This document shows positions 1 through 64,000 of a stretch of DNA of 64,000 bases, piece after piece. This DNA comes from Bacteroidota bacterium. Its GTDB lineage: Bacteria; Bacteroidota; Bacteroidia; Bacteroidales; JAGNHN01. The notes under the pieces were generated by a model. It did no database searches. It had not been told where the DNA came from and worked only from the letters and a program-made list of their open reading frames with translations. The stretch is from assembly GCA_022710185.1 (NCBI GenBank), contig JAKLHK010000012.1, forward strand, positions 19,245 to 83,244, in the 5' to 3' direction. The translations under genes and the position numbers were made by a program. Numbering within the stretch: position 1 is the first letter of the stretch; every line of letters begins with the position of its first letter.

Positions 1-1654
1 ATCCAACCATCAGCTCCCTGGCGGTCTGCAGGGCGGCATCGGAAGGACGGTCGCCGCTGAGCATGCGGGCGATCTCCAGGGTACGGTCCTCGCTTTGGAG
101 GGCATGAACCCGGGTGTAGGTTGACTGCTCATCCGTCTCTTTGAATACAAGATAGTGCTTTTCACCACGGGCTGCAATCTGGGGTAGATGGGTTATGGCA
201 ATCACCTGCAGGCGTTGCCCCATTTCTGCCATGATCTGGCCAGTTTTCTGGGCCATTTCCCCGGACACCCCAGTGTCTATTTCATCGAAGATTATGGTAG
301 GCAATACATTACGCTGGGTTATGCAGGACTTGATCGCCAGCATCAGCCGGCTACGCTCCCCCCCAGAAGCGACATGTGAAAGCTCGGCCGCCTTCCCGCC
401 CCTGTTGGCATTGAATAGGAAGCGGGCCCTTTCAGTGCCCTGCGGCCCCGGATGATCCAGGGCTTCAAGCTTAATTTCGAAACTGGCCTCGGGCATGCCC
501 AGACGCTGGATGATACTCAGCAGATGGGCGCTCAGCTCGGCCTGATGCGCCTCTCTTCCCTTGTGCAGCCCATCCGCCTGCAGCAGCAGCAGTTCCTCCG
601 TCTGCTTCAGCTCCTTTTCCAGGAGCCGCATCTCCTGTTGACGGTCGCTGCCCTCGGCAAGCAGCCTCCCGAGGTTCTCCATCAGTTCCAGTAAGGCATG
701 TTCGTCTGCGGCACCATGCTTGCGCAGCAGCCGGTAGATGAGGTCCAGCCTTTCTTCATATCCTGCCAGGAGCGAAGGGTCAGGCCAGGCCATATCCCTG
801 AGACGGACGAGTTCATCAGAGGCATCTCTTGCCTCGATGCGCAGGCTCTCCAGGCGCCCGGCCAATTCCCCGGCATCGGGCAGGTGCTTGCCCGCTTCAT
901 TCAGGCGGTGGATGACATCCCTTAGCTGCTGGTCTATGTTACCGTCTGCTTCCACCAGGGCGTTGACGCTGAAAAACAAGGCCTGCTGCAGGCTTTCGGC
1001 GTGGCGCATGCGGGCCAGTTCGTGCCCCAGCTCTTCCGACTCCCCTTCCTGCAGGGCGGCCGACTGCAGTTCATCGAAAAGGAATTGATGATAGTCCCTC
1101 TCCTGGGCAAAGCGAATCTCCTCCTGCCGCAGCAGTTCCAGGTTGCCGGTAAGCTTGCGGTACCTCTCCCAGGTCTGTGCGTAACCCTGCACCAGGTCTT
1201 CCTGGCCTGCATATTCGTCCAGCAGGGTCAGCTGTACGTCGGCAGCGTTGAGAGCCAGGGTGCGATGCTGGGAATGGATGTCAACCAGTTGCTCGCCCAG
1301 GTCTTTCATTTGCTGAAGGGTGACCGGACTGTCGTTGATAAAGGCCCGGGACTTGCCCGAGGGTAGTATCTCCCTCCTTAGGATGGTCTCTTCGGCATAG
1401 TCCAGGCCATTGGCCTCGAAGAATGCCTCGAGGCCGTATCCTGCAATACCGAATGTCCCTTCAATAACGCATTTGGTGCCGGGATCACGCATCACTTCGA
1501 AGGAGGCCCGCTGACCGAGGATCAGGGAGAGGGCCCCCAGCAAGATGGACTTCCCTGCCCCAGTCTCCCCGGTGATCACACTCAGGCCTGGCCCAAATCC
1601 GAGATGCAGGTTCTCGATGAGCACATAGTTCCTGATGTCGAGCGATCTGATCAT
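1..1654 (-). CDS. recN: DNA repair protein RecN (3' end runs off the window; about 551 codons present)
   Basis: Absent from the ORF track because there is no stop codon in the window. Manual minus-strand translation from the ATG at 1654..1652 gives MIRSLDIRNYVLIENLHL..VITGETGAGKSILLGAL (Walker A), a long coiled-coil middle, and ..ASGGERSRLMLAIK..IIFDEIDTGVSG (ABC signature and Walker B). The frame is open to position 1. Confidence 0.9.
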   Translation of the reverse strand, partial: MIRSLDIRNYVLIENLHLGFGPGLSVITGETGAGKSILLGALSLILGQRASFEVMRDPGTKCVIEGTFGIAGYGLEAFFEANGLDYAEETILRREILPSGKSRAFINDSPVTLQQMKDLGEQLVDIHSQHRTLALNAADVQLTLLDEYAGQEDLVQGYAQTWERYRKLTGNLELLRQEEIRFAQERDYHQFLFDELQSAALQEGESEELGHELARMRHAESLQQALFFSVNALVEADGNIDQQLRDVIHRLNEAGKHLPDAGELAGRLESLRIEARDASDELVRLRDMAWPDPSLLAGYEERLDLIYRLLRKHGAADEHALLELMENLGRLLAEGSDRQQEMRLLEKELKQTEELLLLQADGLHKGREAHQAELSAHLLSIIQRLGMPEASFEIKLEALDHPGPQGTERARFLFNANRGGKAAELSHVASGGERSRLMLAIKSCITQRNVLPTIIFDEIDTGVSGEMAQKTGQIMAEMGQRLQVIAITHLPQIAARGEKHYLVFKETDEQSTYTRVHALQSEDRTLEIARMLSGDRPSDAALQTARELMVG

Positions 1655-1660
1655 GGGACA

Positions 1661-1691
1661 GAAAAAATAGTCAGCACAGGGCTGGCTGACT
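1661..1691 (-). terminator. Possible intrinsic terminator after the DUF4835 gene
   Basis: 7-bp stem AGTCAGC(1669-1675)/GCTGACT(1685-1691), followed on the minus strand by a U-run (A6 at 1662-1667). It sits only 7 nt before the recN start, so its role is uncertain. Confidence 0.35.
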
Positions 1692-1735
1692 CAAAGATAA
1701 CATTTACGGTACAATGCGTGCCCCACCACCAGGCT

Positions 1736-2644
1736 TCAGTTGGTGGTGGTCTGCATGATCTTGTCGTACTTGGCGTTGTTGGCCGGGTCGATCTCTTTCA
1801 GGGTGTTTACGGCCTTGGTCTTGTCCATAGGAGAGGCCTGGGAATAGACGTTGATCAGCTCATCCCGCTTGGCATCCATCATCAGCTGCAGCAGGAAGAG
1901 CCCGGGCTTCTCACGGCTGGCCTTGCGTAGGTACTCTATGCTTTGTGTGATTTCAGAACGGCCCATTTCCACATTTTCAGACATCTGGTCGAGGCCCATG
2001 CGGTGGTAGGAATACAGGAACTGCCGGATCGGGGAATACGAGGAGTTCATCAGGTTTTCCACCAGCCAATAACGGTTCTTGAGGCTCTCGAAGGCCTTCC
2101 ATCCCCTTTCCGATGCGCTCTGGGCTGAGTTGACAATGCCCTGGGCCTTTTCGTAATAGGGCGTTCCCCCATTGGGAGAATAGCTGTCGAAATCCAGGCC
2201 AAGCATCACATAACAATAAAAGGCCACCACAGAAGTGAGGTTGGAGGTGAAGTTGTTCTCCTGGAATTCCAGGGTCTCGTACTCCACATACCGGAAGGTG
2301 AAGTCCTTGTCGATATAGTTCAGCAGCACCGAATTATAGGAAGTTTTGTAGATGGGGCGCCTCAGCTGCACGTTGATGGTCCCCTTGAACTCATCGGTAC
2401 TGATGCGGTCCTGCACGGTAATCATCATGGTGCATTCAATGCGTTCCTCCACCTTGTAATCGTAGTTCGTCCACTTGCGCTGGTTGATGAACTCGTACAG
2501 GGCCGTTTGAAGGGTCTGGTAGATCCTGCGGTCGGTTCCTTCGATCTGTGGCGTGGATACACTAATGGTGCAGTTGAACTCCTGGGCCAGCGCGGTCCAG
2601 GTGCTGAAAATAAACAGGAGGCTTATGATGAATTTCCTTGGCAT
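1736..2644 (-). CDS. DUF4835 family protein (annotated in some Bacteroidota as T9SS-associated PorD), secreted
   Basis: 302-aa ORF with signal peptide MPRKFIISLLFIFSTWTALAQ. It holds the conserved position between recN and coaBC typical of Bacteroidota. The family assignment is from recall of sequence and synteny. Confidence 0.7.
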   Translation of the reverse strand: MPRKFIISLLFIFSTWTALAQEFNCTISVSTPQIEGTDRRIYQTLQTALYEFINQRKWTNYDYKVEERIECTMMITVQDRISTDEFKGTINVQLRRPIYKTSYNSVLLNYIDKDFTFRYVEYETLEFQENNFTSNLTSVVAFYCYVMLGLDFDSYSPNGGTPYYEKAQGIVNSAQSASERGWKAFESLKNRYWLVENLMNSSYSPIRQFLYSYHRMGLDQMSENVEMGRSEITQSIEYLRKASREKPGLFLLQLMMDAKRDELINVYSQASPMDKTKAVNTLKEIDPANNAKYDKIMQTTTN

Positions 2645-2668
2645 GGGCTGATAATGGCTTACTGCGGC

Positions 2669-3880
2669 CTATTGGGCCGGTCCCGAAAGGGCGCGGCGGA
2701 TTTCGTTCACAATGTCGTTGGCCACTTCCTCCTTCGACTTCAGGGGGTAGGCCTTTTCCGTTCCATCCCGGCTGATGATGACCACTTTGTTGGTAGGCGT
2801 AGCAAAGCCAGCCCCTTTGTCCCGAAGGGAGTTGAGCACGATGAGGTCGGCATTTTTCTCCTGCAGCTTATGGCGGGCATTCTCCCTCTCCTTGTCGGTC
2901 TCCAACGCAAACCCGACCACCACCTGATCTGTACGTCGAGCCTTTCCAATCCCGGCCAGGATGTCTTCCGTGGCCTTGAGGGTGAGCTGCATCTCGAGGT
3001 TTCCCTGCTTCTTGATCTTGCTCCGGTGCACCGTGGCAGGACTGAAATCTGCGACCGCAGCGGCCATGATGATTACGGTATGCGCTGGGAGCTGGACCAT
3101 GACCTCTTCCTGCATCTGGGCGGCAGTGACTACATCGATGCGGTGTATGCCGGGTCTATGCGTCGACAGGGCCGTAGGACCGGTGATCAGGGTAACCTGG
3201 GCACCCCGCATGGCCAGGTTCTCGGCCAGGGCAAAGCCCATTTTTCCGCTGCTATGATTGCCGAAGTAACGAACCGGATCCAGGGGTTCATGTGTGGGCC
3301 CGGCCGTCACCAGGGCATGAACACCTTCCATGTCCTTTGCGGTCAGGGCCAGCCGAATAACCTCGAGGATCATTTCCGGCTCCTCCATCCTCCCTGCGCC
3401 ACAAAGCCCCGACGCCAGTTCTCCGGTCTGGGGCTCGATGAGGTGATGGCCCATGCGGGTCAGCCGGTGAATGTTCTCCTGGGTGGTGGGGTGACGGTAC
3501 ATGTCAAGGTCCATGGCCGGAGCAAAATACACAGGGCATTTGGCGGAAAGATAGACGGTCATCAGGAAATTGTCCGCGATGCCATGGGCCATTTTGGCCA
3601 GGGTGTTGGCCGAGGCCGGGGCGATCACAAAAAGGTCGGCCCAGCGGCCCAGGTCCACATGGCTGTTCCAGAGGCCGTCCCTGGGGTCGAAGGCCTCAGT
3701 CCAAACCGGCCTTTTCGAAAGCGTGGACAAGGTCAAGGGGGTAACGAAGTCATGGGCGGAAGGTGTCATCACCACCCGCACATTGGCCCCTTCCTTCATC
3801 AGCAGGCGCACCAGCAACGGTACCTTGTAGGCTGCGATGCTGCCGGTCACCCCGATCAGGATGTTCTTGTCCCTCAACAT
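2669..3880 (-). CDS. coaBC: Bifunctional phosphopantothenoylcysteine decarboxylase / phosphopantothenate-cysteine ligase
   Basis: 403 aa with N-terminal flavoprotein motif ILIGVTGSIAAYK and a C-terminal DFP/CoaB domain (..VTAGPTHEPLDPVRYFGNHSSGKMG..). Confidence 0.93.
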   Translation of the reverse strand: MLRDKNILIGVTGSIAAYKVPLLVRLLMKEGANVRVVMTPSAHDFVTPLTLSTLSKRPVWTEAFDPRDGLWNSHVDLGRWADLFVIAPASANTLAKMAHGIADNFLMTVYLSAKCPVYFAPAMDLDMYRHPTTQENIHRLTRMGHHLIEPQTGELASGLCGAGRMEEPEMILEVIRLALTAKDMEGVHALVTAGPTHEPLDPVRYFGNHSSGKMGFALAENLAMRGAQVTLITGPTALSTHRPGIHRIDVVTAAQMQEEVMVQLPAHTVIIMAAAVADFSPATVHRSKIKKQGNLEMQLTLKATEDILAGIGKARRTDQVVVGFALETDKERENARHKLQEKNADLIVLNSLRDKGAGFATPTNKVVIISRDGTEKAYPLKSKEEVANDIVNEIRRALSGPAQ

Positions 3881-3892
3881 GCCCGCAAGGAC

Positions 3893-4231
3893 TTAGGGAT
3901 TGCTGTCCCGCATCTCCTTGATCGGATTACGGAAATAGATCTGATCCTCCAGGTATTCCTGAATGGCGAGCAGTGTGGGCTTGGGGAGCTTCTCGTAGTA
4001 TTTGGCGATCTCGATCTGTTCCTTGTTCTCGAATACCTCTTCCAGGTTGTCAGAGGTCTGGGTGAACTCGGAGATTTTCTTGTTCAGCTCCTCCTTCAGG
4101 TCCATCCCAATCTGGTTGGCGCGTTTGGAGAGGATGACAATGGTTTCGTAGACATTATCGGTCCCGTTCACGAAATCGCGCATCCTGCGGGTGACGGCCT
4201 GATTGTCGGCTTTGATCCGTTTGTATTCCAT
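3893..4231 (-). CDS. rpoZ: DNA-directed RNA polymerase subunit omega (Bacteroidota long form)
   Basis: 112 aa. NVYETIVILSKRANQI...NLEEVFENKEQIEIAKYYEKLPKPTLLAIQEYL matches the Bacteroidota omega pattern, and it has the typical position between bamD and coaBC. Confidence 0.8.
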   Translation of the reverse strand: MEYKRIKADNQAVTRRMRDFVNGTDNVYETIVILSKRANQIGMDLKEELNKKISEFTQTSDNLEEVFENKEQIEIAKYYEKLPKPTLLAIQEYLEDQIYFRNPIKEMRDSNP

Positions 4232-4242
4232 ATAGTGTGTAG

Positions 4243-5046
4243 TTATGAACCCAGGTTGGGATTGACTTTCAGGATGTTATCCCTGAGGTTGCGGGCATTC
4301 CTGAGGTAGGTGCTCTCCGGAAATTCCGCGGAAAAACTGTTGTATGCATCCAGGGCCTCGGCGTAGCGCTCGGCCTGACGGGCGGGTATGCTGCGGTTGG
4401 CGTAATAGTAGGCAGAACGGAAAATGTCCCTCAGTATGACCTCCCGCTGACTGGTGCCGGGAAACTCTTTGAGCACATTACGGTAGCTTGTGATGGCAGC
4501 CTTATAATCCTCCATGCGGAAATAGAGGTTGGCGATAGAAATGGCCTTGTCCTCCAGCTTTCCCCTGAGCTGGTCGATGAGCATATTACACTCCTCCACC
4601 CGTGTGCTGGCAGGATAGAGGTTGGTAAACAGCTGCAGTTCGTTGATGGCATCGTAGGTGCTGGTCTGGTCCAGGGATGCCCGGGGCGAGTCCATGAACA
4701 TGCAGTAGGCGGCCATAAAGGCGCATTCCTCAGCATACTGGCTCTTGGGGAAATTTTTGGTGAAACGCTTGAAATAGTGGCTCGCCAGGATATATTGCTT
4801 CTGCTCGTAATAACCCTGGGCAGTATAGTAGTAAATCATCTCGGCCTTATCGGTGCCCCGGTATACAGGGATAAGCTGATCGAAGAGCTGCTCGGCCCGG
4901 TAGTAATCGCCTTTCTGGAAATAGGCCACCGCCTTTTCATACTTCAGTTCGTTGTCGTTGCCTTTCAGTAATTTCTGATAATCCCCGCAGGAAACCAGGG
5001 CCAGGGCAAACAACAAAGACAGCAGAAAGAAGGGTTTTCCAAACAT
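4243..5046 (-). CDS. bamD: Outer membrane protein assembly factor BamD (TPR lipoprotein)
   Basis: The ORF extends to 5097, but the internal ATG at 5046 gives a lipoprotein signal MFGKPFFLLSLLFALALVSCGD. It has TPR-like repeats and the conserved rpoZ neighbourhood. Confidence 0.8.
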   Translation of the reverse strand: MFGKPFFLLSLLFALALVSCGDYQKLLKGNDNELKYEKAVAYFQKGDYYRAEQLFDQLIPVYRGTDKAEMIYYYTAQGYYEQKQYILASHYFKRFTKNFPKSQYAEECAFMAAYCMFMDSPRASLDQTSTYDAINELQLFTNLYPASTRVEECNMLIDQLRGKLEDKAISIANLYFRMEDYKAAITSYRNVLKEFPGTSQREVILRDIFRSAYYYANRSIPARQAERYAEALDAYNSFSAEFPESTYLRNARNLRDNILKVNPNLGS

Positions 5047-5126
5047 GGCGCAAAAGTAAGCATTTTGGGCGTACGGCAGAACGCTGCCCGGTTCCAATTA
5101 TTTTGTGCTCAGCTTCCTCGGGGGCT

Positions 5127-6467
5127 TCATGGGCGTGTTTTTCGGCTGATACTGCCGTAGGCTGTCAGGCAACGTACCCTGGCCTGGGCATGGTCAAGCA
5201 TGGGCCGGGGATACCCGCTACGCCCGAACTCGGGCACCCAGCGCCGGATGTAGTCGGAATGCGGATCGAATTTCTGTTGCTGGGTCCAGGGATTGAAAAT
5301 GCGAAAATAGGGTGCGGCATCGCATCCTGTACCTGCAGCCCACTGCCAGTTCCCGTTATTGGATGCCAGCTCGTAATCCAGGAGATGACGGGCAAACCAG
5401 GCCTCCCCTATCCTCCAGTCGATGAGCAGGTGCTTGCTAAGGAAGCTGGCGACAATCATGCGCACGCGGTTGTGCATGAACCCGGTGGCCAGCAGTTCGC
5501 GCATGCCGGCATCGACGATGGGGAAACCGGTGGTCCCTTCCATCCAGCGCTTCATATCCCCGGGATCGTTGATCCAGGGCAGGGCATCGTATTCGCTGCG
5601 GAAGGCCCCTTCGGTCACATGGGGAAAATGCCACATCACCTGCATAAAGAACTCACGCCATATCAGCTCGTTGAGCCAGGTCTCACTAAGGCCGAGGGCC
5701 AGGGAAACCGCTTCCCTCACTGGGATGGTGCCGAACCTAAGCAAGGCTCCGATACGGCTTGTTCCTGCCAGGTCCGGACGATCCCTGTGGTCTGCATATC
5801 CACTGATCAGGTCGGATACAGGGGGAAAGCTGCCCGTTTCATAGGCTGATGCCCGGAATCCGATCTCCTCCAGCGAAGGAAGTCGGGTAATGAAGGAGAG
5901 GAAGGGGCCGGCCGGGTCAGGAAGCGGCGATATGGCGCCGGGGTCGGATGCCAGGCGTTCCTTCCACCTACGGCTATATGGCGTGAAAACGGTATAGGGC
6001 TTGCCGTCAGGTTTAAGGACTTCGGCGGGGCCGAACACCACCTGGTCCTTGACGGCATGAAACGCTATCCCCTGGCGGCACAGGCCTTCGCTTATATGGT
6101 CATCTCGCCTGCGGGCATAGGGCTCGTAGTCCTCGGTGCAGAACACCTCCCTGATGTCGAGTGAGCGGGTCAGCCATTCCCAGGCCTGGGCCGGCCGGGC
6201 ATGGATAACGTAGAGGGCGCTGTTTCTGCGGCCCAGATCTTCCTGCATACGCATCAAGGCGTCCATGATGAGGCTGAGCCGGCGGTCGTCACGGTCCTCC
6301 AGGGGTTCCAGGATGTCAGGATCGAAGATGAACAACGGCATCACGGGCAGTCCGGAAGCCATCGCCATAGCCAGTCCGCGGTGGTCCCGGAGCCGGAGGT
6401 CGCGCCTGAACCAGAATATATTGAGGGGCCCTTGAGTTGGGGGCAAGGGAGAAAAGGTCTTCAGCAT
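5127..6467 (-). CDS. phrB: Deoxyribodipyrimidine photo-lyase / cryptochrome family FAD-binding protein
   Basis: 446 aa with ..TGFPIVDAGMRELLATGFMHNRVRMIVASFL..NGNWQWAAGTGCDAAPYFRIFNPWTQQQKFD, the hallmark C-terminal FAD-binding region. Confidence 0.88.
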   Translation of the reverse strand: MLKTFSPLPPTQGPLNIFWFRRDLRLRDHRGLAMAMASGLPVMPLFIFDPDILEPLEDRDDRRLSLIMDALMRMQEDLGRRNSALYVIHARPAQAWEWLTRSLDIREVFCTEDYEPYARRRDDHISEGLCRQGIAFHAVKDQVVFGPAEVLKPDGKPYTVFTPYSRRWKERLASDPGAISPLPDPAGPFLSFITRLPSLEEIGFRASAYETGSFPPVSDLISGYADHRDRPDLAGTSRIGALLRFGTIPVREAVSLALGLSETWLNELIWREFFMQVMWHFPHVTEGAFRSEYDALPWINDPGDMKRWMEGTTGFPIVDAGMRELLATGFMHNRVRMIVASFLSKHLLIDWRIGEAWFARHLLDYELASNNGNWQWAAGTGCDAAPYFRIFNPWTQQQKFDPHSDYIRRWVPEFGRSGYPRPMLDHAQARVRCLTAYGSISRKTRP

Positions 6468-6473
6468 AGGGGA

Positions 6474-9400
6474 TCACATCAGTATGCCCGGGATGCGCCA
6501 CCTGCGGCGCAGCAGGAAGAGGGAGATAAGGAAGATGGCCATGGCGGGGCCCAGGGCGAGGTAGATCGGTTGCCAGGGGGAACGGAAGGAAACCGGGGCC
6601 GTGTCGCCGATATTCACGAAACTCGACCAGAAGTAGGGGCTTGCGGCGAGTTCGCCGGCCTGAGTGATATAATCCAGTTTGGCACGCCTGAGGGCCTCGT
6701 CCTTGGGGAGCCCTTCCTTGAGGTAGGCATAGAACGACTCCATGATGGCGGCAGTGGAACGGTCCTCTACCTTCCACAGGCTGATCACGAGGCTGGGGAC
6801 GCCGGAGTACATGAACCCCCGGGCAAGGGTCATGAGCCCCTCCCCTTTCACGTGCTGCCCATAGCCGGTATTGCAGGCGCTGAGCACGGCGAGCTCGGCG
6901 TTCAGCTTCATATTGAAAAGCTCATAAGTGTTGAGGTACCCATCTTCATCTGTGCCCTGTTCGGGGAAGAAGGCCAGGCGACTGTACATGGGCTGGTCGT
7001 TGTTCACCAGGCCGTGGGTGGCGATGTGCAGGATGCGGTAGCCCGAGGCCAGGGCCTTGAAGCGGGATTCTGTGGCTTCCTCCTGCATGAGTATCTTACC
7101 CTTCAATATCTTACCGATGGCGGCTACCTCGTAAAGGGTCTGGGGCAGGTTCATCAGCTCCCCTCCGCGCTCGGCAAAGCGGCTGGCGTTGAGGGCCAGG
7201 GGGGCGTCGGGGTTGAACACGGCAGGTGCGAATGCCAGCAGTTCTCCCCGGGCGTGGCCTTTGGGGCGTTCGAGGGCCTTGATGAGCAAGGCGGCGGAAT
7301 AGCCGTAACTCACGCTGTGGTCGCGCAGCACATAATGTAGGTCGCGGTAATTGATGCGGTCGGTGCGCGAGGCCCGGGAGAGCAGTGACTCGAAAGAAAT
7401 ATATCCCAGCTGCCCGTCCGGGATGATGATGAGCTTGCGGTCTTGTATGAGCGCTTCAAAGGGGTGCAGCAGGATGGCATAGAGGGCATAGGCACTGTTC
7501 ACATAGTCGCGGAACACTTCCCGGGGGGCGCTGACGAGTTGGCCGAGGTCCTGGCGGTTGGGCAGATGGGCGATCAGCGTTTCCAGGGGGGTGGTCAGCA
7601 CCTGGTTCTCGATGCTGACGCCCATTGGGGTCACGCAGAATCCGACCAGGAAGGAGTCGGAGATGTAGTATTCGATCAGGGCCTCATCGGGCTGCAGGCG
7701 GTACTGGATCTCCCGCATGCTGTATATGCGGTTCTCGTACTTGTACTGGTAATATTCGGGGAAGTAGCGTTCGAAGCTGAGGGTAAGCTGGTCCTGTTGC
7801 GTTTGCAGTTGCAGGAGGCGCATCTCCCAGTTCGACATTTTCAGGGAATCGGGCTGGCTGAGCTGGCGTTCTTCGTAGATCAGCTTCTGGAAGGCGGCAA
7901 TGTCGCGGCGCAGGCGGGCTTCTTTGGCCAGGAGGGAGTCGGGGATATCGGCAAACTGACGGGCATCACTTTCCCGGATCTGTTGGTACAGCAGGCTGGC
8001 CTTGGAGCGTTCGGCGATATTGAAGGCCCTTTCGGCATAGGCCATGCTGCCGGTGGCCTTGTATAGTTCAAGGGAGTAGGCCACGGCCTTCTCGTAAATC
8101 TTCTGATGGGAGGCCGTGATCTCCATTTTGCTGGAGTTACTCAGCTGCAGGGTCTTGGTCTTGTCGATCAGGTCGATGAGGTAGGCATAATGTTTCTGTA
8201 CCTCCTGCAGGTGCTGCAGGCTGCGGTCGTACTTCAGGCGTTCTTCAAGGGCCCTGGATTTCTTCTGTACGATGCGGAAGAGTTCGATGGTTTGGAAGGA
8301 GTTGAGGCTGTTACTGCTAGATAACAGTGCGCTTGGCTGTTCTTTGTTTAATAGGATGCCTATGGCGTCATTATAAAATCTCAATGCTTTTTTTATATTC
8401 GAATAGGCATAAACATCAGCAAGATACTCATAACACCAAGCTGTATTATGACTTCTTGGGCCATAATTTCGTAAAGAATAGTCCAACGCGTGAGTAACAT
8501 AAAATTCCGCATCCTTTCTCTTGCCAATCGAATTCAGAAATTCACTGTACAGAAGATATGTATTGTTAAAATTATCCCGATTAGTTACCCGATTATTAAT
8601 GCTTAACTTTATAATTTCTTTGAAATATTTGTCAGCAGATGCATTATTTCCAGCGGCTGCATGAGCCATAGCAAGATTTTTTGTAATATCATTTTGAGAG
8701 TTAATGTTATTATCAGCAATAGTAGAATTTGCTAGATTGAAACTACTGATTGCTTCGTTGTATTGGTTGAATGAATAATATATATTTCCTTCTTCAAGCA
8801 AAACTTTTACCATCTCATTGCTAAGAATCGACTTATTTAGCAAAACAATCCTTTTGGCATTCTTTGTGTATTGTAGCGCTTTATCTTTGTCCCTAATATT
8901 CTTGTATATTCTTGACTTTGCCAAGTTTAAGGAAACTAGTGTTCTTGGACTGTTAATGTTTGGGTACAATGATTCATAGTGATTTAGCACCTTCAATCCT
9001 TCATCATATCGTCCTAGAATAATATACAGGCTTGACAAATTTGTTGCAGACAAAATAATTTTATCATCATCTTCTATACCAATCTTTGTCTTTATTTCAA
9101 GTGCTCTTAAATAATTTTGCAATGCTAGATCATAGTTTCCAAGCTTACGCTCAATTACCCCTATGTTATTGTGAATTGAGGCTAAAAGATAAGACTCCTT
9201 TGCACCAAAATAAATATTATGCAGAGATAAACTCTTAAATACAGACTCTTTAGCCTGATCAACAGAACCAAGAAGATATTCATTAGCAAAATTCAATGAA
9301 TAAAATAGGATAAGCAGCGAATCATAATTAGCATCAACCCTATTTTCAATGATTTTGCAGTACATGCTGCTTATTTCCTTTGACTCACTATATTTTCCCG

Positions 9401-9872
9401 TATTATATAAAACCTTGGCCGTAAAATAATTATACCATAACTTAGCATAAAAATCATTAGGTGAGTCATCTAATACCCTATTAGCGACATGCGAAATTGA
9501 CTCAAACTCAGTGACACCATCAATTTGGACCAGTGAAACCAAAGCCTTAAACAATTCCACGTTATACGGGTATCCCTGCTGTTTATATGCTGTTGCAAGA
9601 GCATAGTATTGAACAACAAGGCTATCTTGAAGAGCCCTCTCTTCGAAATAGGCAACCCTAGCATATATTGACTTAGAGGTTTGCTTAACTTTTTGTATAT
9701 TTACCCCATTGGAAATAAGCAGTCTGCCAACTGCGTCATAACTTGATGACCTCTCAAGTTGTGCGTAAGTAGCTTCTGCACATATTGATCCTACGCCAAA
9801 CAGGAACACTAGGATAACCTGGATACTGAGGCTTGGGATAATATAGCTTGTATGTCTGCCTGTCCTCTTCAA
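6474..9872 (-). CDS. TPR-repeat / CHAT-domain (caspase-like) protease with N-terminal signal or anchor and C-terminal transmembrane anchor
   Basis: 1132-aa uninterrupted ORF with a TTG start. The N-terminus is MKRTGRHTSYIIPSLSIQVILVFLFGVGSICAEA. About 500 aa of Asn/Lys/Tyr-rich TPR-like repeats follow. The C-terminal CHAT region has the His..Cys dyad contexts ILHIATHG and AVLSACNTG. The last 35 aa are a TM helix plus RRRWR. The 5' 1.5 kb is strikingly AT-rich. Confidence 0.85.
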   Translation of the reverse strand: MKRTGRHTSYIIPSLSIQVILVFLFGVGSICAEATYAQLERSSSYDAVGRLLISNGVNIQKVKQTSKSIYARVAYFEERALQDSLVVQYYALATAYKQQGYPYNVELFKALVSLVQIDGVTEFESISHVANRVLDDSPNDFYAKLWYNYFTAKVLYNTGKYSESKEISSMYCKIIENRVDANYDSLLILFYSLNFANEYLLGSVDQAKESVFKSLSLHNIYFGAKESYLLASIHNNIGVIERKLGNYDLALQNYLRALEIKTKIGIEDDDKIILSATNLSSLYIILGRYDEGLKVLNHYESLYPNINSPRTLVSLNLAKSRIYKNIRDKDKALQYTKNAKRIVLLNKSILSNEMVKVLLEEGNIYYSFNQYNEAISSFNLANSTIADNNINSQNDITKNLAMAHAAAGNNASADKYFKEIIKLSINNRVTNRDNFNNTYLLYSEFLNSIGKRKDAEFYVTHALDYSLRNYGPRSHNTAWCYEYLADVYAYSNIKKALRFYNDAIGILLNKEQPSALLSSSNSLNSFQTIELFRIVQKKSRALEERLKYDRSLQHLQEVQKHYAYLIDLIDKTKTLQLSNSSKMEITASHQKIYEKAVAYSLELYKATGSMAYAERAFNIAERSKASLLYQQIRESDARQFADIPDSLLAKEARLRRDIAAFQKLIYEERQLSQPDSLKMSNWEMRLLQLQTQQDQLTLSFERYFPEYYQYKYENRIYSMREIQYRLQPDEALIEYYISDSFLVGFCVTPMGVSIENQVLTTPLETLIAHLPNRQDLGQLVSAPREVFRDYVNSAYALYAILLHPFEALIQDRKLIIIPDGQLGYISFESLLSRASRTDRINYRDLHYVLRDHSVSYGYSAALLIKALERPKGHARGELLAFAPAVFNPDAPLALNASRFAERGGELMNLPQTLYEVAAIGKILKGKILMQEEATESRFKALASGYRILHIATHGLVNNDQPMYSRLAFFPEQGTDEDGYLNTYELFNMKLNAELAVLSACNTGYGQHVKGEGLMTLARGFMYSGVPSLVISLWKVEDRSTAAIMESFYAYLKEGLPKDEALRRAKLDYITQAGELAASPYFWSSFVNIGDTAPVSFRSPWQPIYLALGPAMAIFLISLFLLRRRWRIPGILM

Positions 9873-9928
9873 AACTTATGGAATGGGTAAATATACAAAA
9901 CTTGTGTCATTTTCTAAAATATACGATC

Positions 9929-10195
9929 ATGAGCATCAAAACGGAAGAAAATAATTCAACAATTTTTCAAACAACTCAGAACATGGAACTTATGAACACA
10001 ATTGAAATGCTCTCAGTTCGAGGAGGGCGGCTTTCTTACGGTCCGAGAAAACTCTCAGAGGCTGATATTGAAGTGCCAGACCTTACCTATTCTGGACCAA
10101 AGACGACTTCTGAAAGCGATTTGGAGCAACCAGATCTTACTCAATCCCTCTCGAGGCGTCGTAAATCCTGCCTTCCTACCATATTCTGCTGGTAG
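9929..10195 (+). CDS. Double-glycine-leader peptide precursor 1 (88 aa, two GP..PDLT modules plus a basic/Cys tail)
   Basis: This is the in-frame sub-ORF of track ORF 9848..10195. Leader: MSIKTEENNSTIFQTTQNMELMNTIEMLSVRGG. Core: RLSYGPRKLSEADIEVPDLT YSGPKTTSESDLEQPDLT QSLSRRRKSCLPTIFCW. The leader is paralogous to peptide 2 (NSxIF, EM(L/I)S(V/I)(R/K)GG). The start at 9929 avoids overlap with the CHAT gene start. Confidence 0.6.
   Translation: MSIKTEENNSTIFQTTQNMELMNTIEMLSVRGGRLSYGPRKLSEADIEVPDLTYSGPKTTSESDLEQPDLTQSLSRRRKSCLPTIFCW
10034..10141 (+). repeat. Tandem 54-nt (18-codon) coding repeat inside peptide 1
   Basis: SYGPRKLSEADIEVPDLT (10034-10087) against YSGPKTTSESDLEQPDLT (10088-10141). 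The amino-acid motif is conserved with different synonymous codons. Confidence 0.65.
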
Positions 10196-10216
10196 AAAGA
10201 GGCCTTTCTTTTCTTA
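10194..10216 (+). terminator. Weak AT-rich hairpin plus T-tract after peptide 1
   Basis: AGAAAG(10194-10199)/CTTTCT(10204-10209) with loop AGGC, then TTTCTT. A second 6-bp hairpin GTTCCC/GGGAAC lies at 10229-10244. Confidence 0.3.
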
Positions 10217-10283
10217 CTTAACGACATAGTTCCCTAACGGGAACAAAATCAGTTGATTCAGAAATCTTAAAACAACAATAGTC

Positions 10284-10418
10284 ATGGAAAATTCCAACAT
10301 CTTTAGTAATGTTACTGTTTTGTCATTCGAAGAAATGATCTCAATTAAAGGTGGAAATGCTGGTCCTGGCGAAAAAGCTGGAGACAGTACATCAATTGAC
10401 CAGCCTGATCTGACCTAG
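10284..10418 (+). CDS. Double-glycine-leader peptide precursor 2 (44 aa, one GP..PDLT module ending at the stop codon)
   Basis: Not in the ORF track (under 60 aa). Manual translation gives MENSNIFSNVTVLSFEEMISIKGG | NAGPGEKAGDSTSIDQPDLT*. LSxEEMxxIKGG is a textbook bacteriocin-type GG leader. Confidence 0.6.
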   Translation: MENSNIFSNVTVLSFEEMISIKGGNAGPGEKAGDSTSIDQPDLT

Positions 10419-10447
10419 TCGGATAGTCTTCGTCCGCACTTTCTTTT

Positions 10448-10455
10448 TAGCTTTG
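10448..10455 (+). promoter_or_regulatory. Bacteroidota-type -7 promoter motif TAgcTTTG upstream of the alpha-oxoamine synthase gene
   Basis: Exact match to the TAnnTTTG consensus, 30 nt before the first possible start codon. Confidence 0.4.
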
Positions 10456-10485
10456 CACCCAATTCACTGAGGTGTTAAGCTAAAC

Positions 10486-11751
10486 TTGTGTATCGTGGAC
10501 ATTTTCAACAAGGTCGTTAACAATATGGGTCCGCTCGGACGGCACTCCGTCATGGCCCATGGGTATTTCACCTTCCCCAAGCTCGAGGGGGAGATCAGCA
10601 ACCGCATGATGTTCCGGGGTAAGGAACGCCTGGTGTGGAGCCTCAACAACTACGCCGGGTTGGGCAACCACCCGGAGGTGCGTAAGGCCGATGCCGATGC
10701 AGCAGCCGAATGGGGCCTCGCCTACCCCATGGGCGCCCGCATGATGTCTGGTCAGACAAAATACCACGAACAACTGGAGCGTGAACTGGCCGCCTTCGAA
10801 AGCAAAGAGGACGCCTTCCTGCTCAACTACGGGTACCAGGGCATGGTATCCATCATCGATGCCATGGTGGATCGCAAGGACGTGATCGTTTACGACTCTG
10901 AAGCCCATGCCTGCATCATCGACGGGGTGCGGCTGCACATGGGCAAGCGCTACGTCTATCCACACAATAATATACAGAACTTCGAGAAAGAACTGCAACG
11001 CGCCCAGCGGCTTACCGAAGAGACGGGCGGGGGCATCCTGGTAATCACCGAAGGGGTTTACGGCATGTCGGGCGACCTGGGCAAGCTGCGGGAGATCGTG
11101 GCCCTGAAAAAGAAATACGCCTTCCGCCTTTTGGTCGACGACGCCCACGGCTTCGGCATTATGGGAGCCACCGGGGCCGGTACCGGGGAACACCTGGGGG
11201 TGCAGGATGAGATCGACCTCTACTTCGGCACGTTCGCCAAAGCCATGGCTGGCATCGGTGCCTTCGTGGCCGGCCCTGCCGACGTAATGCAGTACCTCAG
11301 GTACAATATGCGCTCCCAGACCTTCGCCAAGTCGCTCCCCATGCCCATGGTCATCGGCTCCCTGAAACGACTGGAAATGCTGCGCACCATGCCAGAGCTG
11401 CGGCAACAGTGCTGGACCATCGTAGACGCCCTGCAAAATGGCCTCAAGGCCGCCGGTTTCGACCTGGGCAATACCGAATCCCCGGTAACCCCGGTGATGC
11501 TCAAGGGTGGACTGGGTGAAGCCACCCACCTGACCTTCGATCTCCGGGAGAAGTTCAACATCTTCTGCTCCATCGTCACCTATCCGGTGGTACCCAAGGA
11601 CGTCATCCTCATCCGTCTCATCCCCACCGCCATGCACACACTGGAGGACGTGGATTATACCATCAAGGCCTTTGTGGATGTCAAGGGTAAACTGGACTCC
11701 GGGGAATATGCCCGGCGCGAGATGATGGATGCTGCTGCCTTTATGCAGTAG
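10486..11751 (+). CDS. PLP-dependent alpha-oxoamine synthase family acyltransferase (BioF/KBL/serine-palmitoyltransferase-like)
   Basis: 421 aa (TTG start, or ATG at 10525). Family motifs ..NNYAGLGNHPEV.., ..DDAHGFG.., ..GTFAKAMAGIGAF.. (PLP Lys context). No bio or tdh genes are adjacent, so substrate specificity is unresolved. Confidence 0.85.
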   Translation: MCIVDIFNKVVNNMGPLGRHSVMAHGYFTFPKLEGEISNRMMFRGKERLVWSLNNYAGLGNHPEVRKADADAAAEWGLAYPMGARMMSGQTKYHEQLERELAAFESKEDAFLLNYGYQGMVSIIDAMVDRKDVIVYDSEAHACIIDGVRLHMGKRYVYPHNNIQNFEKELQRAQRLTEETGGGILVITEGVYGMSGDLGKLREIVALKKKYAFRLLVDDAHGFGIMGATGAGTGEHLGVQDEIDLYFGTFAKAMAGIGAFVAGPADVMQYLRYNMRSQTFAKSLPMPMVIGSLKRLEMLRTMPELRQQCWTIVDALQNGLKAAGFDLGNTESPVTPVMLKGGLGEATHLTFDLREKFNIFCSIVTYPVVPKDVILIRLIPTAMHTLEDVDYTIKAFVDVKGKLDSGEYARREMMDAAAFMQ

Positions 11752-11815
11752 ACGCGCAACTTCATCGCGCTCCCGGCCCTGATACCATGGGCCCCGCAAC
11801 CGGCCCATCAACTTT

Positions 11816-11849
11816 GCATCCCCGCAGCCATCGCCGGCTACGGGGATGC
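11816..11849. terminator. Hairpin between convergent genes (no clear U-run)
   Basis: 9-bp stem GCATCCCCG/CGGGGATGC with a 16-nt loop. Confidence 0.25.
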
Positions 11850-11854
11850 CCTGT

Positions 11855-13360
11855 TCAGGGGGAAAGGCATTTAACGATCAACTTCTGCCCCCCGGCCGTA
11901 AGGATATGGGCAAGGTATAACCCGCCCGGCAGCGCAGCCGGCAAAGAGAAGCTGTTCCCCATGCCCGAGCGCAGCACCAGGAGGCCCGCGCTGTTGTATA
12001 TCTCGATCCGTGCCTGACCCTGAGATGAAGCATGCTCCTCGAGACCGATCTGCCGGGCCAGCGGGTCGAACCATGCCCGGACCACGGGCCCTGAAGGCCC
12101 GGTAACTCCATTGGACGTTGGCATCAGCTTGACATCCAATACAGTGGCCTGATCGTTGATAAGCCCAAGCCCGGCAATGGTGCGGCTGTGATAACCGGTA
12201 GCGCTGAATGTCAGGGTGTAGGTCCCGGCATGAAGATAGCGGTAGTAGTCCCCCAGCGGCAGCCTCGACCAGACATGGGAGCTGTCCGCATCATGGCCCT
12301 GGATGAAAACCCGGGCGTGGAGCGGCTGCCCGCTCAGGGAATCGCTCACGATACCCCTGAGCCCATAACGGGCCTGGTCCATATACCCGAGCAGCGAACG
12401 GAAGTTGGCATTCCAGAAAGTCGGAAGCTGAGTGGCCGCAGGGAATTTGGTGTTCGAGATCTCCAGGGTGAACTCCCGGCACTGATGAAAATAGTTCATG
12501 TAGTCCTGCCTCCCCCCACTGATGCTGTACCAGTCGTAGCCATTGGTGACCCCTGTCCCGAAGTCGTTGAAATATCCGGCAGGGCCATAGGCCTGGGCTG
12601 AATCGGCATACCTATGGCAGACATATTCCCACCAGAGATAGTCTGCCGGCAACTGTGACCAGGTGTCCCAGGGATAGTTGCATACTTCGGCCCCCCCGTG
12701 GATGTTGGCGCTCATGTTGAACTTCTTTGTAGTGGCCAGGGCCATGAAAGCCTGGGTCTCAGGCTGCCATGCATTGCCGTCAGGGTGGGGTCCATCCTGG
12801 GGATCTGGGAAATTGCGGTTGATGTCTACACTGTTGGCGTTGTACCTCCAGGCCCCATTCAGGGTATTGTTGCCATTCCGGAAGGTCCCATCAGGATTCG
12901 CCAGGGGATTGATCCATATCTCCAGGCCGTCCACGAGGGCAGTAGCCATGGGATCTATCCCGTATTTCCCAAGCAGGTGTTCGGCCAGGCGCAGCAGAAG
13001 CACGTAGCCCACAAGCTCATCGCCATGCATGCTGCTGGTGTAGAGGAAACGGGGTTCGGCTTCCAGGCTGTCCACATGGTCGCTGATGACCAGGGCGAGC
13101 AGTCGCCGCCCGCTGCTCAGGGTATCCAGGGCCTCCAGCCGGCAAAGCCCGGGATGCAGTGCGGCGAACTGGGCCATCAGGGTTTCATAGGATGGGTAAT
13201 TGGGATAGAAATCCCAGATAGTGTCAGGAAGGCTTGCAAGGCTATCTCCCCCACTACGGGCCTTTAACGGAGGGGAAGCGATGAGGAGGAGCAACATCAA
13301 CAGGGGAACAAGCGGAACATTCCTGCACATTATAATATATTGTCTATGGCAAAGGGTCAT
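11855..13360 (-). CDS. M14 family zinc carboxypeptidase with T9SS C-terminal sorting domain
   Basis: 501 aa with a signal peptide and M14 motifs SSMHGDELVGY and NIHGGAEV. The C-terminus ARIEIYNSAGLLV..LPGGLYLAHILTAGGQKLIVKCL fits the Por/T9SS CTD pattern. Confidence 0.85.
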   Translation of the reverse strand: MTLCHRQYIIMCRNVPLVPLLMLLLLIASPPLKARSGGDSLASLPDTIWDFYPNYPSYETLMAQFAALHPGLCRLEALDTLSSGRRLLALVISDHVDSLEAEPRFLYTSSMHGDELVGYVLLLRLAEHLLGKYGIDPMATALVDGLEIWINPLANPDGTFRNGNNTLNGAWRYNANSVDINRNFPDPQDGPHPDGNAWQPETQAFMALATTKKFNMSANIHGGAEVCNYPWDTWSQLPADYLWWEYVCHRYADSAQAYGPAGYFNDFGTGVTNGYDWYSISGGRQDYMNYFHQCREFTLEISNTKFPAATQLPTFWNANFRSLLGYMDQARYGLRGIVSDSLSGQPLHARVFIQGHDADSSHVWSRLPLGDYYRYLHAGTYTLTFSATGYHSRTIAGLGLINDQATVLDVKLMPTSNGVTGPSGPVVRAWFDPLARQIGLEEHASSQGQARIEIYNSAGLLVLRSGMGNSFSLPAALPGGLYLAHILTAGGQKLIVKCLSP

Positions 13361-15288
13361 GGGGTATGACTGGCATTGGCATCACCGGCACAGATCACCC
13401 GCAGCAAGACCTGGCTCTGGGGTTGCAGGTAAAGCAGCTGTTCCTCGCTGACCCAGTCGGGGCGGGCGAACTGGGCATCCAGGCCCACGAACCTGCGCTG
13501 GATCAGGAGGGCATCGGTACTATTCACGGAGCCGCTGAGGTTTACATCAGCGGCCAGGCGCGGTAAACCCGGAGCAAGGGTATCCAGCTGGGCGAAGTGG
13601 GTCATGGCCAGCAGGGCGTCGGCGGTATTCACCCCTCCCCAGGTCGGCAAAGGGCCGGCAACGAGGCGGTAGGTTCCCGGAGCGACCAGGCTGAGGCTGA
13701 AATAACCCAGGCTATCGGTCTGAAGGGAATCCAGCAGGACACCCAGGGTGTCCAGGAGGTATACTTTCCCTTCTCCGGCCGGACTGTACAAGGAATTATC
13801 GTAGACGACCTGACCGTTCACCGTGAATGCGTCAGGCCTCAAGGCAACATCGAGGCAATGGGCCTGTCCCTGGACCACAGAAATGCCGGTAACCGTCTTG
13901 CTTTGATAGCCTGCCGAAGAAAAGGTCAGGGCATAGGTTCCTGTGGGCAGGTAGCGGTAATAGTCGCCATGCAAGGCCCCGGAGAACACATGCGAACTGT
14001 CGGCATCGTGCCCGGTTATGAAGATCCTGACTTTCAGCGGCTGGCCTGTCAGGCTGTCGGTGACACAGCCATGCAGACCGTTCAGGCTCTGCTCCAGGTA
14101 GTTGAGAAGGCTGCGGTAATTGTAGTTCCAGAAATTGGGTAGCTGGGAAGCGGAGGGTAGCTTGGTGGCGGAGATCTCCAGGGTGAACTCCCGGCCCCGG
14201 TGGAAATAGGTCATGTAGTCCTGCCTTCCCCCATCAATGGAGTACCAGGTGGCCCCGTGGGTGACCCCGGTACCGAAATCGTCCATATATCCGCTGGGAC
14301 TATAGAACTGGGCGGTGTCGGCATATTGGTTGCAGACATACTGCCACCACAGCTCATCGGGATGGAGTTTCTGGAAGGCATACCAGGTATCCCAGGGATA
14401 ATTGCAAACCTCGGCGCCCCCATGGATGTTGCACGACATGCTAAATCGCCGGGCTGAGGCAAAGTTCATGAAGATCTGGGTCTCGGGTTGCCAGGCATTA
14501 CCGTCTGGATGGGGCCCATCCTCTGGATCAGGATAGTTGCGGTTAAGGTCCACCCAGTTGGCATTGTAGCGGGTAGCCCCGAGTACGGATTGGTTTCCCG
14601 ATCGGTAGGTACCGTCAGGATTGGCCAGGGGGTTGATCCAGATATCTATGCTATCGACCATCCGCTGGATGCGGGCATCGGTGGCGTAGTTGCTGAGAAG
14701 GTAATCGGCCAGGCGCAGCAGGAGCACATAGCCCACTATCTCATCACCATGCATGGAAGAGGTATAAAGGAAAGCCGGCTCGGCCTCTGCACTGTCCGGA
14801 TGATCCGTAATTCTGAGGGCAAGAATTTTACGACCTGAGGCCAGGGTACCCAGGTTGTGCATGCGGCAGAGGTTAGGGTATTGCAGGGCAAAGTCAGCCA
14901 TCATGCTTTCGTAGGTGGGGTATGTTGGATAGGTGTTCCACGACCAGGTGGTTTTCAGCATGCTGTCGTTGAACATGTCCACGGGATAGGATGGGCGCGA
15001 AGGCAATGGCAGCAGGGCATGGCTGATCTTGCGCTGCAGCAGTCCGAGGTACATCCGGGGGCTGAGGTAGGCATAGAGGGAATCCCCTTCGGCGCGGTCG
15101 GGTGTAAGCCAGCGTTGGAGAGAATCCATAGGCACGGCATTTCGGTGTATCCGGACATAGGCTCCGGCGCTATCCGGAGGGTAGACCTGTGCCTGGGCTG
15201 ATGCTATGATCGTAATGGCGAAGAGCAGGATACCAAGCCTCACCCCTGCAGCCGTCTGTCTGATCATCATGCCAGTTGCGCCATACAA
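13357..15288 (-). CDS. M14 family zinc carboxypeptidase paralog with C-terminal CarboxypepD_reg-like and dockerin-like repeats
   Basis: 643 aa with the same M14 motifs (SSMHGDEIVGY, NIHGGAEV). The C-terminus has paired dockerin-like segments GGVNTADALLAMTHF and DVNLSGSVNSTDALLIQRRFVG. It overlaps the downstream paralog by 4 nt (ATGA). The likely true start is at MMIRQ (about 15270). Confidence 0.85.
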   Translation of the reverse strand: MYGATGMMIRQTAAGVRLGILLFAITIIASAQAQVYPPDSAGAYVRIHRNAVPMDSLQRWLTPDRAEGDSLYAYLSPRMYLGLLQRKISHALLPLPSRPSYPVDMFNDSMLKTTWSWNTYPTYPTYESMMADFALQYPNLCRMHNLGTLASGRKILALRITDHPDSAEAEPAFLYTSSMHGDEIVGYVLLLRLADYLLSNYATDARIQRMVDSIDIWINPLANPDGTYRSGNQSVLGATRYNANWVDLNRNYPDPEDGPHPDGNAWQPETQIFMNFASARRFSMSCNIHGGAEVCNYPWDTWYAFQKLHPDELWWQYVCNQYADTAQFYSPSGYMDDFGTGVTHGATWYSIDGGRQDYMTYFHRGREFTLEISATKLPSASQLPNFWNYNYRSLLNYLEQSLNGLHGCVTDSLTGQPLKVRIFITGHDADSSHVFSGALHGDYYRYLPTGTYALTFSSAGYQSKTVTGISVVQGQAHCLDVALRPDAFTVNGQVVYDNSLYSPAGEGKVYLLDTLGVLLDSLQTDSLGYFSLSLVAPGTYRLVAGPLPTWGGVNTADALLAMTHFAQLDTLAPGLPRLAADVNLSGSVNSTDALLIQRRFVGLDAQFARPDWVSEEQLLYLQPQSQVLLRVICAGDANASHTP

Positions 15289-16145
15289 CGTACCAGTTGC
15301 TGGTACACCCCATGAGTTACCTGGACCAGGGGCAGGCGGAGGTGGTTTCCGCAGATGCCCAGCACTTCGAGGGCCGCTTTGGCGCCTGAGGGGTTGCCAT
15401 CGGCAAAGAGGAGTTCGATAAACTCCAACAGGCGGTAGTGTATGGCCCTTGCATCGGGTGTTTTTCCCTGGCGTTCCAGCCGTACCATTTCGCTGAATTG
15501 TCTGGGATAGGGGTTGGCCACGACGGAGATCACCCCATCGGCTCCCAGGGCTACCAGGGGCATGGTCAGCACGTCATCGCCGGAAAGCACCAGGAAGCCC
15601 TGGGGACGGTCACGCAGAATCTCCATGCACTGGACCATATTTCCGGAGGCCTCCTTTACCCCGATGATGCCGGGCACTTCCCTGGCCAGGCGCAGTGTGG
15701 TGCTGGCGCTGATGTTGGAGGAGGTCCTGGAAGGGACGTTATAAATGATGACCGGCAAAGGGCTGGCCTCGGCCACCGCCTTGAAATGCTGAAAGATGCC
15801 TTCCTGCTGTGGCTTATTGTAATAGGGGCTTACCGAGAGCACCGCGCTGATGCCTTTGGGATCCATGGCGTTCAGGGTCCTGACCACCTCTGAGGTGTTG
15901 TTCCCCCCTACGCCCAGTACTACCGGAAGACGGGAAGCGTTGACACCCAGGACATGTTCGGTCACTTCCCGTCGTTCTTCCGGACTGAGGGTCACACTCT
16001 CCCCAGTGGTCCCGAGTACCACCAGGAACTCCACGCCCCCTTCGGTAACATGCTGGACCAGACGGGTCAGGGAATCATAATCGATCCTGCCATCCGGATA
16101 GAATGGGGTGACCAGCGCTACACCGGTTCCGCTGAGCTGTATCAT
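15267..16145 (-). CDS. dapA: 4-hydroxy-tetrahydrodipicolinate synthase
   Basis: 292 aa: GVALVTPFYPDGRIDYDSL..LVVLGTTGESVTLS.. Confidence 0.93.
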   Translation of the reverse strand: MIQLSGTGVALVTPFYPDGRIDYDSLTRLVQHVTEGGVEFLVVLGTTGESVTLSPEERREVTEHVLGVNASRLPVVLGVGGNNTSEVVRTLNAMDPKGISAVLSVSPYYNKPQQEGIFQHFKAVAEASPLPVIIYNVPSRTSSNISASTTLRLAREVPGIIGVKEASGNMVQCMEILRDRPQGFLVLSGDDVLTMPLVALGADGVISVVANPYPRQFSEMVRLERQGKTPDARAIHYRLLEFIELLFADGNPSGAKAALEVLGICGNHLRLPLVQVTHGVYQQLVRCMAQLA

Positions 16146-16151
16146 AGTGTT

Positions 16152-16691
16152 TCAGGCTTTGGGGTTAATCTGTTCGAGGTAATGCAGCATCTGGCTGAAC
16201 ACGATCCCGGGATCAGTGGCGCCTTCCATCCGTATCATCATGTCCGAGAGGGCCTCCCTCTTCCCGGAATGAAGGCTCAGCTTAAGTCCCGCTTTTGCCC
16301 CGGAAAGCACCCATAAAAGAGGGATATGCTCTTCAGTGCTCAGATCGAACAAGATATCATAATTATGTTCAAGAAAAGCTTCAACGGCACCAGCCTTGGG
16401 ATGCAGGCGCCGGTCGGTCTCGTCCATCGAGAAAGACTGGTCATCCCTGAGCTCATCCTTGGGAGGTTTATACGGTTTGTATCCCAGGAATTTCACCTTG
16501 CGGCCCTTGAGCGGTGGCAGGGATGCCAGGCGGGTCACGTTTTCTTTGCCATCCGGGCCATAGCAGAAGATAATGCCGAGGGTTTTAGCCTCATCGAGGT
16601 GCAGCATACGGGCCTTTCCCTTGCGGGGCCCCGCCTCCCTGGTCAGGGCCCTGAGGGCCATCCTTTCCTTTATCTCTTGCAGTATTCTCAC
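16152..16691 (-). CDS. Conserved hypothetical protein upstream of dapA
   Basis: 179-aa ORF, 6 nt from dapA, with no shadow-ORF explanation. I do not confidently recognise the family. Confidence 0.6.
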   Translation of the reverse strand: MRILQEIKERMALRALTREAGPRKGKARMLHLDEAKTLGIIFCYGPDGKENVTRLASLPPLKGRKVKFLGYKPYKPPKDELRDDQSFSMDETDRRLHPKAGAVEAFLEHNYDILFDLSTEEHIPLLWVLSGAKAGLKLSLHSGKREALSDMMIRMEGATDPGIVFSQMLHYLEQINPKA

Positions 16692-16748
16692 TTGGCTTGG
16701 CTGAATTGACTAAATTGGCCTGCTTTTAACAAAATTAGGAATAATCCG

Positions 16749-17510
16749 GTGCACATAACATTCCTGGGAACGGGGACCTCACTTGGAGTGCCGGTGATCG
16801 GTTGCTCCTGCAGTGTATGCACCTCTCCTGACCCACGTGATCAACGCCTGCGGTCCTCTCTTCTTATACGGACTGAAGGAATCAGTCTGGTAGTTGATGC
16901 GGGCCCCGACTTCAGGCAACAGATGTTGCGTGAAAGGGTAGACCGCCTGGATGCTGTATTGCTTACGCATGGGCACAAAGACCATACCGGTGGACTGGAT
17001 GACATCCGGAGCTTTAATTTCCTGCAGCGGAGGTCAATGCCGGTATACGCGCGGGAGGAGGTGCTCCGTTCGGTCCGCCAGGAGTTCTCCTATGTTTTTC
17101 ATGAAGATCCCTATCCGGGGGTACCCCAGCTAACCCTGCACGCACTGACGGGGGCCCCCTTCCGGGTTGGCCCTTTGGAGGTGCAGCCCGTACCTGTTCT
17201 GCACGGGGAAATGCCCGTAATGGGTTTCCGCATCGGTGATTTCACGTATGTCACTGATGCCAACCATATCCCTGAGGAGAGCATGGCGTTGATCCGGGGA
17301 ACGAGGATACTGGTGCTCAATGCACTGCAGTTGAAAAAGCATTATTCCCATTTCTGTCTTGAAGAAGCCCTTGCGGTGATACAAGAGCTGGCACCTGAGC
17401 AGGCATACCTGACCCATGTGGGGCACCGCATGGGGATACACGAGGAGGTATGCCGTGGCCTACCCGACAACGTTAGCCTGGGTTGGGACGGACTGTCGTT
17501 TACGATCTGA
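16749..17510 (+). CDS. MBL-fold metallo-hydrolase (PhnP-like)
   Basis: 253 aa with a GTG start. FLGTGTSLGVPVIGCSC..C and the THGHKDHTGG (HxHxDH) motif. Confidence 0.85.
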   Translation: MHITFLGTGTSLGVPVIGCSCSVCTSPDPRDQRLRSSLLIRTEGISLVVDAGPDFRQQMLRERVDRLDAVLLTHGHKDHTGGLDDIRSFNFLQRRSMPVYAREEVLRSVRQEFSYVFHEDPYPGVPQLTLHALTGAPFRVGPLEVQPVPVLHGEMPVMGFRIGDFTYVTDANHIPEESMALIRGTRILVLNALQLKKHYSHFCLEEALAVIQELAPEQAYLTHVGHRMGIHEEVCRGLPDNVSLGWDGLSFTI

Positions 17511-19140
17511 GTTTACGGACGCGCTTCAGCTTCAGGCTGTTGATGGCATTGTTGCCCAATCCTTCCACCTCTTTCCGGGTAAATCGCAGTACTTCGTCGT
17601 AATACAACACGACGGCCGGGGCCTCGGCCATGGCCAGGCTGTCCATGCGATGATAGAGCTGGTGCCGGAGTTCCGGATTGGTCTCCTGCATGGCTTCCTG
17701 GTACAGTTCATCGAAGGCGGGGGAAGAGAAATGGAAATAGTTCGGTCCTTCAGGACAGTGATTTGCACTAAGGAAGAGCGACAGGTAATTCTCGGCATCG
17801 GGATAGTCCGCAATCCAGGAGCCCCTGAAAAAGGCCAGGCGGGCCTGGGCCTTGAGTTCTTTGAGGGCTGCCGGAGGGGTAACGTCGATACGGATCGTTA
17901 TACCATGCTGCTCCAGTTCATGCTGTATGAACTTGCATAGGTCGAGGTATTCAGCCGTAGTGGAGAGCACCACCGGGGGCAGACCTTTTCCTCCTGGATG
18001 GCCGGCTTCGGCCAGCAATGCCGCGGTCCGGTCGGGATCATAATCGTAGCCTATGGTACCGCTGGTATCCGCAGCGGGAAGCCCGGCCGGGATAAAGCCC
18101 CCCGTGCCCGGGATCCCAATGTTGTTCCTGAGATAGCGGATCATCTTTTTTCGGTCGAAGCCGTAATTGATCGCCTGGCGGATGCGCCGGTCGGTGATGC
18201 TCTGCTGACCCTTGGGGAGGTTGGCGGCGTTGAGCATGAACCCGAGGTATTCAGTATTGAGATAGGGTTGTGTGCTGAGGCGCACACGGTCGGCGTAGAC
18301 CGGATTCAGTTGCCCGTCGCGCGTCAGGAGCTCGTCCTGATAACTGGGGTCTATGCCTGACATGAAGTCCAGCTTGCCCTTGATGAACTCAAGGAAAGCC
18401 GCCTGTTTGTCGATGACGAAGGACACAGAGACCGCCTCGAGGTATGGAAGGCGGTTACCTTGCTCTGATTCGAAATACCAGGGGTTGCGGCGGAGTACCA
18501 GCTTGACGCCTTCCTTCCAGAACGCGATACGAAAGGGCCCTGTGCCTACGGGCCGCATCCGGAAGTCCTGGCCATGGGCTTCGACTGCTTCGGGCATGAC
18601 CACCGTGCAGTAGGGCATGGTGAGGATGCCCAGGAAGGGAGGAAAGGGCTGGCGAAGCCTGATCTCCAATACAGTATCATTGGGTGCAGTAAGGTCAAGG
18701 GAGCCATCCGGCCTGCGTTGCACTTCGTTGAACACCCAGGCCCCCGGAGAGGAAACGGCGGGGTCCACGATACGCCGGAAACTGAAGATAAAATCCTCAG
18801 CGCGCACTGTCCTGCCTCTCTCTCCGCTCAGGGAGGGATCATGATGGAAGACGACGTCCTTTCTCAGGAAAAAACGATAGAGGCGCCCGTCCTCCAGCAC
18901 CTCCCAATGGGTGGCGATGGAGGGGATGACCTGCATGTCATCGTCGAGTTCGACCAGGCCATTGAATATCTGGCTGACGGCCCAGATGTTGGACAAGTTG
19001 CGGGCGAAGGCGGGGTCCAGGGAGGAAATACCGGAGGGCTCATTGTACCGGAACACTTTTGCCGGGTCGGCCTGTCGCTCCGATCCGCATCCGGCCAGCA
19101 GCACGAACAGGGCCAGGGGTATGAGGCGTGCCCCGATCAT
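17500..19140 (-). CDS. ABC transporter substrate-binding lipoprotein, family 5 (peptide/nickel type), solitary
   Basis: 546 aa with lipobox LLAGCGSE and overall SBP_bac_5-like sequence. No permease or ATPase genes are adjacent. Confidence 0.82.
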   Translation of the reverse strand: MIGARLIPLALFVLLAGCGSERQADPAKVFRYNEPSGISSLDPAFARNLSNIWAVSQIFNGLVELDDDMQVIPSIATHWEVLEDGRLYRFFLRKDVVFHHDPSLSGERGRTVRAEDFIFSFRRIVDPAVSSPGAWVFNEVQRRPDGSLDLTAPNDTVLEIRLRQPFPPFLGILTMPYCTVVMPEAVEAHGQDFRMRPVGTGPFRIAFWKEGVKLVLRRNPWYFESEQGNRLPYLEAVSVSFVIDKQAAFLEFIKGKLDFMSGIDPSYQDELLTRDGQLNPVYADRVRLSTQPYLNTEYLGFMLNAANLPKGQQSITDRRIRQAINYGFDRKKMIRYLRNNIGIPGTGGFIPAGLPAADTSGTIGYDYDPDRTAALLAEAGHPGGKGLPPVVLSTTAEYLDLCKFIQHELEQHGITIRIDVTPPAALKELKAQARLAFFRGSWIADYPDAENYLSLFLSANHCPEGPNYFHFSSPAFDELYQEAMQETNPELRHQLYHRMDSLAMAEAPAVVLYYDEVLRFTRKEVEGLGNNAINSLKLKRVRKLRS

Positions 19141-19715
19141 ATCTGCCGTTGTCCGAGGCGGCGCACTTTTTCGATCCAGCGCCTGCGCCGCTCCTCACTG
19201 GATACTTTCAGCGGACCGATGGTAGTGAAACGCACCGGATGGAAGCCGCAGAAGCCGAGGATTCCCTTACCCATAGCATGGTGCCCGGGGCTGCGCAGCA
19301 CCCAGCGGTAATACCAGGGCGGGGTGTCCATGGTGACGATAACCCTGGCGGAGCGTCCTTTGAGCCGCTTCTCCCAGTTGAGGACACCTTTATTGTATTT
19401 GAATGCAAAGCCCGGGAGCAGGGTGCGGTCGATGAAACCCTTCATGAGCGCCGGGAAGGTGGACCACCAGTTCGGATAGATCAATACCAGGTGGTCGGCC
19501 TCGCGTATACTTTCCTGAGCCATTTTCAGGTCGGGTTCCAGCTCCTGGTGCCCGCGGTACCCGGAGCTGAAGTTCAGGTCGAAACGGAGGTCGCGCAGCC
19601 GGATGATCTCCACGCGGGCGCCGGTGGATTCCGCGGCATCTGTATAGGCTTCGAGCAGAGAGTTTGAAAAAGTATCGGCCACCGGGTGGCCCAGGATCAC
19701 CAGGATGTTTTTCAT
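19137..19715 (-). CDS. NAD(P)H dehydrogenase (quinone), flavodoxin-like fold
   Basis: The internal start MKNILVILGHP at 19715 removes overlap with lon. ..ADHLVLIYPNWWSTFPALMKGFIDR.. is typical of the Flavodoxin_2 family. It has a 4-nt overlap with the downstream SBP gene. Confidence 0.8.
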   Translation of the reverse strand: MKNILVILGHPVADTFSNSLLEAYTDAAESTGARVEIIRLRDLRFDLNFSSGYRGHQELEPDLKMAQESIREADHLVLIYPNWWSTFPALMKGFIDRTLLPGFAFKYNKGVLNWEKRLKGRSARVIVTMDTPPWYYRWVLRSPGHHAMGKGILGFCGFHPVRFTTIGPLKVSSEERRRRWIEKVRRLGQRQI

Positions 19716-19716
19716 T

Positions 19717-22209
19717 TCATTCAGTCTTTCCCTTCTGACTGGCCCTGACAGGAGCCAGAAGGTCAACGGGCTGGTCCACCTTGTCGTCCAGAAGTCCGGT
19801 AGCCAGCACGTCCATCATTTCGACCGCATAATGGAAGCTAAGGCCCTGGAGGTATTCAGCCTTGATATCGATCAGGTCTTTACGGTTTTCTGCCGGAAGG
19901 ATGACCTCTTTCATCCCGGCCCGGCGGGCAGCCAGGAGCTTCTCCTTGATGCCCCCAACCGGCAGTACCTTTCCCCTCAGGGTGATCTCTCCGGTCATGG
20001 CCAGGCGGGACTTCACCTTCCGCTGGGTAAAGGCCGAGACCAGGGCGGTAAGCATGGTCACCCCGGCCGAGGGGCCGTCCTTGGGGGTGGCGCCTTCCGG
20101 AACGTGGATATGCACATTCCAGTGTTCAAAGATGCGGGGATCGAGCCTGAGGTCCTGGGAATGCGCGCGGATGAACTCAAAGGCGATGGCGGCGCTTTCC
20201 TTCATCACCTCGCCCAGGTTGCCGGTAATGGTAAGGTTGCCCTTGCCGGGGCTGAGGCTGACCTCTATGAAAAGGATCTCCCCTCCTACCTGCGTCCATG
20301 CCAGACCTGTGGCCACGCCCGCGATGCGGTTGGTAAAGGTCATCTCTTTCTTGAAGATGGGCGCACCGAGCATGCCCTGTAACTCTCCGATGTCCACCTT
20401 CTTTTCGTACGGCCGGTCCATGGCGATGTCGCGGGCCTTGCTGCGGATGACCTTGGCAACGGTCTTTTCCAGCTGCCGAACCCCTGATTCGCGGGTATAA
20501 TCATCCACCAGCTGCTCGATCACCTTGCGGGAGAAGCTGATCTGGGATTTCCTGACCCCGTTTTCAGTCAGTTGACGGGGAATGAGATGACGGCGGGCGA
20601 TTTCAACCTTTTCTTCAAGAAGGTAACCTGAGATATCGATCACTTCCATGCGGTCGCGCAAGGCCGGGTGCACATTCATCAGGCTATTGGCCGTGGCGAT
20701 GAACATGATGTTCGAAAGGTCGAACTCCACTTCGAGGAAATTGTCGTAAAACGACACATTCTGTTCGGGGTCAAGCACTTCCAGCAAAGCAGCCGAAGGG
20801 TCCCCGCTCACGTTGTTCCCGCTGACCTTATCGATCTCGTCGAGTACAAAAACGGGGTTGGCCGATCGGGCCTTGCGCAGGCTCTGAATAATGCGACCGG
20901 GCATGGCCCCGATGTAAGTTTTACGGTGCCCCCTGATCTCCGCTTCATCGCGCAGGCCTCCGAGGCTCATGCGCACATAGCGCCTGCCCAGCGCACTGGC
21001 GATGGATTTGCCCAGTGAGGTCTTGCCTACTCCCGGAGGGCCGACAAGGCATACAATGGGGGACCTCAGGTTGTTCCTCAGCTTGAGGACGGCAAGGTGC
21101 TCAATGATCCTTTCCTTAACCTTTTCAAGTCCGAAATGATCGTTATCGAGGATCTTCTGGGCCCGGTCCAGGTCGAAATTATCCGTAGTGTACTCCCCCC
21201 AGGGCAAGTCCACCAACACCTCCAGGTAGTTGGTCTGAACGGAGTATTCGGCTGCGGCGGGATTCATCCGCTGCAATTTACCCAGCTCCCTTTCAAAGGT
21301 CTCCTTTACGTCCTTGTTCCATTTTTTCAGGGAGGCTTTTTTCTTCAGCTCCTCAATCTCCTGTTCCATGGGATTGCCCCCCAGCTCTTCCTGTATGGTC
21401 TTGAGCTGCTGGTTCAGGAAATAGTCGCGCTGCTGCTTGTCGATATCATTCTTTACCTTGCTCTGGATCTGATTACGGATTTCGAGCATCTGCAATTCGC
21501 GGGTGAGGAAGCCAAGCACCAGGCGTGCCCGCTCATGCAGGTCGGAAAGCTCGAGCAGGTGCTGTTTCTCTTCTATTGCATTATTCAGGTTGGAAGAGAT
21601 GAAGTTAACCAGAAAGGCCGGGCTTTCGATGTTCTTTATAGCGAAAGAGGCGTCGGAAGGGATGTTGGGCGACAGCCGGATGATTTCCAGCGACAGTTCC
21701 TTCAGGCTCTGGAAAAGGGCCTCGGCTTCCCTTCCGGCATGGGCCACGTTATCCACGTCGGAGAAGGCCTGGACCTGAGCCAGCATATAGGGCTGTTCCT
21801 GGATGACCTGCCTGAGGTTGAAGCGGCGCTTCCCCTGGATGATGGCCGTAGTGTTGCCGTCGGGCATCTGCAGCAGCTTGATGATATGTGCCACCGTGCC
21901 GATGGAGTGAAGGTCGGCGGGCCCGGGATCCTCAATGTTGGGGTCCTGCTGGGCCACAACACCGATGATACGGTCTGCGGCATAGGAGTCGCGGATCAGG
22001 CGGATGGACTTGTCCCGTCCGACAGTGATGGGGATTACCACCCCGGGAAACAATACGGTATTGCGCAGGGGAAGGATGGGCAGCCGGTCCGGCACCTCCT
22101 CCTCGTGCATCTGTTTTTCTTCTTCGGTTGACATCAGCGGGATAAACTCCGTGTCTCCGCTGAGGATCTCGGACAAACCGATGATACCTGATTCCAAATG
22201 ATCTTCCAT
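19717..22209 (-). CDS. lon: ATP-dependent Lon protease (endopeptidase La)
   Basis: LON N-domain ([19 protein letters not shown]), Walker [10 protein letters not shown], and protease Ser context [11 protein letters not shown]. The start is set at MEDHLE (22209) because the ORF's extra 36 codons overlap the upstream gene. Confidence 0.93.
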
Positions 22210-22249
22210 ATCTTCCCTTAACCCTTCAATCCGGGATTTGTTTCCGGCG

Positions 22250-23440
22250 CTATTTCCGGAACATCCGCATCCCCTGCTCATGCAGGAAGGCGAATATTCT
22301 CCGGTCCCCTTCATCAAACATCATGCCCCTGCGCTCCATGACGGCTGAGGCCACCTGCATGGATTTATTCAGATCGTAGGGCTGGAATCCCTGCGGTCCT
22401 CCCCAGCTGAAGCAGGGGATGAAATTCCGGTGGAAGCCTGAGCCGAAGAGGTTGCAGGACACCCCTACCACGGTCCCGGTATTGAACATGGTATTGATCC
22501 CGCACTTGGAATGGTCCCCCATGATCAATCCGCAGAACTGCAGGCCACTGCTGATGAAGGCTTCCTTACGGTAGCTCCACATTTTCACTGTATCGTAGGT
22601 GTTCTTCAGGTTGGAGTTGTTGGAATCCGCACCGATGTTGCACCATTCCCCGATGACAGCATTTCCCAGGAAGCCGTCGTGGGCTTTGTTGGAGTAACCG
22701 AGGATTAACACGTTGTTCAGTTCTCCTCCTACCTTGCTGTGCGGGCCTATGGTGGTGGGGCCATATATCTTCGCCCCCATCTTCAGGGTGGAGCCTTCGC
22801 CCAGGGCAAAAGGTCCCCGGATCATACAACCCTCCATCACTTCTGCTTCAGGGCCAATGTATACGGGCCCGTCGTGTGTGTTGAAGGTCGAGGCAGAAAC
22901 GCGGGCCCCTTCTTCGATAAAGACAGGATAAGGACCCAGATGTAGGCAATGATCGGGTAGTTTCATCCCGTTCCGCTCTCGGGTAAGGAGCTCAAAATCG
23001 CGCATGAGCTCACTGCCATTTAGCCTGAACAAGTCCCATGGATAGCGGATCAAGACGGGCGTCCCAGGATAGGTAATCTGACGGGCGTCTTTTGCACTAA
23101 GCTCTGGCTCCTGAGGGAGATCAGGGCCGTACTGCCGGGCGATAACGCGGTCATCCCACACCAGGGCCTCACCTGGAAGCAATTCAGCGCAGGCAATGGC
23201 CAGCGTTTCATCGGGGCAGAAAGCACCGTTAATCAGGAGGTTGGACTCTCCCTGGAGCGTCGGGTACCTGAGGCTGAGGTATTCCGGCACCAGGGAGGAG
23301 GAGCCTGTTCCGAGGCGCATTTCCCATTTCCTGCGCAGGGTGAGGATGCCTACCCGCAAATCGGCGATGGGGCGGGTGAGGGCCAGGGGAAACAGGTCGA
23401 CCCTGTTGGCGTCATCGGCAAAGACCAGGTTGATTGCCAT
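22250..23440 (-). CDS. GlmU-related sugar nucleotidyltransferase/acetyltransferase family protein (left-handed beta-helix)
   Basis: 396 aa with hexapeptide-repeat segments (..GPEAEVMEGCMIRGPFALGEGSTLKMGAKIYGPTTIGPHSKVGGEL..), as in the Bacteroidota alternative GlmU family. Confidence 0.78.
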   Translation of the reverse strand: MAINLVFADDANRVDLFPLALTRPIADLRVGILTLRRKWEMRLGTGSSSLVPEYLSLRYPTLQGESNLLINGAFCPDETLAIACAELLPGEALVWDDRVIARQYGPDLPQEPELSAKDARQITYPGTPVLIRYPWDLFRLNGSELMRDFELLTRERNGMKLPDHCLHLGPYPVFIEEGARVSASTFNTHDGPVYIGPEAEVMEGCMIRGPFALGEGSTLKMGAKIYGPTTIGPHSKVGGELNNVLILGYSNKAHDGFLGNAVIGEWCNIGADSNNSNLKNTYDTVKMWSYRKEAFISSGLQFCGLIMGDHSKCGINTMFNTGTVVGVSCNLFGSGFHRNFIPCFSWGGPQGFQPYDLNKSMQVASAVMERRGMMFDEGDRRIFAFLHEQGMRMFRK

Positions 23441-23475
23441 GGTATGGGGGTTAAGTGCCGGAGCGTTCCGCGCAT

Positions 23476-23504
23476 AACAAAAAAAGTCCTCAGCGAGGAC
23501 TTTT
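23476..23504 (-). terminator. Intrinsic terminator after rpmE2
   Basis: Perfect 9-bp stem AAAGTCCTC/GAGGACTTT (23483-23503). On the minus strand it is followed by a U-run (A-run at 23477-23485). Confidence 0.6.
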
Positions 23505-23527
23505 CCAAATGATATATGAGGCCGGGA

Positions 23528-23797
23528 CTATTTCTTGTCCTTGCCTTCGTAATGCTTCTGATAGCGGCTCTTGAACTTGTCGACGCGACCGGCGGTATCC
23601 ACCAGCTTCATCTTTCCTGTAAAGAAAGGATGGGAGGTGTTGGAGATCTCCAGCTTTACCAGGGGATAATCTTTCCCGTCTTCCCATTTGACGGTTTCCT
23701 TGCTGCGGACGGTAGATTTGGTAAGGAAGGTGTACCCGTTCGACATGTCCTGGAAAACCACCAGTCTGTACTCCTTCGGATGAATGTCTTTCTTCAT
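23528..23797 (-). CDS. rpmE2: 50S ribosomal protein L31, type B
   Basis: 89 aa, [24 protein letters not shown].., lacking the CxxC zinc motif. Confidence 0.9.
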
Positions 23798-23872
23798 TTT
23801 TCTAACCCTCTGATTTCAGGTCGGCAAAGGTAGATCATTTTCCAGAGCTATGCAAAGCCTGGAGCAAATTTA

Positions 23873-24892
23873 TTAACCGGCGGCGGTTGACAGGATAAGG
23901 TCGCGCAATTTCAGTATCCGAAGGGCCCAGGGATGAAGGCTCGGGAAGACCCGACGGACGGTAGGTGGTAGGCCGTCCTCCTCATGACATGCGATGACCT
24001 CATGCACGTTTTCCAAATTTAAATCTTTCATTATCTGCCACATGCGGGGTTGGGACTTAAGCTGGTAATGCACGGTACCGCCCAGGGGGGCCATCCCCTC
24101 CCCTTTCACGAAGCAGGCCCAGCCGTTGTCGAGAAAGGGAAGACCATTGATCAGGCGGATCGATTTGCGGTAGTCGTAGTTATTCATCCAGTGGGTGCGG
24201 TTAAGGGCCTGATTGTCGTTGTCCCTGTATGAAAGCCATTGCTTGAGCTCAGTTTCAGACGGAACGATCACCATGCCGGCTGACTCCGGGGCCTGGCCAT
24301 GGAAGGCATGAATCCGTTGCAACAGCATGTTGGCAGTATGGTCTGTCAGCAACCCCCCGGACAGAAGCAAGGTGCGCGAGGGGGGCCAGGAGAGTACCCC
24401 GCGCTGCCCGAAATAGCCACCCCTGGCAGGGGAACTCTCCGCATGCCGGTCCATGACCATTAGCTGTGCATCGGGGACAGGGCCTTGTCTTACTTCCATA
24501 CTGACGCCCCCGGGCAGCGCAGAGGCCAGCAGATGAAGGAGGTCCGGCGCCTGATCAAACTGGCGGATGAGTGCGGTCGCCCCTGTAATCCAACAGGCCA
24601 TGACCACATCGAAGCCCTCGTGGGTGTAGGTTCCACGGTGCAGGCCGGCCACCCTGGTCCCCGTCGTCGCAGCGGGAGCCATTGTTGTTTCAGTCAACAC
24701 CCTGCCCAGGTCCATGAGGGCTTCGGCCATGATGCCCAGGGAAGCGTTGCGGTCGGCGACCAAGGGGTCTTCCAGTTGCCACGGATCCTTATTCTGACCG
24801 GACATAGCCTGCAGGGCCTCTGCACAGGCCGTCAACATTTTGGTGCGATCCTTTCCCCCGGAAACCACTTTGGTTATCTTTGATCGCGGCAA
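23873..24892 (-). CDS. Hypothetical protein (no recognisable domain, no signal peptide)
   Basis: 339-aa ORF with native GC content. The start is ambiguous (MPRSK.. or MLTACAE..). Confidence 0.5.
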   Translation of the reverse strand: MPRSKITKVVSGGKDRTKMLTACAEALQAMSGQNKDPWQLEDPLVADRNASLGIMAEALMDLGRVLTETTMAPAATTGTRVAGLHRGTYTHEGFDVVMACWITGATALIRQFDQAPDLLHLLASALPGGVSMEVRQGPVPDAQLMVMDRHAESSPARGGYFGQRGVLSWPPSRTLLLSGGLLTDHTANMLLQRIHAFHGQAPESAGMVIVPSETELKQWLSYRDNDNQALNRTHWMNNYDYRKSIRLINGLPFLDNGWACFVKGEGMAPLGGTVHYQLKSQPRMWQIMKDLNLENVHEVIACHEEDGLPPTVRRVFPSLHPWALRILKLRDLILSTAAG

Positions 24893-24981
24893 AGATACGC
24901 GGCGGTTGCAGGACGCTGCCCCCGGAGTAAAAATAAGTCAACGCGGACCTTCGTTACCCCGCCCGGAAAACCATCCGACCG

Positions 24982-25995
24982 ATGATGCGAATAGCCCCAA
25001 TTCTGTTCACAGCCCTGACCCGATATGTCCGCAAGTCGTACATCCAATTTCAGTTTCAGTTAAACCACTTCCTCTCCCTCTTCCTCTTCCTCTTCCTGCA
25101 AACTGCTTATGCCCAGGACCTGCCCCAGCTGGAAGACAGCCTTGTGGCCCTGCATGCCAGGGTGTTGGGCGCATCAACCGAACCAGAGCGTCTGCAGGCC
25201 AATGAAGCCTTCAGCGACCTCCTGGACCAGGCCCTCGCCCTCGATCGTAAGCTGCGTTACCCCTTTGATTCCCTGAAGACCGTGAGCATCCTGCTTCCGG
25301 AAAACCGTTCCTTCCGCCTGCTGAGCTGGTATGTGCGTCACCAGAACGGAGAGTACACCTATTATGGAGTGATCCAGTCGTGGAACGAGCGGAGTGGACG
25401 GCACGAGGCTTTCTGGCTCAACGACCAGAGTCCAACCATATCCCGGCCGGAGGAAACCCAGCTCGATGCAGAGCATTGGTATGGGGCATTGTATTATGAC
25501 CTGATTGAGCAGGGCAAAGGCGACCGAAAATATTACACCCTGCTGGGCTGGGACGGGAACAGCCCGCAGATGAAGCGGAGACTGATCGAGATCCTGACAT
25601 TTCGTCAGAACGGAGCGCCGGTGTTTGGATATCCCCTGTTCAGGAATTACAACCGCAAGGCCCGCAGGATGATCTTTGAGCATTCGGCCCGGTCTACGAT
25701 GACGCTTAGGTACGACTACCAGGGGTTCAAGGAAAAGGAAAGGAACCCGAAAACACGAAAAGTCAAAGTGAAGGAAGTGCAGGAGGACATGATCGTGTTC
25801 GACCGCTTGGTGCCCCTGGAGCCCTTGCTGGAGGGGCAGCATGCTTTCTACGTTCCGGAGAGCAACGTATATGACGCGCTGGTATGGCGGAACGGCCATT
25901 GGGAGCTTCTCCGGGACATCGATGCACGCAACCCTGCACCCTCCGGAAGGAAGTCGCCTCCGCGGCCGGTGCAGCAGGGGCTAATACAAAGATAA
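24982..25995 (+). CDS. Hypothetical secreted protein
   Basis: 337 aa with a hydrophobic signal-like segment HFLSLFLFLFLQTAYAQ and a basic C-terminal region. Family not recognised. Confidence 0.6.
   Translation: MMRIAPILFTALTRYVRKSYIQFQFQLNHFLSLFLFLFLQTAYAQDLPQLEDSLVALHARVLGASTEPERLQANEAFSDLLDQALALDRKLRYPFDSLKTVSILLPENRSFRLLSWYVRHQNGEYTYYGVIQSWNERSGRHEAFWLNDQSPTISRPEETQLDAEHWYGALYYDLIEQGKGDRKYYTLLGWDGNSPQMKRRLIEILTFRQNGAPVFGYPLFRNYNRKARRMIFEHSARSTMTLRYDYQGFKEKERNPKTRKVKVKEVQEDMIVFDRLVPLEPLLEGQHAFYVPESNVYDALVWRNGHWELLRDIDARNPAPSGRKSPPRPVQQGLIQR
25071..25097 (+). repeat. Hexanucleotide CT-rich microsatellite (CCTCTT x3 plus one imperfect unit) inside the signal-peptide coding region
   Basis: cctctc cctctt cctctt cctctt cct encodes LSLFLFLFL. 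It is preceded by cagtttcagtt (QFQFQ). Confidence 0.7.
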
Positions 25996-26058
25996 AGTAC
26001 TTATTGTCAACTATATAACAACAGAAATGCCCTATAATTGCCGAATGGGCAATTTACT

Positions 26059-26066
26059 TACCTTTG
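26059..26066 (+). promoter_or_regulatory. -7 promoter motif TAccTTTG upstream of serC
   Basis: Match to TAnnTTTG. ATTG lies 19 bp upstream as a possible -33 element. The ATG is 59 nt downstream. Confidence 0.4.
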
Positions 26067-26124
26067 CCTGTGCGTAATCGTTGTTCACGCAATAACAAAA
26101 GAGCACTTTTAAAACCATCTCGTC

Positions 26125-27198
26125 ATGAGAAAGCACATTTTCAATGCAGGACCCTGCGTCCTGCCGCAGCAGGCCCTGGAGGCCACTGCCAAGGCTGTTG
26201 TGGATTTCAACGGTTCCGGTCAGTCCATCATGGAGGTCTCGCACCGGGGCAAGGAGTTTCAGGGGGTGATGGATGAGACCGTTGCCCTGATGAAGGAGCT
26301 GCTTAAAATCCCGGAAGGGTATTCCGTGCTCTTCCTCGGAGGAGGGGCCAGCACCCAGTTCCTGATGGTACCGTTCAACCTGTTCAACCGCAAGGCCGCC
26401 TACCTGAACACCGGCGTCTGGGCCAAGAAGGCCATCAAGGAAGCCAAGAGCTTCGGTGAAGTAGTAGTGGTGGCCAGTTCCGAGGACAGGAACTTCAACT
26501 ACATCCCCAAGGATTTCGTCGTTCCGGCCGATGCCGATTATTTTCATATCACTACGAACAACACCATTTATGGTACAGAGCTCCGCAAGGATATTGACAG
26601 CCCTGTGCCCCTGGTGGCCGATATGTCGTCGGACATCATGAGTCGTCCGGTGGATGTGGCCAAATACGCCATGATTTATGGCGGTGCCCAGAAAAACCTG
26701 GGGCCGGCCGGGGTGACCTTTGTGATTATACGCGATGACATTCTGGGCAAGGTTGAGCGCAGCATCCCCACAATGATGAACTACAATACCCATATCGCTG
26801 AAGGATCCATGTTCAATACCCCTCCCTGCATCAACATCTTCGTTGTGCGCGAAGTACTGAAGTGGGTGAAGGCTGAAGGCGGAGTGGTGGAGATGGAGCG
26901 CAGGGCTATTGCCAAGGCCGACATGCTATACAAGGCCATGGAGGAGAGCAGCATGTTCGTGCCCACGGTTCCGGAGCCGGGCGACCGTTCCCTGATGAAT
27001 ATCACCTTTGTGATGACCGAGGCATACAAGGATAAGGAAGCCTTGTTCATCGACTTCGCCAAGGAAAGAGGATGCGTTGGGCTCAAGGGCCACCGCAGCG
27101 TAGGCGGTTTCCGTGCATCGTGCTACAACGCCCTGGATATTTCGAGCGTGGCCGTGCTGGTGCAGGCCATGAAAGACTTTGAAGCCATCCATGCCTGA
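26125..27198 (+). CDS. serC: 3-phosphoserine/phosphohydroxythreonine aminotransferase
   Basis: 357 aa: [30 protein letters not shown].. Confidence 0.93.
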
Positions 27199-27221
27199 GT
27201 GGAATCCAAGCCCATACTGCC

Positions 27222-28145
27222 ATGAAAAAGATCCTGATCGCCACTGACAAACCTTTCGCCCCTGTAGCGGTGAAGGGGATACGTGACATCTTTTCCGAAG
27301 GGGGCTACGAGCTGGCCCTGCTCGAGAAGTACACCTCCCGTGAACAGTTGCTGGACGCTGTCAAGGACGTCCATGCCATCATCATCCGTTCCGACATCAT
27401 AGATGCGGAGATAATGGATGCAGCCCCCGCCCTGGCCATCGTGGTGAGGGCCGGTGCAGGCTACGACAACGTGGACCTCCCCGCTGCAACCGCCCACAAC
27501 GTAGTGGTCATGAATACCCCCGGACAGAACGCCAATGCCGTGGCCGAACTTGCCCTGGGTATGATGGTCTATCATGCCCGGAACTTATACAACGGAAGTT
27601 CCGGCACCGAGCTCCTCGGCAAGTCGCTGGGCATACATGCCTACGGTGCCGTAGGTCGCAGGGTGGGACAGATCGCACGCGGCTTCGGGATGGAGGTGTA
27701 TGCTTTCGATCCCTTCATCCCGGGACAGAAAATGGAGGATGACGGGGTGAAACCGGTACGCAGCCGCGAAGAGCTTTACCGCAACTGTCAGTATATTTCG
27801 TTGCATATTCCGGCTACCGACAAGACCAAGCGATCGATCGGCCAGGAGTTGCTGAACTCGATGCCCGGACCTGCCGTGCTGGTGAATACCGCCCGCAAGG
27901 AAGTGATCGATGAGGAAGGCCTGAAGCAGGTGATGGCGGCGCGCAAGGATTTCGCCTACCTGAGCGACATCGCCCCGGACTGTGCCGCAGAACTCAGCGA
28001 AGCCTATCCCGGACGAGTATGGTTTACCCCCAAGAAAATGGGGGCACAGACCGCCGAGGCCAACATCAATGCCGGGCTGGCCGCCGCACGCCAGATCAGG
28101 GCATTCTTTGAGGAAGGCGACCGGACCTTCCAGGTCAACCGATAA
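27222..28145 (+). CDS. serA: D-3-phosphoglycerate dehydrogenase (short form, D-2-hydroxyacid dehydrogenase family)
   Basis: 307 aa with NAD-binding GIHAYGAVGRRVG and serC adjacency. Confidence 0.86.
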   Translation: MKKILIATDKPFAPVAVKGIRDIFSEGGYELALLEKYTSREQLLDAVKDVHAIIIRSDIIDAEIMDAAPALAIVVRAGAGYDNVDLPAATAHNVVVMNTPGQNANAVAELALGMMVYHARNLYNGSSGTELLGKSLGIHAYGAVGRRVGQIARGFGMEVYAFDPFIPGQKMEDDGVKPVRSREELYRNCQYISLHIPATDKTKRSIGQELLNSMPGPAVLVNTARKEVIDEEGLKQVMAARKDFAYLSDIAPDCAAELSEAYPGRVWFTPKKMGAQTAEANINAGLAAARQIRAFFEEGDRTFQVNR

Positions 28146-28150
28146 TCAGG

Positions 28151-28187
28151 ACCCGGGGTGTGTTCTGCACCCCGGGTTGTTTTTTTT
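28151..28187 (+). terminator. Strong intrinsic terminator after serA
   Basis: Perfect 10-bp stem ACCCGGGGTG/CACCCCGGGT (28151-28177), followed by TGTTTTTTTT. Confidence 0.75.
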
Positions 28188-28217
28188 CCGGATCATCCCC
28201 GCTTCAAATTGTCTGGA

Positions 28218-28661
28218 ATGGAACACGAGAACAAACCGCAGACCTTTTTCCGGTTCGAGGACCTGAGGGTATATCATAAAGCACTGGACTATGCCGCCTG
28301 GGTGCTGAGGACTACCGCGGCCCTGCCGGATACCGCCGGCCGTTCGTCCGCCCTGTTCCAGCAAGCCGCACTCAGCATACCGGTGCAGATCGCCGAAGGA
28401 TCTGCGCGGAACAAGAGCCAGTTCGCCTACTACCTCAAAATGGCCAAAACATCGGTCAGGGAATGTCTGGTGTATACCACTACCCTGTCCCAGCTCGGAC
28501 TGCTGGATGAAACCCATGAGGCGGACAGCCGCAACGAGCTGATGGAACTGACCAAGATGATCGGCGCCCTGATCGGGTCCCTGGTAAGGGCCGGCTCAGG
28601 CAACGATGAAGAGGATGAGGATGATTTCGGCAGTAATGCCGACGACCGTTTCAACCGATGA
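28218..28661 (+). CDS. Four-helix-bundle protein (23S rRNA intervening-sequence protein family) with acidic C-terminal tail
   Basis: The start at MEHENK lies after the terminator. FRFEDLRVYHKALDY..SIPVQIAEGSARNKSQFAYYLKMAKTSVRE fits the family pattern. The tail is GNDEEDEDDFGSNADD. Confidence 0.75.
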   Translation: MEHENKPQTFFRFEDLRVYHKALDYAAWVLRTTAALPDTAGRSSALFQQAALSIPVQIAEGSARNKSQFAYYLKMAKTSVRECLVYTTTLSQLGLLDETHEADSRNELMELTKMIGALIGSLVRAGSGNDEEDEDDFGSNADDRFNR

Positions 28662-28692
28662 TCCACATTAATTAACCTTATTCTACTCCAGC

Positions 28693-29940
28693 ATGGCAAT
28701 ACTCAGAATGTTCAGGGGCTGGCGCCCACCGGCCCATCTGGCCGCCCAGGTGGCCTCCAGGCCCTATGATGTACTCAACTCCGACGAAGCACGGCAGGAA
28801 GCCGAAGGTAACCCCTACTCCCTGCTGCATATCATCAAGCCCGAGATCGACATGGACCCCGCTATTGATGTGCACGATGCATCGGTATACCAAAAAGCGG
28901 CCGAGAACTTTGGATTCTTCAAGCACCAGGGATGGCTGCAGCAGGATCCGGAAGCCTATCTCTACATCTATGCCCAGACGATGTTCGGAAAGACCCAGTA
29001 CGGCATCGTGGGCTGCGCCTCGGTTGACGACTATCTCGACGGCATCATCCGCAAGCATGAGCTCACCCGTCCTGACAAGGAAGAAGACCGCATGAAGCAT
29101 GTACGCATCAACAATGCCAACATGGAGCCGGTGTTCTTCAGCTACCCCGCAGTGCCCGAGATCGATGCCATCGTTCTGGATATCACCCGCAGGCAGAAAC
29201 CTGAATACGATTTTGTGGCCGATGACGGTGTGGGCCACCATTTCTGGGTGATCAGGGACCAGGCAGTGAATGCCCGCATCATTGAACTGTTCTCGGCCAT
29301 ACCCTTCACCTATGTGGCCGACGGCCACCACCGCACTGCCGCGGCCGCCCTGGTTGGCAAAGAGAAACGCGAGCAACATCCAGACTATACCGGTGAAGAA
29401 GAATTCAATTTCTTCCTTGCCGTGCACTTCCCCGACGATCAGCTCACCATCATCGACTACAACCGGGTAGTTACCGACCTCAACGGCATGGATGCCCCTG
29501 CTTTCCTGCAGCGCCTGCAGGAGGGCTTTGTGGTGGAGGACAAGGGAACGGAGATATACAAGCCCTGCTGCCTGCACAACTTCTCCCTCTACCTTGAGGG
29601 TCGTTGGTACAGTCTTAGCGCCCGACCAGGAACCTTCGATGACGCAGACCCGATCGGGGTGCTGGATGTGACCATCCTTAGTCAGCAGGTTTTCGATAAG
29701 TTGCTGGAACTGGGCAACCTGCGTACCTCCAAACGGATTGACTTCGTGGGCGGTATCCGTGGCCTCGGGGAGCTGAAAAAGCGCGTGGACAGCGGGGAGA
29801 TGAAAGCAGCCTTCGCACTGTATCCCGTATCCATGAACCAACTCATCGACATCGCTGACACCGGCAACATCATGCCTCCCAAGACCACCTGGTTCGAACC
29901 CAAGCTGCGTTCGGGACTGGTGGTCCACGAGCTGATATAA
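28693..29940 (+). CDS. DUF1015 domain-containing protein
   Basis: 415 aa: FRGWRPPAHLAAQVASRPYDVLNSDEAR..VADGHHRTAAA... The family is commonly linked to serA/serC in Bacteroidota. Confidence 0.85.
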   Translation: MAILRMFRGWRPPAHLAAQVASRPYDVLNSDEARQEAEGNPYSLLHIIKPEIDMDPAIDVHDASVYQKAAENFGFFKHQGWLQQDPEAYLYIYAQTMFGKTQYGIVGCASVDDYLDGIIRKHELTRPDKEEDRMKHVRINNANMEPVFFSYPAVPEIDAIVLDITRRQKPEYDFVADDGVGHHFWVIRDQAVNARIIELFSAIPFTYVADGHHRTAAAALVGKEKREQHPDYTGEEEFNFFLAVHFPDDQLTIIDYNRVVTDLNGMDAPAFLQRLQEGFVVEDKGTEIYKPCCLHNFSLYLEGRWYSLSARPGTFDDADPIGVLDVTILSQQVFDKLLELGNLRTSKRIDFVGGIRGLGELKKRVDSGEMKAAFALYPVSMNQLIDIADTGNIMPPKTTWFEPKLRSGLVVHELI

Positions 29941-29962
29941 TCTTCCCAGGCGTGTACCATTC

Positions 29963-29992
29963 AAGGCTCCTGAAGGAACAGGGGCCTTTTTT
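29963..29992 (+). terminator. Intrinsic terminator after the DUF1015 gene
   Basis: 8-bp stem AAGGCTCC/GGGGCCTT (one G-U pair) with a 10-nt loop, then TTTTTT. Confidence 0.6.
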
Positions 29993-30106
29993 ATGTCGGT
30001 GATGTCCCTCTCATGAATCTCTGCCACGGCCAGCCAGGGGCTATTCCACATTTTTCACATCCTCAGGTTCAGCATTAGCATGTATTGAAATATGTAGGGT
30101 CTTTGT

Positions 30107-30114
30107 TATCTTTG
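30107..30114 (+). promoter_or_regulatory. -7 promoter motif TAtcTTTG upstream of the thiolase gene
   Basis: Match to TAnnTTTG. ATTG at 30084-30087 is a possible -33 element. The ATG is at 30131. Confidence 0.45.
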
Positions 30115-30130
30115 ATAAAAATCTCACCCC

Positions 30131-31318
30131 ATGAACAAAGAAGTATACATCCTGTCGGCCGTACGTACCCCTATCGGAAGTTTTGGGGGCAGTCTTTCCT
30201 CCCTCAGCGCCACCCGACTGGGAGCCGTGGCTATCCGCGCAGCCCTGGAAAGAGCAGGTATAGAACCTAAACTTGTAGATGAGGTGTATATGGGTAATGT
30301 GCTGTCTGCCAACCTTGGACAGGCCCCTGCCCGGCAGGCTGCCCTTTTTGCAGGCCTTCCCGAGTCGGTGCCCTGCACTACGGTGAACAAGGTGTGCTCT
30401 TCCGGACTGAAATCCGTAATCCTCGCAGCGCAGACCATTCTGGCCGGCGACAACGAAGTGGTAGTGGCCGGAGGTATGGAGAGCATGTCAAACGTACCCC
30501 ACTATCTGCCGGGTATGCGCAATGGGATGAAGCTGGGGCATGACAAGGTTGTGGACGGAATGATCAAGGATGGTCTGTGGGATGTGTACAACGACTATCA
30601 TATGGGGAATGCCGCAGAGGACACCGCCCGGGAGATGGGCATTACGCGGGAGGAGCAGGACGCCCTGGCTATCGCTTCTTACCAGCGTTCCCAGGCTGCC
30701 TGGGACGCCGGGTATTTTACTTCCGAGATCATCCCGGTGGAGGTCCCCGGCCGAAAAGGGGAAACCGTAGTGGTAGACCGGGACGAAGAGTACACCAAAG
30801 TCAGTTTTGAGAAGATCCCCTCACTCAAGCCTGTATTCATCAAGGATGGTACGATCACCGCGGCCAATGCCTCTACCATCAACGACGGGGCAGCCGCCCT
30901 GGTCCTCATGAGCCGGGAGAAGGCGGAGTCGCTGGGACTGAAACCTCTGGCGATTATCCGCGGATATGCCGATGCTGCCCAGGCCCCTGCCTGGTTTACC
31001 ACGGCCCCTGCCATCGCCGTGCCCCTCGCTATTCAAAAGGCTGGCCTGCGTAAGGAAGACATTGCGTATTATGAAGTAAACGAAGCCTTTGCAGTTGTTT
31101 CCATTGCTGTGATGCGGGAGATGGGACTCGACCCTTCCGTGGTGAACATCCATGGCTCTGGTGTTTCCCTGGGACATCCCCTGGGTTCCACCGGGGCGCG
31201 TATCCTGGTGAGCCTGGTGCATATCTTACATCAGAAGGGCGCACGCTATGGCGCCGCGGGACTCTGCAATGGAGGTGGGGGCGCTTCGGCCATGGTGATC
31301 GAAAACCCCGGAGCCTGA
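30131..31318 (+). CDS. Acetyl-CoA C-acetyltransferase (thiolase II)
   Basis: 395 aa with active-site contexts VNKVCSSGLKS and GLCNGGGGASAMVIE. Confidence 0.92.
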   Translation: MNKEVYILSAVRTPIGSFGGSLSSLSATRLGAVAIRAALERAGIEPKLVDEVYMGNVLSANLGQAPARQAALFAGLPESVPCTTVNKVCSSGLKSVILAAQTILAGDNEVVVAGGMESMSNVPHYLPGMRNGMKLGHDKVVDGMIKDGLWDVYNDYHMGNAAEDTAREMGITREEQDALAIASYQRSQAAWDAGYFTSEIIPVEVPGRKGETVVVDRDEEYTKVSFEKIPSLKPVFIKDGTITAANASTINDGAAALVLMSREKAESLGLKPLAIIRGYADAAQAPAWFTTAPAIAVPLAIQKAGLRKEDIAYYEVNEAFAVVSIAVMREMGLDPSVVNIHGSGVSLGHPLGSTGARILVSLVHILHQKGARYGAAGLCNGGGGASAMVIENPGA

Positions 31319-31397
31319 GCTCCTGTCCTTCTTTTGCTGCGTATGCAGTAAGGGGGAGAGCTGCAGACCTTGCCCGGCATCTGTGGGCAAAATGAAT

Positions 31398-31405
31398 TAA
31401 GTTTG
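31398..31405 (+). promoter_or_regulatory. -7 promoter motif TAagTTTG upstream of yggS
   Basis: Match to TAnnTTTG, 24 nt before the ATG at 31429. Confidence 0.45.
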
Positions 31406-31428
31406 CCCCTATACTTGATCGTATCGCC

Positions 31429-32103
31429 ATGAGCATCGCATCCCGGCTGGATTCCATCCGGCGGCAGCTCCCAGAGGGAGTGCGCCTGGTGGCCGTCAGT
31501 AAAAACCAATCCATCCAGGCCATACAGGAGGCCTACGAAGCGGGGCAGCGTATCTTCGGGGAGAACAAGGCCCAGGAACTGCTGAGCAAAGCTCCCCTGC
31601 TGCCGGCCGACATCGAATGGCATTTCATCGGGCATCTCCAGCGCAACAAGGTAAGGTCCATCATTCCCTGGGTCAGCCTGATCCACAGTATTGACAGCCT
31701 GCGTCTGCTGCAGGAAGTTGATGATGAAGCCCATAAGGCAGGGCGCATCATCCCCTGTCTGCTTCAGTTCCACATCGCTGAAGAGGAGACCAAGTTCGGG
31801 CTTGACCTTGGTGAGGCAGAAGGGCTGATCGATAGTGGCGCGTTCCGGATGATGAACAATATACGTGTCCATGGTGTTATGGGCATGGCCACTTTCACGG
31901 ATGACATTCAACAGCTCAGACGGGAGTTCGGTATGCTACGTACATCATTCAACGGACTGAGAAATAAATACTTCATCAGCTTTCCTGAGTTCCGGGAGCT
32001 ATCGATGGGCATGAGCGATGATATGCTGGTGGCCATCGAAGAAGGGAGCACCCTGGTGCGCATCGGCACAGCCATCTTCGGAGCAAGAAACGGCACAACA
32101 TAA
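31429..32103 (+). CDS. yggS: YggS family pyridoxal-phosphate homeostasis protein
   Basis: 224 aa: LVAVSKNQ (PLP Lys) ..FGENKAQEL..WHFIGHLQRNKV.. Confidence 0.88.
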   Translation: MSIASRLDSIRRQLPEGVRLVAVSKNQSIQAIQEAYEAGQRIFGENKAQELLSKAPLLPADIEWHFIGHLQRNKVRSIIPWVSLIHSIDSLRLLQEVDDEAHKAGRIIPCLLQFHIAEEETKFGLDLGEAEGLIDSGAFRMMNNIRVHGVMGMATFTDDIQQLRREFGMLRTSFNGLRNKYFISFPEFRELSMGMSDDMLVAIEEGSTLVRIGTAIFGARNGTT

Positions 32104-32106
32104 CTT

Positions 32107-33069
32107 ATGACATACTTGCTATTCCTCCTTGGTTTCGGATTGCTCATCCTGGGCGCCGACTGGTTGGTGAAGGGAGCTTCGAGCATGGCCCGCAAGCTGA
32201 GCATCAGCGAGCTGGTCATTGGCCTCACCATTGTTGCATTTGGAACATCGACCCCTGAGCTGGTGGTGAGCGTGACGGCCAGCATCAGGCAGGCCCCTGA
32301 GCTGGCCATTGCCAATGTTGTGGGGAGCAATATCTTCAACATATTTATTATCATTGGCATAGCAGCTATGATCCGTCCGGTACCGGTTCTCGCATCGACC
32401 GTATGGAAAGAAATCCCCTTCAGCCTGCTGTCGGCGATAATACTGCTGGTGCTCTCGCTGGACCTGGTGCTTGACGGTCAGGGGCCCAACACCCTGGGTC
32501 GTACGGATGGGCTGGTATTGCTGGCTTTCTTTCTTATCTTTCTTGTATATTCCTTTGACCTGGCACGTAAAGGGGAGATTCAACCCGATCACGATGTTCC
32601 TGCCCAGGTTTTTCCGGTATGGAAAAGCGTGCTCTTCTTTATGGGCGGGCTGGGCCTGCTGGTATTGGGCGGCCGTTGGGTCGTAAACGGGGCTTCAGCC
32701 ATCGGGTTATTGCTGGGGATGAGCCAGGCCATGATCGGCCTGACGATTGTGGCCGCGGGCACCTCGCTGCCGGAGCTGGTAACTTCGGCGATGGCCGCAT
32801 ACCGGAACAAGCCGGAGATAGCCATTGGCAATGCCATCGGGTCCAACATCTACAATATATTTTTCATCCTGGGTACCAGCGCCACCATACACCCCTTGCC
32901 CTACGACACTGCCCAGATGTCGGACACCCTGGTGATGATGGCCGCCTATATCCTGTTGTTCCTTCTGGTGATCCTCGGCCGGCATTTCCGAACGGTCACC
33001 CGCTGGGAGGGTGCTGCGATGGTAGCAGCCTACATCGGGTTCATCACCGTTTCGGCTATTCTCAGGTAA
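32107..33069 (+). CDS. Calcium/sodium antiporter (CaCA / YrbG family)
   Basis: 320 aa, polytopic, with duplicated alpha-repeat motifs GTSTPELVVS and GTSLPELVTS. Confidence 0.85.
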   Translation: MTYLLFLLGFGLLILGADWLVKGASSMARKLSISELVIGLTIVAFGTSTPELVVSVTASIRQAPELAIANVVGSNIFNIFIIIGIAAMIRPVPVLASTVWKEIPFSLLSAIILLVLSLDLVLDGQGPNTLGRTDGLVLLAFFLIFLVYSFDLARKGEIQPDHDVPAQVFPVWKSVLFFMGGLGLLVLGGRWVVNGASAIGLLLGMSQAMIGLTIVAAGTSLPELVTSAMAAYRNKPEIAIGNAIGSNIYNIFFILGTSATIHPLPYDTAQMSDTLVMMAAYILLFLLVILGRHFRTVTRWEGAAMVAAYIGFITVSAILR

Positions 33070-33105
33070 GTTGGGACGCTGACCCAAGTTTCCTTAACTT
33101 TACGA

Positions 33106-33132
33106 ACTCTCCGGCCTGCAGGGAGAGTTTTA
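33106..33132 (+). terminator. Possible intrinsic terminator after the antiporter gene
   Basis: 7-bp stem ACTCTCC/GGAGAGT with a 9-nt loop, then TTTT. Confidence 0.45.
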
Positions 33133-33159
33133 CCACATGCAGTAATCGCTGAACCCGGA

Positions 33160-34911
33160 ATGAGTTACTTCGAGATCGGCATCCGTATCCTTACCCTCCT
33201 GGGGGCCCTGGGCGTTTTTCTATACGGCATGAAGCTGATGAGCGAGTCGTTGCAGAAACTTGCCGGCCAGCAGTTACGGGGTATCCTTTCGGCCATGACG
33301 GCCAACCGCTACTACGGCATCCTGGCCGGGTTCACCGTCACAGGAATTGTGCAGTCTTCTTCGGCTATTACGGTGATGATCGTGAGCTTCGTGAATGCCG
33401 GGCTGCTTAGTGTGAAAGGCAGCATTGCCATGATCATGGGGGCCAATATCGGAACCACGGTCACCGCCTGGCTGGTCTCCATCTTTGGCTTCGCATTCAG
33501 CATTAAGGCGATTGCCCTGCCCCTGATCGGGATCAGCCTCCCCTTCCTGTTCTCATCGCGCAGCCGTTGGCGCTCCTGGGGAGAGTTCGTCCTGGGGTTT
33601 TCGCTCCTGTTCACCGGCCTTGGGTTCATGAAGGATATCTTTCCCTTGGTGGAAGACCCACAGACGCGCTATGCATTTCTCAGTGCCTTTGGTTCGACTG
33701 GTTTCCTTACCAACCTGTATTTCGTTGGCATGGGCGTGATCATTACCGCCATAGTGCAGTCATCCAGTGCCACCATAACCCTGACTACCGTGCTTGCCTT
33801 TTCAGGCATCATCTCCCTTGAGCATGCCGCAGCCATGGTACTGGGGGAAAACATCGGCACGACCCTTACGGCCAACCTTGCCGCTACTGTGGCCAATACC
33901 CAGGCCAAGCGGGCGGCCCGAGCCCATTTTCTCATCAACCTCATTGGGGTGACCTGGATGCTCCCCATCCTTCCCTGGTTCCTTGTGGGACTGGACCGCC
34001 TCTTCAGCGGCGTCGCCGGGCATATGGTCCTCATCGACCAAGCGGGGTTGGCGGTAGAAGGCAGGGATCTGCTGCCCATGGCCCTGGCTGCATTCCACTC
34101 CCTGTTCAACCTGATCAACGTTTTACTTTTATCCTTTTTCATCCCGCACCTCTCGAGGCTGACACGAAAGCTTGTAAGGGAAGGCCAGGGCACTGCCACT
34201 CCTCTTAGCCCGGCCGTGAATACCGGGCTGGTTTCTTTCCCTGAGCTTAGCATGCTGGAGGCCAGGCAGGGCATACATCGGATGGGACAACTCTCGTTCC
34301 GGATGGTCAGGCAAACTGCCGCCCTGTTCAGGGAAAAGGATGAACTTCGTTCGATACAGCTGATCCATAAGCTGCAGGAGAAGTACGATCGCATGGAAAG
34401 CCTGGAGCGGAGAATGAAGCACCTGCTGACCGCACTCTCGGCCGAAGAGCTGAGCCCTGAAGCTTCGCGCTGGATTTCCGTTTACGGATGGATCGCGGCC
34501 AGGCACCGGGCTATTGCACGCCTGTGTGTGGAAGTAGAAGTCATCCTTGAGGGAAAGCGGGCTTCCCGCATCTGGTTCACCCAGGATCTGAGGGATAACC
34601 TCAATGCGGTGTTTGAGGCCCTGACAGAGGTGAGCCATGCCATTACCAAGCATACCGCCTTCTCTGAAAAGGGCCAGGCGCATCAGGCCCAGGAAAGAGT
34701 ACTCTTGTCAGAAACCCTCGCGCATAAGTTCCTGCAAGAGCTTCAAGGCCTGAAGGCCACAGCGGACCATCTTCCTTCAGGATCCCTGGAAATATACCGT
34801 GACATACTCCTGGCATTGCAACGGATATCCGGTCAACTGGACGAACTGGTCAAGGCCTGGGCGCAACAACAGGTGGCTGATGTGCACCCGAAGCATTCTA
34901 AGAAAACTTAA
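33160..34911 (+). CDS. Na/Pi cotransporter family protein (NptA-like) with C-terminal PhoU-like region
   Basis: 583 aa: LGVFLYGMKLMSESLQ..GIVQSSSAITVM.., with the motif repeated (AIVQSSSATITL). Confidence 0.85.
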   Translation: MSYFEIGIRILTLLGALGVFLYGMKLMSESLQKLAGQQLRGILSAMTANRYYGILAGFTVTGIVQSSSAITVMIVSFVNAGLLSVKGSIAMIMGANIGTTVTAWLVSIFGFAFSIKAIALPLIGISLPFLFSSRSRWRSWGEFVLGFSLLFTGLGFMKDIFPLVEDPQTRYAFLSAFGSTGFLTNLYFVGMGVIITAIVQSSSATITLTTVLAFSGIISLEHAAAMVLGENIGTTLTANLAATVANTQAKRAARAHFLINLIGVTWMLPILPWFLVGLDRLFSGVAGHMVLIDQAGLAVEGRDLLPMALAAFHSLFNLINVLLLSFFIPHLSRLTRKLVREGQGTATPLSPAVNTGLVSFPELSMLEARQGIHRMGQLSFRMVRQTAALFREKDELRSIQLIHKLQEKYDRMESLERRMKHLLTALSAEELSPEASRWISVYGWIAARHRAIARLCVEVEVILEGKRASRIWFTQDLRDNLNAVFEALTEVSHAITKHTAFSEKGQAHQAQERVLLSETLAHKFLQELQGLKATADHLPSGSLEIYRDILLALQRISGQLDELVKAWAQQQVADVHPKHSKKT

Positions 34912-34976
34912 CAATAACTTAATATACGGGATAGCCTGTGACCCTGTCCGGCCAAGGCCAATCCCTGAGCATTCCC

Positions 34977-34984
34977 TAAGTTTG
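34977..34984 (+). promoter_or_regulatory. -7 promoter motif TAagTTTG upstream of the PiT transporter gene
   Basis: Match to TAnnTTTG, 18 nt before the ATG at 35002. Confidence 0.45.
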
Positions 34985-35001
34985 CACCACAATAACCCGC
35001 T

Positions 35002-37254
35002 ATGGAAAACCTCTACCTCATCATGGTTATCGTGCTCTTCGCACTGGCCATCTCCGACCTGATCGTGGGCGTGAGCAACGACGCGGTGAACTTCCTGAAC
35101 TCGGCCATTGGCGCCAAGGCGGCGAAGTACCGCACTGTGATGATCGTGGCAGCGCTCGGTGTGTTTGTTGGGGCAACCTTCTCCGATGGGATGATGGAGG
35201 TGGCCAGGAAGGGAATCTTTCACCCGGACCAGTTTGCTTTCTCGGAGATCATGATCATTTTTCTTGCGGTCATGATTACCGATGTGGTGCTGCTTGATCT
35301 CTTCAACACCTATGGTTTTCCTACCTCCACTACGGTTTCCCTCGTATTCGAACTGTTGGGCTCCGCGGTAGCGGTTGCGGTCTACAAAATTGCTTCAATT
35401 GAAGGCCAAAGCATTGGCGATCTGGGGCTTTACATCAATTCTGACAAGGCATTGGCCATCATATCGGGCATTCTGGTTTCAGTCGCGGTAGCCTTTACGT
35501 TCGGGGCACTCATACAATATATCGCCCGCATCCTGTTTTCCTTCAATTATCAGCGGCGCGTCAAATATTTCGGAGGAATTTTCGGCGGATTTGCGGTAGC
35601 CATGATTACCTATTTCATGCTGATTAAGGGCGCCAAAGGATCCTCGATCATCCCGGAAGAAACGACCCTGTGGATAGAGGAGCATGCTATGCTGGTACTT
35701 GCCATCACATTCGCCGGGTTTACCGTTCTCCTACAGCTGCTCAACTGGCTGTTCCGCTTCAATATCCTGAGGTTCGTGGTACTTCTGGGCACCTTCGGCC
35801 TGGCCCTGGCCTTTGCCGGCAACGACCTGGTGAACTTTATAGGGGTACCCATGGCCGGATATGAATCGTTCAAGGCTTATATGGCTACCCCCGGGGCTAC
35901 TCCCGATGGCTTTATGATGGGTGTACTGAAGGAGCCGGTGGATACCAACAGCTGGTTCCTGCTGGCCGCCGGCCTGGTCATGGTAGTCACCCTATGGACC
36001 TCCAAGAAAGCCCGGACCGTAGTGGATACTACATTGAGCCTGGCCCGACAGGACAGCGGGGTGGAACGTTTTCAGTCCTCGCCCTCCTCCCGCTTCCTTG
36101 TCCGTGTAGCGGTGGGTGCCTCGAACAGCATCTCCATGGCGATCCCAAAAGGAGCCCGCAGTTTCCTCGCACGCCAGTTTGAGCGCAGTGAAGAGGTGGT
36201 CAGACGGGAAAAGGAAGAGGGCCTTTCCTTCGACATGATCCGGGCTTCCATCAATTTGGTGGTAGCCAGTGTGCTCATTGCCTTTGGTACTTCGCTCAAG
36301 TTACCCCTCTCTACTACCTATGTTACCTTTATGGTGGCCATGGGCACTTCCCTTGCCGACAAGGCCTGGGGAAGGGAGAGCGCGGTATACCGGATCTCAG
36401 GGGTGATGGCAGTGATCGGGGGCTGGTTCCTCACAGCGCTCATCGCCTTTGGAGCTTCCTTCCTCATGGCCACCATGATATACTGGGGTGGCATGATCGC
36501 CCTGGGACTACTCGTCCTTGCGGCTGTTTTCTTCGTGATACGCACCCATGCCATACACAAGCGCAGGGAAAACGACCGCAGGAAGGAGGAAGACAGCCTG
36601 AGCCTTATGTCCGACGACCCGGACAGCATGGTCCATACCTTCGTGAGCAAGGTGAACGATATCCTGGAACAGACCGCGGATGCCCTATCCTTCATGATTG
36701 AGGGCTTCAGGGACGAGAAACTCAAAGACCTCAAGCGGGCGAGAAAGACAGTGCAAGAAATCAACCAGGAGTCGAAGTTGCTGAAGAATGGGATCAGCCA
36801 GGCCATTCTCGGGCTGAGGGAAAATGCCCTGGATGCCGGCCCCTATTATGTCCAGGTGGTGGACTACCTGCGCGAGGTGACGCATAGTGCGAACTTCATG
36901 ATCGAGCCGGTATACCAGCATATCAGCAATAACCACAAGGGACTGAGCGATGAGCAAGCGGTTGAGCTGACTCACCTGCACAAGGATGTCAGGATCCTGA
37001 TAGACCGGATCAAGAGCTGCATGCTCAAGGGCGAATACGAGGAAGTGTCTGCCCTGATCGAACGGCAGGGAGCCCTGCTCCAGGAAATCCAGGGCCTGAG
37101 GAAGAAGCAGGTTAAGCGGATCAAAGAGGACAAGGCAACAACGAAAGGCAGCGTGATCTATCTCGACCTGCTCTCCGAGTCCAAGAACCTGCTGCTCTAC
37201 ACGGTGAATATCCTGAAGTCTATGCGGGACCTGCATCAGGCGCTAAGGTCCTGA
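35002..37254 (+). CDS. Inorganic phosphate transporter (PiT/PHO4 family) fused to a C-terminal PhoU-like cytoplasmic domain
   Basis: 750 aa: GVSNDAVNFLNSAIGAK.., GNDLVNFIGVPMAG.., and a helical acidic/basic C-terminal region of about 230 aa. Confidence 0.85.
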   Translation: MENLYLIMVIVLFALAISDLIVGVSNDAVNFLNSAIGAKAAKYRTVMIVAALGVFVGATFSDGMMEVARKGIFHPDQFAFSEIMIIFLAVMITDVVLLDLFNTYGFPTSTTVSLVFELLGSAVAVAVYKIASIEGQSIGDLGLYINSDKALAIISGILVSVAVAFTFGALIQYIARILFSFNYQRRVKYFGGIFGGFAVAMITYFMLIKGAKGSSIIPEETTLWIEEHAMLVLAITFAGFTVLLQLLNWLFRFNILRFVVLLGTFGLALAFAGNDLVNFIGVPMAGYESFKAYMATPGATPDGFMMGVLKEPVDTNSWFLLAAGLVMVVTLWTSKKARTVVDTTLSLARQDSGVERFQSSPSSRFLVRVAVGASNSISMAIPKGARSFLARQFERSEEVVRREKEEGLSFDMIRASINLVVASVLIAFGTSLKLPLSTTYVTFMVAMGTSLADKAWGRESAVYRISGVMAVIGGWFLTALIAFGASFLMATMIYWGGMIALGLLVLAAVFFVIRTHAIHKRRENDRRKEEDSLSLMSDDPDSMVHTFVSKVNDILEQTADALSFMIEGFRDEKLKDLKRARKTVQEINQESKLLKNGISQAILGLRENALDAGPYYVQVVDYLREVTHSANFMIEPVYQHISNNHKGLSDEQAVELTHLHKDVRILIDRIKSCMLKGEYEEVSALIERQGALLQEIQGLRKKQVKRIKEDKATTKGSVIYLDLLSESKNLLLYTVNILKSMRDLHQALRS

Positions 37255-37327
37255 GGCCCCCTTGCGGCTTAACAATTTCTTAATATACTGATAATACTGG
37301 CTTAACACCAGGCCTGTCCGATGGTTG

Positions 37328-37335
37328 TAGTTTTG
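37328..37335 (+). promoter_or_regulatory. -7 promoter motif TAgtTTTG upstream of the small CarboxypepD_reg gene
   Basis: Match to TAnnTTTG, 20 nt before the ATG at 37355. Confidence 0.45.
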
Positions 37336-37354
37336 CTTCAGTAAACTGCATACC

Positions 37355-37702
37355 ATGAAAAGCATCAGTATCCTTCTCTTCAGTTTTGTGTTCAGCCTCA
37401 GCCTTATGGCAGGCGCCAATCCTACCGGAACTTCTGCACCTGCCGGTACCGCGGCCCTGAACGGCTACGTGCTCGACCGCCTTTCCGGAGAAGCCCTGGG
37501 CGGCGTAGAGATCACCATTGAAGGGACCGATCAGCACTTTTATACCGATTTCGACGGGAAGTTCGAGATCCAGGGCCTGGCCCCGGGTTCCTACAACCTG
37601 ATCGTTTCCTACATCTCCTATGAGAAAAGCCTGCTGGAAAGCATCCCGGTAAAAGCGGGTGACGAGAACTCCCTCGATATCCGGCTGGTCGCCACCAAGT
37701 AA
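37355..37702 (+). CDS. Stand-alone carboxypeptidase-regulatory-like (CarboxypepD_reg) domain protein, secreted
   Basis: 115 aa with a signal peptide. LNGYVLDRLSGEALGGVEITIEGTDQHFYTDFDGKFEIQGLAPGSYNLIVSYISYEK resembles the N-terminal domain of both TonB receptors in this window, but has no plug or barrel. Confidence 0.65.
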   Translation: MKSISILLFSFVFSLSLMAGANPTGTSAPAGTAALNGYVLDRLSGEALGGVEITIEGTDQHFYTDFDGKFEIQGLAPGSYNLIVSYISYEKSLLESIPVKAGDENSLDIRLVATK

Positions 37703-37730
37703 ACACTACTCCTCTACATCCAATGGATAG

Positions 37731-37758
37731 ACAGCGCCCTGGCGGCGCTGTTTCTGTT
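37731..37758. terminator. Hairpin between convergent genes (possible bidirectional terminator)
   Basis: 8-bp stem ACAGCGCC/GGCGCTGT with a 5-nt loop, followed by TTCTGTTT. Confidence 0.45.
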
Positions 37759-38843
37759 TAAAACCTGATCTCGGCCACCAGCTCCACCACCGTTTCCCTG
37801 TGCCCTTCCGGGTCGTACACATCGGCATTGATCAGGACCTTCTGTCCGTGGAGAAAGTGGTAGCAAAACCCCGCTATGGTGCGTCGGCCATCTTCCCAGG
37901 TATCCCCTGACCTGGCACTGAACAGGTCATAGCGGCCGATCAGGCTGAAATGCCGGGCAAAGGTGTACTCTCCGAAGAGCGAGTAGCCTCGCAATGGGCG
38001 CGGCAGCATGTTCTCGTCAACCAGTGAGCCGAAGGAGTTGCCAGTCCCATCCACATACTGTATCATCGATCGGAAGGCCGGAACGGCATAGGAAAGCGAA
38101 GCCAGGTGAAGGCGCCAATCCGGGCCTTCAGGTATGTTTCCCTCTCCGAGGGCAAGGGAATAAGTAAGCTGAAGACCTGGAAGTTGAACCGGCAGTGGTC
38201 TCAGGCTTAACCGGCCTTCAAGGGTCTTGCCGTTGTTCTTCTCCAGGGCGTAATAGCCTCCACCATTGTATACTCCGAGCGACACGCTCCCGTATTTTCC
38301 TGGAAAGGCATCGTTGACGGATTTTACATATGACTCGTCAAGTTTTCCTCCGAGCAGGGTCACGAAGGTGAGCCCGAAGTCGGCCGAGTTCATAATGCCC
38401 ACGCGCTCGGCATACATCGTTCCCTGCAGGCGGTAGCGGTTGATCTTCTCCTCAAAATCCAGCCAGGGCCGGGATACCATGCCGAAATCCAGATAAGCCT
38501 GTCCTAAACCAGGCATACCCTTAGTTTTCAATCGGATATAAAGATATTTGAGGCGCATCTCTATATTGCCCGCATCGCTGCCTTCCCGGTCAGTGATGAT
38601 GTCCTGTGTAAAACGGACGGATATCAGGTCATTGAACTTCTTGCCAAAGGTTACATACCCTCTTCGAAGGAAGAACTGATTGGAATGCTGCCCCTCTTCC
38701 TCCACGTTTTGATATGCCACAAACCATTGACCGCTGATGTCGATCCCCATGGGCGGGCGCTGGGCATTCAAACTATCCTGGGCTGTCAGGGCCACAGCGA
38801 TAAGGAAAAGGGAACAAAACAGGGCAAGAGGCAAGCGGCTCAT
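37758..38843 (-). CDS. Outer-membrane beta-barrel porin (phosphate-selective porin O/P-like by context)
   Basis: 361 aa with a signal peptide, alternating beta-strand pattern and a C-terminal ..VAEIRF. It is adjacent to two Pi transporters. The specific family assignment is tentative. Confidence 0.6.
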   Translation of the reverse strand: MSRLPLALFCSLFLIAVALTAQDSLNAQRPPMGIDISGQWFVAYQNVEEEGQHSNQFFLRRGYVTFGKKFNDLISVRFTQDIITDREGSDAGNIEMRLKYLYIRLKTKGMPGLGQAYLDFGMVSRPWLDFEEKINRYRLQGTMYAERVGIMNSADFGLTFVTLLGGKLDESYVKSVNDAFPGKYGSVSLGVYNGGGYYALEKNNGKTLEGRLSLRPLPVQLPGLQLTYSLALGEGNIPEGPDWRLHLASLSYAVPAFRSMIQYVDGTGNSFGSLVDENMLPRPLRGYSLFGEYTFARHFSLIGRYDLFSARSGDTWEDGRRTIAGFCYHFLHGQKVLINADVYDPEGHRETVVELVAEIRF

Positions 38844-38924
38844 GTCATGTGCAATTGAGAGCAGGGATCAACAACTGGGTTGCTGCCTTTCCCCGGATTA
38901 GGCCGCAAAAATAGAAAAGTATGG

Positions 38925-38958
38925 AAACAAGAGAGGCCGGAACCTCTGGTCCGGCCTC
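38925..38958 (-). terminator. Possible terminator after the MORN-repeat gene
   Basis: 9-bp stem GAGGCCGGA/TCCGGCCTC (38933-38958). The downstream minus-strand sequence is T-rich (tcttgtttcc). Confidence 0.45.
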
Positions 38959-38981
38959 AGGAATCAAGCTTGTTAATGAAA

Positions 38982-39443
38982 CTAATACTCCCTTTTGTTC
39001 ACGAGTTCACCCTGCTCGTTCCACATATACCAGGTTCCTGCCTTGCGCCCTTCCAGATAGTTCATTTCATAACGCTTGACCCCGTTATGATCCCATACAT
39101 ACCAATTGCCGTGCTTCTGGTCGTCCTTGTATGAAGCTTCAGCAATCTTCACCCCATCCTCAGACCAGCTGATCCATGTCCCCTCCTTCCGGCCCATGGA
39201 GTAGTTGCGTTCCTCGTTCTTCTGGCCATTGGAATGGAACAGGATGACCTTGCCATGCTCAGAACCATCCTTGATGTTGCGGATGACCCGGGGATTGCCG
39301 TTCTCGTAGTATTCGGTGTGGGTGCCGGTATACAGCATGCCGTCCTTGAAATAATACCCATCCCTGTATTCCAGTTGCTGCGCAAAGAGTGAGCCCAGGC
39401 TGGTCAGCAGGAACACCGTTATTATGAAGGCCCTTGTTCTCAT
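38982..39443 (-). CDS. MORN-repeat variant / YwqK family protein, secreted
   Basis: 153 aa with a signal peptide and repeated G-x-W/H motifs (GKVILFHSNGQ, EGTWISWSEDG, HGNWYVWDHNG, AGTWYMWNEQG). Confidence 0.75.
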   Translation of the reverse strand: MRTRAFIITVFLLTSLGSLFAQQLEYRDGYYFKDGMLYTGTHTEYYENGNPRVIRNIKDGSEHGKVILFHSNGQKNEERNYSMGRKEGTWISWSEDGVKIAEASYKDDQKHGNWYVWDHNGVKRYEMNYLEGRKAGTWYMWNEQGELVNKREY

Positions 39444-39515
39444 GAAGTGTTCTTTTGATAGTGATTAAAGGTACATTGGATATTCAGCCCTTCGTGAACA
39501 TTAAGCAATATTAAC

Positions 39516-42419
39516 TCAGATCCGCAGGCTGAACCCCAGGCTGAAGGAGCGTCCCGGGTTTATCAGGCTGTAGTTCATATCCTCCGTCTCGTAGGCGCGG
39601 TAAACGCTGCGCACCTCCTCGTCGAGCAGGTTGGCCATTTTAAGATCGAGACTGGCCTTTCGCTCCTTTCCGAACTTCTTGCTGATGCTGAAGTTCAGGC
39701 TGCGGAACGGCTCGATATAGATATCCGGGAAAAGCCCGCCGCCTACAATGGTCAGGGTGCTGCCCTTGACATTGTAGAACAGCCCGGCGTCGAGGCCATG
39801 CTTATAATTTCCATAGGTGATCCCGGCGTTCACGACATAGGGCGATTGTCCGGCCATTTCGCGGCTGCGGTCGATGGATTCCCCGCTCTTCTGAAAGGCC
39901 GTGCGAGAGTTGAACTCTGAATCCGTCATGTCGATGGACGAACGAACCAGGGTATAGTTAGCATTGAGGCTCAGGTTTTTCCAGGATGGAGCCAGGAAAT
40001 CCAGGTCCTTCTTGAACTCGAATTCCAAACCGTACAACTGGCCGTCACCCATGTTCCTGGGTTGGTACTCGGTGCTGGTCTGCTGCTCCGGGATACGCAC
40101 CAGTTCTATCGGATCGCTGAAACTTTTGTAGAAGCCGCTGAGTGAAATGATCTGTCCGTTATTCATGAACAGCTCCCAACGCAGGTCGAGGTTGCTGATG
40201 CGGGTCTCGCTGAGCTTTCCATCCCAGTCACCATAGGTAAATAAACTCCCGTTGAAGATCCTGTTCGATATAGGGTCGAGGATTTGGGCAAAGGACAGTT
40301 CCTTGAAAGAGGGCCGGGCGATAGTCCTGGACCAGGTCAGCCTAAGGTTTTGTTTCTCGGTCAGGCTGTAAATGAAGTTGACCGAAGGGAACAGGTCCAG
40401 GGACTCCAGTACCTTCTCGTTTTCCAGGTTCTTACCGTTCACTTCATCCCCGCTCGCATACTGCTGATCACGGCCAGTATGCCGCTGCACATAGTTCTCG
40501 ACCCTGAGCCCGAGGATCGTTTTGAGGTCCCGGAAGGGGGTGAACTCATTGGAGACGTAGAGTGCCGTGTTATTCACGCTGGAAGCGTAGGCGTTGGGGT
40601 TGGGATCGCTGTTTCCGGACTGGTAATAGATGCTATTGGGCTTGTTCGGGTAGAGGTTTTCCTCATCCAGCACCAGGGCCGGGTCTGGGTCAGGCCATGA
40701 TTGGGTCCCTCCCCAGAACTGAACATCGAAGAAAAGGATTTCGTAATCCCTTTGCTTATAGGTGTGACTGGCACCGAAGCGCAGACGGGCCGCATTGCCC
40801 AGGAAGTCGTACTTGCGCGTGAGGTCAATCTTGGAACTGATGTTTACTTCATCCAGGTAGCGCCAGATGCGGGTGGGGTTCCCCCCTGCCCCGGCGCTGA
40901 ATGCGTAAGTTCCTGAGCTCGTTTGGGTAAAAGCCGTCTTGCGGATATCGGGATCGTCAGATACCGAGAACGTGGGCGAAATGCGCCAATCGATCTCCCA
41001 TTGGCCTTCGTTCAGCAGATGGGTACCCTGCAGCAGGATATTACGCAGGGAACGTTGGTTGTATTCCAGGTTGTGCGAGAAGGCCGAATAGCCGGATTGC
41101 CCTACGGCTTCACCGTCATTGAGGATAGTGAAGCGGGCTGCCCTGCTCTCTCCGTTCTGCAGCAGCAAAGCCGTGAGCCTGAGCTTTGTATATTGATTCT
41201 TGTAGGCCACACCGGCCAACAAACCACCCAGAACGTTGTGCTCGCCAATCTCGCCCTGCTGCAGCGTGGCATAGCGCATGGCATAGGTGCCGGGGTCGAT
41301 GGAGCGCTGGTACTCGCTGTTCTCCACCTGACTATAATACTTGTAATCCGATTTATAGGAGAGCGAAACGATATAACCCAGGCTGGCGCCCTTCTCTCCT
41401 TCGGCCCTGTTCTTCAGTTTCTTCTGATCGCCATAGGAAAACCCGAGACTGTAGTCCACCAGGCTCTTCTCCCTCCGGGCCTCCAGGGTGTTGCTGAAAC
41501 TGCGGATGAAGTCGGACACCTCCTGTTTGCCGGCCCCACTGATGGGTGTCGGGATACTGGATTGATCGGCACCCTCCGGCAAGGCCCTGGTTCCATCATC
41601 AAAACCGAGGAAATCCGTGGCCCCACCCTCATAGCCCAGGAAATCGGAATTCAGGTGCATGTCCGGGTTGAAGCCTGCACTGAAGGAAACGCTCATCATC
41701 CGCTTGTCGGGGAAATCCTTGGTCTCCACATTCATGATCCCGCCCGTGAAATCGGCTGGCATGTCTGCCGTGAAGCTTTTATGGACCATGATGTTATCGA
41801 TCAGGTTGGTAGGAAAGATGTCCATCTGGAGGCTGTTCTTGTCGGGGTCAAGGCCGGGAATGTCCACCTGGTTAAGGGTGGTCTTGGAATAGCGGTCACC
41901 CAATCCCCGGACGTAAACATACTTCCCTCCTTCAATGGAAACCCCGGTCACGCGTTTGGCAGCCTCCACTGCGGTGCCGTCCCCGGTGAGCTGCATGCGG
42001 GCAGAAGAAATGCCGTCCATGATCACCGCCGATTTCATTTTCAGGGTATTGACCGCGGCTTCGGTAGTGCGGACCATCTCCGCCTTCACTACCACTTCCC
42101 CCAACTCGAGGCTGCTTTCCTTCAACCGCATATCATTCAGGAGCTTCACTTCCCCGGCTTTCACCTGGAGGTCTTCGATGGTGATGGTCTGGTAGGAGAT
42201 ATACGAGATCTGCAGGTCATAGGTGCCGGGCTCAATGTCCAGGGAGAATTTTCCGTCGAGGTCGGTAATACAGCCCCTCAGCGTTCCCTTGATCAGGATG
42301 GATACCCCGACCAGGGATTCCCCGGTGCCGTCATCGAACACGGAGCCGCGTATGGTGCCCCGCTGGGCCATAGCCAGGGTGCTGAAAAGGAGCAGGGCAA
42401 TAATTGATAATTTGCGCAT
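39516..42419 (-). CDS. TonB-dependent receptor with N-terminal CarboxypepD_reg domain
   Basis: The start at MRKLSIIALLLFSTLAMAQ (42419) gives a signal peptide. GTIRGSVFDDGTGESLVGVSILIKGT.., a plug region, and a long barrel. Confidence 0.88.
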   Translation of the reverse strand: MRKLSIIALLLFSTLAMAQRGTIRGSVFDDGTGESLVGVSILIKGTLRGCITDLDGKFSLDIEPGTYDLQISYISYQTITIEDLQVKAGEVKLLNDMRLKESSLELGEVVVKAEMVRTTEAAVNTLKMKSAVIMDGISSARMQLTGDGTAVEAAKRVTGVSIEGGKYVYVRGLGDRYSKTTLNQVDIPGLDPDKNSLQMDIFPTNLIDNIMVHKSFTADMPADFTGGIMNVETKDFPDKRMMSVSFSAGFNPDMHLNSDFLGYEGGATDFLGFDDGTRALPEGADQSSIPTPISGAGKQEVSDFIRSFSNTLEARREKSLVDYSLGFSYGDQKKLKNRAEGEKGASLGYIVSLSYKSDYKYYSQVENSEYQRSIDPGTYAMRYATLQQGEIGEHNVLGGLLAGVAYKNQYTKLRLTALLLQNGESRAARFTILNDGEAVGQSGYSAFSHNLEYNQRSLRNILLQGTHLLNEGQWEIDWRISPTFSVSDDPDIRKTAFTQTSSGTYAFSAGAGGNPTRIWRYLDEVNISSKIDLTRKYDFLGNAARLRFGASHTYKQRDYEILFFDVQFWGGTQSWPDPDPALVLDEENLYPNKPNSIYYQSGNSDPNPNAYASSVNNTALYVSNEFTPFRDLKTILGLRVENYVQRHTGRDQQYASGDEVNGKNLENEKVLESLDLFPSVNFIYSLTEKQNLRLTWSRTIARPSFKELSFAQILDPISNRIFNGSLFTYGDWDGKLSETRISNLDLRWELFMNNGQIISLSGFYKSFSDPIELVRIPEQQTSTEYQPRNMGDGQLYGLEFEFKKDLDFLAPSWKNLSLNANYTLVRSSIDMTDSEFNSRTAFQKSGESIDRSREMAGQSPYVVNAGITYGNYKHGLDAGLFYNVKGSTLTIVGGGLFPDIYIEPFRSLNFSISKKFGKERKASLDLKMANLLDEEVRSVYRAYETEDMNYSLINPGRSFSLGFSLRI

Positions 42420-42440
42420 AAATGGGTGATTCTTATAACA

Positions 42441-42476
42441 GGAAACAGACGTGGAGGTTTTCTCCACGTCTGTTCC
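42441..42476 (-). promoter_or_regulatory. Strong intercistronic hairpin between the lipoprotein gene and the TonB receptor gene
   Basis: 12-bp perfect stem ACAGACGTGGAG/CTCCACGTCTGT with a 5-nt loop, extendable by GGAA(A)/TTCC. It ends 22 nt upstream of the receptor start. No U-run follows on the minus strand. Confidence 0.45.
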
Positions 42477-42545
42477 ATGCATTGTTGCTTGGATTATTCA
42501 ACGCTGGTTCATCGCATGGTTGAAGTGATGAATGCAGTCCGGGGA

Positions 42546-43757
42546 TCAAAGGCCGGTCAGCTGTCCGGCCTGGGCAGCCCAGGTCCAGCTGAAAACGGAG
42601 GTGTTAGCCTGAGGATTTCCCCCTGCAGTAACGCCTGCCGGTACGGCACCGTTCACATGGTTGGCCAGACTGTCGGCAGGAACATCCAGTGTGATATTGG
42701 TGAAGGTCACGCCTGCGGCGGTAACCCGGTTGATCTTCTGGCCGTCAGCAATGCCGGTGAAGTGAAGGCCCTGCAGGTCAACGATAGAGTTGGCATCCAC
42801 GTTGATCAGGTCCTCCGACTGGCGGTCCTCATTGGAGGCCACGATGGTACCGGTCTTGATGGTATGGCCACCCTGGTAGGAACCTTCGGGGCCGTCCAGC
42901 TCGAAGCAATGCCCGGCCGGGGTCACGACAACGAAGTTCTCAAGGGTGCCACTCCACGACTGGTCGGTGTCGATGGCATCGTCACCGACATTCCAGACCA
43001 CCACGTTTTTCACATTGACGGCACCACCAAACCATTCGATGCCATCATCCTGATTGGAGACCACTTCCACGTTCTCGATCACGGTACCCGAGCCTACACC
43101 ACCCAGGGTGAGGCCGTTGATTTCGTTGCCGGAACCTATGTTGGAACCACCGTGACGGATGGAAATGTACTTAATTATGCCAGAATCGTCGGCATCGTCA
43201 TTTCCACCGTAAAGGCCATTGGCGTCTGAGGTGGGGATACCTTCGATCTGCACTTCGGTAAGGTCACCACTGGTATTGGAGGCGCTGATGCGGGCTTTGC
43301 CCAGGATGATAAGGCCGCCCCACAGCCCGTTGATATCGGGATCAAGGTTAGGTGAGCCGAAATTGCCGGCAGCGATGTCTTCGGGGGAGATCTCATCCGC
43401 CACCGAAGTGAAAATGATGGGGGCATCGGCCGTTCCTTCTGCAATCAGGCGTCCGCCACGGGCGATCAGCAGAGCTGTAGCATTGGCACCCGTACCCGCT
43501 TCACCTTTAATAATAGTACCTGCCTCAATCGTCAGGGTTGCCCCGCTAACAACAGCGATCCTGCCCGCCAGCTGGTATACCTTATCGCTGGTCCAGGTAG
43601 TGTTGGAAGTGATATTCTGGTTCACAATCACGTTACCGGTGACGATTGGATCATTATCTACAGGATCGTCATCGTTACAGGATACCAAGGCAAAGCTAAG
43701 GCTAAGGCCGATCAAGGGAAGAATTAGGATGTTCTTGCTTTTCATTTCAACGCGCAT
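42546..43757 (-). CDS. Beta-helix-like surface lipoprotein, co-oriented upstream of the TonB receptor
   Basis: 403 aa with lipobox LSFALVSCNDDD (start possibly MKSKN at 43745). Gly/Asn/Thr-rich repetitive turns (..GATLTIEAGTIIKGEAGTGANATAL..). Confidence 0.65.
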   Translation of the reverse strand: MRVEMKSKNILILPLIGLSLSFALVSCNDDDPVDNDPIVTGNVIVNQNITSNTTWTSDKVYQLAGRIAVVSGATLTIEAGTIIKGEAGTGANATALLIARGGRLIAEGTADAPIIFTSVADEISPEDIAAGNFGSPNLDPDINGLWGGLIILGKARISASNTSGDLTEVQIEGIPTSDANGLYGGNDDADDSGIIKYISIRHGGSNIGSGNEINGLTLGGVGSGTVIENVEVVSNQDDGIEWFGGAVNVKNVVVWNVGDDAIDTDQSWSGTLENFVVVTPAGHCFELDGPEGSYQGGHTIKTGTIVASNEDRQSEDLINVDANSIVDLQGLHFTGIADGQKINRVTAAGVTFTNITLDVPADSLANHVNGAVPAGVTAGGNPQANTSVFSWTWAAQAGQLTGL

Positions 43758-43869
43758 GTTAATTTTGTTTGATTACGCACTGCAAAAAAACACCTGCAAT
43801 GTAAATTGGACATTAACACTGCGTTAAGTTTCCGTTAAGCTGAGGGGAATGTTAACGACAGATGAACTT

Positions 43870-44781
43870 TCATCCGCACAAAAGGGAGGCCTTCAGAAAA
43901 CGTATGCGCCCCCGGAAATCCCTGGCCAGGCCAACATTCAGATAACCTGCAGCAGTGAATATGCTGGCCGTTTCATCTCCCAGGGCCTCGTTGAGTTCAG
44001 CCAGAACCATTCCTCCGGGAACCAGCAGCTGTTTGCCCCATAGTGCCAGAGAGCGGTAGAAGGCCAGGGGGTCCTCATCCGGAGCGAAGAGCGCGCTATG
44101 GGGTTCCCATTCCAGCACATTAGGCTGCATCAACTGGTGTTCTTCCCACCTGACATAGGGAGGATTGGAGAGGATAAGATGAAGGTTTCCCTGAACCCCA
44201 GGAGGAGGCGGACGCAATAGGTCGGCATGTACAAACTTGACATCCAAACCGTTGCGCAGGGCATTCTCCCCTGCGAGCGTCAGGGCTTCCTCACTGAGGT
44301 CGGTACCCGTGACCTTTGCTCCCGGAAACCACCGTTTCATAGCCAGGGCCAGGCAGCCGGAACCTGTGGCAGCATCGAGGATACGAGGGGCTGGCAGCCA
44401 GGTAGTCCTTTCCCTGAGGATATCCCTGGCCATGCATGCCATCTCCTCGGTTTCCGGGCGGGGAATGAGTACGGCAGGACATACCTTCAGCTGAAGACCG
44501 GCGAAATCCACCTCGCCAAGGATATATTGCCAGGGCTCATGCCCCAGCGCCCGTTGTACCATCTCCCCTACCTTGGCCACGACATCCGGGCCGAAGCTGG
44601 GCCTTCGTGTGATGAGACCCAACCAGTCCTCCCCGCTGGCATGGCCTATAAAGAGGCGTGCAAGGGTGTCAGCCGCTTCAGTAGAATGCAGGGGCAGAAG
44701 GTCATTAGTCACCCGGGTGCGCAGGTCCTGAAATTCAACGGAACCTTGATACTCGGGCAAACGGGGCCGGAAGTCCTCCAT
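43870..44781 (-). CDS. prmC: Peptide chain release factor N(5)-glutamine methyltransferase
   Basis: SAM motif ILDAATGSGCLA and catalytic NPPY (ILSNPPYV). The start is set at MEDFRP (44781), because the upstream 72 codons of the ORF are antisense to ribD. Confidence 0.88.
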   Translation of the reverse strand: MEDFRPRLPEYQGSVEFQDLRTRVTNDLLPLHSTEAADTLARLFIGHASGEDWLGLITRRPSFGPDVVAKVGEMVQRALGHEPWQYILGEVDFAGLQLKVCPAVLIPRPETEEMACMARDILRERTTWLPAPRILDAATGSGCLALAMKRWFPGAKVTGTDLSEEALTLAGENALRNGLDVKFVHADLLRPPPPGVQGNLHLILSNPPYVRWEEHQLMQPNVLEWEPHSALFAPDEDPLAFYRSLALWGKQLLVPGGMVLAELNEALGDETASIFTAAGYLNVGLARDFRGRIRFLKASLLCG

Positions 44782-44814
44782 GGAACGAAGGTATAAAAAA
44801 GGTAAATTTGCCTG

Positions 44815-45891
44815 ATGAGCTACCCCGCCACCTATATGAGGCGCTGCCTCGAACTGGCATCCAAGGGTCTCGGCCGGGTGGCCCCAAATCCCCTGGTCGG
44901 CTGTGTGGTGGTTCATAATGACCGCGTCATTGGTGAAGGTTACCACTTCCGCTATGGCGGCTCCCATGCCGAAGTGATTGCCGTGGAGGCTGTGCACGAC
45001 AAGTCATTGCTGCGTGAGGCCACACTCTATGTGAACCTTGAACCCTGCTCCCATCACGGAAAAACGCCACCTTGTGCCGATCTTATCATCGCCCTGGGCA
45101 TACCCCATGTGGTCATCGGCACTGAAGATCCCTACCCGGTTGTGGCGGGCAAGGGCATACAGCGCCTGAAGGATGCAGGCGTTCAGGTTGAATGTGGGCT
45201 CCTTGCCGCGGAGTGCCACTGGCTGAACCGCAGGTTCTTCAGTTTCCATAGGCTGGGAAGGCCGTATGTGGTCCTGAAATGGGCCGTTACCGACGATGGC
45301 TTTATGGCCCCTGCGGAGCGGGGCCCGGGACGGAGGGAACAGGGCTGGATCAGCGGGAACACAACCCGGGTAATCACCCACCGCTGGAGAAGCGAAGAGG
45401 ATGCGGTGATGGTTGGAAGCCGGACACTTCAATTCGATGACCCTGAACTGAATGTCAGGCACTATGCAGGACGCAACCCAGTGAGGGTATTGCTGGACAT
45501 GCGGCTGGAGGCGGGGAAAGCTATGAAAGCCATGCAAAGCGATGCGCGGGTGATCGTAATAAACGGTGTTCGTGAGGGTACCGAAGGGCATCTGGAATAT
45601 CGCCGCATTGCGGGTGGAAGCACCATGGTGAACGAGGTACTCCATCTGCTGCATTCCCTGGAAATTCAAAGTCTCATCGTGGAAGGCGGTGCGCAGATAC
45701 TCTCCCAGTTCATTGCCCAGGGACTATGGGATGAAGCCCGGGTGATCAGGGGCAATAAGCATTTCGGGCAGGGCCTTCCGGCCCCTGTCCTGGGGCAGGC
45801 GTCAGTGACTTCACTGCATGCGGGTGACGACACCATCGACACATACTATAATATGTCCGGCCCCTTCTTCCCCAAAAAACCCAAATCCTAA
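44815..45891 (+). CDS. ribD: Bifunctional diaminohydroxyphosphoribosylaminopyrimidine deaminase / 5-amino-6-(5-phosphoribosylamino)uracil reductase
   Basis: 358 aa with deaminase zinc motifs HAEV and PCSHHGKTPPC, plus a C-terminal reductase domain. Confidence 0.92.
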   Translation: MSYPATYMRRCLELASKGLGRVAPNPLVGCVVVHNDRVIGEGYHFRYGGSHAEVIAVEAVHDKSLLREATLYVNLEPCSHHGKTPPCADLIIALGIPHVVIGTEDPYPVVAGKGIQRLKDAGVQVECGLLAAECHWLNRRFFSFHRLGRPYVVLKWAVTDDGFMAPAERGPGRREQGWISGNTTRVITHRWRSEEDAVMVGSRTLQFDDPELNVRHYAGRNPVRVLLDMRLEAGKAMKAMQSDARVIVINGVREGTEGHLEYRRIAGGSTMVNEVLHLLHSLEIQSLIVEGGAQILSQFIAQGLWDEARVIRGNKHFGQGLPAPVLGQASVTSLHAGDDTIDTYYNMSGPFFPKKPKS

Positions 45892-45894
45892 GGA

Positions 45895-46866
45895 ATGTCA
45901 GGAAAGGAAAGGTCCGCCACCTTGCTTAAGGCTGCGTTCATCGGAATCGGAGGAAATGCCTTCCTGGCCGCGTTTAAGATATTTGCCGGATTCTATGCCG
46001 GATCCTATGCCGTGGTCGGTGACGGGATCGATTCCACAGCCGATGTCGCCTCCTTCTTTCTTACCCTATTTACCGCCCGGCTGATCGCCCGTCCGGCTAC
46101 CCTCAAGTTTCCCTACGGATTCAGCAAGGCCGAGAATATCGCAACCAAGGCACTCTCCTTCCTGCTTTTCTTTGCCGGCTTCCAGTTCATGCTCTCCGCC
46201 CTGCTCAGGCTCATTGATCCAGGGGTACATGAAGTACCCGGGAACCTGGCCATGGTGGCCACCGGGGTCAGTATCGCCGGAAAGCTCTTGCTTGCCGCAT
46301 ACCAGGCCCGACTGGGCAGGCGGATCAACAGCGACCTGCTCATCGCCAATGCCCGCAATATGCAAGGGGACGTGCTCATCTCCGTCGGAGTGCTGCTCGG
46401 CCTCATCCTGACCGTGGTCTTCCAGGCCCCCCTGCTCGACCTCATCGTTGCGCTGCTTGTGGGTGCCTGGATCATCCGCATCGCCTTTCGCATCTTCATG
46501 GAATCCAACGTTGAGCTGATGGACGGAGTCAATGACCCTGAAGTCTTCCTGAAGATATTCCAGGCTGTAGACAGTGTGGAACATGCCCATAATCCGCACA
46601 GGATCAGGACAAGACAAATCGGGGGACGATATATTATCGCCCTTGACATCGAAGTGGAGCCCAGCCTTAGGGTGGATGAAGCCCATCATATCGCCCGTGA
46701 GGTGGAACATGCCATCCGCAGCCAGATCGACCAGGTCTTCGATATCCTGGTTCATGTGGAGCCCCTGGGCAATGCCGAAGAAGAGGTCACAGGAATCACC
46801 CGCCAGGGGGTTAAAGAGGCCTATCCCCAATGGGCGAACGACACTTCAGAGAAGGATGAGGAATAG
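45895..46866 (+). CDS. Cation diffusion facilitator family transporter
   Basis: 323 aa: AVVGDGIDSTADV.., six TM segments and a C-terminal cytoplasmic domain. Confidence 0.88.
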   Translation: MSGKERSATLLKAAFIGIGGNAFLAAFKIFAGFYAGSYAVVGDGIDSTADVASFFLTLFTARLIARPATLKFPYGFSKAENIATKALSFLLFFAGFQFMLSALLRLIDPGVHEVPGNLAMVATGVSIAGKLLLAAYQARLGRRINSDLLIANARNMQGDVLISVGVLLGLILTVVFQAPLLDLIVALLVGAWIIRIAFRIFMESNVELMDGVNDPEVFLKIFQAVDSVEHAHNPHRIRTRQIGGRYIIALDIEVEPSLRVDEAHHIAREVEHAIRSQIDQVFDILVHVEPLGNAEEEVTGITRQGVKEAYPQWANDTSEKDEE

Positions 46867-48616
46867 CATCTGTATACTGCTGGTTCTGTGCGGGATGCTG
46901 CTATGTGGCATCAGAGGCCATGGCCAGGACATCAGACTATGGGTAGCCGCCAGCAGCGATGTCCATGGGGCCATCTTTCCCTATGACCTGGGCACGGGTC
47001 GCTCCCTCCCATACAGCCTGGCCCATTTGAGCACCTTCCTGAAGCAACTCAGAAGTAAGGCCGGGGAAAACCTCGTATTGCTTGATAATGGGGACCTGAT
47101 CCAGGGGGACCCGGCTTCCTATCATGCCAATTTCGTGGCTGCAGAGGACACCCATCTGTTTGTCAGGGCGATGAACTACCTCGGGTACGATGCGGCCACG
47201 GTAGGTAACCACGACATAGAGGCCGGACATGCGGTATATGACCGCTTCCGAGACCAACTGGGCATTCCCTGGATGGCGGCCAATGCAGTGCACACAGGCA
47301 AGGACCAACCCTGGTTCCGTCCGTATCATATCGTGGAGCGCCAGGGTATCCGGATAGCAATACTCGGTCTGGTCACGCCCAGCATTCCCGAGTGGCTTCC
47401 CCCGGTTTTATGGGAGGGTATGGAATTCAAGGACATGGCCTCAGAGGCCAGCAGATGGATGGACACTATCCAGCTTAGGGAATCCCCTGATCTGGTCATC
47501 GGACTTTTTCACAGTGGAGCCGACACCAGCTGGATGAAACAGGGCTTTCAGGCACCGGGTCATGAAAATGCCGCCGCCTGGGTAGCGCACAGCGTAAAGG
47601 GCTTCGATGTAATCTTCTGCGGCCATGACCATCAGGGATGGAACATGAAGGTGGCTGGACCTGGAGGGGATAGCGTCCTTATTCTAGGGACCACCAGCCG
47701 GGCCAGGGATGTCGCCCTGGCAGAAATTGTGTTGACCAAGGATGTGCAAGGGAGTCTCACCAAGCAGATCCGGGGAAACCTGGTCCTCTTGTCGGACTAT
47801 CCCCCAGATGCGGATTTCCTTAGCCGGTTTTCAACAGATATTCATAGTATCAGGGAGTTCGTGGCGGATACCCTGGGCTGGTTAGACACGACCCTGATCG
47901 CTGCTGAAGCGGTGTTTGGCCCCTGCCCCTTCACCGACCTTATTCACCGGGCCCAGATGGACCTCAGCGGAGCGGATATCTCCTTCACCGCTCCCCTGTC
48001 CACCCGCTCCCGCCTTCTTCCCGGGCCCATGACCACGGGAATGCTCTTCGACTTGTACCGTTATGAGAACTACCTGTATGTGATGGAACTCCAGGGGAAA
48101 GAGATCGACGGCTTTCTGGAACACGCCGTAAAGGGCTGGTTCTCAATGATGCGGATTCCTGAAGACGCGTTGCTGGACTACGAGCGGGAGCCGGATGGCA
48201 GGATCCGCGTCCGTTACGGGCAGCCTCAAACCAAGGGGATCTTCTACCACTTCTCCAGTGCTGCCGGGCTGCGCTACACCCTGGACCTGTGCGGCCCTCC
48301 CGGGGACAGGGTTCAAATCCTGGGCATGAGCAATGGCCAGGACTTCCATGCTGATTCGGTTTACCGGGTAGCCGTTAACTCCTACCGGGGCAGTGGAGGG
48401 GGCGGGCATCTTACCATGGGAGCAGGCATCGCCCGCGACAGCCTGGCATCACGGGTCATATGGACTTCCGATCATGACCTGAGGTATCACCTGATGGATT
48501 GGTTCCGGCAGCACAGCCCGGTCCAGCATAAAAAAGTTACCGAATGGGGCCTGGTCCCTGAAGGATGGTATAGGGAGGCGGTGCTCAGAGAGCGCCCTTT
48601 ATGGGGCCTCCCCTGA
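46856..48616 (+). CDS. Bifunctional metallophosphatase / 5'-nucleotidase (UshA-like), secreted
   Basis: The start at MRNSICILLVLCGMLLC (46856) gives a signal peptide. Motifs SSDVHG, GDLIQGD and GNHDIE. The upstream 94 codons of the track ORF overlap the CDF gene out of frame. Confidence 0.8.
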   Translation: MRNSICILLVLCGMLLCGIRGHGQDIRLWVAASSDVHGAIFPYDLGTGRSLPYSLAHLSTFLKQLRSKAGENLVLLDNGDLIQGDPASYHANFVAAEDTHLFVRAMNYLGYDAATVGNHDIEAGHAVYDRFRDQLGIPWMAANAVHTGKDQPWFRPYHIVERQGIRIAILGLVTPSIPEWLPPVLWEGMEFKDMASEASRWMDTIQLRESPDLVIGLFHSGADTSWMKQGFQAPGHENAAAWVAHSVKGFDVIFCGHDHQGWNMKVAGPGGDSVLILGTTSRARDVALAEIVLTKDVQGSLTKQIRGNLVLLSDYPPDADFLSRFSTDIHSIREFVADTLGWLDTTLIAAEAVFGPCPFTDLIHRAQMDLSGADISFTAPLSTRSRLLPGPMTTGMLFDLYRYENYLYVMELQGKEIDGFLEHAVKGWFSMMRIPEDALLDYEREPDGRIRVRYGQPQTKGIFYHFSSAAGLRYTLDLCGPPGDRVQILGMSNGQDFHADSVYRVAVNSYRGSGGGGHLTMGAGIARDSLASRVIWTSDHDLRYHLMDWFRQHSPVQHKKVTEWGLVPEGWYREAVLRERPLWGLP

Positions 48617-49534
48617 TCAGAAAAGGAAGAACACACTAACCCCGGCGACCGCAAGAGCGGCGCCAAGCATTTCCCTCCACCGTATCCTTTCATGCAGGAT
48701 CAGCCAGGCAAAGGGAATAATCAGGACAGGAACGATGGCCATGATGGTGGAAGCGATTCCCGTGCTTGTGTGGCGAATTGAGATGAGCGAAAAAGACACC
48801 CCGAGGAATGGCCCGAAAAAGGCGCCGATCAGTATAAATCGCAGGGCCTGAGGGTCATGCAATACTGCCCGGGCCTTCGACCATCGCTTCAGCAGGGAAA
48901 ACAGTAGCAGAAACCCTCCCAGTCCGGCGATGACGCGGATCTGGCTCGAAGCAAAGGCATCATAGCTACCCATTCCGAGCTTGCTCAACACCAGTCCCAC
49001 CCCCTGCCCTGCCGCCCCCAGAAAGGCGAAGAACAGGCCTTGGGGGTGATGGACCAGCCGGGCCGACTGTCCTTCCGCAATGGGCGTACTTCTGTCCCTT
49101 TCCATTACCACCAGCACTATGCCTGTAAGGGTAATGACCATCCCGGCCAGGCCGGAAGGCCGCAGGTGCTCCCCCAGGATGGCCCAGCCGGTAAGGGCAG
49201 CAATGGGAGGTGCCAGAGCCATGACCAGCATACTGATGCGGGCACCTACAATGGCGAAAGCCCGGAAAAGGAAATAGTCACCGATGACGAAGCCCACCAG
49301 GCCCGACAGACTGAGCCAGGCCCATGCCTGCGGGCTGGCATCCAGGGGCAGGGCCTGCGACCGTATCCCCTGCGACAACAGGGAATAGAAAAGGAGGGCC
49401 AGAAGCAAGCGATAGAGGTTTACCGCCAGTGAGCCCACCCTGCGGCTGGCCTGCTCGAAGGCAAGTGAGGTAAAGGTCCAGAAGAAGGCGGTGGCCAGGG
49501 CGGCAAGTTCCCCTGTATGGCCTGTAATGTTCAT
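48617..49534 (-). CDS. DMT superfamily (EamA-like) transporter
   Basis: 305 aa, 10-TM pattern, two EamA-like halves. Confidence 0.85.
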   Translation of the reverse strand: MNITGHTGELAALATAFFWTFTSLAFEQASRRVGSLAVNLYRLLLALLFYSLLSQGIRSQALPLDASPQAWAWLSLSGLVGFVIGDYFLFRAFAIVGARISMLVMALAPPIAALTGWAILGEHLRPSGLAGMVITLTGIVLVVMERDRSTPIAEGQSARLVHHPQGLFFAFLGAAGQGVGLVLSKLGMGSYDAFASSQIRVIAGLGGFLLLFSLLKRWSKARAVLHDPQALRFILIGAFFGPFLGVSFSLISIRHTSTGIASTIMAIVPVLIIPFAWLILHERIRWREMLGAALAVAGVSVFFLF

Positions 49535-49589
49535 GGGCGGATGAATTGCGCAAAGGTAGAAAAGCCCTGCGTATGCCTATTCCCTAACT

Positions 49590-50234
49590 TTGCCGCTGAT
49601 GGAACCTTCATCCGCCGACCGGTACCACAGCATTGCCAAACCCAGCGAGGGCCTGTATAAAGAAAAGGGCAGCCGCTTCATCGCCCTGGCCTATCCGATA
49701 CGGTCCGAAAGCGAGGTGCAGCCCCTGCTTGAGGAGGTCCGGCGCACCTACCATGATGCCCGCCACCACTGCTATGCCTGGAGGCTGGGGATCCATGGGG
49801 AGCCCTATCGCGTGAACGATGACGGGGAGCCTTCAGGAAGCGCAGGCCGGCCCATCCTTGGCCAGATGATGTCGATGGAGCTGAGCGATCTGCTGGTGAT
49901 CGTAGTGAGGTACTTCGGCGGCGTGAAGCTGGGCGTTGGCGGCCTGGTCCAGGCCTATCGTGCGGCCACCCGCGAAGCGTTGGATGCCGCAACCTTGAGC
50001 GATAAGGAGATCCGCATGCGGTTCGCTGTCGTTTTTGAATACCCCAGGATGAATGAGGTGATGCGCTTCGTTCGTGAAAGCGGACTGGAGATCGAGTCAA
50101 CAGACTTTGCCGTCCAATGCAGCCTGACAGCGAGCATCAGGGAATCCCGGGCCGGAGAGGTCAGGACCAAAGCGGCATCCCTCTTTGGCTTCAGCCTGGA
50201 GACCATGGATAAGTTCGTTTATTCCCCGAAATAG
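49590..50234 (+). CDS. yigZ: YigZ family (IMPACT/UPF0029) protein
   Basis: 214 aa: ..HHCYAWRLG..YRVNDDGEPSGSAGRPIL..VVRYFGGVKLGVGGLVQAY.. Confidence 0.85.
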   Translation: MPLMEPSSADRYHSIAKPSEGLYKEKGSRFIALAYPIRSESEVQPLLEEVRRTYHDARHHCYAWRLGIHGEPYRVNDDGEPSGSAGRPILGQMMSMELSDLLVIVVRYFGGVKLGVGGLVQAYRAATREALDAATLSDKEIRMRFAVVFEYPRMNEVMRFVRESGLEIESTDFAVQCSLTASIRESRAGEVRTKAASLFGFSLETMDKFVYSPK

Positions 50235-50629
50235 GGCAGGAAGAGCTTAAGGAACCATTGCGGAGGGCGTACCGGACGGTTGTCGGCCACCCTGGTGAAG
50301 ACCAGGTCAGTGCTTCCCCGGTTCAGGAGGAACCCTGCCTCATTCTCCACCTCGTACTCGAAGTGCATGCGGACTCCCGGCATCTCCCTGATAATGGTAC
50401 GTATGGTAAGCATCTCATCGTAGCGGGCTGGAGCCAGGTATTCCACCTGCAGATTACGTACCGGCATCTGTATCCCGGTATCCTCAAGGTGTTTATACGA
50501 AGTTCCCAGCTCTCGCAAGGCTTCCGTGCGGCCAACCTCGTAATAGGCAGGGTAATTGCCGTAATAAAGGAAGCCCATCTTGTCTGTCTCCCCATAAATC
50601 ACCCTGCGTTTTGTCGTGCTGATCAGCAT
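50219..50629 (-). CDS. Acyl-CoA thioesterase (YbgC/4HBT hotdog fold)
   Basis: 136 aa: VIYGETDKMGFLYYGNYPAYYEVGRTEALRELG.. Confidence 0.85.
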   Translation of the reverse strand: MLISTTKRRVIYGETDKMGFLYYGNYPAYYEVGRTEALRELGTSYKHLEDTGIQMPVRNLQVEYLAPARYDEMLTIRTIIREMPGVRMHFEYEVENEAGFLLNRGSTDLVFTRVADNRPVRPPQWFLKLFLPYFGE

Positions 50630-51126
50630 ATCCTGGAAATAAGTGGTACGAAGATGGGGAAGATCAGAGAATTTTCAGGAATATCTGTTCCAGGCATTGA
50701 AATGGTGAATAAAATTGTATAATTTTCGTCCACAGCTTTGCCGCATTTTCTCTGTTGTCAAGCGCTTAATAATGAAGACCATGTCGGGTAGGTCGTGCCC
50801 CCCATGGAAGGAAGGGGCGCTTGGATCCGGAGCATGAAGGGAGGAAGGCCGATACGAGCCCACTGGCAGCCCGGTAAATCGTCCCCAAAAAGGCAGTAAG
50901 GCGGAATGCCTTGACAGACAAGCAGAACAAGGGCACAGTGGCTTTCAGGTGTAAGACAATTTTTCTTGAAAGTCAAGCATGGAAGACCTTTTTTTTCCAC
51001 TTTTTTGCCTGGATATTTGTCAATGAGTTCCTCTGCCTCACCTGGCCTGTGGATGGCAGGCTGGCCCCGCAAGATCAGTTGATCTGCATTGTAGCTGTTT
51101 AATTAACACGGATAACGCTCTATCGG
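50630..51126. other. 497-bp non-coding region upstream of dnaA (candidate oriC/regulatory region; only degenerate DnaA boxes)
   Basis: This is the largest intergenic gap in the window. T-tracts at 50989-51007. There are 2-mismatch DnaA-box-like 9-mers at 50726-50734 (TCGTCCACA), 50993-51001 (TTTTCCACT) and 51048-51056 (TGTGGATGG). The GC-rich core at 50790-50935 has local stems. Confidence 0.3.
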
Positions 51127-52563
51127 ATGGATAAGGATTTTATTGGAGTGTGGGATCGGTGTCTGCATATCATAAAGGACAACATCAGCCACCAGAAGTT
51201 CAAGACCTGGTTCGAGCCCATCAAACCAATCAAGATCGAGGATCATGTACTTACGATTCAGGTTCCCAGCCAGTTTTTCTATGAATGGCTTGAGGAGCAC
51301 TATATCAATTTGCTGAAGAAGACCATCCGCCAGGAACTCGGGGCCGACGGCCGCCTGGAGTATAGTATTGTAATGGACAGCGCCTTCGCCGGAGAAGACC
51401 CGCTGACCATCAACCTGCCCACGTCCAACAAGCGCTCCGTAAAAAACGATCCCGTTTCCATGCCCCTTGACCTGAACAAGGGTAACTCCAAAGAAATCCC
51501 GAACCCCTTCATCATCCCAGGCCTCAAAAAACTCAAGATCCACTCCCAGCTCAACGACAGCTATTCCTTCGAGAACTTTGTGGAAGGCGACTGCAACCGA
51601 CTGGCCCGGTCGGCAGGATATGCCGTGGCCAACAACCCGGGCAAGACCGCCTTCAACCCCCTGTTCATCTATAGCAATACCGGACTGGGTAAAACCCACC
51701 TGGCGCATGCCATCGGTCTGCAGGTCAAGGAGAACTTCCCCGACAAGACCGTGCTCTACCTGGCCGCCGAACAGTTTATCCAGCAGTTCGTGGAGTCGGT
51801 GCGTAACAACACCCAGAACGACTTCGTCCATTTTTATCAGATGATCGACGTGCTGATCATCGATGATATCCAGTTCCTGGCCAGTAAGGAAAAGACCCAG
51901 AATGTCTTCTTCCATATCTTCAACCATTTGCACCAGAACGGCAAACAACTGGTCATCACTTCCGACAAGGCGCCTGTGGAGCTCAAGGGGATGGAGACCC
52001 GCCTGCTCTCCCGCTTCAAATGGGGATTGGCCGCCGACCTGCAGGTGCCCGATATCGAGACCCGGATCGCCATCCTGGAGAAGAAGCTATACAATGACGG
52101 CATTACCATGCCGAAGGATGTGGTGGAATACCTCGCCTACTGCATCACAACCAATATCCGCGAACTGGAAGGCGCGCTCATCTCCATCATGGCGCAGTCG
52201 TCGCTCAATAAGAAGGAGATCACGCTCGACCTGGCCAAGCAGATGATCGACAAGTTCGTGAAGAACACCTCGCGCGAGATATCCATCGACTATATTCAGA
52301 AGGTGGTGTGCGATTACTTCAGCCTGCCGATCGACCAGATGAACTCCAAGACCCGCAAGCGGGAGATCGTACAGGCCCGCCAACTGGCCATGTATTTCTC
52401 AAAGAAGCACACCAAAGCCTCCCTGGCGACCATAGGGCTGCACTGCGGCAACAAGGACCACGCTACCGTGCTCCATGCCTGCCGTACAGTGAACAACCTT
52501 ATCGAAACCGACAAGCAGTTCAGGATCTACGTGGAAGAGCTCGAAAAGAAGATCAAGATCTGA
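51127..52563 (+). CDS. dnaA: Chromosomal replication initiator protein DnaA
   Basis: 478 aa with Walker A SNTGLGKTHL, an AAA+ core, and the C-terminal DNA-binding domain ..REIVQARQLAMYFSKK..IGLHCGNKDHATVLHA.. Confidence 0.95.
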   Translation: MDKDFIGVWDRCLHIIKDNISHQKFKTWFEPIKPIKIEDHVLTIQVPSQFFYEWLEEHYINLLKKTIRQELGADGRLEYSIVMDSAFAGEDPLTINLPTSNKRSVKNDPVSMPLDLNKGNSKEIPNPFIIPGLKKLKIHSQLNDSYSFENFVEGDCNRLARSAGYAVANNPGKTAFNPLFIYSNTGLGKTHLAHAIGLQVKENFPDKTVLYLAAEQFIQQFVESVRNNTQNDFVHFYQMIDVLIIDDIQFLASKEKTQNVFFHIFNHLHQNGKQLVITSDKAPVELKGMETRLLSRFKWGLAADLQVPDIETRIAILEKKLYNDGITMPKDVVEYLAYCITTNIRELEGALISIMAQSSLNKKEITLDLAKQMIDKFVKNTSREISIDYIQKVVCDYFSLPIDQMNSKTRKREIVQARQLAMYFSKKHTKASLATIGLHCGNKDHATVLHACRTVNNLIETDKQFRIYVEELEKKIKI

Positions 52564-52617
52564 TCCGGCTTGCATTCCTGACAAGGAATGCGTAATTTTC
52601 CCATAAATCCAATAGCC

Positions 52618-53079
52618 ATGAACGTGCTCTTCGTTTGCCTGGGTAACATCTGCCGTTCCCCCATGGCCCACGGCATCCTTCGCAAATTGTTCACTGAACG
52701 CGGAATTCAGGGCAGCGTCGACAGCGCCGGTTTCGAATCCTATCATATCAACGACCCGCCCGATGACCGTGCCATCGAAACCGCGGAAGCCCATGGAATC
52801 GATATCCGCGACAAACGGGCCAGGCTGTTCTCTGTCAAAGACTTCGACCGCTTCGACCGCATCTACGTGATGGACGGAAACAACCATAACGATGTGATGT
52901 ACTTTGCCCGGAACGAAAAGGACAAAGCCAAGGTCGATTACCTGATGAACATTCTCCACCCTGGGCGCAACCTTCCTGTCCCCGATCCATATTACCGTGA
53001 CATCGGGGCCTGCGAAGAAGTGTTCAAACTGATGGAACAGGCGTGTGAGCGCATTGCCCACCAGGCCACAGTCAAATAG
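52618..53079 (+). CDS. Low-molecular-weight protein-tyrosine phosphatase
   Basis: The start MNVLFVCLGNICRSPMA contains the CX5R(S) P-loop. DPYY is near the C-terminus. Confidence 0.88.
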   Translation: MNVLFVCLGNICRSPMAHGILRKLFTERGIQGSVDSAGFESYHINDPPDDRAIETAEAHGIDIRDKRARLFSVKDFDRFDRIYVMDGNNHNDVMYFARNEKDKAKVDYLMNILHPGRNLPVPDPYYRDIGACEEVFKLMEQACERIAHQATVK

Positions 53080-53085
53080 CTGTCC

Positions 53086-54039
53086 ATGGACCATCTCCCC
53101 CTGAAGGATGACATCCTGGAGGCACACCTTCGGATACGCCCCTGGATCAATCACACTCCAGTGTTCACTTCCGCATACCTCAATGCCTTAAGCGGCAGTG
53201 AGTTGTTCTTCAAATGTGAGAACCTTCAGAAAGTTGGCGCCTTTAAATCCAGGGGAGCCGTAAATGCCGTCTTCAGTCTGCAGGAAGAGGCCCTGGCAGG
53301 CGTTTGTACACATTCTTCGGGTAACCACGCCCAGGCCCTGGCCCGCGCCGCGGCGTTGCGAGGTATCCCCGCCTACATCGTGATGCCCGACAACGCACCG
53401 CGAGTTAAAGTCGATGCGGTAAAATCCTATGGGGGACGGATTACCTTCTGTGAACCAACACTTCAGGCAAGGGAGTCTACCTTGCTCGAAGTCAGCAAGA
53501 AAACAGGAGCCATCGAAATTCATCCCTACAACGATTACCGGGTAATCACGGGGCAGGCTACGGCAGCCATGGAGTTGCTGGAACAGGTACCCGGCCTCCA
53601 GATCATCATGCCCCCGGTCGGTGGCGGTGGCCTGCTGAGCGGTACCGCACTTTCAAACCGCTATTTCAACCCGGGGGGCAGGACACTGGCCGCCGAACCC
53701 GAAGGGGCCGATGATGCATTCCGTTCCCTGCAAGCCGGTCATATTATCCCTTCCATTGGGCCCAGGACGATAGCTGATGGCCTGCTGACCTCCCTGGGAA
53801 GCCGTACCTTCCCCATCATCCGTGACCATGTAGAACGCATCCTAACGGTGAGCGAAGCAAACATTCTGAAATCCATGCGGTTGATATGGGAACGCATGAA
53901 ACTGGTGATCGAACCTTCTGCAGCCTTGCCCCTGGGGGCCGTGCTGCAATACCCTGAGATCTTCCAGGGTGTCCGTACCGGATTGATACTCAGTGGAGGG
54001 AATGTCGACCTCGACCGCTTCTCCTGGTCCAAGCCCTGA
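53086..54039 (+). CDS. PLP-dependent threonine/serine dehydratase (serine-racemase-like, fold type II)
   Basis: 317 aa with PLP lysine context ENLQKVGAFKSRGA and a glycine loop PVGGGGLLSG. Confidence 0.85.
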   Translation: MDHLPLKDDILEAHLRIRPWINHTPVFTSAYLNALSGSELFFKCENLQKVGAFKSRGAVNAVFSLQEEALAGVCTHSSGNHAQALARAAALRGIPAYIVMPDNAPRVKVDAVKSYGGRITFCEPTLQARESTLLEVSKKTGAIEIHPYNDYRVITGQATAAMELLEQVPGLQIIMPPVGGGGLLSGTALSNRYFNPGGRTLAAEPEGADDAFRSLQAGHIIPSIGPRTIADGLLTSLGSRTFPIIRDHVERILTVSEANILKSMRLIWERMKLVIEPSAALPLGAVLQYPEIFQGVRTGLILSGGNVDLDRFSWSKP

Positions 54040-54046
54040 TCGTGGC

Positions 54047-54763
54047 ATGAAAAGTCCCCTCCCTGCCATACTTTACCTCCTTCCATCTCCCCTGGGAGGG
54101 GATGAGGTGCAATCCGTGCTCCCTGAACTCAACCTTCAAATAATCAGAAGGCTGCGTAGGTTCATCGTGGAGGATGTGCGCAGTGCCAGGCGATTTTTGC
54201 GGAAAGCAGGCGTAGAGGGACCACTGGATGACGAACTTTTTTTGCTGCTCAACGAGCATACACGGGATGAGGAGATCCCGGAACTTCTGACGCCCCTGCG
54301 GCAAGGGATGGACACCGGCTTAATGTCGGAGGCTGGATTACCTTGTGTTGCGGACCCCGGCCATCGTGTGGTGCAGGAAGCGCATCGCCTCAATATCCGC
54401 GTAACACCCCTCACCGGCCCCTCATCGCTGATGCTGGCCCTGATGGCCTCCGGGCTGAACGGACAGTCATTTCACTTCCATGGTTACCTTCCGGTAAAAC
54501 CCGCGGAGCGTAAGGCATACCTTAAAAAACTTGAGAAGGAGGTACAAGCCTCCGGGGCAACGCAGATCTTCATCGAAACGCCTTATCGCAATGGGCGTAT
54601 GCTGGAGGACATCCTGACTACGGTTCATCCTGCCACGATGCTGTGCATCGCCACAGACCTCACGTTGCCCGGTGAGTCCATAAAAACGCTCACCATCGCG
54701 GAATGGAAGGGAAAGAAGCCCGGGCCGGACAAACGCAATACCGTCTTCCTGCTCGGGCGATGA
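54047..54763 (+). CDS. SAM-dependent methyltransferase (tetrapyrrole-methylase/RsmI-like fold)
   Basis: The start at MKSPLPAILYLLP (54047) is just after the upstream stop. ..SEAGLPCVADPG..TPLTGPSSLMLALMASG.. Confidence 0.72.
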   Translation: MKSPLPAILYLLPSPLGGDEVQSVLPELNLQIIRRLRRFIVEDVRSARRFLRKAGVEGPLDDELFLLLNEHTRDEEIPELLTPLRQGMDTGLMSEAGLPCVADPGHRVVQEAHRLNIRVTPLTGPSSLMLALMASGLNGQSFHFHGYLPVKPAERKAYLKKLEKEVQASGATQIFIETPYRNGRMLEDILTTVHPATMLCIATDLTLPGESIKTLTIAEWKGKKPGPDKRNTVFLLGR

Positions 54764-54784
54764 AAGAAGCTTTGCGGATCAGCC

Positions 54785-55291
54785 TCAGTGGTGGTGTCCG
54801 CCTGCCCCGTGGACATGGCGGTGGGACATTTCTTCCTCGGATGCTGCACGCACTTCCAGGATCTCCCCGCTGAAATGCAGGTCCTTGCCTGCCAGGGGAT
54901 GATTGAAGTCCATGGTCACATACTCCTCGTCCACTGCGGCTACCTTACCATGAAGGAGGTTTCCTTCCGAGTCGCGCATGGGGAGCATATTGCCCAGCTC
55001 CAGCATTTCCATATCGAGCTGTCCGTCTACCTCAAAGGCCTGCAGAGGGATCTCAACGATGGCATCCTCTTCTACCATGCCATAGCCTTCCGTTGAAGTG
55101 AGGCCGAATGAGAAGGCGTCGCCGACAACCAGACCGTCCAGGTTCTGCTCAAACTTGTCCAGCAGGTTCCCCGCACCCAGCAGAAACACAGCCGGGTTTT
55201 CCTTCTGAACCAATTCAACAATCTCCCCTTCTACATTGTCTAAGCGCAGGGTATAGGTCAGGGTAACCACGGTATTCTTTCCGGTTTTCAT
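54785..55291 (-). CDS. slyD: FKBP-type peptidyl-prolyl isomerase SlyD with His-rich tail
   Basis: 168 aa: VVTLTYTLRLDN..DFNHPLAGKDLHFSGEILEVR.. and the tail HRHVHGAGGHHH. Confidence 0.88.
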   Translation of the reverse strand: MKTGKNTVVTLTYTLRLDNVEGEIVELVQKENPAVFLLGAGNLLDKFEQNLDGLVVGDAFSFGLTSTEGYGMVEEDAIVEIPLQAFEVDGQLDMEMLELGNMLPMRDSEGNLLHGKVAAVDEEYVTMDFNHPLAGKDLHFSGEILEVRAASEEEMSHRHVHGAGGHHH

Positions 55292-55431
55292 CGTCTGTAT
55301 ATGGTATTTAGCGTTTGATCAGTGACATACTGGGCGTTCCGCAGCGAAATTACGCAAAACAATCCAGTGCTGTCGCAATTATCCCCAGCCTGGCACAGGT
55401 ATTGTTACATTTGTTGGAGCAATCTTCCGAT

Positions 55432-56397
55432 ATGAAAAGGATATCCACCCTGTTCGTTGTCCTGGCTCTCAGCCTGATGAGCTGTATTGCCCAGCCTCGG
55501 CTCTACCTGCCCTACTTCGGTATCATGGGCATGCACCCGGATTATCAGCTTTCGCTGACCCGCTTGTTCAAATCCTATGTGGAATCCAATGCCAGGTACA
55601 GCGTGGTACTCGGACTCCAGCCTGAAATGGTGGGCGCCTTGCCCGAGGCAAGCCTCCTGATTGCTGACGCCAAAGCCGCCGGAGCTGCCTATATGATGAC
55701 CGGGGAGATGAACCGCCTGGGCGAAGTGCTCATCGTCTCCTTCGCCATGTACGAGGTAACCAGCGGTTCCATCGTATGGAGCGATGTGCTGCGGGCCTAC
55801 AACCCGGACGACCTTGACCCTATACTGCAGAAGGTGGCCCGGGCCATGGGTACAGACCAGAAAGCGGCTAAAGCCGGGGATATCTATACGGTCACCGAAT
55901 ACGACTCCCGTGAGCTGAAGCAGCAGAAGGCCCATTATTCCTTCGGGCTCAGCGTTGGCGCGGTATATCCTTTCTTCCAGCATGTGGAGGATCTCACCAC
56001 AGCCGGTTTCGGGGTTATGGCGACCTACGACAGCCGCAATATCATTCTCGATATGAAGGGGGAAACCTATTTCACCGGAGACCCGAAAGTATACTTCATC
56101 AGCCTTGATGCCCTTTATCCCCTTAATGACGAGAACGCTACGCCCTTCCTGTTGGGCGGTCTGGGCCTGGGTGGCATGAACATCCCCTGGTACCAGGACG
56201 ACAACCACCTCTACTGGTACGATAACCACCGCAATGGTGGCCTCATGTTGTTTTTTGGCGGGGGCTACCTGATCAACCGTCACAGCGATGTCAACCTTCG
56301 CCTTGGGGCCAGGGGAATGATCCCCTTCTTTGAAGTGGATGACCAGCTGGCCCCGGGCATTCTCCTCAATGCCACCATTAATTTTGGAAGGCGATGA
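55432..56397 (+). CDS. Hypothetical envelope protein (N-terminal CsgG/LpoB-like lipoprotein-type domain plus C-terminal beta-barrel-like region)
   Basis: The start MKRISTLFVVLALSLMSC gives a lipobox. ..AAYMMTGEMNRLGEVLIVSFAMYEVTSGSIVW.. and a Gly/aromatic-rich C-terminal half. Family not firmly recognised. Confidence 0.55.
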   Translation: MKRISTLFVVLALSLMSCIAQPRLYLPYFGIMGMHPDYQLSLTRLFKSYVESNARYSVVLGLQPEMVGALPEASLLIADAKAAGAAYMMTGEMNRLGEVLIVSFAMYEVTSGSIVWSDVLRAYNPDDLDPILQKVARAMGTDQKAAKAGDIYTVTEYDSRELKQQKAHYSFGLSVGAVYPFFQHVEDLTTAGFGVMATYDSRNIILDMKGETYFTGDPKVYFISLDALYPLNDENATPFLLGGLGLGGMNIPWYQDDNHLYWYDNHRNGGLMLFFGGGYLINRHSDVNLRLGARGMIPFFEVDDQLAPGILLNATINFGRR

Positions 56398-56777
56398 GGG
56401 TTACCGTCTTGCTGCTCTTTCTGCTGATCGTCCTTGGGTTAAGTTCCTGCGGATACACGCAGATCATTTCGGAGGCACCGGATGCAGAGATCTATGCCGA
56501 CGGCTACTACCTGGGCCGGGGTACGGCCAGTATCACCCGCACGGGGTTTCCAGAGCGCACACACCTGGAGGCCCGCCGCAACGGTCAGGTGATCGGGAAT
56601 GCCAGCATAAGGCGGAGCTTCAGGCTCATCACAGCGATTGGCGGGCTCTATACTTATGGCCTGGGCTTTATACTCTTCTGGAAATACCCCCGGGAAGTAA
56701 TCATCCCCGTCCCCTATCGATGGGACGAGTCCCGGCCGCCCAGCATCTGGGAACTACCTCCTGGCAGCGTCCGTTGA
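56394..56777 (+). CDS. Hypothetical small lipoprotein with C-terminal TM segment
   Basis: 127 aa with lipobox LGLSSCGY. ATGA overlap with the preceding gene suggests translational coupling. Confidence 0.5.
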   Translation: MRVTVLLLFLLIVLGLSSCGYTQIISEAPDAEIYADGYYLGRGTASITRTGFPERTHLEARRNGQVIGNASIRRSFRLITAIGGLYTYGLGFILFWKYPREVIIPVPYRWDESRPPSIWELPPGSVR

Positions 56778-56781
56778 TTCC

Positions 56782-57549
56782 TCAGGCATACCCCATCAGC
56801 CTGTAGGCCAACATCCCCACTATTTCGTGTGTCAGGATGCGCCATTTCAGCAGGCTGTCGAGGGAAGGCACCAGGAGATGCTCCGGATCGCGACGGCGTT
56901 CCCCGGTAAGCTGATCCGTTACATAGGGAATAAAGGGTATTCCGGTCTCCTGGAAACAGGCCCTCGCCCTGCGCATATGGCTGGCAGAAGTAACCAGCAG
57001 CACCTCCCCTTCTATTCCGTTTTCCTTGAGAATGCGGCTGGTTTCCACGGCATTTTCGCGTGTATTCCTCGAAAGGGTGTCGATGAGGATATCCTCAGCC
57101 GCTACCCCGACCTCCCGGAGGTAGGCGGAAAGATACGCGGCTTCCCGCTCCTGCTGGCGCAGGGGATGGCCAGGGCCGGCCGAAAGGATGATGCGCTTCA
57201 CCTGACCCCGGGCGTACAGCGCATGCGCCTGCAGGACGCGGTCGGTATGGTCGCGGAAGATATACCGCTGGTGGGCCTTATCCCAACTGACCATATGCCC
57301 TCCCAACACCACGGCCGCTTCGTACACCTTATCCTGCTCCTCGAGTTCGTTCATCGGGAGCTCCCATCTTCGCAGCACTTCATCGGCAAGAAAGGGATTC
57401 ATCAGCAGATAGGCCAGGACCAGCGCGGCAATGCCCCGCCGCTTCATTACCAGCGGCTTGCGGGCCACCAACGGCCATAAGAGCAGCAGCAGCAGCCAGA
57501 GGGCCGGTGAAAGCAGGTAACCCGTGATCTTGGACAGGTAATAGAACAT
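56782..57549 (-). CDS. YdcF family (DUF218) protein
   Basis: The start at MFYYLSK (57549) avoids overlap with the upstream gene. ..VVLGG..ILSAGPG..LIDTLSRNTRENA..LLVTSASHMRRA.. fits DUF218. Confidence 0.8.
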   Translation of the reverse strand: MFYYLSKITGYLLSPALWLLLLLLWPLVARKPLVMKRRGIAALVLAYLLMNPFLADEVLRRWELPMNELEEQDKVYEAAVVLGGHMVSWDKAHQRYIFRDHTDRVLQAHALYARGQVKRIILSAGPGHPLRQQEREAAYLSAYLREVGVAAEDILIDTLSRNTRENAVETSRILKENGIEGEVLLVTSASHMRRARACFQETGIPFIPYVTDQLTGERRRDPEHLLVPSLDSLLKWRILTHEIVGMLAYRLMGYA

Positions 57550-57581
57550 AGCGCTGAGGTAATTCAGGTAAAGTCCAGGGC

Positions 57582-59654
57582 CTAATATGACCCCAACCAA
57601 CGCCGGATGAACCATTCAAGGGTCAGCAGGGCCAGCAGGGCAAAGAACACCCATTTAAGGTGGATAAGCTCCGCATAGGTCTTCTTTTCATACACCACGG
57701 TCCGGATATTCTCCTTCTGACGGATCCACTCCGCAACCTCGGCCATCTCCTGCCGGGCAAACACCTCTCCCCCGCTCAATCCGGCCAGTCGATACAGGCT
57801 GGAATGATCGGCGCGGGTGTTGATCATTTCGGCCACCACGGGTGTAACCGTGAATTTTCCACTGCGCTGGAAGGCCTCCTCTCCCAGCTGCACCGATGCA
57901 TTATAGGAATAAGGTCCGGGAGGCAGTACCCCGGCATCCAGGGTATAGGCCATGCCCTTGCGGGTGAACGCAAAGGGGAAGGACTTGCCCCCGGCATCGG
58001 TGATTACCATGCGGGCATCTGGTTCGTTGACCAGCTCAAAGGCTTCGTTGTATAGTTCTGCTCCGATGTTCACCGCGATATTTTCAGGGTACTCATATTC
58101 GGCCATTACGCGGAAGCGGCTCCGGTCAGCACGGACCGAGAGGTACTGTACCATCTTGTTCACCATCAGGTCGAAGGTGACATGGCTGCCCCTGAGCAGG
58201 TATTCCTGCATCCTCCATCGCCATATTCCTTCCCCCAGCACCACCCCACTTTTTCGCTGCTGGTCCTGACTGAAGACTACCAGGGGATAATCGGTACTTA
58301 CGGAACCCAGCTTCTGGTTGAACAGGGGAAAGGCTGAGCGGGTGAGATTGATGTCGGCGAAGGGCACACGCAGGGGGGGCCACTCACGCGTCAGGTCCCT
58401 GAGGTTGTGCGGAATCGTAAAAAGGCCGAAACGTTCCTGGGCCAGGGGCTGTGCCTCGTTCCAACCATTACGGATGGCGTTGAACTCCACCCCGGCATCC
58501 AGGGCATTGAACAGCCGCAGATCCGTGCTCTGGCTCAGCAGGAAAAGTGTAGGGAAAGCCTCACGGCTGACCTGGTCGAGCAGCTCACGGCCCGGGTACT
58601 TCACCGAAGGCAAGCCATGCAGCATCAGGAGGTTGAATCCATCAAGATCATCAACCTCTGCAGGGGCCATGCGGACCTCTACTTCATAGTTCTGGTTCCC
58701 TTCTATGGCTTGCCGAAGGGCCGAAAGGTCCGGATGGGGTGCCGCGGCATAGATCAGGACTTTCTGGCGTGCGTCCAGCACCTCGATGTAGGCAGTCTGG
58801 ACATTGTTCTGACGGTTTTCTTCACCGGGCCGGGGCACCAGGCTGAAGTTCAGCGTGGTTATACCAGGCTTATCTGCCGGAAAAACGAGCTGGAGTGTAG
58901 TGCTGAAGTCAGGGGTCGGAACACGAACCGGCACCTGCCGTATGCCACGCCCATCCTGCAGCACCTGCAGCATCAAAGTTTCTCCGGCATAACCGCTGGC
59001 CTGCACCACCACTTCCATCGGGAACTCATTGCCCAGGTAGGTGATCCGGTTATAGAAAAGGCGGCTGATTCGCACATCCTTCTGGGCTGAGGTGTCACCC
59101 AGGGCCACCCCCACCACCGGCCACTGCCCGGCCCCCGGATCATGGGCCGGATTGCGCCCGCGGTTGAAGAGCCCATCAGTGGCCAGTACGACCGCCCCCA
59201 GGTTGCGGTTGGTGAAGCGGGTGCGAATCTCCTCCATCAATTGGGAGGCATCGGTATACTTTTCGGAAAAATCGGCCTGCAGGCCCGGATTCACCTGGTC
59301 CCCGAACAGCAGAGGACGGACATCATAGTCGTCGGCCAGCTCCTGGGCCAGGGATTCCCACGCTGCGGTCAGTGCCGAACTGTCTTCGCCCTGGATCACC
59401 GACAGGGAATTGTCCATGGCCATCACGATCAGGGGCTTCTCCTTGCTGGTGCGAAGCATGCGCACCAGGGGGGCCAGCAGAAGGAAGGCTATGAAAGTGA
59501 CGGCAGTAAAACGGGCGAGGGCCAGTAACCATCGGGTGAGCGGCAGAAATGAATCTGTGCGGTCCCGGTAATACAACAAGGCAGCATACAGTGCCCCTGC
59601 AGCTACGCAAAGTACTGCATGCCACCAGGGATGGTCTGTGAGTATGCTTAGCAC
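57582..59654 (-). CDS. Large membrane protein with N-terminal double-TM region and C-terminal TM (vWA/GATase1-like middle; function unknown)
   Basis: 690-aa ORF: N-terminal HPWWHAVLCVAAGALYAALLYY.. and ..FTAVTFIAFLLLAPLV, C-terminal ..WVFFALLALLTLEWFIRR. Confidence 0.6.
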   Translation of the reverse strand: MLSILTDHPWWHAVLCVAAGALYAALLYYRDRTDSFLPLTRWLLALARFTAVTFIAFLLLAPLVRMLRTSKEKPLIVMAMDNSLSVIQGEDSSALTAAWESLAQELADDYDVRPLLFGDQVNPGLQADFSEKYTDASQLMEEIRTRFTNRNLGAVVLATDGLFNRGRNPAHDPGAGQWPVVGVALGDTSAQKDVRISRLFYNRITYLGNEFPMEVVVQASGYAGETLMLQVLQDGRGIRQVPVRVPTPDFSTTLQLVFPADKPGITTLNFSLVPRPGEENRQNNVQTAYIEVLDARQKVLIYAAAPHPDLSALRQAIEGNQNYEVEVRMAPAEVDDLDGFNLLMLHGLPSVKYPGRELLDQVSREAFPTLFLLSQSTDLRLFNALDAGVEFNAIRNGWNEAQPLAQERFGLFTIPHNLRDLTREWPPLRVPFADINLTRSAFPLFNQKLGSVSTDYPLVVFSQDQQRKSGVVLGEGIWRWRMQEYLLRGSHVTFDLMVNKMVQYLSVRADRSRFRVMAEYEYPENIAVNIGAELYNEAFELVNEPDARMVITDAGGKSFPFAFTRKGMAYTLDAGVLPPGPYSYNASVQLGEEAFQRSGKFTVTPVVAEMINTRADHSSLYRLAGLSGGEVFARQEMAEVAEWIRQKENIRTVVYEKKTYAELIHLKWVFFALLALLTLEWFIRRWLGSY

Positions 59655-59666
59655 CGGTAATGTGGA

Positions 59667-60368
59667 TTAGGGCCGGGTAATGCCGGTGAGGAGGCTGTAG
59701 GACGTCAGTTTGCCGCTCTTGGAATAGGTGGCGGTTTTCACCACCCCGGTCCCTTCGGCAATCCACTCCTCCCCTTTCGAGCTGACCTTAAGCATCACCT
59801 TCGACTCCACATCATAGGTCAGCTTGTAGCAATCGAAACTGCCCGCGGGAGTGGTGACATTTTCCCTGGCCGAGATCTGCCGATTGAACACTTTCACCGA
59901 CATGGTCATCATGGCCATGCCCTGGTTCATCACCTTCATGATGATCTCGCCATCGTCCAGAGTCTGGCCAACGCTTAGCCGCTGGGGCAGTTCCAGCTCA
60001 TCTCCGGTGACCTCGAACTCCATACCTTCCAGTGAGCCCATCATTTCCGGGCTGATGTACTGGTTCATTTCCACTTTCAGCACTCCGTCGCTGCACTTCA
60101 CCGTGTACTCTGACTCAAAGTGCTCATCCTTCTTCTCCCCGGTGCTCTCGATCTTGATCCTCGCCTCAAACCCGTTACCGGATTGATTGATCGAGAGGAC
60201 CGATTGCCGGGATGTGCCCGTGACCTTGTCCTTGCCATCATAATGCGTCATTTCGATCACGGTGCCCTGCTTGAAGGGGAACCAGGTCTCGCAGGATTGA
60301 CTGTAGAGAGAAGACGACCCTGAGACCATGATCATCAGGAAGATAAGTGAAATAAGGCGGGTCTTCAT
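59667..60368 (-). CDS. Hypothetical secreted protein
   Basis: The start MKTRLISLIFLMIMVSGSSSLYSQ (60368) gives a signal peptide. Beta-rich, no recognised domain. Confidence 0.55.
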   Translation of the reverse strand: MKTRLISLIFLMIMVSGSSSLYSQSCETWFPFKQGTVIEMTHYDGKDKVTGTSRQSVLSINQSGNGFEARIKIESTGEKKDEHFESEYTVKCSDGVLKVEMNQYISPEMMGSLEGMEFEVTGDELELPQRLSVGQTLDDGEIIMKVMNQGMAMMTMSVKVFNRQISARENVTTPAGSFDCYKLTYDVESKVMLKVSSKGEEWIAEGTGVVKTATYSKSGKLTSYSLLTGITRP

Positions 60369-60496
60369 GGATGGAATGATTTTTGGAATAATTTGCTCCA
60401 AATATACGATTTTCGCTCCCTTGGCGCTTTAGCGTGGCAACCGCCCACTCCGGCATTTCGCCGGAGCAAGGGGAACGGACTAAATTCCAGCGGCCT

Positions 60497-62848
60497 ATGA
60501 AACGTATTTCACTGATGCTTTTGTTCATTGGCATGATGTGGCCTGCTCTGGCCCAGACTCCGCAGTTTGTATTGAGCGGATATGCCTCCGAAGCGGGCAG
60601 CAAGGAGCTGCTCATCGGGGTGAATGTCTACATCCCGGCCCTGGGCAAAGGGACCACCACCAACCGCTATGGTTTCTATTCCATTCCCTTGCCCCAGGGA
60701 AAGCATACCTTGATATATTCCTTCATCGGATACAAGAAGGTAGAAAGAGTGGTGGAGCTGAACGCCAGCAGAGTGATCGACATCGCCCTGGAGCCCAGCC
60801 TTGAACTGGAGGGGGTGGAAATAAAGGCTGAACGCATGGAACGCATCAGCGAAGTGGTGCAGATGAGCAGCATCGACCTCCCGGTTCAGCAGGTGCGCAA
60901 CCTTCCTGCCCTATTAGGGGAAAAGGACGTGTTTAAAACCCTGCAGCTTATGCCCGGGGTGCAGTCGGGCTCTGAAGGGAGCAGCGGGCTCTATGTGCGG
61001 GGCGGGGGCCCCGACCAGAACCTCATCATTCTCGATGATGCCACCGTATACAACGCCAATCACCTGTTTGGTTTCTTTTCCCTGTTCAACGGTGATGCGC
61101 TTAAAAGCATCGAGCTCATCAAGGGGGGCTTTCCTGCCCGCTACGGGGGCAGGCTCAGCTCGGTAGTGGACATGAACATGAAGGACGGCAACAAGCAGGA
61201 GCTCCACGGTGCCGGCGGTATCGGCCTGATCAGCTCCCGACTCGTGCTGGAAGGGCCTCTGAAGAAAGATACCTCGAGCTTCCTGGTATCGGGTCGAAGG
61301 ACCTATATCGATGCCCTTACCCGACCCTTCATGCCGAAAGAGGAGAAGGTGGGCTACTACTTCTATGACGTGACCGCCAAGGTCAATTATGACTTTGGCC
61401 CCAGAAACAAGGTATATGCCAGTGCTTACCTGGGCAGGGACAAGTTCAGCTACCTCGACCGCTACGCATCGGGTGAGGACAGGGCGGGCCTTTACTGGGA
61501 GAACGCTACCGCGACTTTTCGCTGGAATCATTTGTATTCCAATAAGTTATTCAGCAACACCTCCCTTATTTACAGCAACTACGACCTGAACATTTACAAT
61601 GAGGAGCGCTGGGAAGACAGTGAGTTCGAGCTAAGGTACCGATCGGGCATCCGTGACCTCAGCATCAAGCACGACCTGGATTATTTCCTCAATGCCGACC
61701 ACCAGATCCGGGCAGGGATACAGTCCACCTTGCACAAATTCAGCCCCAGCGCCTTCGTCATCAAGGATTCCGATGCCAATCAGTATGAAGAAAGCGTAAA
61801 CGATATATACACGGTGGAATCGGGCCTGTACATTGAGGATGAGGCCCGGCTGAACTCCTGGCTGAAGATGAACGCCGGCATCCGTCTCAGCCATTTCACC
61901 CACGGTGCCGTAACCACCTTCAGGCCTGAGCCCAGGGCCTCCCTGGCCTTCAGGCTGGATAAGAACATGAGCGCCAAGGCCTCCTTCGCCATGATGAATC
62001 AGTATGTGCACCTCCTCAGCAATACCGGTATCGGATTGCCTACCGACCTTTGGGTGCCTTCTACCGAGAACATCGGCCCCCAGCAATCCATGCAGCTGGC
62101 TGCCGGCCTGGCGCGCGACATCCCCGAATACGACCTGGGCCTGTCTATTGAAGGCTATTACAAGTGGTCGGATGATATCCTGGGATATCGTGAAGGTGCC
62201 AGCTTCCTGCTGATCGATGACCCGACGGATGCCGATGAATTTTCCTGGGAAGAGAACATCACCATCGGCCAAAGCTGGTCCTACGGAACCGAAGTGCTGA
62301 TCCAGAAGAAGCAGGGCAAGCTGAGCGGATGGATCGGATACACCCTCAGCTGGACATGGAAACAGTTCGATGAGCTCAATTTCGGGAAGAAATTCTTCGC
62401 CAAGCACGACCGCAGGCACGATGTAAGCGTAGTCGCCATATACAAACTGAGTGACGACATCACCCTGAGCGGAACCTGGGTGTACGGTACCGGAAATGCC
62501 ATTACACTCCCCCTGGCCGAATACTATGCCATCATGCATTACCCGGGTTCCATCGAGCCGGGGACCATGAGCTGGTTCATGTACGACTACCGCTATGTCA
62601 GTGACTATGGGGAGAAAAACAGCTACCGTATGGCCCCCTACCACCGCATGGACATCGGCATCCAGTTCCACAAGCAGATGCGAAGGCACAAAAGGACCTG
62701 GGAGCTCAGCCTTTACAATGCCTACAACCGCAAGAACCCCTTCTATTATTACATCGATACCGACTGGGAGAACCAGGGGCAGCGAATTTTGAAACAGGTG
62801 TCACTCTTCCCCGTCATCCCCTCTATTTCCTACAGTTTCGAATTTTAA
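60497..62848 (+). CDS. TonB-dependent receptor with N-terminal CarboxypepD_reg domain
   Basis: The start MKRISLMLLFIGMMWPALAQ (60497) gives a signal peptide. Plug motifs ..LQLMPGVQSGSEGSSGLYVRGG..ILDDATVYN.. and a C-terminal ..SYSFEF. Confidence 0.88.
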   Translation: MKRISLMLLFIGMMWPALAQTPQFVLSGYASEAGSKELLIGVNVYIPALGKGTTTNRYGFYSIPLPQGKHTLIYSFIGYKKVERVVELNASRVIDIALEPSLELEGVEIKAERMERISEVVQMSSIDLPVQQVRNLPALLGEKDVFKTLQLMPGVQSGSEGSSGLYVRGGGPDQNLIILDDATVYNANHLFGFFSLFNGDALKSIELIKGGFPARYGGRLSSVVDMNMKDGNKQELHGAGGIGLISSRLVLEGPLKKDTSSFLVSGRRTYIDALTRPFMPKEEKVGYYFYDVTAKVNYDFGPRNKVYASAYLGRDKFSYLDRYASGEDRAGLYWENATATFRWNHLYSNKLFSNTSLIYSNYDLNIYNEERWEDSEFELRYRSGIRDLSIKHDLDYFLNADHQIRAGIQSTLHKFSPSAFVIKDSDANQYEESVNDIYTVESGLYIEDEARLNSWLKMNAGIRLSHFTHGAVTTFRPEPRASLAFRLDKNMSAKASFAMMNQYVHLLSNTGIGLPTDLWVPSTENIGPQQSMQLAAGLARDIPEYDLGLSIEGYYKWSDDILGYREGASFLLIDDPTDADEFSWEENITIGQSWSYGTEVLIQKKQGKLSGWIGYTLSWTWKQFDELNFGKKFFAKHDRRHDVSVVAIYKLSDDITLSGTWVYGTGNAITLPLAEYYAIMHYPGSIEPGTMSWFMYDYRYVSDYGEKNSYRMAPYHRMDIGIQFHKQMRRHKRTWELSLYNAYNRKNPFYYYIDTDWENQGQRILKQVSLFPVIPSISYSFEF

Positions 62849-62859
62849 GTCAGCACCCC

Positions 62860-63705
62860 ATGAAAACGCAATATCTGTCAGCCCTGCTTCTGTCTTCACT
62901 GCTGCTTCTCGCCGGTTGCGAGAAGATGGTAACCGACGTGGATATTCCCGAATATGAGCCCAAGCTGGTCGTGCACAGTTTTATCTCTTCTGACGAGGCC
63001 CATATCAATGTCTACGTTTCCGAGTCCATCCCGGTATTTGGCAAACCCAGTTCAGATGTAGCCTCTGAACCCATTGCAAATGCCACGGTGGTACTGAGAC
63101 GGAATGGGCAATCGATCACCCTGCCCTACGAAGGGTATACCGCTGGTTACAGCATCCCGGTGGTTGATGCAGGACTTCAACCCGGAAGGACCTACACTTT
63201 GGAAGTCAGTGTTCCGGATGGTCGTCAGGTCACCGGAGAATGTACCATCCCTTCGCACCGGAACGAGACCCTGGAGATCACCTCAGTAATCAAGGAAGCG
63301 GGGGAATTCGACAGCCTTTATACCTTTCAGTTCCGTTTCCGTGACGATCAGGCGGGGGAAGGAAACCACTACCGCGTGTTTGCCTACCTGAAGGTGCGCT
63401 TCGATCCTCAAAGCGAACCCTATGTGCAGGAGCTCAGCTTCGACAAGGGGGAAGTCTACGTTTCAGACGAGAACAGGGACTTATCCACCTTCACCTACCG
63501 TGCCAGTGCCTATGCCTACAAGCTGGAGGAAGTGACGTTCAAGCTGTTGACCACGGACGAAGACTATTACACCTATCATCGCTCTGTAAACTTCCACAGC
63601 GATGGGGACCCCTTCTCCGAGCCCACCCTGGTATTTACCAACATCAGGGACGGATTGGGGATATTCAGCGGTTACCGGGTATATACGGTAACCCAGACCT
63701 TCTGA
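62860..63705 (+). CDS. DUF4249 domain-containing lipoprotein (usual partner of this receptor type)
   Basis: 281 aa with lipobox LLLAGCEK, 11 nt after the receptor gene. Confidence 0.8.
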   Translation: MKTQYLSALLLSSLLLLAGCEKMVTDVDIPEYEPKLVVHSFISSDEAHINVYVSESIPVFGKPSSDVASEPIANATVVLRRNGQSITLPYEGYTAGYSIPVVDAGLQPGRTYTLEVSVPDGRQVTGECTIPSHRNETLEITSVIKEAGEFDSLYTFQFRFRDDQAGEGNHYRVFAYLKVRFDPQSEPYVQELSFDKGEVYVSDENRDLSTFTYRASAYAYKLEEVTFKLLTTDEDYYTYHRSVNFHSDGDPFSEPTLVFTNIRDGLGIFSGYRVYTVTQTF

Positions 63706-63735
63706 TTGCCCGACGGCCTCACCGCATCAAACAAA

Positions 63736-63764
63736 AACGGGCGGCCCGCAATGGACCGCCCGTT
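63736..63764 (-). terminator. Intrinsic terminator after the FKBP gene (may also stop the convergent + strand operon)
   Basis: 9-bp stem AACGGGCGG/CCGCCCGTT with an 11-nt loop. The minus-strand U-run corresponds to the A-run at 63731-63737. Confidence 0.55.
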
Positions 63765-63789
63765 CAGTTTATGCTGAATTGAACGGATG

Positions 63790-64000
63790 CTATTCCACCA
63801 CGTCCATCAGTTCCACCTCAAAGATCAGCGTAGACATGGGCGGGATGCTGCCGGAAGGGCGATCGCCGTATCCCATATCGAAGGGAATAATGAGCATGGC
63901 CTTTCCACCTTCCTTCAGCTCGGCTATGCCCTTTTCCCAGCCCTGGATCACCTGGTTTCCACCCAGTTTGAAGCTGATGGGCTGACCGCGGTCATAGCTG
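63790..64000 (-). CDS. FKBP-type peptidyl-prolyl cis-trans isomerase (C-terminal 69 codons; 5' part outside the window)
   Basis: Not in the ORF track (no start in the window). Manual translation gives ..SYDRGQPISFKLGGNQVIQGWEKGIAELKEGGKAMLIIPFDMGYGDRPSGSIPPMSTLIFEVELMDVVE*. Confidence 0.85.
   Translation of the reverse strand, partial: SYDRGQPISFKLGGNQVIQGWEKGIAELKEGGKAMLIIPFDMGYGDRPSGSIPPMSTLIFEVELMDVVE

Follow-up and report, generated by a model that had tools for sequence, protein, structure and literature searches.

At the agr and comCD pherotype loci, the peptide precursor gene or genes adjoin the gene of a receptor that has a hypervariable sensor half and a conserved catalytic half. 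The leader of the peptides is conserved and their mature end varies, and the receptors are Firmicutes histidine kinases that occur as several alleles per species and are not known to show a compositional break. DdvA, a TPR-CHAT protein, has been proposed to sense a periplasmic protein signal. In the O-antigen clusters of Salmonella, wzx, wzy and the glycosyltransferase genes have a GC content of 28-37% in a genome of 51-52% (PMC3715488). The variable region of flagellin, a surface-exposed antigen, is documented to move by recombination (PMC7018530).

The locus compared with these systems lies in a 64-kb stretch of DNA, the whole of which is referred to as the window, and contains a TPR-CHAT protease gene that occupies 6474..9872 of the minus strand in the ORF list (1132 codons, TTG start). 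The product starts with an N-terminal signal/anchor helix and about 12 TPR-like hairpins; a linker then leads to a long-helix scaffold and a CHAT caspase-like domain, and a C-terminal TM helix with an RRRWR tail behind it completes the protein. Pfam places TPR_12 at residues 230-303 and CHAT at 793-1090 (E=1.5e-63), and in the AlphaFold model (pLDDT 83.6) the TPR hairpins span residues 60-508 and a disordered linker spans 509-524, with the helical scaffold and CHAT beyond it. The catalytic residues, His953 (nt 7014-7016, minus strand) and Cys1000 (nt 6873-6875, minus strand), are invariant in 65 sequences, and full-length orthologues are 1129 and 1112 aa long. The top structural matches in Foldseek were separase, Craspase Csx29 and DdvA; neither a sequence-level match to any PDB CHAT protein nor a PADLOC defence-system match was obtained. 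We take the protein to be a TPR-CHAT cysteine protease of the separase/craspase type that would reside in the periplasm, anchored in the inner membrane by its C-terminal helix.

The first-pass annotation, working from hand-counted GC values, had described an abrupt compositional break near codon 514 of this gene, at a domain boundary and within an uninterrupted frame. All the 60-nt counts were reproduced (0.550, 0.483, 0.283, 0.383, 0.333, 0.517 and 0.617), the 1132-codon ORF is intact, and the break is genuine. The interval 8335-10440 has 35.9% GC, with 57.4% in the left flank and 56.1% in the right one, and the 300-nt windows of the 64 kb drop under 0.41 nowhere else (lowest value 0.29; mean of the window 0.555, with an sd of 0.051). 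GC3 is 0.31 at codons 4-519 of the ORF and 0.80 beyond; the mean for the 41 long ORFs of the window, a few of which are wrong-frame shadows, is 0.69 (sd 0.05). A two-segment GC3 model of the ORF gained 144.9 lnL and placed the 3' change-point at codon 520, with a 2-lnL interval of codons 515-522 (nt 8307-8328). The AT-rich zone of the gene, codons 1-520 (8313..9872, minus strand; GC 0.30-0.41), comprises the signal peptide and the whole TPR array. Its edge falls inside the predicted disordered linker between the array and the scaffold, codons 509-524 (8301..8348, minus strand), where pLDDT is below 50 at residues 517-520 and where P520 is the first nearly invariant column across the family. 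The remainder of the gene (6474..8300, minus strand) has native composition and encodes the scaffold (525-711), the CHAT domain (730-1090) and the TM helix (1100-1126). The shift is located at synonymous sites: columns whose amino acid is the same in three lineages have a GC3 of 0.30-0.33 in the zone and of 0.79, 0.74 and 0.61 in the C-terminal half. The amino-acid composition of the N-terminal half is shifted as well (FYMINK 0.41 vs GARP 0.18). At four-fold sites, A is about as frequent as T, and no strand-specific signature was seen at these sites.

An assembly chimera or a sequencing artefact fusing DNA from two organisms would be suggested by the compositional contrast and by nothing further. 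Such a chimera, raised at first as something to be checked across both junctions, is refuted as far as assemblies can show, and its probability is negligible: six public contigs, which come from five samples and different pipelines, agree at 99.99-100% identity over the intragenic break, with five of the six also reaching the right-hand edge, the reading frame is intact, and the orthologues share the full-length architecture. The matching contigs include L001 ERZ795054 (SPAdes-style name), L002 ERZ27257455 and L019 ERZ27257480 (k141-style names), L020 from Logan SRR5007146 and L021 from JGI 3300025715; protein models agree as well, and a sixth sample is represented by a protein only (P0297, on a 7.5-kb JGI contig), which is identical to residues 105-1132. 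All copies of the organism's locus are identical or one SNP apart; they are probably one clone and hence have little bearing on within-species diversity.

Two peptide genes are found beside the protease gene. The divergently oriented pep1 (9929..10195, plus strand; 88 aa; GC 0.43, GC3 0.40) begins with a GG-leader-like N-terminus (..EMLSVRGG), carries the acidic unit GP-x4-E-[AS]-D-[IL]-E-x-PDLT twice, and ends in a hypervariable, basic/hydrophobic tail. It has orthologues in L003, L005, L012, L016, L022, L023 and L024, and its family amounts to only 7 clusters in 5.8 billion proteins. In pep2 (10284..10418, plus strand; 44 aa; GC 0.39, GC3 0.33), which is kept in all syntenic loci, a GG-leader-like N-terminus (..EEMISIKGG) is followed by one acidic unit, with ..QPDLT as the last residues of the peptide. 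Conserved acidic E-x-D-x-E-x-PDLT units lie in the part of both peptides that is predicted to be exported. The protease and peptide genes have a common divergent control region within the AT-rich interval, which also holds the start region of a co-directional gene array, as had been described. The low-GC cassette does contain both peptide genes, as originally outlined, but they are only moderately AT-rich, whereas the TPR core has a GC content of 0.30-0.33. We infer that the interval encodes the variable module by which an extracytoplasmic peptide/protease system senses its signal, and that the peptides would interact with the TPR array. The segment 9691..9900, in which the TTG start and the initial 55 codons of the protease gene lie, is bounded by the two arms (9691-9706 and 9885-9900) of a perfect inverted repeat of 16 nt. 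The 64 kb contains no other perfect inverted repeat of at least 14 nt within 1 kb (a repeat of at least that length arose in 6 of 500 shuffles). The repeat showed no clear conservation in orthologues, and makes this segment a candidate invertible switch or long-range mRNA stem.

The AT-rich interval is variable and has a conserved anchor on either side: the scaffold/CHAT half on the left and, on the right, from 10440, the promoter and gene of the aminotransferase. Judged by where similarity to relatives is lost, its right edge is at 10437-10441, where the BLAST alignments of L003, L016, L018, L022, L023 and L024 to the window all begin; by composition, it lies at nt 10526 (interval 10520-10532). 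The block 10440..10526 (plus strand), recognised from the BLAST alignments, a motif and the change-point, opens the aminotransferase promoter/5' region and carries the TAGCTTTG motif at 10448-10455. The aminotransferase itself, a Kbl/BioF/serine-palmitoyltransferase-like PLP acyltransferase (10486..11751, plus strand), shares 86-89% amino-acid identity with the orthologous loci; its probable start is a GTG at 10495, and composition is back to 0.60 at about 10526. As had been reported, no tRNA, flanking direct repeats or integrase among the neighbours were found around the interval, and the 64-kb window contains no silent copy.

In the orthologous loci, the order is aminotransferase, pep2, pep1, TPR-CHAT, photolyase and bamD. 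The AT-rich zone over the TPR array (GC3 0.24-0.31) was found in every syntenic orthologue examined, in at least four other Bacteroidales/Lentimicrobiaceae lineages with a host GC of 0.49-0.57, and it ends within about 45 codons of the TPR/scaffold linker wherever the contig reaches so far. In window-equivalent residues, the zone spans 1-472 in L012 (GC3 0.29 vs 0.75), 128-486 in L005 (0.31 vs 0.62; the same zone in L016), and 285 to the contig end in L003 (0.24 vs 0.56), so that the 5' edge of the tract varies by lineage (residues 1, 4, 128 and 285). Here and in L012, the AT-rich state spans the entire variable interval between the conserved anchors. Between L005 and L016, silent sites are saturated (pS 0.7-0.9), yet the zone and its edges are common to both. 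A single recent horizontal acquisition, in which a 2.1-kb segment from a low-GC donor would not yet have ameliorated, fits the strong and sharply bounded contrast and the shifted amino-acid composition of the N-terminal half. However, the zone is not a recent import because related lineages show it at saturated silent sites; moreover, the cassette is orthologous and syntenic everywhere, and mobility genes, tRNA and repeats are absent. An exhaustive phmmer search of 1.84 billion representative proteins returned no close relative or donor of the N-terminal half, the only matches being from the syntenic group (45% and 36% identity), and no viral relative was found. The orthologue comparison already contradicts recent acquisition, which we regard as highly improbable.

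The same data bear on the original proposal that a foreign specificity module, including its cognate peptides, had been introduced by homologous replacement. Amino-acid identity to orthologues is 27-49% in the AT-rich zone and 64-83% in the C-terminal half, and the zone diverges about 2-2.6 times as much. Identities in the zone and the C-terminal half are 64 and 83% for L005-L016, 35 and 68% for window-L012, and 30 and 68% for window-L005; window-L003 gives 45% (zone) and window-L004 79% (C-terminal half). Pairwise identities rank alike in both parts in this comparison of 4-6 taxa, in which L003, represented by its N part alone, and L004, represented by its C part alone, were treated as comparably close relatives. 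The expected incongruence of the two halves was not found; they are congruent, therefore vertical descent is favoured over foreign replacement. The AT-rich zone in all syntenic orthologues despite saturated synonymous divergence and the lack of a donor among the representative proteins likewise argue against a foreign origin, as does pep1, whose GC outside this lineage is 0.46-0.59, at or near host GC.

A generalised form of this proposal was also considered, in which the TPR array and peptides are a polymorphic specificity module drawn from an AT-rich allele pool, as at the O-antigen, flagellin, hsdS and agr/com loci. The alleles would circulate among related strains or species by homologous recombination in the conserved flanks, and the zone edges in each lineage would be recombination junctions. 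The variable interval between conserved anchors, with its defined right edge, fits such exchange. The sharp left edge (8 codons) and the lineage-dependent 5' extent of the tract are also what such junctions would give and count against in-situ maintenance. Further hints are the peptides, which are GC-depleted in this lineage and not in others, the joint hypervariability of the pep1 tail and the TPR zone, and an unusually similar L005/L016 patch at the gene 5' end (83-89% nt, dS 0.23-0.41) beside a hyper-divergent one. The Salmonella O-antigen clusters pose the same puzzle, with variable genes uniformly low in GC (PMC3715488). Against this stand the congruence and proportional divergence of the zone and the C-terminal half, the missing donor-like sequence, and flank identity between lineages (about 70-80% nt) that is low for homologous recombination. 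Alternative cassettes with breakpoints near 8335 and 10440, anticipated at the outset, were absent from all assemblies of the organism, a sampling that is probably clonal, and a word-indexed, non-exhaustive search found no second protein cluster with a near-identical C-terminal half. The model also leaves the AT-richness of the allele pool unexplained, and we consider it unlikely.

The reading towards which we lean, with some reserve, is that the AT-rich state of the fast-evolving TPR-domain DNA is old, has been inherited vertically and is maintained locally. Mutation would be AT-biased, and the rest of these genomes would be kept GC-rich at silent sites by recombination-associated GC-biased conversion and/or weak selection. 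This GC-enriching force would be weak on the hypervariable segment, leaving its silent sites near mutational equilibrium (GC3 about 0.3), and enrichment would set in again at the linker, where strong conservation begins. In most bacterial species groups tested, GC3 increases with recombination (PMC4450053). Weakened GC-biased conversion or selection on the segment is nevertheless proposed as the driver only tentatively. The pooled non-coding DNA of the window has a GC of 0.52 (0.33-0.61 in short spacers) and the zone, at about 0.32, is more AT-rich; simple relaxation would need the non-coding DNA to be GC-enriched as well. Equally divergent L005-L016 segments keep normal GC (the photolyase 5' part at 56-69% and part of an M14 gene at 59-71% nt identity), so between-lineage divergence alone is insufficient for the effect.

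Within the same in-situ picture, and counted as part of its probability, a close second driver, although taken singly a rather doubtful one, is selection that directly favours AT-rich DNA or rare codons in the TPR domain. Slow translation might allow export or folding of a fast-folding TPR solenoid to proceed along with its synthesis, or the AT-rich tract might bind a nucleoid protein or otherwise throttle expression of the protease/peptide unit. Such selection would fit an edge that falls on the domain linker in the window and, in L012 and L005, is no more than about two hairpins away from it, an effect seen at strictly conserved residues, its persistence past silent-site saturation in several lineages, and an AT-richness exceeding that of non-coding DNA. 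Both halves are on one mRNA and share an expression level, therefore ordinary translational-efficiency selection cannot account for the contrast. A distant paralogue, L010, has a dip at the same place; however, the paralogues L013 (host GC 0.51) and L015 (host GC 0.53) manage without one, and AT-richness does not come with TPR coding in general. In L005 and L003, GC3 is native over the first 128-285 codons, which makes an early-export ramp unnecessary, and in the window the AT-richness extends to intergenic DNA and the peptide genes. We know of no precedent for a rare-codon domain of 500 codons.

Among the structural relatives, Craspase Csx29 and eukaryotic separase have the same TPR-plus-CHAT architecture and are the best matches (E about 1e-14, with a TM-score, taken relative to the target, of up to 0.57). 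Unlike the presumably periplasmic protein described here, both are cytoplasmic, with activation by Cas7-11/RNA or regulation by securin, and the present locus has no CRISPR context. DdvA (Foldseek E=5e-13) is an extracytoplasmic, membrane-anchored separase/craspase-type TPR-CHAT protein with a His-Cys dyad, as the protein encoded here is predicted to be. In contrast, DdvA is anchored N-terminally, has a cytoplasmic zinc anti-sigma domain and is paired with an ECF sigma factor, whereas here a signal peptide, a C-terminal anchor with an 11-residue tail and two small peptides as partners are found, with neither an anti-sigma domain in the protease nor an adjacent sigma factor.

With the O-antigen clusters, the locus shares a hypervariable, recognition-related segment with conserved sequence on both sides, a GC content that is low whichever allele or lineage is taken, and GC graded toward the flanks, a pattern whose cause is acknowledged to be unexplained (PMC3715488). 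Here, however, a single ORF contains the discontinuity, at a domain linker, and the variable part looks vertically inherited rather than swapped, without alternative alleles in the organism's probably clonal assemblies. Flagellin also combines in one gene a housekeeping-like conserved part and an extremely diverse part bounded by conserved sequence (PMC7018530). It differs in that exchange is not evidenced here, the GC3 contrast is 0.3 vs 0.8, and the variable part is N-terminal, while that of flagellin is central. The likeness to pherotype loci noted in the first-pass annotation is apt as a description, i.e. a variable receptor half, peptide genes and a conserved catalytic half, although the congruent halves do not support the swap it implied. 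Unlike the agr and comCD systems, the locus has a presumably periplasmic TPR-CHAT protease as the partner of its peptides, and the acidic units of these peptides are conserved.

The 60-nt GC counts of the first-pass annotation, which had described a low-GC cassette at about 8335-10440 with a break near codon 514 of the TPR-CHAT protease gene, proved exact on recount, and this gene (6474-9872, minus strand) reads through the break as 1132 codons with no interruption. Against a window mean of 55.5% GC (sd 5.1, 300-nt windows), 8149-10588 is the sole stretch with 300-nt GC below 0.41, its minimum being 0.29. Elsewhere, 300-nt windows drop below 45% GC only at 43505-43978 and 50471-51261 (minima 0.41 and 0.44); these dips coincide with the intergenic spacers 43758-43869 and 50630-51126 and are far milder. 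Within the protease gene GC1 and GC2 drop modestly and GC3 flips: it is 0.15-0.42 up to codon ~500 and 0.68-0.90 from codon ~520. A two-segment likelihood model assigned the low-GC3 segment to codons 4-519 (0.31 vs 0.80, gain 144.9 lnL), with the 3' change-point at codon 520 (2-lnL interval 515-522, nt 8307-8328); GC3 of 41 long ORFs of the window, a few of which are wrong-frame shadows, is 0.69 (sd 0.05). Such a flip places the break beyond amino-acid composition alone, which was ruled out as the cause, as the largest shift is at third positions and persists at conserved residues.

On the right side, composition sets the edge at nt 10526 (interval 10520-10532), where GC is back to 0.60, and the BLAST matches of all relatives to the window set in at 10437-10441, which agrees with the coordinate proposed earlier. 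The block conserved in all relatives from this point holds, just downstream of the onset, the box TAGCTTTG (10448-10455), which matches the Bacteroidetes -7 promoter consensus TAnnTTTG; it lies ~40 nt upstream of the aminotransferase (PLP acyltransferase) start, probably the GTG at 10495. No perfect TAnnTTTG-type box was found upstream of the protease gene or of pep1, the first of two small peptide genes lying between these genes.

The protease gene was found in public data as protein P0019 and its cluster mates, and the locus was recovered on contigs from five samples: L001 (ENA ERZ795054, NODE-style name, 15.3 kb), L002 (ENA ERZ27257455, k141-style name), L019 (ENA ERZ27257480), L020 (Logan SRR5007146) and L021 (JGI 3300025715). 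All five are 99.99-100% identical to the window, and each crosses the intragenic break and extends to the aminotransferase side; an assembly chimera is therefore excluded. Their sole difference is one SNP (R836H), so these copies are effectively one clone and carry no information on within-species diversity. Public gene models (P0295, P0019/P0298, P0297) are shortened in the AT-rich half: the NCBI model HRY98095.1 begins at the GC break itself (residue 497), and the models of other callers begin at residue 170 or 105. The length of ~1132 aa is backed by the ORF and by orthologues of 1112-1129 aa; evidently, the compositional switch misleads gene finders.

Related loci share a syntenic order: M14 peptidases, aminotransferase, pep2, pep1, and then, divergently, TPR-CHAT, photolyase, bamD, rpoZ and coaBC. 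They come from a Lentimicrobiaceae MAG (L005, equal to L006; host GC 0.49), its sister lineage (L016 and L017; 77% nt identity over 13 kb), JGI 3300010350 (L012, protein P0139; host GC ~0.57) and a Bacteroidales MAG with its sister (L003 and L024, both partial), together with peptide-side fragments (L023, L018, L022) and a C-terminal fragment of 78% amino-acid identity (L004). In the window, M14 carboxypeptidases with CarboxypepD_reg domains are encoded by two overlapping genes in tandem (11855-13360 and 13357-15288) whose mutual DNA identity is ~68%, and this pair is also conserved in related loci. A response regulator follows the aminotransferase instead of the M14 pair in L022 (2456-3928), and thus the synteny on this side is not universal.

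All orthologues that extend into the TPR region carry an AT-rich zone there. In window-equivalent residues, the zone spans 1-472 in L012 (GC3 0.29 within, 0.75 outside), 128-486 in L005 (0.31 and 0.62), the same residues in L016, and 285 to the contig end in L003 (0.24 and 0.56). At columns where the amino acid is identical in the window, L012 and L005, GC3 is 0.30-0.33 in the zone and 0.79, 0.74 and 0.61, respectively, in the GC-rich C-terminal half. L005 and L016, the closest full-length pair (C-half 83% identical), both retain the zone with identical edges although their silent sites are saturated (pS 0.7-0.9); owing to this saturation, dN/dS of the zone was not computable even for this pair. 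A GC3 dip at the equivalent position (residues 226-540; 0.16-0.40 vs ~0.6) is also seen in a paralogue of 30% identity on an activated-sludge contig (L010, 9383-12724; host GC 0.44). No GG-type peptide gene was found upstream of it, nor, by motif search, upstream of any of the paralogues L007-L011; the dip is therefore independent of the peptides. Two paralogues from GC-rich hosts, L013 (host GC 0.51) and L015 (0.53), have no dip, which rules out a property generic to TPR coding or to the protein family, whereas L007, L008, L009 and L011 are uninformative on this point because their hosts are of low GC.

Low-GC tracts with abrupt edges are commonly taken for recent horizontal transfer, and the first-pass annotation had proposed homologous replacement of a specificity module. 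The protein identities of the two halves do not bear out a foreign module: among the few taxa available, pairs rank alike over the TPR zone (residues 60-508) and the C-half (525-1095), at 64 and 83% for L005-L016, 45% (window-L003) and 79% (window-L004), 35 and 68% for window-L012, 30 and 68% for window-L005, and 31 and 64% for L012-L005. The zone/C-half divergence ratio is a steady 2-2.6 over all comparable pairs, as expected if both halves diverged together by vertical descent and the sensor domain evolved faster. Congruence of the two halves was an outcome that the first-pass annotation had itself named as refuting its inference. When the N-terminal half was searched exhaustively with phmmer against 1.84 billion representatives, the search returned as full-length relatives only P0001 (from L003, 45%) and P0139 (from L012, 36%), the remaining matches being generic TPR_12. 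For absence of relatives we rely on this search, since word-indexed searches missed the true relatives P0019 and P0139, so that absence there is weak evidence. All related loci that were recovered carry the peptide/TPR-CHAT module in syntenic position. No silent donor cassettes or internal repeats were found within the window, a phage origin was rejected for want of any viral relative, and, as had been noted before, no integrase or transposase, tRNA target or flanking direct repeats were found. Given the congruent divergence and the lack of a donor, viral relative, silent copy or mobility marks, a single recent import of the AT-rich segment is very unlikely. Import followed by amelioration also fails, since such a tract occurs over the same domain of this gene in at least five lineages with long-randomised silent sites; a local and persistent cause is needed.

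The segment may instead be exchanged repeatedly as alleles among close relatives. The sharp left edge, the 5' zone edges that differ between lineages and a 5' patch locally over-similar between L005 and L016 all fit such exchange; the data, however, do not require it, and it leaves the AT-richness of the allele pool without an explanation. The patch (L005 9836-10100, covering the first 90 protease codons and the pep1 region) is 83-89% identical to L016 at the nucleotide level with dS of 0.23-0.41, whereas the locus averages 77% and its dS is saturated, and codons 91-150 right after it are hyper-divergent (40% amino-acid identity). Either the patch is a divergent control region under strong constraint, or it was exchanged locally in recent times. 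Of the specificity-module reading, the architecture stands: a variable module (zone 27-49% amino-acid identity) lies between conserved anchors (C-half 64-83%, aminotransferase 86-89% among syntenic loci), with peptide and receptor genes side by side, and the anchors hold; a swap was not demonstrated. As regards the several deeply divergent alleles per species expected of a pherotype-like locus, the copies of the window organism, apparently sampled clonally, are identical or differ by the single SNP.

With silent sites saturated between lineages, GC3 of ~0.3 must be near a local stationary state. The zone is more AT-rich than the pooled non-coding DNA of the window (0.52), and its edge coincides with the protein-domain linker (codons 509-524) and with P520, where the core conserved throughout the family begins. 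Strand-specific deamination was ruled out, as A and T are about equal at four-fold sites with no strand asymmetry, and so was fast evolution alone, as photolyase and M14 segments as divergent as the zone have normal GC. The search for known RNA families in 8000-10800 gave a chance-level match only. GC3 increases with recombination in most bacterial species groups tested (PMC4450053). It is possible that AT-biased mutation goes unopposed here, recombination-linked GC enrichment seldom resolving inside a hypervariable segment; the normal GC of the photolyase and M14 controls and the comparison with non-coding DNA count against a simple version of this driver. A second driver also fits, with a somewhat lower probability: AT-rich or rare codons may be selected directly across the TPR solenoid. 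We lean towards the mutational driver.

The protease is a CHAT caspase-like enzyme with the TPR-CHAT architecture of the separase/craspase type. Pfam places TPR_12 at residues 230-303 and CHAT (PF12770) at 793-1090 (E=1.5e-63, full profile coverage), and the dyad His953 (HIATHG) and Cys1000 (LSACNTG) does not vary among the orthologues or across a family alignment of 65 sequences. An AlphaFold model built from this alignment (pLDDT 83.6, pTM 0.79) opens with an N-terminal hydrophobic helix and ~12 TPR-like hairpins (residues 60-508). A linker modelled at low confidence (509-524; pLDDT <50 at 517-520) leads from these to a scaffold of long helices (525-711), after which come the CHAT alpha/beta domain (730-1090) and a C-terminal TM helix (1100-1126) with RRRWRIPGILM behind it. 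From these elements we infer a periplasmic TPR-CHAT protein with a C-terminal anchor. The best Foldseek matches in the PDB were separase, Craspase Csx29 and M. xanthus DdvA (E 1e-14 to 1e-12), with modest global TM-scores of 0.2-0.57, and comparison with solved structures at the sequence level returned generic TPR only.

Divergent from the protease start lie the two peptide genes (both on the plus strand), pep1 (9929-10195; 88 aa; MSIKTEENNSTIFQTTQNMELMNTIEMLSVRGG, followed by RLSYGPRKLSEADIEVPDLT YSGPKTTSESDLEQPDLT QSLSRRRKSCLPTIFCW) and pep2 (10284-10418; 44 aa; ...EEMISIKGG, followed by NAGPGEKAGDSTSIDQPDLT). Past the GG-like end, pep1 has an internal duplication, with two copies of the unit GP-x4-E-[AS]-D-[ILV]-E-x-PDLT, and a tail beyond the second copy that is hypervariable and basic/hydrophobic in every lineage, and pep2 ends with a single such unit. 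These acidic units look like a pro-region or a site recognised by a protease. The GG-like ends (..EMLSVRGG in pep1, ..EEMISIKGG in pep2) are conserved in all orthologues, and their likeness to GG leaders was judged by eye. Neither peptide has a Pfam match at E<=0.01 or an NCBIfam match at E<=1, including the GG-leader models TIGR01847 and TIGR04149, so that "GG leader" denotes a resemblance here and not a tested membership. A C39-peptidase ABC exporter (PCAT) was absent from the called genes within ~8-10 kb in L001 and L016. Among 5.8 billion proteins, pep1 is represented by just seven clusters. The GC of pep1 is 0.43 in the window and at or near host GC in other lineages (0.46-0.59), and that of pep2 is lowish in all lineages (0.39-0.48). 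In L015, whose protein P0064 is a distant paralogue (36% identity over the C-terminal half), a divergent GG-leader-like peptide (MKTFFDENQVLNLVELMQVRGG followed by DGKNTGDPGEVSDDIILPPPPPPPPSGGTQ; 600-758, minus strand) is present with an adjoining Sigma70_r2 (ECF-like) gene (3731-4318). The peptide/TPR-CHAT pairing may thus extend past the orthologue group, and by analogy with DdvA some family members may be linked to sigma-factor signalling.

A perfect 16-nt inverted repeat, 9691-9706 (TTTTGTATATTTACCC) and 9885-9900 (GGGTAAATATACAAAA) with a spacing of 178 nt, encloses the start codon (TTG) of the protease gene together with its signal-peptide codons. No other perfect inverted repeat of at least 14 nt within 1 kb occurs in the 64 kb (any of at least 14 nt appeared in 6 of 500 shuffles). 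The repeat closes the predicted RNA fold (z = -2.6) and is a candidate inverton or start-masking mRNA stem. Intragenic inversions have been described in Bacteroides (PMC10028968). All assemblies show one orientation of 9691-9900, and no clear conservation of the repeat was found in orthologues.

From these results, a mechanism may be proposed in which pep1 and pep2 would be exported at or after the GG motif by machinery encoded elsewhere, and their acidic PDLT units would be bound by the periplasmic TPR array. The CHAT protease would then cleave the peptides and free the variable cationic tail of pep1, or the peptides would regulate the protease; pep2, with one unit and no tail, could act as a competitor. 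As both the TPR surface and the pep1 tail are variable, a pherotype-like specificity pair is plausible by analogy. Taken together, though we regard the combined reading as doubtful, the zone would be a self-maintaining, domain-delimited AT-rich equilibrium (GC3 ~0.3 in genomes of 0.6-0.8) that outlasts silent-site saturation in several lineages and marks the receptor half of an undescribed extracytoplasmic system, a tail-anchored periplasmic TPR-CHAT protease recognising and/or cleaving its own exported peptide pair at their repeated acidic ...PDLT units. Escape from GC-biased gene conversion, or selection for slow translation of the TPR solenoid, would keep the receptor DNA AT-rich. In either case the protease gene would be a natural within-gene control for the determinants of bacterial GC content. 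Because its two halves have one promoter, mRNA and expression level in common, the gene is a clean internal control for telling apart GC enrichment through recombination, biased mutation and selection on codons, a long-running question of base composition. In Bacteroidales, the locus further points to a pairing, so far uncharacterised, between small secreted peptides and a periplasmic protease of the separase/craspase type.

Among known systems, DdvA is the only characterised periplasmic TPR-CHAT protein; it is anchored in the opposite way and carries an anti-sigma domain (PMC11506125). In DdvA, the TM helix accompanies an N-terminal cytoplasmic zinc anti-sigma domain with a cognate ECF sigma gene, whereas the TM helix of our protease is C-terminal, no anti-sigma domain was found in it with Pfam or NCBIfam, and no sigma gene adjoins it in the window or orthologous loci. 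Csx29, from type III-E CRISPR, is cytoplasmic and is encoded with and bound to Cas7-11/gRAMP, in contrast to our protease, which bears a signal peptide as well as the C-terminal TM helix. Membership in the DdvA and Craspase types was thus rejected, as their defining neighbours or domains are lacking, and so was membership in a defence system, with no PADLOC match; the genes within ~10 kb of the protease are metabolic or housekeeping. The zone itself belongs to a known kind of feature, a hypervariable, AT-rich segment for recognition that is flanked by conserved sequence, and finds a parallel in the variable O-antigen genes of Salmonella, which are of uniformly low GC, acknowledged as unexplained (PMC3715488). 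What is unusual here is that the segment lies within one gene, is delimited by a domain boundary and is demonstrably old.

Follow-up and report, generated by a model that had tools for sequence, protein, structure and literature searches.

The question raised by this locus is whether a caspase-like protease and the small exported peptides encoded head-to-head with it form a functional partnership, or whether they are simply neighbours. The genes lie between positions 6474 and 10418 of a 64,000-nucleotide stretch of a Bacteroidales genome (contig JAKLHK010000012.1), hereafter the window. An initial annotation, made from the sequence, had proposed a membrane-tethered, extracytoplasmic protease gated by the peptides.

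Anatomy and predicted location of the protease

The protease gene (6474..9872, minus strand, TTG start), delineated by its open reading frame and by Pfam, AlphaFold2 and Foldseek analyses, encodes 1132 residues. Pfam assigns a CHAT domain to residues 793-1090 (6603..7496, minus strand; E-value 1.5e-63; 215 bits, cut-off 24) and a TPR_12 match to residues 230-303, and the AlphaFold2 model, with a mean pLDDT of 80.5, predicts helical repeats across residues 125-520. The top Foldseek matches of this model were Csx29, separase and DdvA, the best being the craspase entries 8eey_B and 8d9f_A, with TM-scores of up to 0.62 on the target. In fold, this TPR-CHAT protease groups with separase, craspase and DdvA; CHAT domains belong to the clan CD proteases. 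The two motifs that the initial annotation had read as intact, HIATHG (His949/His953) and LSACNTG (Cys1000), are indeed present, and the three residues are invariant in alignment A1 (11 homologues) and nearly so in alignment A3 (62 homologues). Judged from these alignments, the catalytic dyad of His953 (7014-7016, minus strand) and Cys1000 (6873-6875, minus strand) is intact.

A 19-residue hydropathy scan of the protease found exactly two hydrophobic segments, at residues 7-37 and 1101-1123. The first falls within codons 1-38 (9759..9872, minus strand), where a basic start and a hydrophobic core precede a signal-peptidase I-type site (..ATYA↓Q), which we take to be cleaved at ..YA↓Q following the Bacteroidetes 'Q-rule'. 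The second contains the C-terminal transmembrane anchor (about residues 1104-1122; 6507..6563, minus strand) and is directly followed by RRRWR, the beginning of the tail RRRWRIPGILM. Both ends are family features, as an N-terminal hydrophobic segment occurs in 65 of 78 Bacteroidota homologues, and also in orthologues, while the anchor with its basic (K/R) tail occurs in 60 of the 78. These traits point to a protease tethered to the inner membrane and facing the periplasm, in agreement with the topology first proposed, for which DdvA offers a solved precedent among TPR-CHAT proteins. By sequence rules and family conservation, the protein would reach the periplasm via Sec, lose its signal peptide and remain tethered through its C-terminal helix, so that both the TPR array and the predicted-active CHAT domain would lie in the periplasm.

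Two peptide genes under purifying selection

Upstream of the protease gene, and on the opposite strand, lie pep1 (88 codons; 9929..10195, plus strand), with a leader at 9929-10027 ending in LSVRGG, and pep2 (44 codons; 10284..10418, plus strand), with a leader at 10284-10355 ending in ISIKGG. The start-to-start distance of 57 nt given in the initial annotation is correct, with a 56-nt gap between the CHAT start at 9872 and the pep1 ATG at 9929. The pep1 core consists of two GP..(D/E)..PDLT modules and a basic tail with an aromatic/hydrophobic end, and the acidic, 20-residue pep2 core, NAGPGEKAGDSTSIDQPDLT, runs up to the stop codon. The three modules read DIEVPDLT, DLEQPDLT and SIDQPDLT, the last abutting the stop codon, and the P-D pair is invariant across all modules. 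The description of GG-leader peptides carrying ..PDLT modules, once at a true C-terminus, was therefore accurate, as was every other sequence feature listed at the outset. The leaders had no match among curated HMMs.

The pep1 frame is also called by public gene callers (identical protein P0112), and the pep2 product (P0116) is a hypothetical protein in an NCBI Bacteroidales metagenome-assembled genome. Orthologues of pep1 (L083, L085, L088 and L089), like those of pep2, were found in four lineages. For pep1, pN is 0.087 and pS 0.38 between L083 and L085; pep2 has a pN of 0.16 and a pS of 0.71, and dN is well below dS for both peptides in sister lineages. On these substitution patterns, pep1 and pep2 are real genes under purifying selection. 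Moreover, an exhaustive search revealed a wider family of tandem 'GPG..DIDMPDLT' peptides in Bacteroidales metagenome-assembled genomes.

Conservation extends to the intergenic DNA. A perfect 16-nt inverted repeat has its first arm, GGGTAAATATACAAAA (9885..9900, unstranded), in the intergenic gap, stopping 12 nt short of the CHAT start codon, and its second, TTTTGTATATTTACCC (9691..9706, unstranded), within CHAT codons about 56-61 (GVNIQK); the upstream motif is kept in L083, L085 and L088, and three other lineages have the second arm at the equivalent place. In addition, a hairpin in the pep1-pep2 gap (GTTCCC-TAAC-GGGAAC; 10229..10244, plus strand) is held in place through compensatory changes in L083, L085 and L089. 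As for the neighbouring aminotransferase gene, an ATG near 10525 is a likelier start than the TTG at 10486.

Recurrence of the pairing in other lineages

The protease and both peptides are kept in five lineages of the window's clade, beside the same housekeeping genes; the three genes make up a conserved module of one Bacteroidales lineage. As the entire neighbourhood is syntenic within that clade, adjacency there is by itself weak evidence, and would also fit peptides that are independent exported products, bacteriocin-like or other, whose arrangement was preserved by synteny. However, the pairing recurs in three other protease lineages, so that a double-glycine gene adjoins the protease gene in four separate lineages with differing surroundings, head-to-head in three of them. 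At L097, the locus of the best match outside the clade, a divergent double-glycine peptide lies 146 nt upstream. In the L005-type group (at least 305 proteins at E<1e-60), a 42-46-residue double-glycine peptide is divergent from the protease in 5/5 loci with upstream DNA; its leader is nearly invariant and its core of about 10 residues variable. The cores of the two groups end alike in ..DL(T/N), as PDLT or PDLN in the window's clade and CDLN or ADLN in the L005 type. At L063, the peptide gene is upstream of the protease gene on the same strand.

How specific this placement is can be judged from 680 kb of flanks of 80 distant homologues, which contained only two convincing double-glycine peptide genes, both in the stretch of about 150 nt that precedes the CHAT frame. 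Stretches of this kind account for about 1.9% of the flanking DNA, giving a chance of about 3.5e-4 that both land there. An adjacent peptide was absent from the other 78 of the 80 sampled loci, which makes the pairing a subfamily trait rather than a general one.

The scarcity of peptides across the protease family, together with the lack of an exporter or immunity gene near pep1 and pep2 (no C39-ABC exporter is encoded within the 64-kb window), fits independent neighbours, as does L063, where the peptide gene lies between exporter and protease genes and could belong to the exporter cluster only. Nevertheless, the repeat spanning the CHAT start, with one arm in the CHAT-pep1 gap, and the composition of the cores, mostly without the hydrophobic stretches typical of bacteriocins, speak against that account, which we regard as unlikely. 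Net charges of the cores range from 0 to -6 in all peptides, acidic or neutral, unlike cationic bacteriocins. Bacteroidetocins, which are class IIa bacteriocin-like toxins, and other double-glycine peptides of Bacteroidota share the phylum and the GG-ending leader (PMC6671954), but the window's cores are Pro/Gly-rich, with no cysteine in pep2 or in either PDLT module of pep1.

Possible roles of the peptides

What is shown is the anatomy of the genes and how it is conserved, purifying selection acting on both peptides, and neighbourhoods that recur. The retention and recurrence of the pairing support the functional link first proposed. The reading we favour is that the exported peptides may be cognate ligands or substrates of the protease, with a probability of about 0.45. 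The peptides would be exported, and cut after GG, by a C39-peptidase ABC exporter encoded elsewhere. The fast-evolving TPR array would then recognise the acidic ..PD(L/I)(T/N) modules, its occupancy controlling the protease, which would probably also cut beside internal modules such as those of pep1. Several points count against this reading. Should the exporter deliver the peptides outside the cell, molecules of 2-6 kDa would need to pass back through the outer membrane before meeting a receptor in the periplasm. Identity between L083 and L085 is 91% for pep1 and only 64% for the TPR block, which is no simple co-variation. Moreover, the window encodes no exporter, sigma factor or anti-sigma, the pairing is confined to a subfamily, and the leaders match none of the curated HMMs.

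A parallel in logic is found in the Gram-positive ComC/ComAB/ComDE and BlpC/BlpAB/BlpHR circuits. The shared scheme would be an unmodified double-glycine peptide that leaves through a C39-ABC transporter and meets its sensor outside the cytoplasm, with a conserved leader but a variable sensor and peptide core. The Gram-positive sensor is a histidine kinase, whereas the candidate sensor here is a caspase-like protease, in a diderm organism whose relatives suggest an ECF sigma factor as output.

Alternatively, the CHAT domain might serve maturation only, cutting pep1 at each ..PDLT and freeing pep2-like units with no gating or signalling. Pep1 is built of two tandem modules and a tail, pep2 of one that ends in ..PDLT or ..PDLN in 3/5 lineages, and two units of almost the same sequence, GPGD.V.DDIDMPDLT, are found in distant members of the family; the constant P-D pair and the clan CD nature of the enzyme would also suit such a role. 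Yet the exported L005-type cores are short enough to need no further cutting, and craspase cleaves after Leu or Met and separase after Arg; to our knowledge, no known CHAT protease cleaves after Asp or Thr. Moreover, in L005-type loci the protease is accompanied by a sigma factor and a putative anti-sigma, a context suggestive of regulation as the output, and a purely maturing role is therefore improbable.

Separase suggests the converse, as its activity is blocked by securin, a pseudosubstrate that stretches along the TPR and the active site. The likeness lies in the TPR/helical scaffold, the CHAT-type caspase domain and the peptide-like pseudosubstrate along the scaffold, and repeated modules could fill the active site, silencing the protease until they are depleted or displaced. 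Separase itself is eukaryotic, cytoplasmic/nuclear, much larger and without a membrane tether. For inhibiting an enzyme in the periplasm, a Sec signal would be the simpler route, whereas the double-glycine leader implies a dedicated exporter, and 10-residue L005-type cores are very short for a securin-like wrap, so we hold inhibition to be quite unlikely.

Origin of the low-GC block

The initial annotation had also counted a foreign-looking low-GC cassette, shared by the peptide genes and the TPR half, among its grounds for linking peptides and protease. The block, delimited by maximum-likelihood change points at about 8340 and about 10525, has a GC content of 0.36 against 0.56 outside and is unique in the window. 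Its protease portion is the fast-evolving N-terminal/TPR block (about residues 39-511; 8340..9758, minus strand), recognised by GC3, change point and orthologue identity: codons 1-510 have a GC3 of about 0.3, which jumps to about 0.8 in the rest of the frame, and identity with the L083 orthologue is only about 30% in this block but about 70% in the CHAT half.

An assembly chimera is ruled out by two further assemblies (SPAdes, MEGAHIT), which agree at 99.99% over both borders. Similarly, a low-GC TPR block is present in 4/4 lineages that could be examined, with different borders, those of L083, L085 and L088 sitting in hosts of different GC; since synonymous sites are saturated between lineages, a recent shared transfer is contradicted, and a single old one would have been erased. 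A search for a close donor found none. It is thus highly implausible, despite the GC3 step within one frame, that the peptide-TPR association merely reflects a recent insertion or a chimera. By the same token, the cassette loses its value as evidence of co-transfer, because in orthologues low GC is confined to the TPR region and pep1 of L083 has host-like GC.

Relation to known systems and implications

The claim that this architecture lacks any characterised counterpart today holds only in part, as DdvA of Myxococcus, described in 2024, is a periplasmic TPR-CHAT protein whose signal is unknown and whose proposed part in an ECF sigma pathway is that of a signal-activated site-1 protease (PMC11506125). 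The two proteins share a TPR-CHAT body that lies in the periplasm, as predicted for the window protein, a single membrane-helix tether and a His-Cys dyad, and in related Bacteroidota loci the protease has an ECF sigma factor and a putative anti-sigma as neighbours. In contrast, DdvA has its anchor at the N-terminus, is joined to a zinc anti-sigma domain in the cytoplasm, has no reported peptide genes and shares only about 10-12% sequence identity with the window protein. The latter combines a predicted cleavable signal peptide with an anchor near the C-terminus and a tail of 11 residues, and neither sigma factor nor anti-sigma is encoded within the 64-kb window. Craspase (type III-E CRISPR) has the same fold, and its Csx29 cleaves the adjacently encoded Csx30, with an ECF-like sigma-factor output. 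It is, however, a cytoplasmic system switched on by RNA-guided Cas7-11, and the protein it cleaves is several hundred residues long; the window has no CRISPR genes and gave no PADLOC match.

Overall, the initial interpretation is supported in its periplasmic topology and functional link, not in its low-GC cassette, and only in part in its claim of novelty. Among specific neighbours of the protease family, the ECF sigma factor recurs most often, at no more than about 15/80 loci; relatives with the pairing usually carry it with a putative anti-sigma, and once with C39-ABC and HlyD, as at L063, where HlyD, the C39-ABC exporter, the peptide, the protease, the putative anti-sigma and the ECF sigma factor form a single cluster. 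The module studied here is a stripped-down member of this wider, undescribed Bacteroidota neighbourhood. In the related loci, the likely output would be cleavage of a single-pass anti-sigma and release of the ECF sigma factor. Given that the pairing in relatives usually comes with a stress-type sigma factor, these loci may represent an undescribed peptide-signalling pathway.

Protease architecture and topology

The 1132-aa TPR-CHAT protease is encoded by a minus-strand reading frame at 6474-9872 with a TTG start. Pfam places a CHAT domain (PF12770) at aa 793-1090 (E 1.5e-63; 215.4 bits, the cut-off being 24) and detects TPR_12 with 78 bits at aa 230-303. The His-Cys dyad lies in HIATHG (H953) and LSACNTG (C1000), which the initial annotation had described as intact; both motifs were found, and His949, His953 and Cys1000 are invariant in an alignment of 11 homologues (A1) and at least 90% conserved in a larger one of 62 (A3). 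An AlphaFold2 model built from 62 homologues (mean pLDDT 80.5) comprises a poorly defined N-terminal stretch, helical repeats at approximately aa 125-720, an alpha/beta CHAT domain and a terminal membrane helix. In Foldseek, its closest structural matches were craspase Csx29, separase and the Myxococcus anti-sigma protein DdvA (E ~1e-12, TM-score at most 0.62 on the target), and a PDB sequence search with the protease returned matches to TPR repeats only. Judged by domain content, dyad and predicted fold, the protein can be assigned to the CHAT/TPR-CHAT cysteine proteases of clan CD.

A 19-residue hydropathy scan detected hydrophobic segments only at aa 7-37 and aa 1101-1123, the second being followed by RRRWR. 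One scan, with one genome per species, yielded at least 596 relatives, the best 80 of which are all 26-38% identical and nearly all from Bacteroidota. A C-terminal hydrophobic helix with a K/R tail is present in 60 of the 78 homologues long enough to score, and an N-terminal hydrophobic segment in 65 of these 78. Moreover, signal peptides ending A|Q, the usual signal-peptidase I site in Bacteroidetes, occur in many homologues, and the window protein reads ..ATYA|Q. The TPR-CHAT body had been proposed to face the periplasm on a C-terminal tether; the signal peptide and the positive-inside C-terminal anchor, both kept in the family, agree with that placement, which would thus be the standard topology of a large protease family.

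The peptide genes and their family

Two small genes on the plus strand, pep1 (9929-10195, 88 aa; the same protein is predicted by public gene callers, P0112) and pep2 (10284-10418, 44 aa), diverge from the protease gene, with a gap of 56 nt between the start codons of the protease and pep1. Their leaders end in LSVRGG and ISIKGG, and the core modules read DIEVPDLT and DLEQPDLT, with SIDQPDLT at the extreme C-terminus of pep2. When a double-glycine leader is defined as 15-35 aa with a GG end, hydrophobic positions -4 and -7 and an acidic position -8, both LSFEEMISIKGG and TIEMLSVRGG conform, and the pattern is retained in all orthologues as well as in the peptides of three other protease lineages (L005, L063 and L097). 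Curated leader and peptide HMMs gave no match to the window peptides at E ≤ 0.01 (Pfam) or E ≤ 1 (NCBIfam), nor did the PADLOC library return anything for them; the L097 peptide alone weakly matched a lantibiotic leader model (E 0.0018). The core net charge is -3 for pep2, 0 for pep1 and -1 to -6 for relatives, and no small membrane immunity ORF was seen. With acidic or neutral cores and no such ORF seen, a class II bacteriocin identity is not supported.

A scan of metagenome contigs identified L083, a syntenic orthologue locus of ~50% GC with the gene order M14 peptidase, aminotransferase, pep2, pep1, protease, photolyase, BamD and RpoZ. Both peptides are kept in five lineages (window, L083, L085, L089 and L088), in four of which the protease gene is visible, the L089 contig being too short. 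Since pN/pS between L083 and L085 is 0.087/0.38 for pep1 and 0.16/0.71 for pep2, both genes are under purifying selection. The pep1 core follows the consensus RR..GPG.V.E.D(I/L/V)E.PDL(T/N) in its first module and ..GPGGV.E.D(V/L)E.PDL(T/N) in its second, then a basic tail with an aromatic or hydrophobic end; the pep2 core consists of N(A/T/S)GP, a variable acidic stretch and PD(L/I/V)(T/N/A), directly before the stop in three of the five lineages. Out of 5.8 billion proteins, a peptide profile retrieved no more than six clusters, each from the window clade. More distant family members came from an exhaustive profile search covering 1.84 billion representative proteins, e.g., P0243 (..RIKGG RFRAGPGDTVADDIDMPDLTCAPGPGDTVDDDIDMPDLT..) and P0245, several of them annotated only as hypothetical proteins in Bacteroidales genomes assembled from metagenomes. 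Distant members with tandem modules are P0238, P0239, P0241, P0243-P0245, P0247 and P0249, with NCBI entries such as HOW24963.1, MCK4676671.1 and MBE0652615.1. On this comparative evidence, the window peptides are real genes and members of a family.

Peptide-protease pairing in other lineages

Within the window clade, adjacency alone is little proof of a link, as the whole region is syntenic. Over 680 kb of flanks from 80 distant homologues, a strict double-glycine leader pattern was applied, because a looser one ([LIVMFT]..[LIVMFAT].GG) proved to be mostly noise and showed no enrichment near the protease versus farther off. The strict pattern gave six matches, only two of which (at L005 and L063) resemble genuine leader peptides; each is located ~150 nt upstream of the CHAT frame, and as such upstream windows represent ~1.9% of the flanks, the chance of both peptides being found there is ~3.5e-4. 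In addition, the locus of P0002, the best protein match outside the clade (L097/L098), carries a divergent peptide, ..LNADEMQLIRGG|GDVTKPTSRPRVIFDETEQ, 146 nt upstream.

The L005 type is a large orthologous group of at least 305 proteins at E < 1e-60, Prolixibacteraceae included. Upstream DNA was readable at L005 and at four of five further members sampled (L100, L102, L103 and L104), and at all five loci a gene of 42-46 aa is divergent from the protease gene. Its leader, MKTLFANNETKNFDSFSFDVLTAEELSLVKGG, is near-invariant across these loci, and the short cores vary (KVQDAYCDLN, KSADSYADLN, KSIDAYAGLD, KSVDVYIDLL and AAKEDDAYADPTKP). Altogether, a double-glycine peptide gene adjoins the protease gene in four separate lineages, head-to-head in three and upstream on the same strand in L063. 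The leaders are conserved and the cores variable; every core is neutral or acidic, and the core ending ..DL(T/N) is common to the window clade and the L005 type. The association with double-glycine peptides anticipated by the initial annotation therefore recurs, although such a neighbour is absent from most of the protease family, and the functional tie it proposed gains comparative support and a plausible system context.

Exporter, sigma factor and anti-sigma genes

At L005-type loci, the next gene downstream of the peptide gene, on the same strand, encodes a protein of ~507 aa that crosses the membrane once and combines weak N-terminal anti-sigma motifs with a TPR domain in the periplasm. 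The neighbour just beyond the protease gene is an ECF sigma gene on the other strand, such that these two genes converge. In L097 and L063, the ECF sigma gene overlaps the gene directly after it, which encodes a homologue of the ~507-aa membrane protein; this is the classic sigma/anti-sigma arrangement. An ECF sigma gene was found in the related loci L005, L063, L097, L100 and L102-L104. In a Pfam census of the two nearest genes on each side at 80 loci, no specific neighbour recurred more often than Sigma70_r2, with seven upstream and eight downstream genes, and hence at no more than ~15 of the 80 loci. Moreover, at L063 an HlyD gene and a C39-peptidase ABC exporter (Peptidase_C39, ABC_membrane, ABC_tran) immediately precede the peptide gene. 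By tblastn and Pfam, neither a C39-ABC exporter nor an ECF sigma or anti-sigma gene was found within the 64-kb window; the window locus is a minimal version, composed of two peptides and the protease.

Other features of these loci were also observed. Downstream of the sigma gene in L005, L097, L100 and L102-L104 are two more conserved genes, for a ~245-aa protein with an N-terminal TM and no family match and a 612-aa protein with a weak BamA-like stretch, which might be part of the same system. At L104 (1-3344), tandem copies of a unit comprising a 42-aa double-glycine peptide gene and a 510-aa putative anti-sigma gene lie upstream of the protease gene, and the two peptide gene copies are identical. 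The motif AAAAGGTAACCC is common to the peptide-protease intergenic regions of the L005 type (L005, L100, L102-L104) and the L097 type and differs from the window-clade motif; no promoter motif common to window-clade and L005-type intergenic regions was found.

The low-GC block

The block of low GC, the only one in the 64-kb window, has change points at ~8340 and ~10525, with a GC content of 0.36 inside versus 0.56 outside, and within the protease gene GC3 shifts from ~0.3 to ~0.8 near codon 511. Two further public assemblies, from different assemblers, match at 99.99% across both block borders, so the GC mosaic is real; with three assemblies in agreement and a low-GC block in all four lineages examined, both an assembly chimera and a recent transfer were ruled out. 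Protease, peptide genes, modules and block are as initially described, but the proposal that their shared low GC marks a joint arrival of the peptides and the TPR half is not supported by the comparison with L083 and L088. In L083 (host GC3 ~0.55) low GC3 covers protease codons ~120-480, and the signal-peptide region and pep1 are host-like; in L088 (host GC3 0.74) it covers the protease N-terminus (GC3 0.33), and pep2 is also low (GC3 0.35). As a whole, GC3 is ~0.3 in the TPR block (window 8340-9872; L083 6200-7300; L088 1-501) versus 0.55-0.8 for the genomes.

The TPR half evolves fastest as well, with ~30% identity between the window and L083, versus ~70% for the CHAT half, 54% for the photolyase and 86% for the aminotransferase. 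Between L083 and L085, pS reaches saturation in the TPR block (0.76-0.86) and is only 0.29-0.38 in pep1 and in protease codons 1-100; the history is a mosaic one. Given the saturation of synonymous sites between lineages, one old transfer cannot account for a GC3 of 0.3; this value reflects either active maintenance or repeated replacement from a low-GC allele pool. A search for a donor of the low-GC half gave generic TPR matches only, the best being L063 at 31%, and a search of the block against Rfam gave nothing relevant. A candidate sensor region this variable might determine specificity, although the variability is no proof of such a role. pep1 does not co-vary with the TPR block in any simple way, and no clear signal emerged for complementary charges on the TPR block and the peptides.

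Regulatory elements and other features of the region

The protease start lies between the two arms of a perfect 16-nt inverted repeat, TTTTGTATATTTACCC / GGGTAAATATACAAAA, and both arms are kept in L083, L085 and L088. The arm at 9885-9900 is intergenic and ends 12 nt upstream of the protease start codon; that at 9691-9706 lies inside codons 56-61 (GVNIQK), where an otherwise divergent N-terminus is best conserved. The arms may represent promoters facing each other, or a shared operator. Between pep1 and pep2, a hairpin (10229-10244) is conserved in structure, not in sequence, in L083, L085 and L089 by compensatory changes (GTTCCC-TAAC-GGGAAC versus CTGCCC-GAAA-GGGCAG), and could work as an attenuator, or as a processing or stability element setting the pep1:pep2 ratio.

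Upstream of the aminotransferase gene, TAGCTTTG is conserved at 10445-10456 and in orthologues and fits the Bacteroidetes -7 consensus TAnnTTTG; an ATG near 10525 is a more likely start for this gene than the TTG at 10486. Elsewhere in the window, two independent ENA contigs (L001 and L002) both end exactly at 3248, within coaBC, which suggests a strain-variable or repeat-related assembly break. The window probably contains the replication origin (region 50000-52563), with dnaA at 51127-52563 and a turn of the cumulative GC skew at ~50-51 kb. Two long reading frames lack a Pfam match at E ≤ 1e-5, those at 57582-59654 (minus strand, 690 aa), which adjoins a TonB-dependent receptor gene, and at 28678-30051 (minus strand, 457 aa).

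Comparison with known systems

CHAT proteins have already been linked to sigma control: craspase cuts Csx30, CHAT neighbours have been reported for ECF54 genes, and self-cleavage has been proposed for DdvA, whose cryo-EM structure provides an example of a periplasmic TPR-CHAT protein (PMC11506125). In DdvA, a cytoplasmic zinc anti-sigma domain at the N-terminus precedes a TM helix, whereas the window protein has a 38-aa signal peptide and a C-terminal anchor, and anti-sigma models gave no match to it; in addition, the DdvA type has an adjacent cognate ECF sigma gene, which the window lacks. The earlier statement that no characterised system has this architecture therefore stands in part, DdvA being a partial precedent. 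RRNPP-type quorum sensing relies on a cytoplasmic TPR receptor with a DNA-binding or phosphatase domain and on peptide re-import; here, a signal peptide precedes the TPR array, whose fusion partner is a protease, and an RRNPP assignment was rejected. Known anti-phage defence systems, craspase included, were likewise set aside, as PADLOC gave no system match (only a generic TPR match for the protease, E 0.001) and no CRISPR or Cas7-11 genes lie nearby in the window. In the literature, we found no paper tying CHAT to double-glycine peptides or to the Bacteroidetes periplasm.

A possible mechanism and its implications

Overall, we favour a scheme, to which we assign a probability of roughly 45%, in which the peptides would leave the cell through a C39-ABC transporter encoded elsewhere, their acidic ..PD(L/I)(T/N) modules would be bound by the TPR array of the periplasmic protease, and module occupancy would control the protease, with cutting likely where modules are internal; in relatives, the output would be anti-sigma cleavage leading to activation of an ECF sigma factor. 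The scheme draws support from the shared core endings of the window clade and the L005 type, from acidic or neutral cores that vary behind conserved leaders, and from the dedicated partners of known TPR-CHAT proteases, the craspase partner gene being next door. The rival explanations are pure substrate processing of the peptides by the protease, coincidental neighbours, and securin-like inhibition of the protease by the peptides.

The favoured scheme might be extended, though we consider this unlikely, to a Bacteroidota pheromone pathway, in which an unmodified double-glycine peptide exported by a C39-ABC transporter would reach a periplasmic, hypervariable and caspase-like TPR-CHAT sensor, which on signal activation would serve an ECF anti-sigma factor as its site-1 protease; the window would hold a reduced form, whose two-module peptides might bridge two proteases. 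If true, this would be the first peptide-based cell-cell signalling in the phylum Bacteroidota, and periplasmic TPR-CHAT proteins would have their first known class of ligands. The initial interpretation is partly supported: the peptide-protease link gains comparative support, and the low-GC argument fails. The locus is best placed under the theme of a TPR-CHAT protease with a dedicated partner, with a credible chance that it represents a new kind of peptide signalling.

Bacteroidota are rich in periplasmic TPR-CHAT proteins, often with several per genome; to our knowledge, none of them has a known partner, and the signal of DdvA, the one solved example, is not known. The low-GC, fast-evolving TPR block across the clade also raises the question of how local base composition stays far from that of the host genome. 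A genetically linked, exported and easily synthesised peptide represents a direct handle on what these caspase-like proteases bind or cut and, if the ECF sigma link holds, would reveal a peptide-signalling route in a phylum with none established to date.

Follow-up and report, generated by a model that had tools for sequence, protein, structure and literature searches.

Bacterial TPR-CHAT proteases are abundant, but, to our knowledge, hardly anything has been established about what they sense or cut, Craspase excepted. DdvA, the structure of which has been solved, is a periplasmic TPR-CHAT protein that controls an ECF sigma factor, and its activating signal has been described as elusive (PMC11506125). 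Peptides with double-glycine (GG) leaders are recognized by C39-peptidase ABC exporters (PCATs) through the rule Phi(-12)-X3-Glu(-8)-Phi(-7)..Phi(-4)-x-G-G (PMC6363468). Our literature searches returned no paper tying CHAT proteins to double-glycine peptides. In the 64-kb stretch of DNA analyzed here (the window), two genes for small GG-leader peptides, pep1 and pep2, sit between a TPR-CHAT protease gene, from which they diverge, and a Kbl-like gene. We propose, with confidence that is about evenly balanced, that the two peptides are exported, genetically dedicated partners (ligands or substrates) of the adjacent extracytoplasmic protease. The features of the locus are as follows.

6474-9872, minus strand: TPR-CHAT protease gene, 1132 aa (Pfam CHAT E=1.5e-63, TPR_12 E=5e-22).
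Parts of the protease, N to C: N-terminal signal/lipoprotein-like peptide; TPR array, residues about 140-510; helical middle, 525-712; CHAT caspase-fold, about 725-1095, with His953/Cys1000; C-terminal TM helix, then RRRWR.
8313-10436, unstranded: low-GC mosaic cassette of 2.1 kb, comprising TPR-CHAT codons 1-520 (signal peptide and TPR array) and both peptide genes.
9929-10195, plus strand: pep1, a pepA-type precursor gene, 88 aa (ORF and translation).
9929-10027, plus strand: pep1 GG leader.
10028-10087, plus strand: pep1 module 1, RLSYGPRKLSEADIEVPDLT.
10088-10141, plus strand: pep1 module 2, YSGPKTTSESDLEQPDLT.
10142-10192, plus strand: pep1 basic tail, QSLSRRRKSCLPTIFCW, followed by the stop codon.
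10194-10216 and 10229-10244, plus strand: two small hairpins between pep1 and pep2 (sequence and RNA fold).
10284-10418, plus strand: pep2, a pepB-type precursor gene, 44 aa (ORF and translation).
10284-10355, plus strand: pep2 GG leader.
10356-10415, plus strand: pep2 single acidic module, NAGPGEKAGDSTSIDQPDLT, followed by the stop codon.
10420-10436, plus strand: terminator-like hairpin and T-run 3' of pep2 (pattern scan only).
10486-11751: Kbl/serine-palmitoyltransferase-like gene, on the other flank of the peptide genes.

Six independent assemblies (ENA, Logan, three from JGI, and one NCBI MAG) contain this locus in identical form, which rules out an assembly artefact. Both ORFs, their GG leaders, the three PDLT modules, and the hairpins, all of which had been reported in a first-pass annotation of this DNA, were found again, as were the differing synonymous codons with which PDLT is written in the three modules (CCA GAC CTT ACC, CCA GAT CTT ACT, and CCT GAT CTG ACC). 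In pep2, the stop codon TAG follows PDLT directly. Mature pep2 is an acidic peptide of 20 aa; the mature form of pep1 has acidic modules but is neutral overall. The hairpin region between the genes (10194-10244) folds at -18.6 kcal/mol with z = -2.35 and might have a role in attenuation or processing.

Nine homologues found in other metagenomes, and no sequence from the window, were combined into a profile; searched against about 1 Mb in six frames, it recovered pep1 (E=1.4e-23) and also pep2 (E=3.2e-4). A second leave-out HMM recovered pep2 at E=6.8e-4. Substitutions between homologues fall mainly at third codon positions (14/10/41, 17/18/46, and 20/19/48 for pepA; 76/66/138 for the sister family). 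The first-pass annotation had named, among others, two outcomes that would speak against the genes, namely, a lack of homologous small ORFs and a substitution pattern typical of neutral DNA; instead, the leader and the PDLT modules are kept in the homologues, and the substitutions show the third-position bias. Its further proposal, that the PDLT module is under selection at the protein level, is supported by the homologues, in which a module of 16-20 aa ending in PD(L/I)T is real and selected. Because homologues occur in independent metagenomes and differ mainly at third positions, and because the leave-out HMM recognizes the window peptides, we conclude from these sequence comparisons that pep1 and pep2 are genuine conserved genes for small GG-leader peptides.

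The same homologues effectively refute the view that the two ORFs arose by chance or are decaying relics in AT-rich DNA gained by horizontal transfer. The segment is indeed low in GC and foreign-looking, no recognizable promoter was found in the window, and a word-indexed protein search with pep1 matched pep1 alone, its relatives surfacing in an exhaustive profile search; but the ORFs, their order, their leaders, and their modules are kept in six loci of different organisms, PDLT is retained through synonymous changes, and both the leave-out score of pep1 and the third-position bias weigh in the same direction, so that we consider this explanation extremely improbable. Two profile matches, to a 401-aa eukaryote-like repeat protein (P0227) and a 599-aa repeat protein (P0230), were unrelated and were discarded.

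In peptides of the pepA type, two copies of a module with the consensus GPGxxx(E/D)xD(I/L/V)(E/D)xPD(L/I)T follow the leader and an R/K-rich start. The two modules and the basic tail behind them are kept in 10 pepA homologues, and the same architecture is seen in homologues P0224-P0232 and in those of loci L095-L097. The number of modules in pepA is always exactly two, while pepB has one acidic module, and pepB homologues are found at the same position in L095-L099 (P0231 included). By alignment, leave-out HMM, and synteny with L095-L099, both pep1 and pep2 belong to the PD(L/I)T family as we define it here. The pepA tail is 17-20 aa long and basic and has a conserved aromatic/hydrophobic end (...ARIFGF, ...ARRFFF, ...KFYFYL, ...TIFCW). 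Thus, of the earlier description of pep1 as a two-unit precursor with a basic, two-Cys tail, the two modules and the basic tail hold across the 10 homologues, whereas the two tail Cys residues are not conserved. The suggestion that mature units naturally end in PDLT-COOH is weakened, since pep2 homologues run for 1-4 more residues after PD(L/I) (PDLTKD, PDIQYSH, PDITA, PDIKA); one pep2 homologue is without the PD(L/I) motif. No model in Pfam or NCBIfam covers pep1, pep2, or the eight-member PDLT alignment, which agrees with the earlier remark that the PDLT module is not a described core, and by this comparison the PD(L/I)T peptides are a new family, undescribed in Pfam/NCBIfam.

The leaders of both peptides obey the published PCAT rule (M-12, E-8, M-7, V-4, and GG in pep1; L-12, E-8, M-7, I-4, and GG in pep2), confirming that they are of the double-glycine type recognized by C39 exporters. 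Against curated GG-leader models, neither pep1 nor pep2 had an NCBIfam match at E<=10, TIGR01847 (bacteriocin_sig) included; this model was passed by two of five sister-family peptides (17.3 and 18.6 bits; cutoff, 15.7). The first-pass annotation had seen no C39/PCAT exporter in the 64 kb, and none emerged here, either by tblastn with two PCATs, which gave nothing below E=3.8, or by Pfam on the large ORFs. Likewise, no C39 ABC exporter lies within +-6 kb of L094-L098. In L020 and L031, full PCATs are encoded directly downstream of the peptide genes (Peptidase_C39 E about 2e-36).

GG leaders and PCATs adjoining the peptide genes in these two loci are also what would be seen if the peptides were unmodified class II-type bacteriocins, possibly a two-peptide pair of pepA and pepB, exported by a PCAT. 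The adjacency of two GG-leader genes is the class IIb arrangement, sister peptides are labeled "bacteriocin" in databases through TIGR01847, and the basic pepA tail with its aromatic/hydrophobic end is conserved. The acidic modules might then be a pro-region that masks the cationic, hydrophobic pepA tail, and the TPR-CHAT protein might activate the peptides by proteolysis, confer immunity, or be a neighbor without any connection to them. We nevertheless regard this explanation as fairly unlikely. Mature pepB and all cores of the Prolixibacteraceae type are 10-20 aa long, hydrophilic, and net acidic (e.g., PKSRDKDVFDFEEE), unlike membrane-active bacteriocins, and the cores are strongly conserved across genera, not diversified, and match no curated bacteriocin family. 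Compared with class IIb systems, the two genes are adjacent, but mature pep2 is acidic and mature pep1 net neutral instead of cationic, and neither an immunity gene nor an immunity-like small membrane protein is conserved in the six syntenic loci.

A leader-plus-core layout, with repeated modules that invariably open with GP... and close with ...PD(L/I)T, would also fit multi-core RiPP precursors, whose modules would be excised and then modified or cyclized by enzymes encoded elsewhere, or by CHAT acting as a legumain-like transpeptidase at the D-L junction. A caspase-clan protease is always adjacent. Set beside cyanobactin-like multi-core precursors, pepA shows two repeated modules with invariant flanks, and the CHAT protease, which might act on the peptide, is the only conserved enzyme neighbor. 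This reading appears quite improbable to us: no radical-SAM, YcaO, LanB/C/M, ATP-grasp, or macrocyclase gene occurs in the conserved neighborhood of the loci examined, the scores against TIGR04149 are below the cutoff, pepA alone is multi-module, and the cores are without the Cys/Ser/Thr patterns typical of known RiPP classes. We have accordingly moved away from the bacteriocin/RiPP framing of the first-pass annotation: the six syntenic loci have neither a maturation enzyme nor an immunity gene nor an exporter in common, and the cores are short and acidic.

What is conserved beside the peptides is the TPR-CHAT gene. It had previously been treated as mere scenery; we found it to be the one invariant partner of the peptides across three deep sub-families. 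GG-leader acidic peptides adjoin TPR-CHAT genes in more than 20 Bacteroidota loci, and every significant match of the leader HMM, in a search covering 89 loci and the whole window, lay just upstream of a TPR-CHAT gene. Look-ups seeded from the peptides led to the same TPR-CHAT architecture in all four cases (4/4). The layout in the six PDLT-clade loci consists of the TPR-CHAT gene and, divergently from it, pepA, pepB, and a kbl-like gene. The unity of the peptide sub-families rests on leaders and synteny, because a core-only HMM of the Prolixibacteraceae sub-family did not recognize the PDLT modules. We have the impression that the sub-family cores share a hydrophobic residue at -7 and an acidic one at -3 from the C-terminus. 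A mimic of the peptide core was sought in anti-sigma, TonB-like, and CHAT proteins, and none was found.

The CHAT domain, the His-Cys dyad, and the preceding TPR array place the protein among the TPR-CHAT proteases of the separase/Craspase/DdvA type. The AF2 model of the protease (pLDDT 76) has its best Foldseek matches in Csx29, separase, and DdvA (E 5e-15 to 1e-12), and H953 and C1000 are invariant in alignments; on these grounds, the enzyme is predicted to be a competent protease of this type. Judging from its sequence, it is probably membrane-anchored and extracytoplasmic.

In Prolixibacteraceae loci, one promoter motif, GGTTACCTTTT-N10-CG(A/T)AT(A/T)A, precedes not only the peptide genes but also the adjacent ECF sigma gene of the same locus. 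In L011 and L095-97, pepA is preceded by a related motif, and sister loci have an ECF sigma/anti-sigma pair beside the protease. The family ECF-type promoter is absent from the window, where the best PWM score was 9.8 bits, versus at least 28 for real sites, and tblastn found no local sigma, anti-sigma, or TonB-like genes in the 64 kb. A promoter look-alike at 9811-9845 (GGATAACC…GGGATAATA) was not counted, as its spacing is wrong and it has no T-run.

The adjacency of peptide and protease genes could instead reflect shared regulation. The peptides would then be an output of a stress or sigma regulon, for example, as envelope-protective or metal-binding acidic peptides, and would share a bidirectional regulatory region with the protease gene without any direct interaction with the protease. 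The ECF-type promoter motif common to the peptide genes and the sigma gene, together with the divergent arrangement and its short intergenic regions, is consistent with this possibility, which we judge to be improbable. The adjacency persists in the absence of a local sigma gene, as in the PDLT clade, the window included, and also where a PCAT replaces the other neighbors; in addition, co-regulation alone would hardly explain an exchange of the TPR half together with the peptide genes, for which the base composition of the locus provides an indication.

A single low-GC cassette, missed in the first-pass annotation, takes in the TPR half of the TPR-CHAT gene along with pep1 and pep2. Within the TPR-CHAT gene, GC3 has a changepoint at codon 520, being 0.31 before and 0.80 after it, and this breakpoint coincides with a low-confidence linker at residues 517-519 of the AF2 model. 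GC3 is 0.40 in pep1 and 0.32 in pep2, compared with 0.72-0.78 in the flanking genes. The GC gap between the N-half and the C-half of the protease amounts to 23 points in the window, whereas 64 other loci have a mean gap of 3.7 and a maximum of 10.7. At the right edge of the cassette, 80.6% nucleotide identity to the relative L098 resumes at 10437. An assembly chimera was ruled out as the cause of the mosaic, since the junction is identical in six independent assemblies and the frame is intact. The nearest relatives of the protease N-half are those of the C-half, and no donor lineage is singled out. The GC3 mosaic spans the TPR half and the peptide genes alike, which suggests that low-GC DNA replaced the sensor half of the protease in a single exchange with pep1 and pep2; such joint replacement would be expected if TPR array and peptides determine specificity as a unit.

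If pep1 and pep2 are indeed dedicated partners of the protease, a C39-peptidase ABC exporter encoded elsewhere would cleave the precursors after GG and export them, a step that we infer and for which the exporters adjoining the peptide genes in two related loci offer a precedent. In the periplasm or envelope, the protease might engage the acidic modules through its TPR array and active site, by analogy with the pairs of separase and securin or Scc1 and of Csx29 and Csx30. As substrates, the modules would be cut at the repeated D-x-P-D-(L/I) sites, which would free the module units and the basic tail of pepA; alternatively or in addition, they could serve as an activating or inhibitory ligand. 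In sister lineages, where the shared promoter motif is observed, this may be extended to a feedback loop running from peptide to protease to sigma factor. Gram-negative PCATs often pair with an outer-membrane factor and deliver their cargo outside the cell; the peptide would therefore be separated from a periplasmic protease, which counts against the partnership.

More tentatively, these loci may represent a peptide-gated proteolytic module of the Bacteroidota, in which PCAT-exported GG peptides switch a TPR-CHAT protease, with an ECF sigma/anti-sigma loop in many lineages and with an exchangeable cassette; this wider proposal is possible, although we would not call it probable. In the proposed loop, the ECF sigma/anti-sigma pair would be under the control of the protease, and transcription of the peptide genes would be driven by the sigma factor, making the circuit autoinducing or self-limiting. 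The TPR array and the peptides would act as an exchangeable, pherotype-like specificity cassette, of which the in-frame swap at a domain boundary in the window would be an example.

The peptides are candidates for the first ligands or substrates of the periplasmic TPR-CHAT protease class. They would provide candidate ligands or substrates of 14-55 residues, which can be synthesized, from hundreds of loci, some of them in cultivable genera such as Draconibacterium and Prolixibacter, and the signal or substrate of a periplasmic caspase-like protease would thereby become a question that can be tested at the bench. Some database "bacteriocins" would be relabeled as probable regulatory peptides, the GG-leader peptides would gain one more family, marked by repeats of a PD(L/I)T module, and the locus would show how, in nature, a sensor domain can be swapped as a unit with its peptides.

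Among the known systems, the PCAT/AMS substrates (ComC/CSP, BlpC, and class II bacteriocins) resemble the window peptides in the leader rule, in the short precursors, and in the frequency of tandem paralogues. The window peptides differ from them by their acidic, hydrophilic cores and the new PD(L/I)T module, and they have no exporter, histidine kinase, or immunity gene nearby; moreover, their invariant neighbor, TPR-CHAT, belongs to no described GG-peptide system. The TIGR04149 GG-Bacteroidales rSAM RiPP precursors are similar in phylum, GG-type leaders, and small size, but the peptides described here score below the cutoff of that family (E 0.02-0.11), and no rSAM gene is found in the conserved neighborhoods.

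On the side of the protease, DdvA is likewise an extracytoplasmic TPR-CHAT protein with a His-Cys dyad and is a structural match, and the ECF sigma/anti-sigma pair beside the protease in sister loci here is a further likeness. Unlike DdvA, the protease described here is not joined to the anti-sigma domain but stands alone as a protein that has a signal peptide and a C-terminal anchor of its own, and it is paired with small exported peptides; the window itself is without sigma/anti-sigma genes, and the system has no link to CBASS or CRISPR. Separase with securin or Scc1 and the Craspase pair Csx29-Csx30 are alike in fold, in the adjacent cognate partner gene, and in the short acidic linear motifs of the partner. 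These systems are cytoplasmic, and their partners are several hundred residues long and have no export leaders; the peptides here are candidate substrates.

In the RRNPP systems (Rap-Phr, PlcR-PapR, NprR-NprX), which belong to another phylum, the Firmicutes, the receptors work in the cytoplasm as transcription factors or phosphatases and have no protease domain, and the peptides use Sec signal peptides and are re-imported by Opp. The partner described here is not one of these receptors, as its output is a protease, it bears a signal peptide and a C-terminal TM helix, and its peptides have GG rather than Sec leaders. What the two kinds of system have in common is a TPR sensor gene beside a gene for a small exported peptide, with sensor and peptide co-inherited as a specificity cassette, as the GC mosaic of the window suggests.

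The first-pass annotation had described two small ORFs within 9929-10418, with their codons, stop codon and hairpins, and this description proved exact. The locus comprises the following genes.

6474-9872, minus strand: TPR-CHAT gene (caspase-fold protease with a TPR array), 1132 aa, Pfam CHAT E=1.5e-63; left neighbor of pep1
9929-10195, plus strand: pep1, the pepA-type precursor, 88 aa
10284-10418, plus strand: pep2, the pepB-type precursor, 44 aa
10486-11751: Kbl/serine-palmitoyltransferase-like gene; right neighbor of pep2

PDLT is written with differing synonymous codons in all three of its occurrences, and the stop codon of pep2 lies directly 3' of it; the hairpins between the two genes fold in RNA folding, and a terminator-like hairpin lies 3' of pep2. 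The double-glycine (GG) leaders carry M-12, E-8, M-7, and V-4 in pep1 and L-12, E-8, M-7, and I-4 in pep2, and both conform to the recognition rule published for C39/PCAT leaders, Phi(-12)-X3-Glu(-8)-Phi(-7)..Phi(-4)-x-G-G (PMC6363468). The locus is base-identical on six independent assemblies and is flanked by housekeeping genes, with photolyase, BamD, RpoZ, CoaBC, and a DUF4835 protein on one side and two M14 carboxypeptidases and DapA on the other. The M14 genes, tandem zinc carboxypeptidases with CarboxypepD_reg domains (11855-13360 and 13357-15288, both minus strand), adjoin the kbl-like gene, and a homolog with a T9SS sorting tail holds the same position in comparison loci L095 to L099; they may trim the C termini of peptides or be mere syntenic neighbors. 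Elsewhere in the window, 16749-17510 (plus strand) encodes a 253-aa metallo-beta-lactamase-fold protein in an apparently chromosomal housekeeping context, with a precomputed Pfam match to PF23023 (Anti-Pycsar_Apyc1) taken from an identical copy in L004; two large ORFs (57582-59654, minus strand, 690 aa; 28678-30051, minus strand, 457 aa) match no Pfam family at E<=1e-5; and the presence of dnaA at 51127-52563 means that the window may be near a replication origin.

Neither peptide matched the curated libraries Pfam and NCBIfam, no model of which covers the PD(L/I)T family, and a word-indexed protein search with pep1 returned only pep1 itself. When 1.84 billion representative proteins were searched exhaustively with a profile query of pep2, residues 1-53 of pep1, and module 2, seven true relatives were retrieved. 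Six of these (P0224, P0225, P0226, P0228, P0229, and P0232) have the architecture of pep1, in which a GG leader and an R/K-rich start precede two GPGxxx(E/D)xD(I/L/V)(E/D)xPD(L/I)T modules and a basic tail of 17 to 20 aa; P0231 is a homolog of pep2. The tails of pep1-type relatives end in hydrophobic or aromatic residues (ARIFGF, ARRFFF, and KFYFYL; TIFCW in pep1 itself). Among the TPR-CHAT proteins of the genome collection, the closest homolog (L011; CHAT domains 50% identical) has a pep1-type gene divergently upstream, and a metagenome scan with two context look-ups added L094 to L097, L098, and L099. A profile of nine homologs, built without the window sequence and used to search about 1 Mb in six frames, recovered pep1 (E=1.4e-23) and pep2 (E=3.2e-4). 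Between pairs of L095, L096, and L097, pepA differences at codon positions 1/2/3 numbered 20/19/48, 17/18/46, and 14/10/41; because third positions differ most, the pepA protein is under purifying selection. The leave-out matches and this third-position bias exclude the reading of the genes as chance ORFs.

All loci of the PDLT clade, whose peptides carry the PD(L/I)T module, that offer enough sequence (the window, L095, L096, L097, L098, and L099) have two peptide genes in constant order: pepA (two modules plus tail), pepB (one acidic module), the kbl-like gene (80.6% identical in DNA between L098 and the window), and the M14 carboxypeptidase gene. Where the contig is long enough (the window, L095 to L097, and L011), a TPR-CHAT gene of about 1135 aa diverges from pepA. 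The three module copies in two paralogous genes, noted at first pass, are thus a conserved design. Two finer proposals did not survive comparison: PDLT-COOH is not a general mature end, as pepB homologs end in PDLTKD, PDIQYSH, PDITA, or PDIKA and that of L099 in IEIVDGIDF, and the two cysteines of the pep1 tail are not conserved. A perfect palindrome with 14-nt arms, TCACTTATTTTTGC-NN-GCAAAAATAAGTGA, which is not present in the window, is kept 50 to 80 nt 5' of pepA in three loci and might act as an operator or form a hairpin in the leader.

L095, about 5960-5995: palindrome
L096, about 5940-5975: palindrome
L097, about 5875-5910: palindrome

The association with a protease recurs in many Bacteroidota. 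The best homolog of the window's protease (30% identity) has a GG-leader ORF divergent from its gene, and a scan of one genome per species yielded 79 related TPR-CHAT loci. Searching these with a simple leader pattern, and next with a leader HMM, gave about 45 small ORFs with a GG leader. All significant leader hits lay upstream of the protease gene at a distance of no more than about 1.5 kb, divergent except for one co-oriented case; there were none in the rest of these loci or of the 64-kb window. A profile of these peptides matched 285 database proteins of 42 to 51 aa, mainly from Draconibacterium and other Prolixibacteraceae, none with a Pfam domain, whose cores are short, acidic, and strikingly conserved, e.g., xPKSRDKD(I/V)(F/Y/W)D(F/L)EE(E/N/D), DVPKPTSRP(K/R)EIFDTEE(L/Q), and K(V/S)xDSY(C/A)DLN. 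All four look-ups that started from peptides led to the same neighborhood, in which genes for a TonB_C-like protein of about 245 aa, an ECF sigma factor, and an anti-sigma factor with periplasmic TPR are joined by a convergent TPR-CHAT gene and by divergent peptide genes, one to three in number. When a family HMM that contained no window sequence was run on the window, its two peptides ranked first and second (E=6.8e-4 and 6e-3; next, E=11), the match being confined to the leader. The subfamilies are bridged by the pepB of L099 and the peptide of L040, near-identical in leader and start (L(T/S)NDELY(F/L)(L/I)(R/K)GG, then TDN). These GG-leader peptide genes obligately adjoin a catalytically intact, separase/Craspase-like TPR-CHAT gene. 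The database labels are "hypothetical protein" or, via the leader model, "bacteriocin"; a bacteriocin and a RiPP with remote enzymes are two alternatives to a partner of the protease. Of the first-pass annotation, the peptide family and module are real, and the bacteriocin/RiPP framing found no support.

Other TPR-CHAT loci differ in content. A GG-leader ORF of another kind, MERRKYTASFDDMQTFALKNSELDKIKGG followed after the GG by DFWDDLEDWFHTTFGGGSSYHPGDGNVGHGGGPK, lies divergently upstream of the TPR-CHAT gene at L042 (3159-3350, minus strand), which suggests more subfamilies than the three studied here. Lentimicrobium-type loci (L012, L014, L015, L017, L019, L022, L025, L033, and L036) have TPR-CHAT genes of about 1100 aa without a GG peptide, preceded by a co-oriented gene whose secreted product, about 405 aa long, carries CarboxypepD_reg and a Por_Secre_tail. 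A divergent upstream ECF sigma gene (190 to 193 aa) occurs in five of the nine (L012, L014, L025, L033, and L036), and a TATTACCTTTT…GGATTAA motif in four (L012, L017, L025, and L036), upstream of the secreted-protein gene in L012, L017, and L036.

His953 and Cys1000 of the window's protease are invariant in homolog alignments. In its AlphaFold model (pLDDT 76), the TPR array at about 140-510 is followed by a helical middle domain and the caspase fold, and a transmembrane helix lies at the C terminus; the best structural matches are to Csx29 of Craspase (E=5e-15), to separase, and to the anti-sigma factor DdvA. The N terminus resembles a signal or lipoprotein peptide, and RRRWR follows the C-terminal helix; on these sequence features, the bulk of the protein should face the periplasm. 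The DdvA paper (PMC11506125) describes TPR-CHAT proteins as little known, DdvA as the only characterized anti-sigma factor with a TPR-CHAT domain, and its signal as unknown.

Sister lineages, i.e., other GG-peptide/TPR-CHAT loci, indicate how the peptides may be exported and regulated. Two lineages (L020 and L031) encode a complete C39-peptidase ABC exporter (PCAT; Peptidase_C39 E of about 2e-36, with ABC_membrane and ABC_tran domains) immediately 3' of their peptide genes, which supports PCAT processing of the superfamily; none was found within the 64-kb window, in agreement with the first-pass annotation. Among the Prolixibacteraceae-type loci, which form one large lineage, peptide and ECF sigma genes have a promoter-like motif of 28 nt in common, GGTTACCTTTT-N10-(C)G(A/T)AT(A/T)A: one copy lies 80 to 110 nt upstream of the first peptide gene and the other immediately upstream of the sigma gene.

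L081, 3772-3799 and 8896-8923, both minus strand: the two motif copies; likewise in L079, L074, L068, L051, L020, L023, L026, and L040

The motif is followed by about 80 nt of conserved 5' leader, of which there are two sequence classes. Autoregulation is typical of ECF sigma genes, so that the common motif is most simply read as placing the peptide genes in that sigma factor's regulon. Such a circuit also accommodates an alternative, mere co-regulation of peptides and protease. A weaker relative, (G/T)ATTACCTTTT-N9-CCGAT(T/A)AA, lies 5' of pepA in L011 and L095 to L097. The window has neither the family motif (best PWM score, 9.8 bits versus at least 28 for real sites) nor sigma/anti-sigma homologs. 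A candidate at 9811-9845 (plus strand), GGATAACC-N15-GGGATAATA, was rejected as a family promoter (wrong spacing, no T-run, negligible PWM score); it falls within the 5'-terminal part of the protease ORF as annotated and is probably due to chance. The anti-sigma protein of L081 (6799-8313, minus strand) and its equivalents, about 500 aa, have a long cytoplasmic part in which a degenerate unit of about 45 aa (E(V/L)xLHKxIxxAVxExD(V/I)xxLRxxL) occurs four times, followed by a transmembrane helix and a small periplasmic TPR domain.

In the window, the TPR array and the peptide genes were exchanged together. GC content falls to 31 to 42% across 8313-10436 (window mean, 56%), and GC3 within the protease gene shifts from 0.31 to 0.80 at codon 520, which maps to a low-confidence linker at the boundary of TPR array and middle domain in the AlphaFold model; GC3 is 0.40 in pep1, 0.32 in pep2, and 0.72 to 0.78 in flanking genes. 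The GC gap between the N- and C-terminal halves of the protease gene is 23 points, versus a mean of 3.7 and a maximum of 10.7 in 64 other loci. On the right, 80.6% identity to L098 resumes 19 nt 3' of pep2. The TPR half of the window's protease is also unusually divergent, being 19 to 21% identical to those of L095 to L097 against 42% for the C half, versus 57 to 66% and 76 to 82% among these three, whose peptide genes have native GC3. Judged from sequence composition and identity, the most economical explanation is in-frame replacement of the TPR array and both peptide genes by recombination with the homologous locus of a low-GC relative; comparison of relatives of the protease halves identified no donor. 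If sensor and peptides formed a specificity unit of the receptor-ligand or enzyme-substrate kind, their joint replacement would be expected.

We give an even chance to pep1 and pep2 being the cognate ligand or substrate of the TPR-CHAT protease. A PCAT encoded elsewhere would strip the leader and export the peptides. Once they reach the envelope, the TPR array may bind their acidic D-x-P-D-(L/I) modules, the CHAT domain may cut these, or both may happen; the outcome would be either to free products (module units plus basic tail) or to set protease activity. In sister lineages, that activity may govern the anti-sigma factor. The main interest lies in testable candidates for what an enigmatic class of proteases takes as ligand or substrate, together with a natural swap of a sensor-plus-peptide cassette. 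The leader is of a known type; what is new and not described is that the peptides are obligately paired with a periplasmic caspase-like protease and, in sister lineages, also with an ECF sigma circuit. No paper linking CHAT proteins to double-glycine peptides was found in the literature searched. Parts of the scheme may have parallels in known systems, which serve as leads: TPR domains commonly clamp acidic C-terminal peptides (EEVD of Hsp70/90), C-terminal peptides of outer membrane proteins activate DegS, and a single developmental pathway of Anabaena involves the CHAT protease HetF together with the PCAT-like exporter HetC and the peptide PatS.
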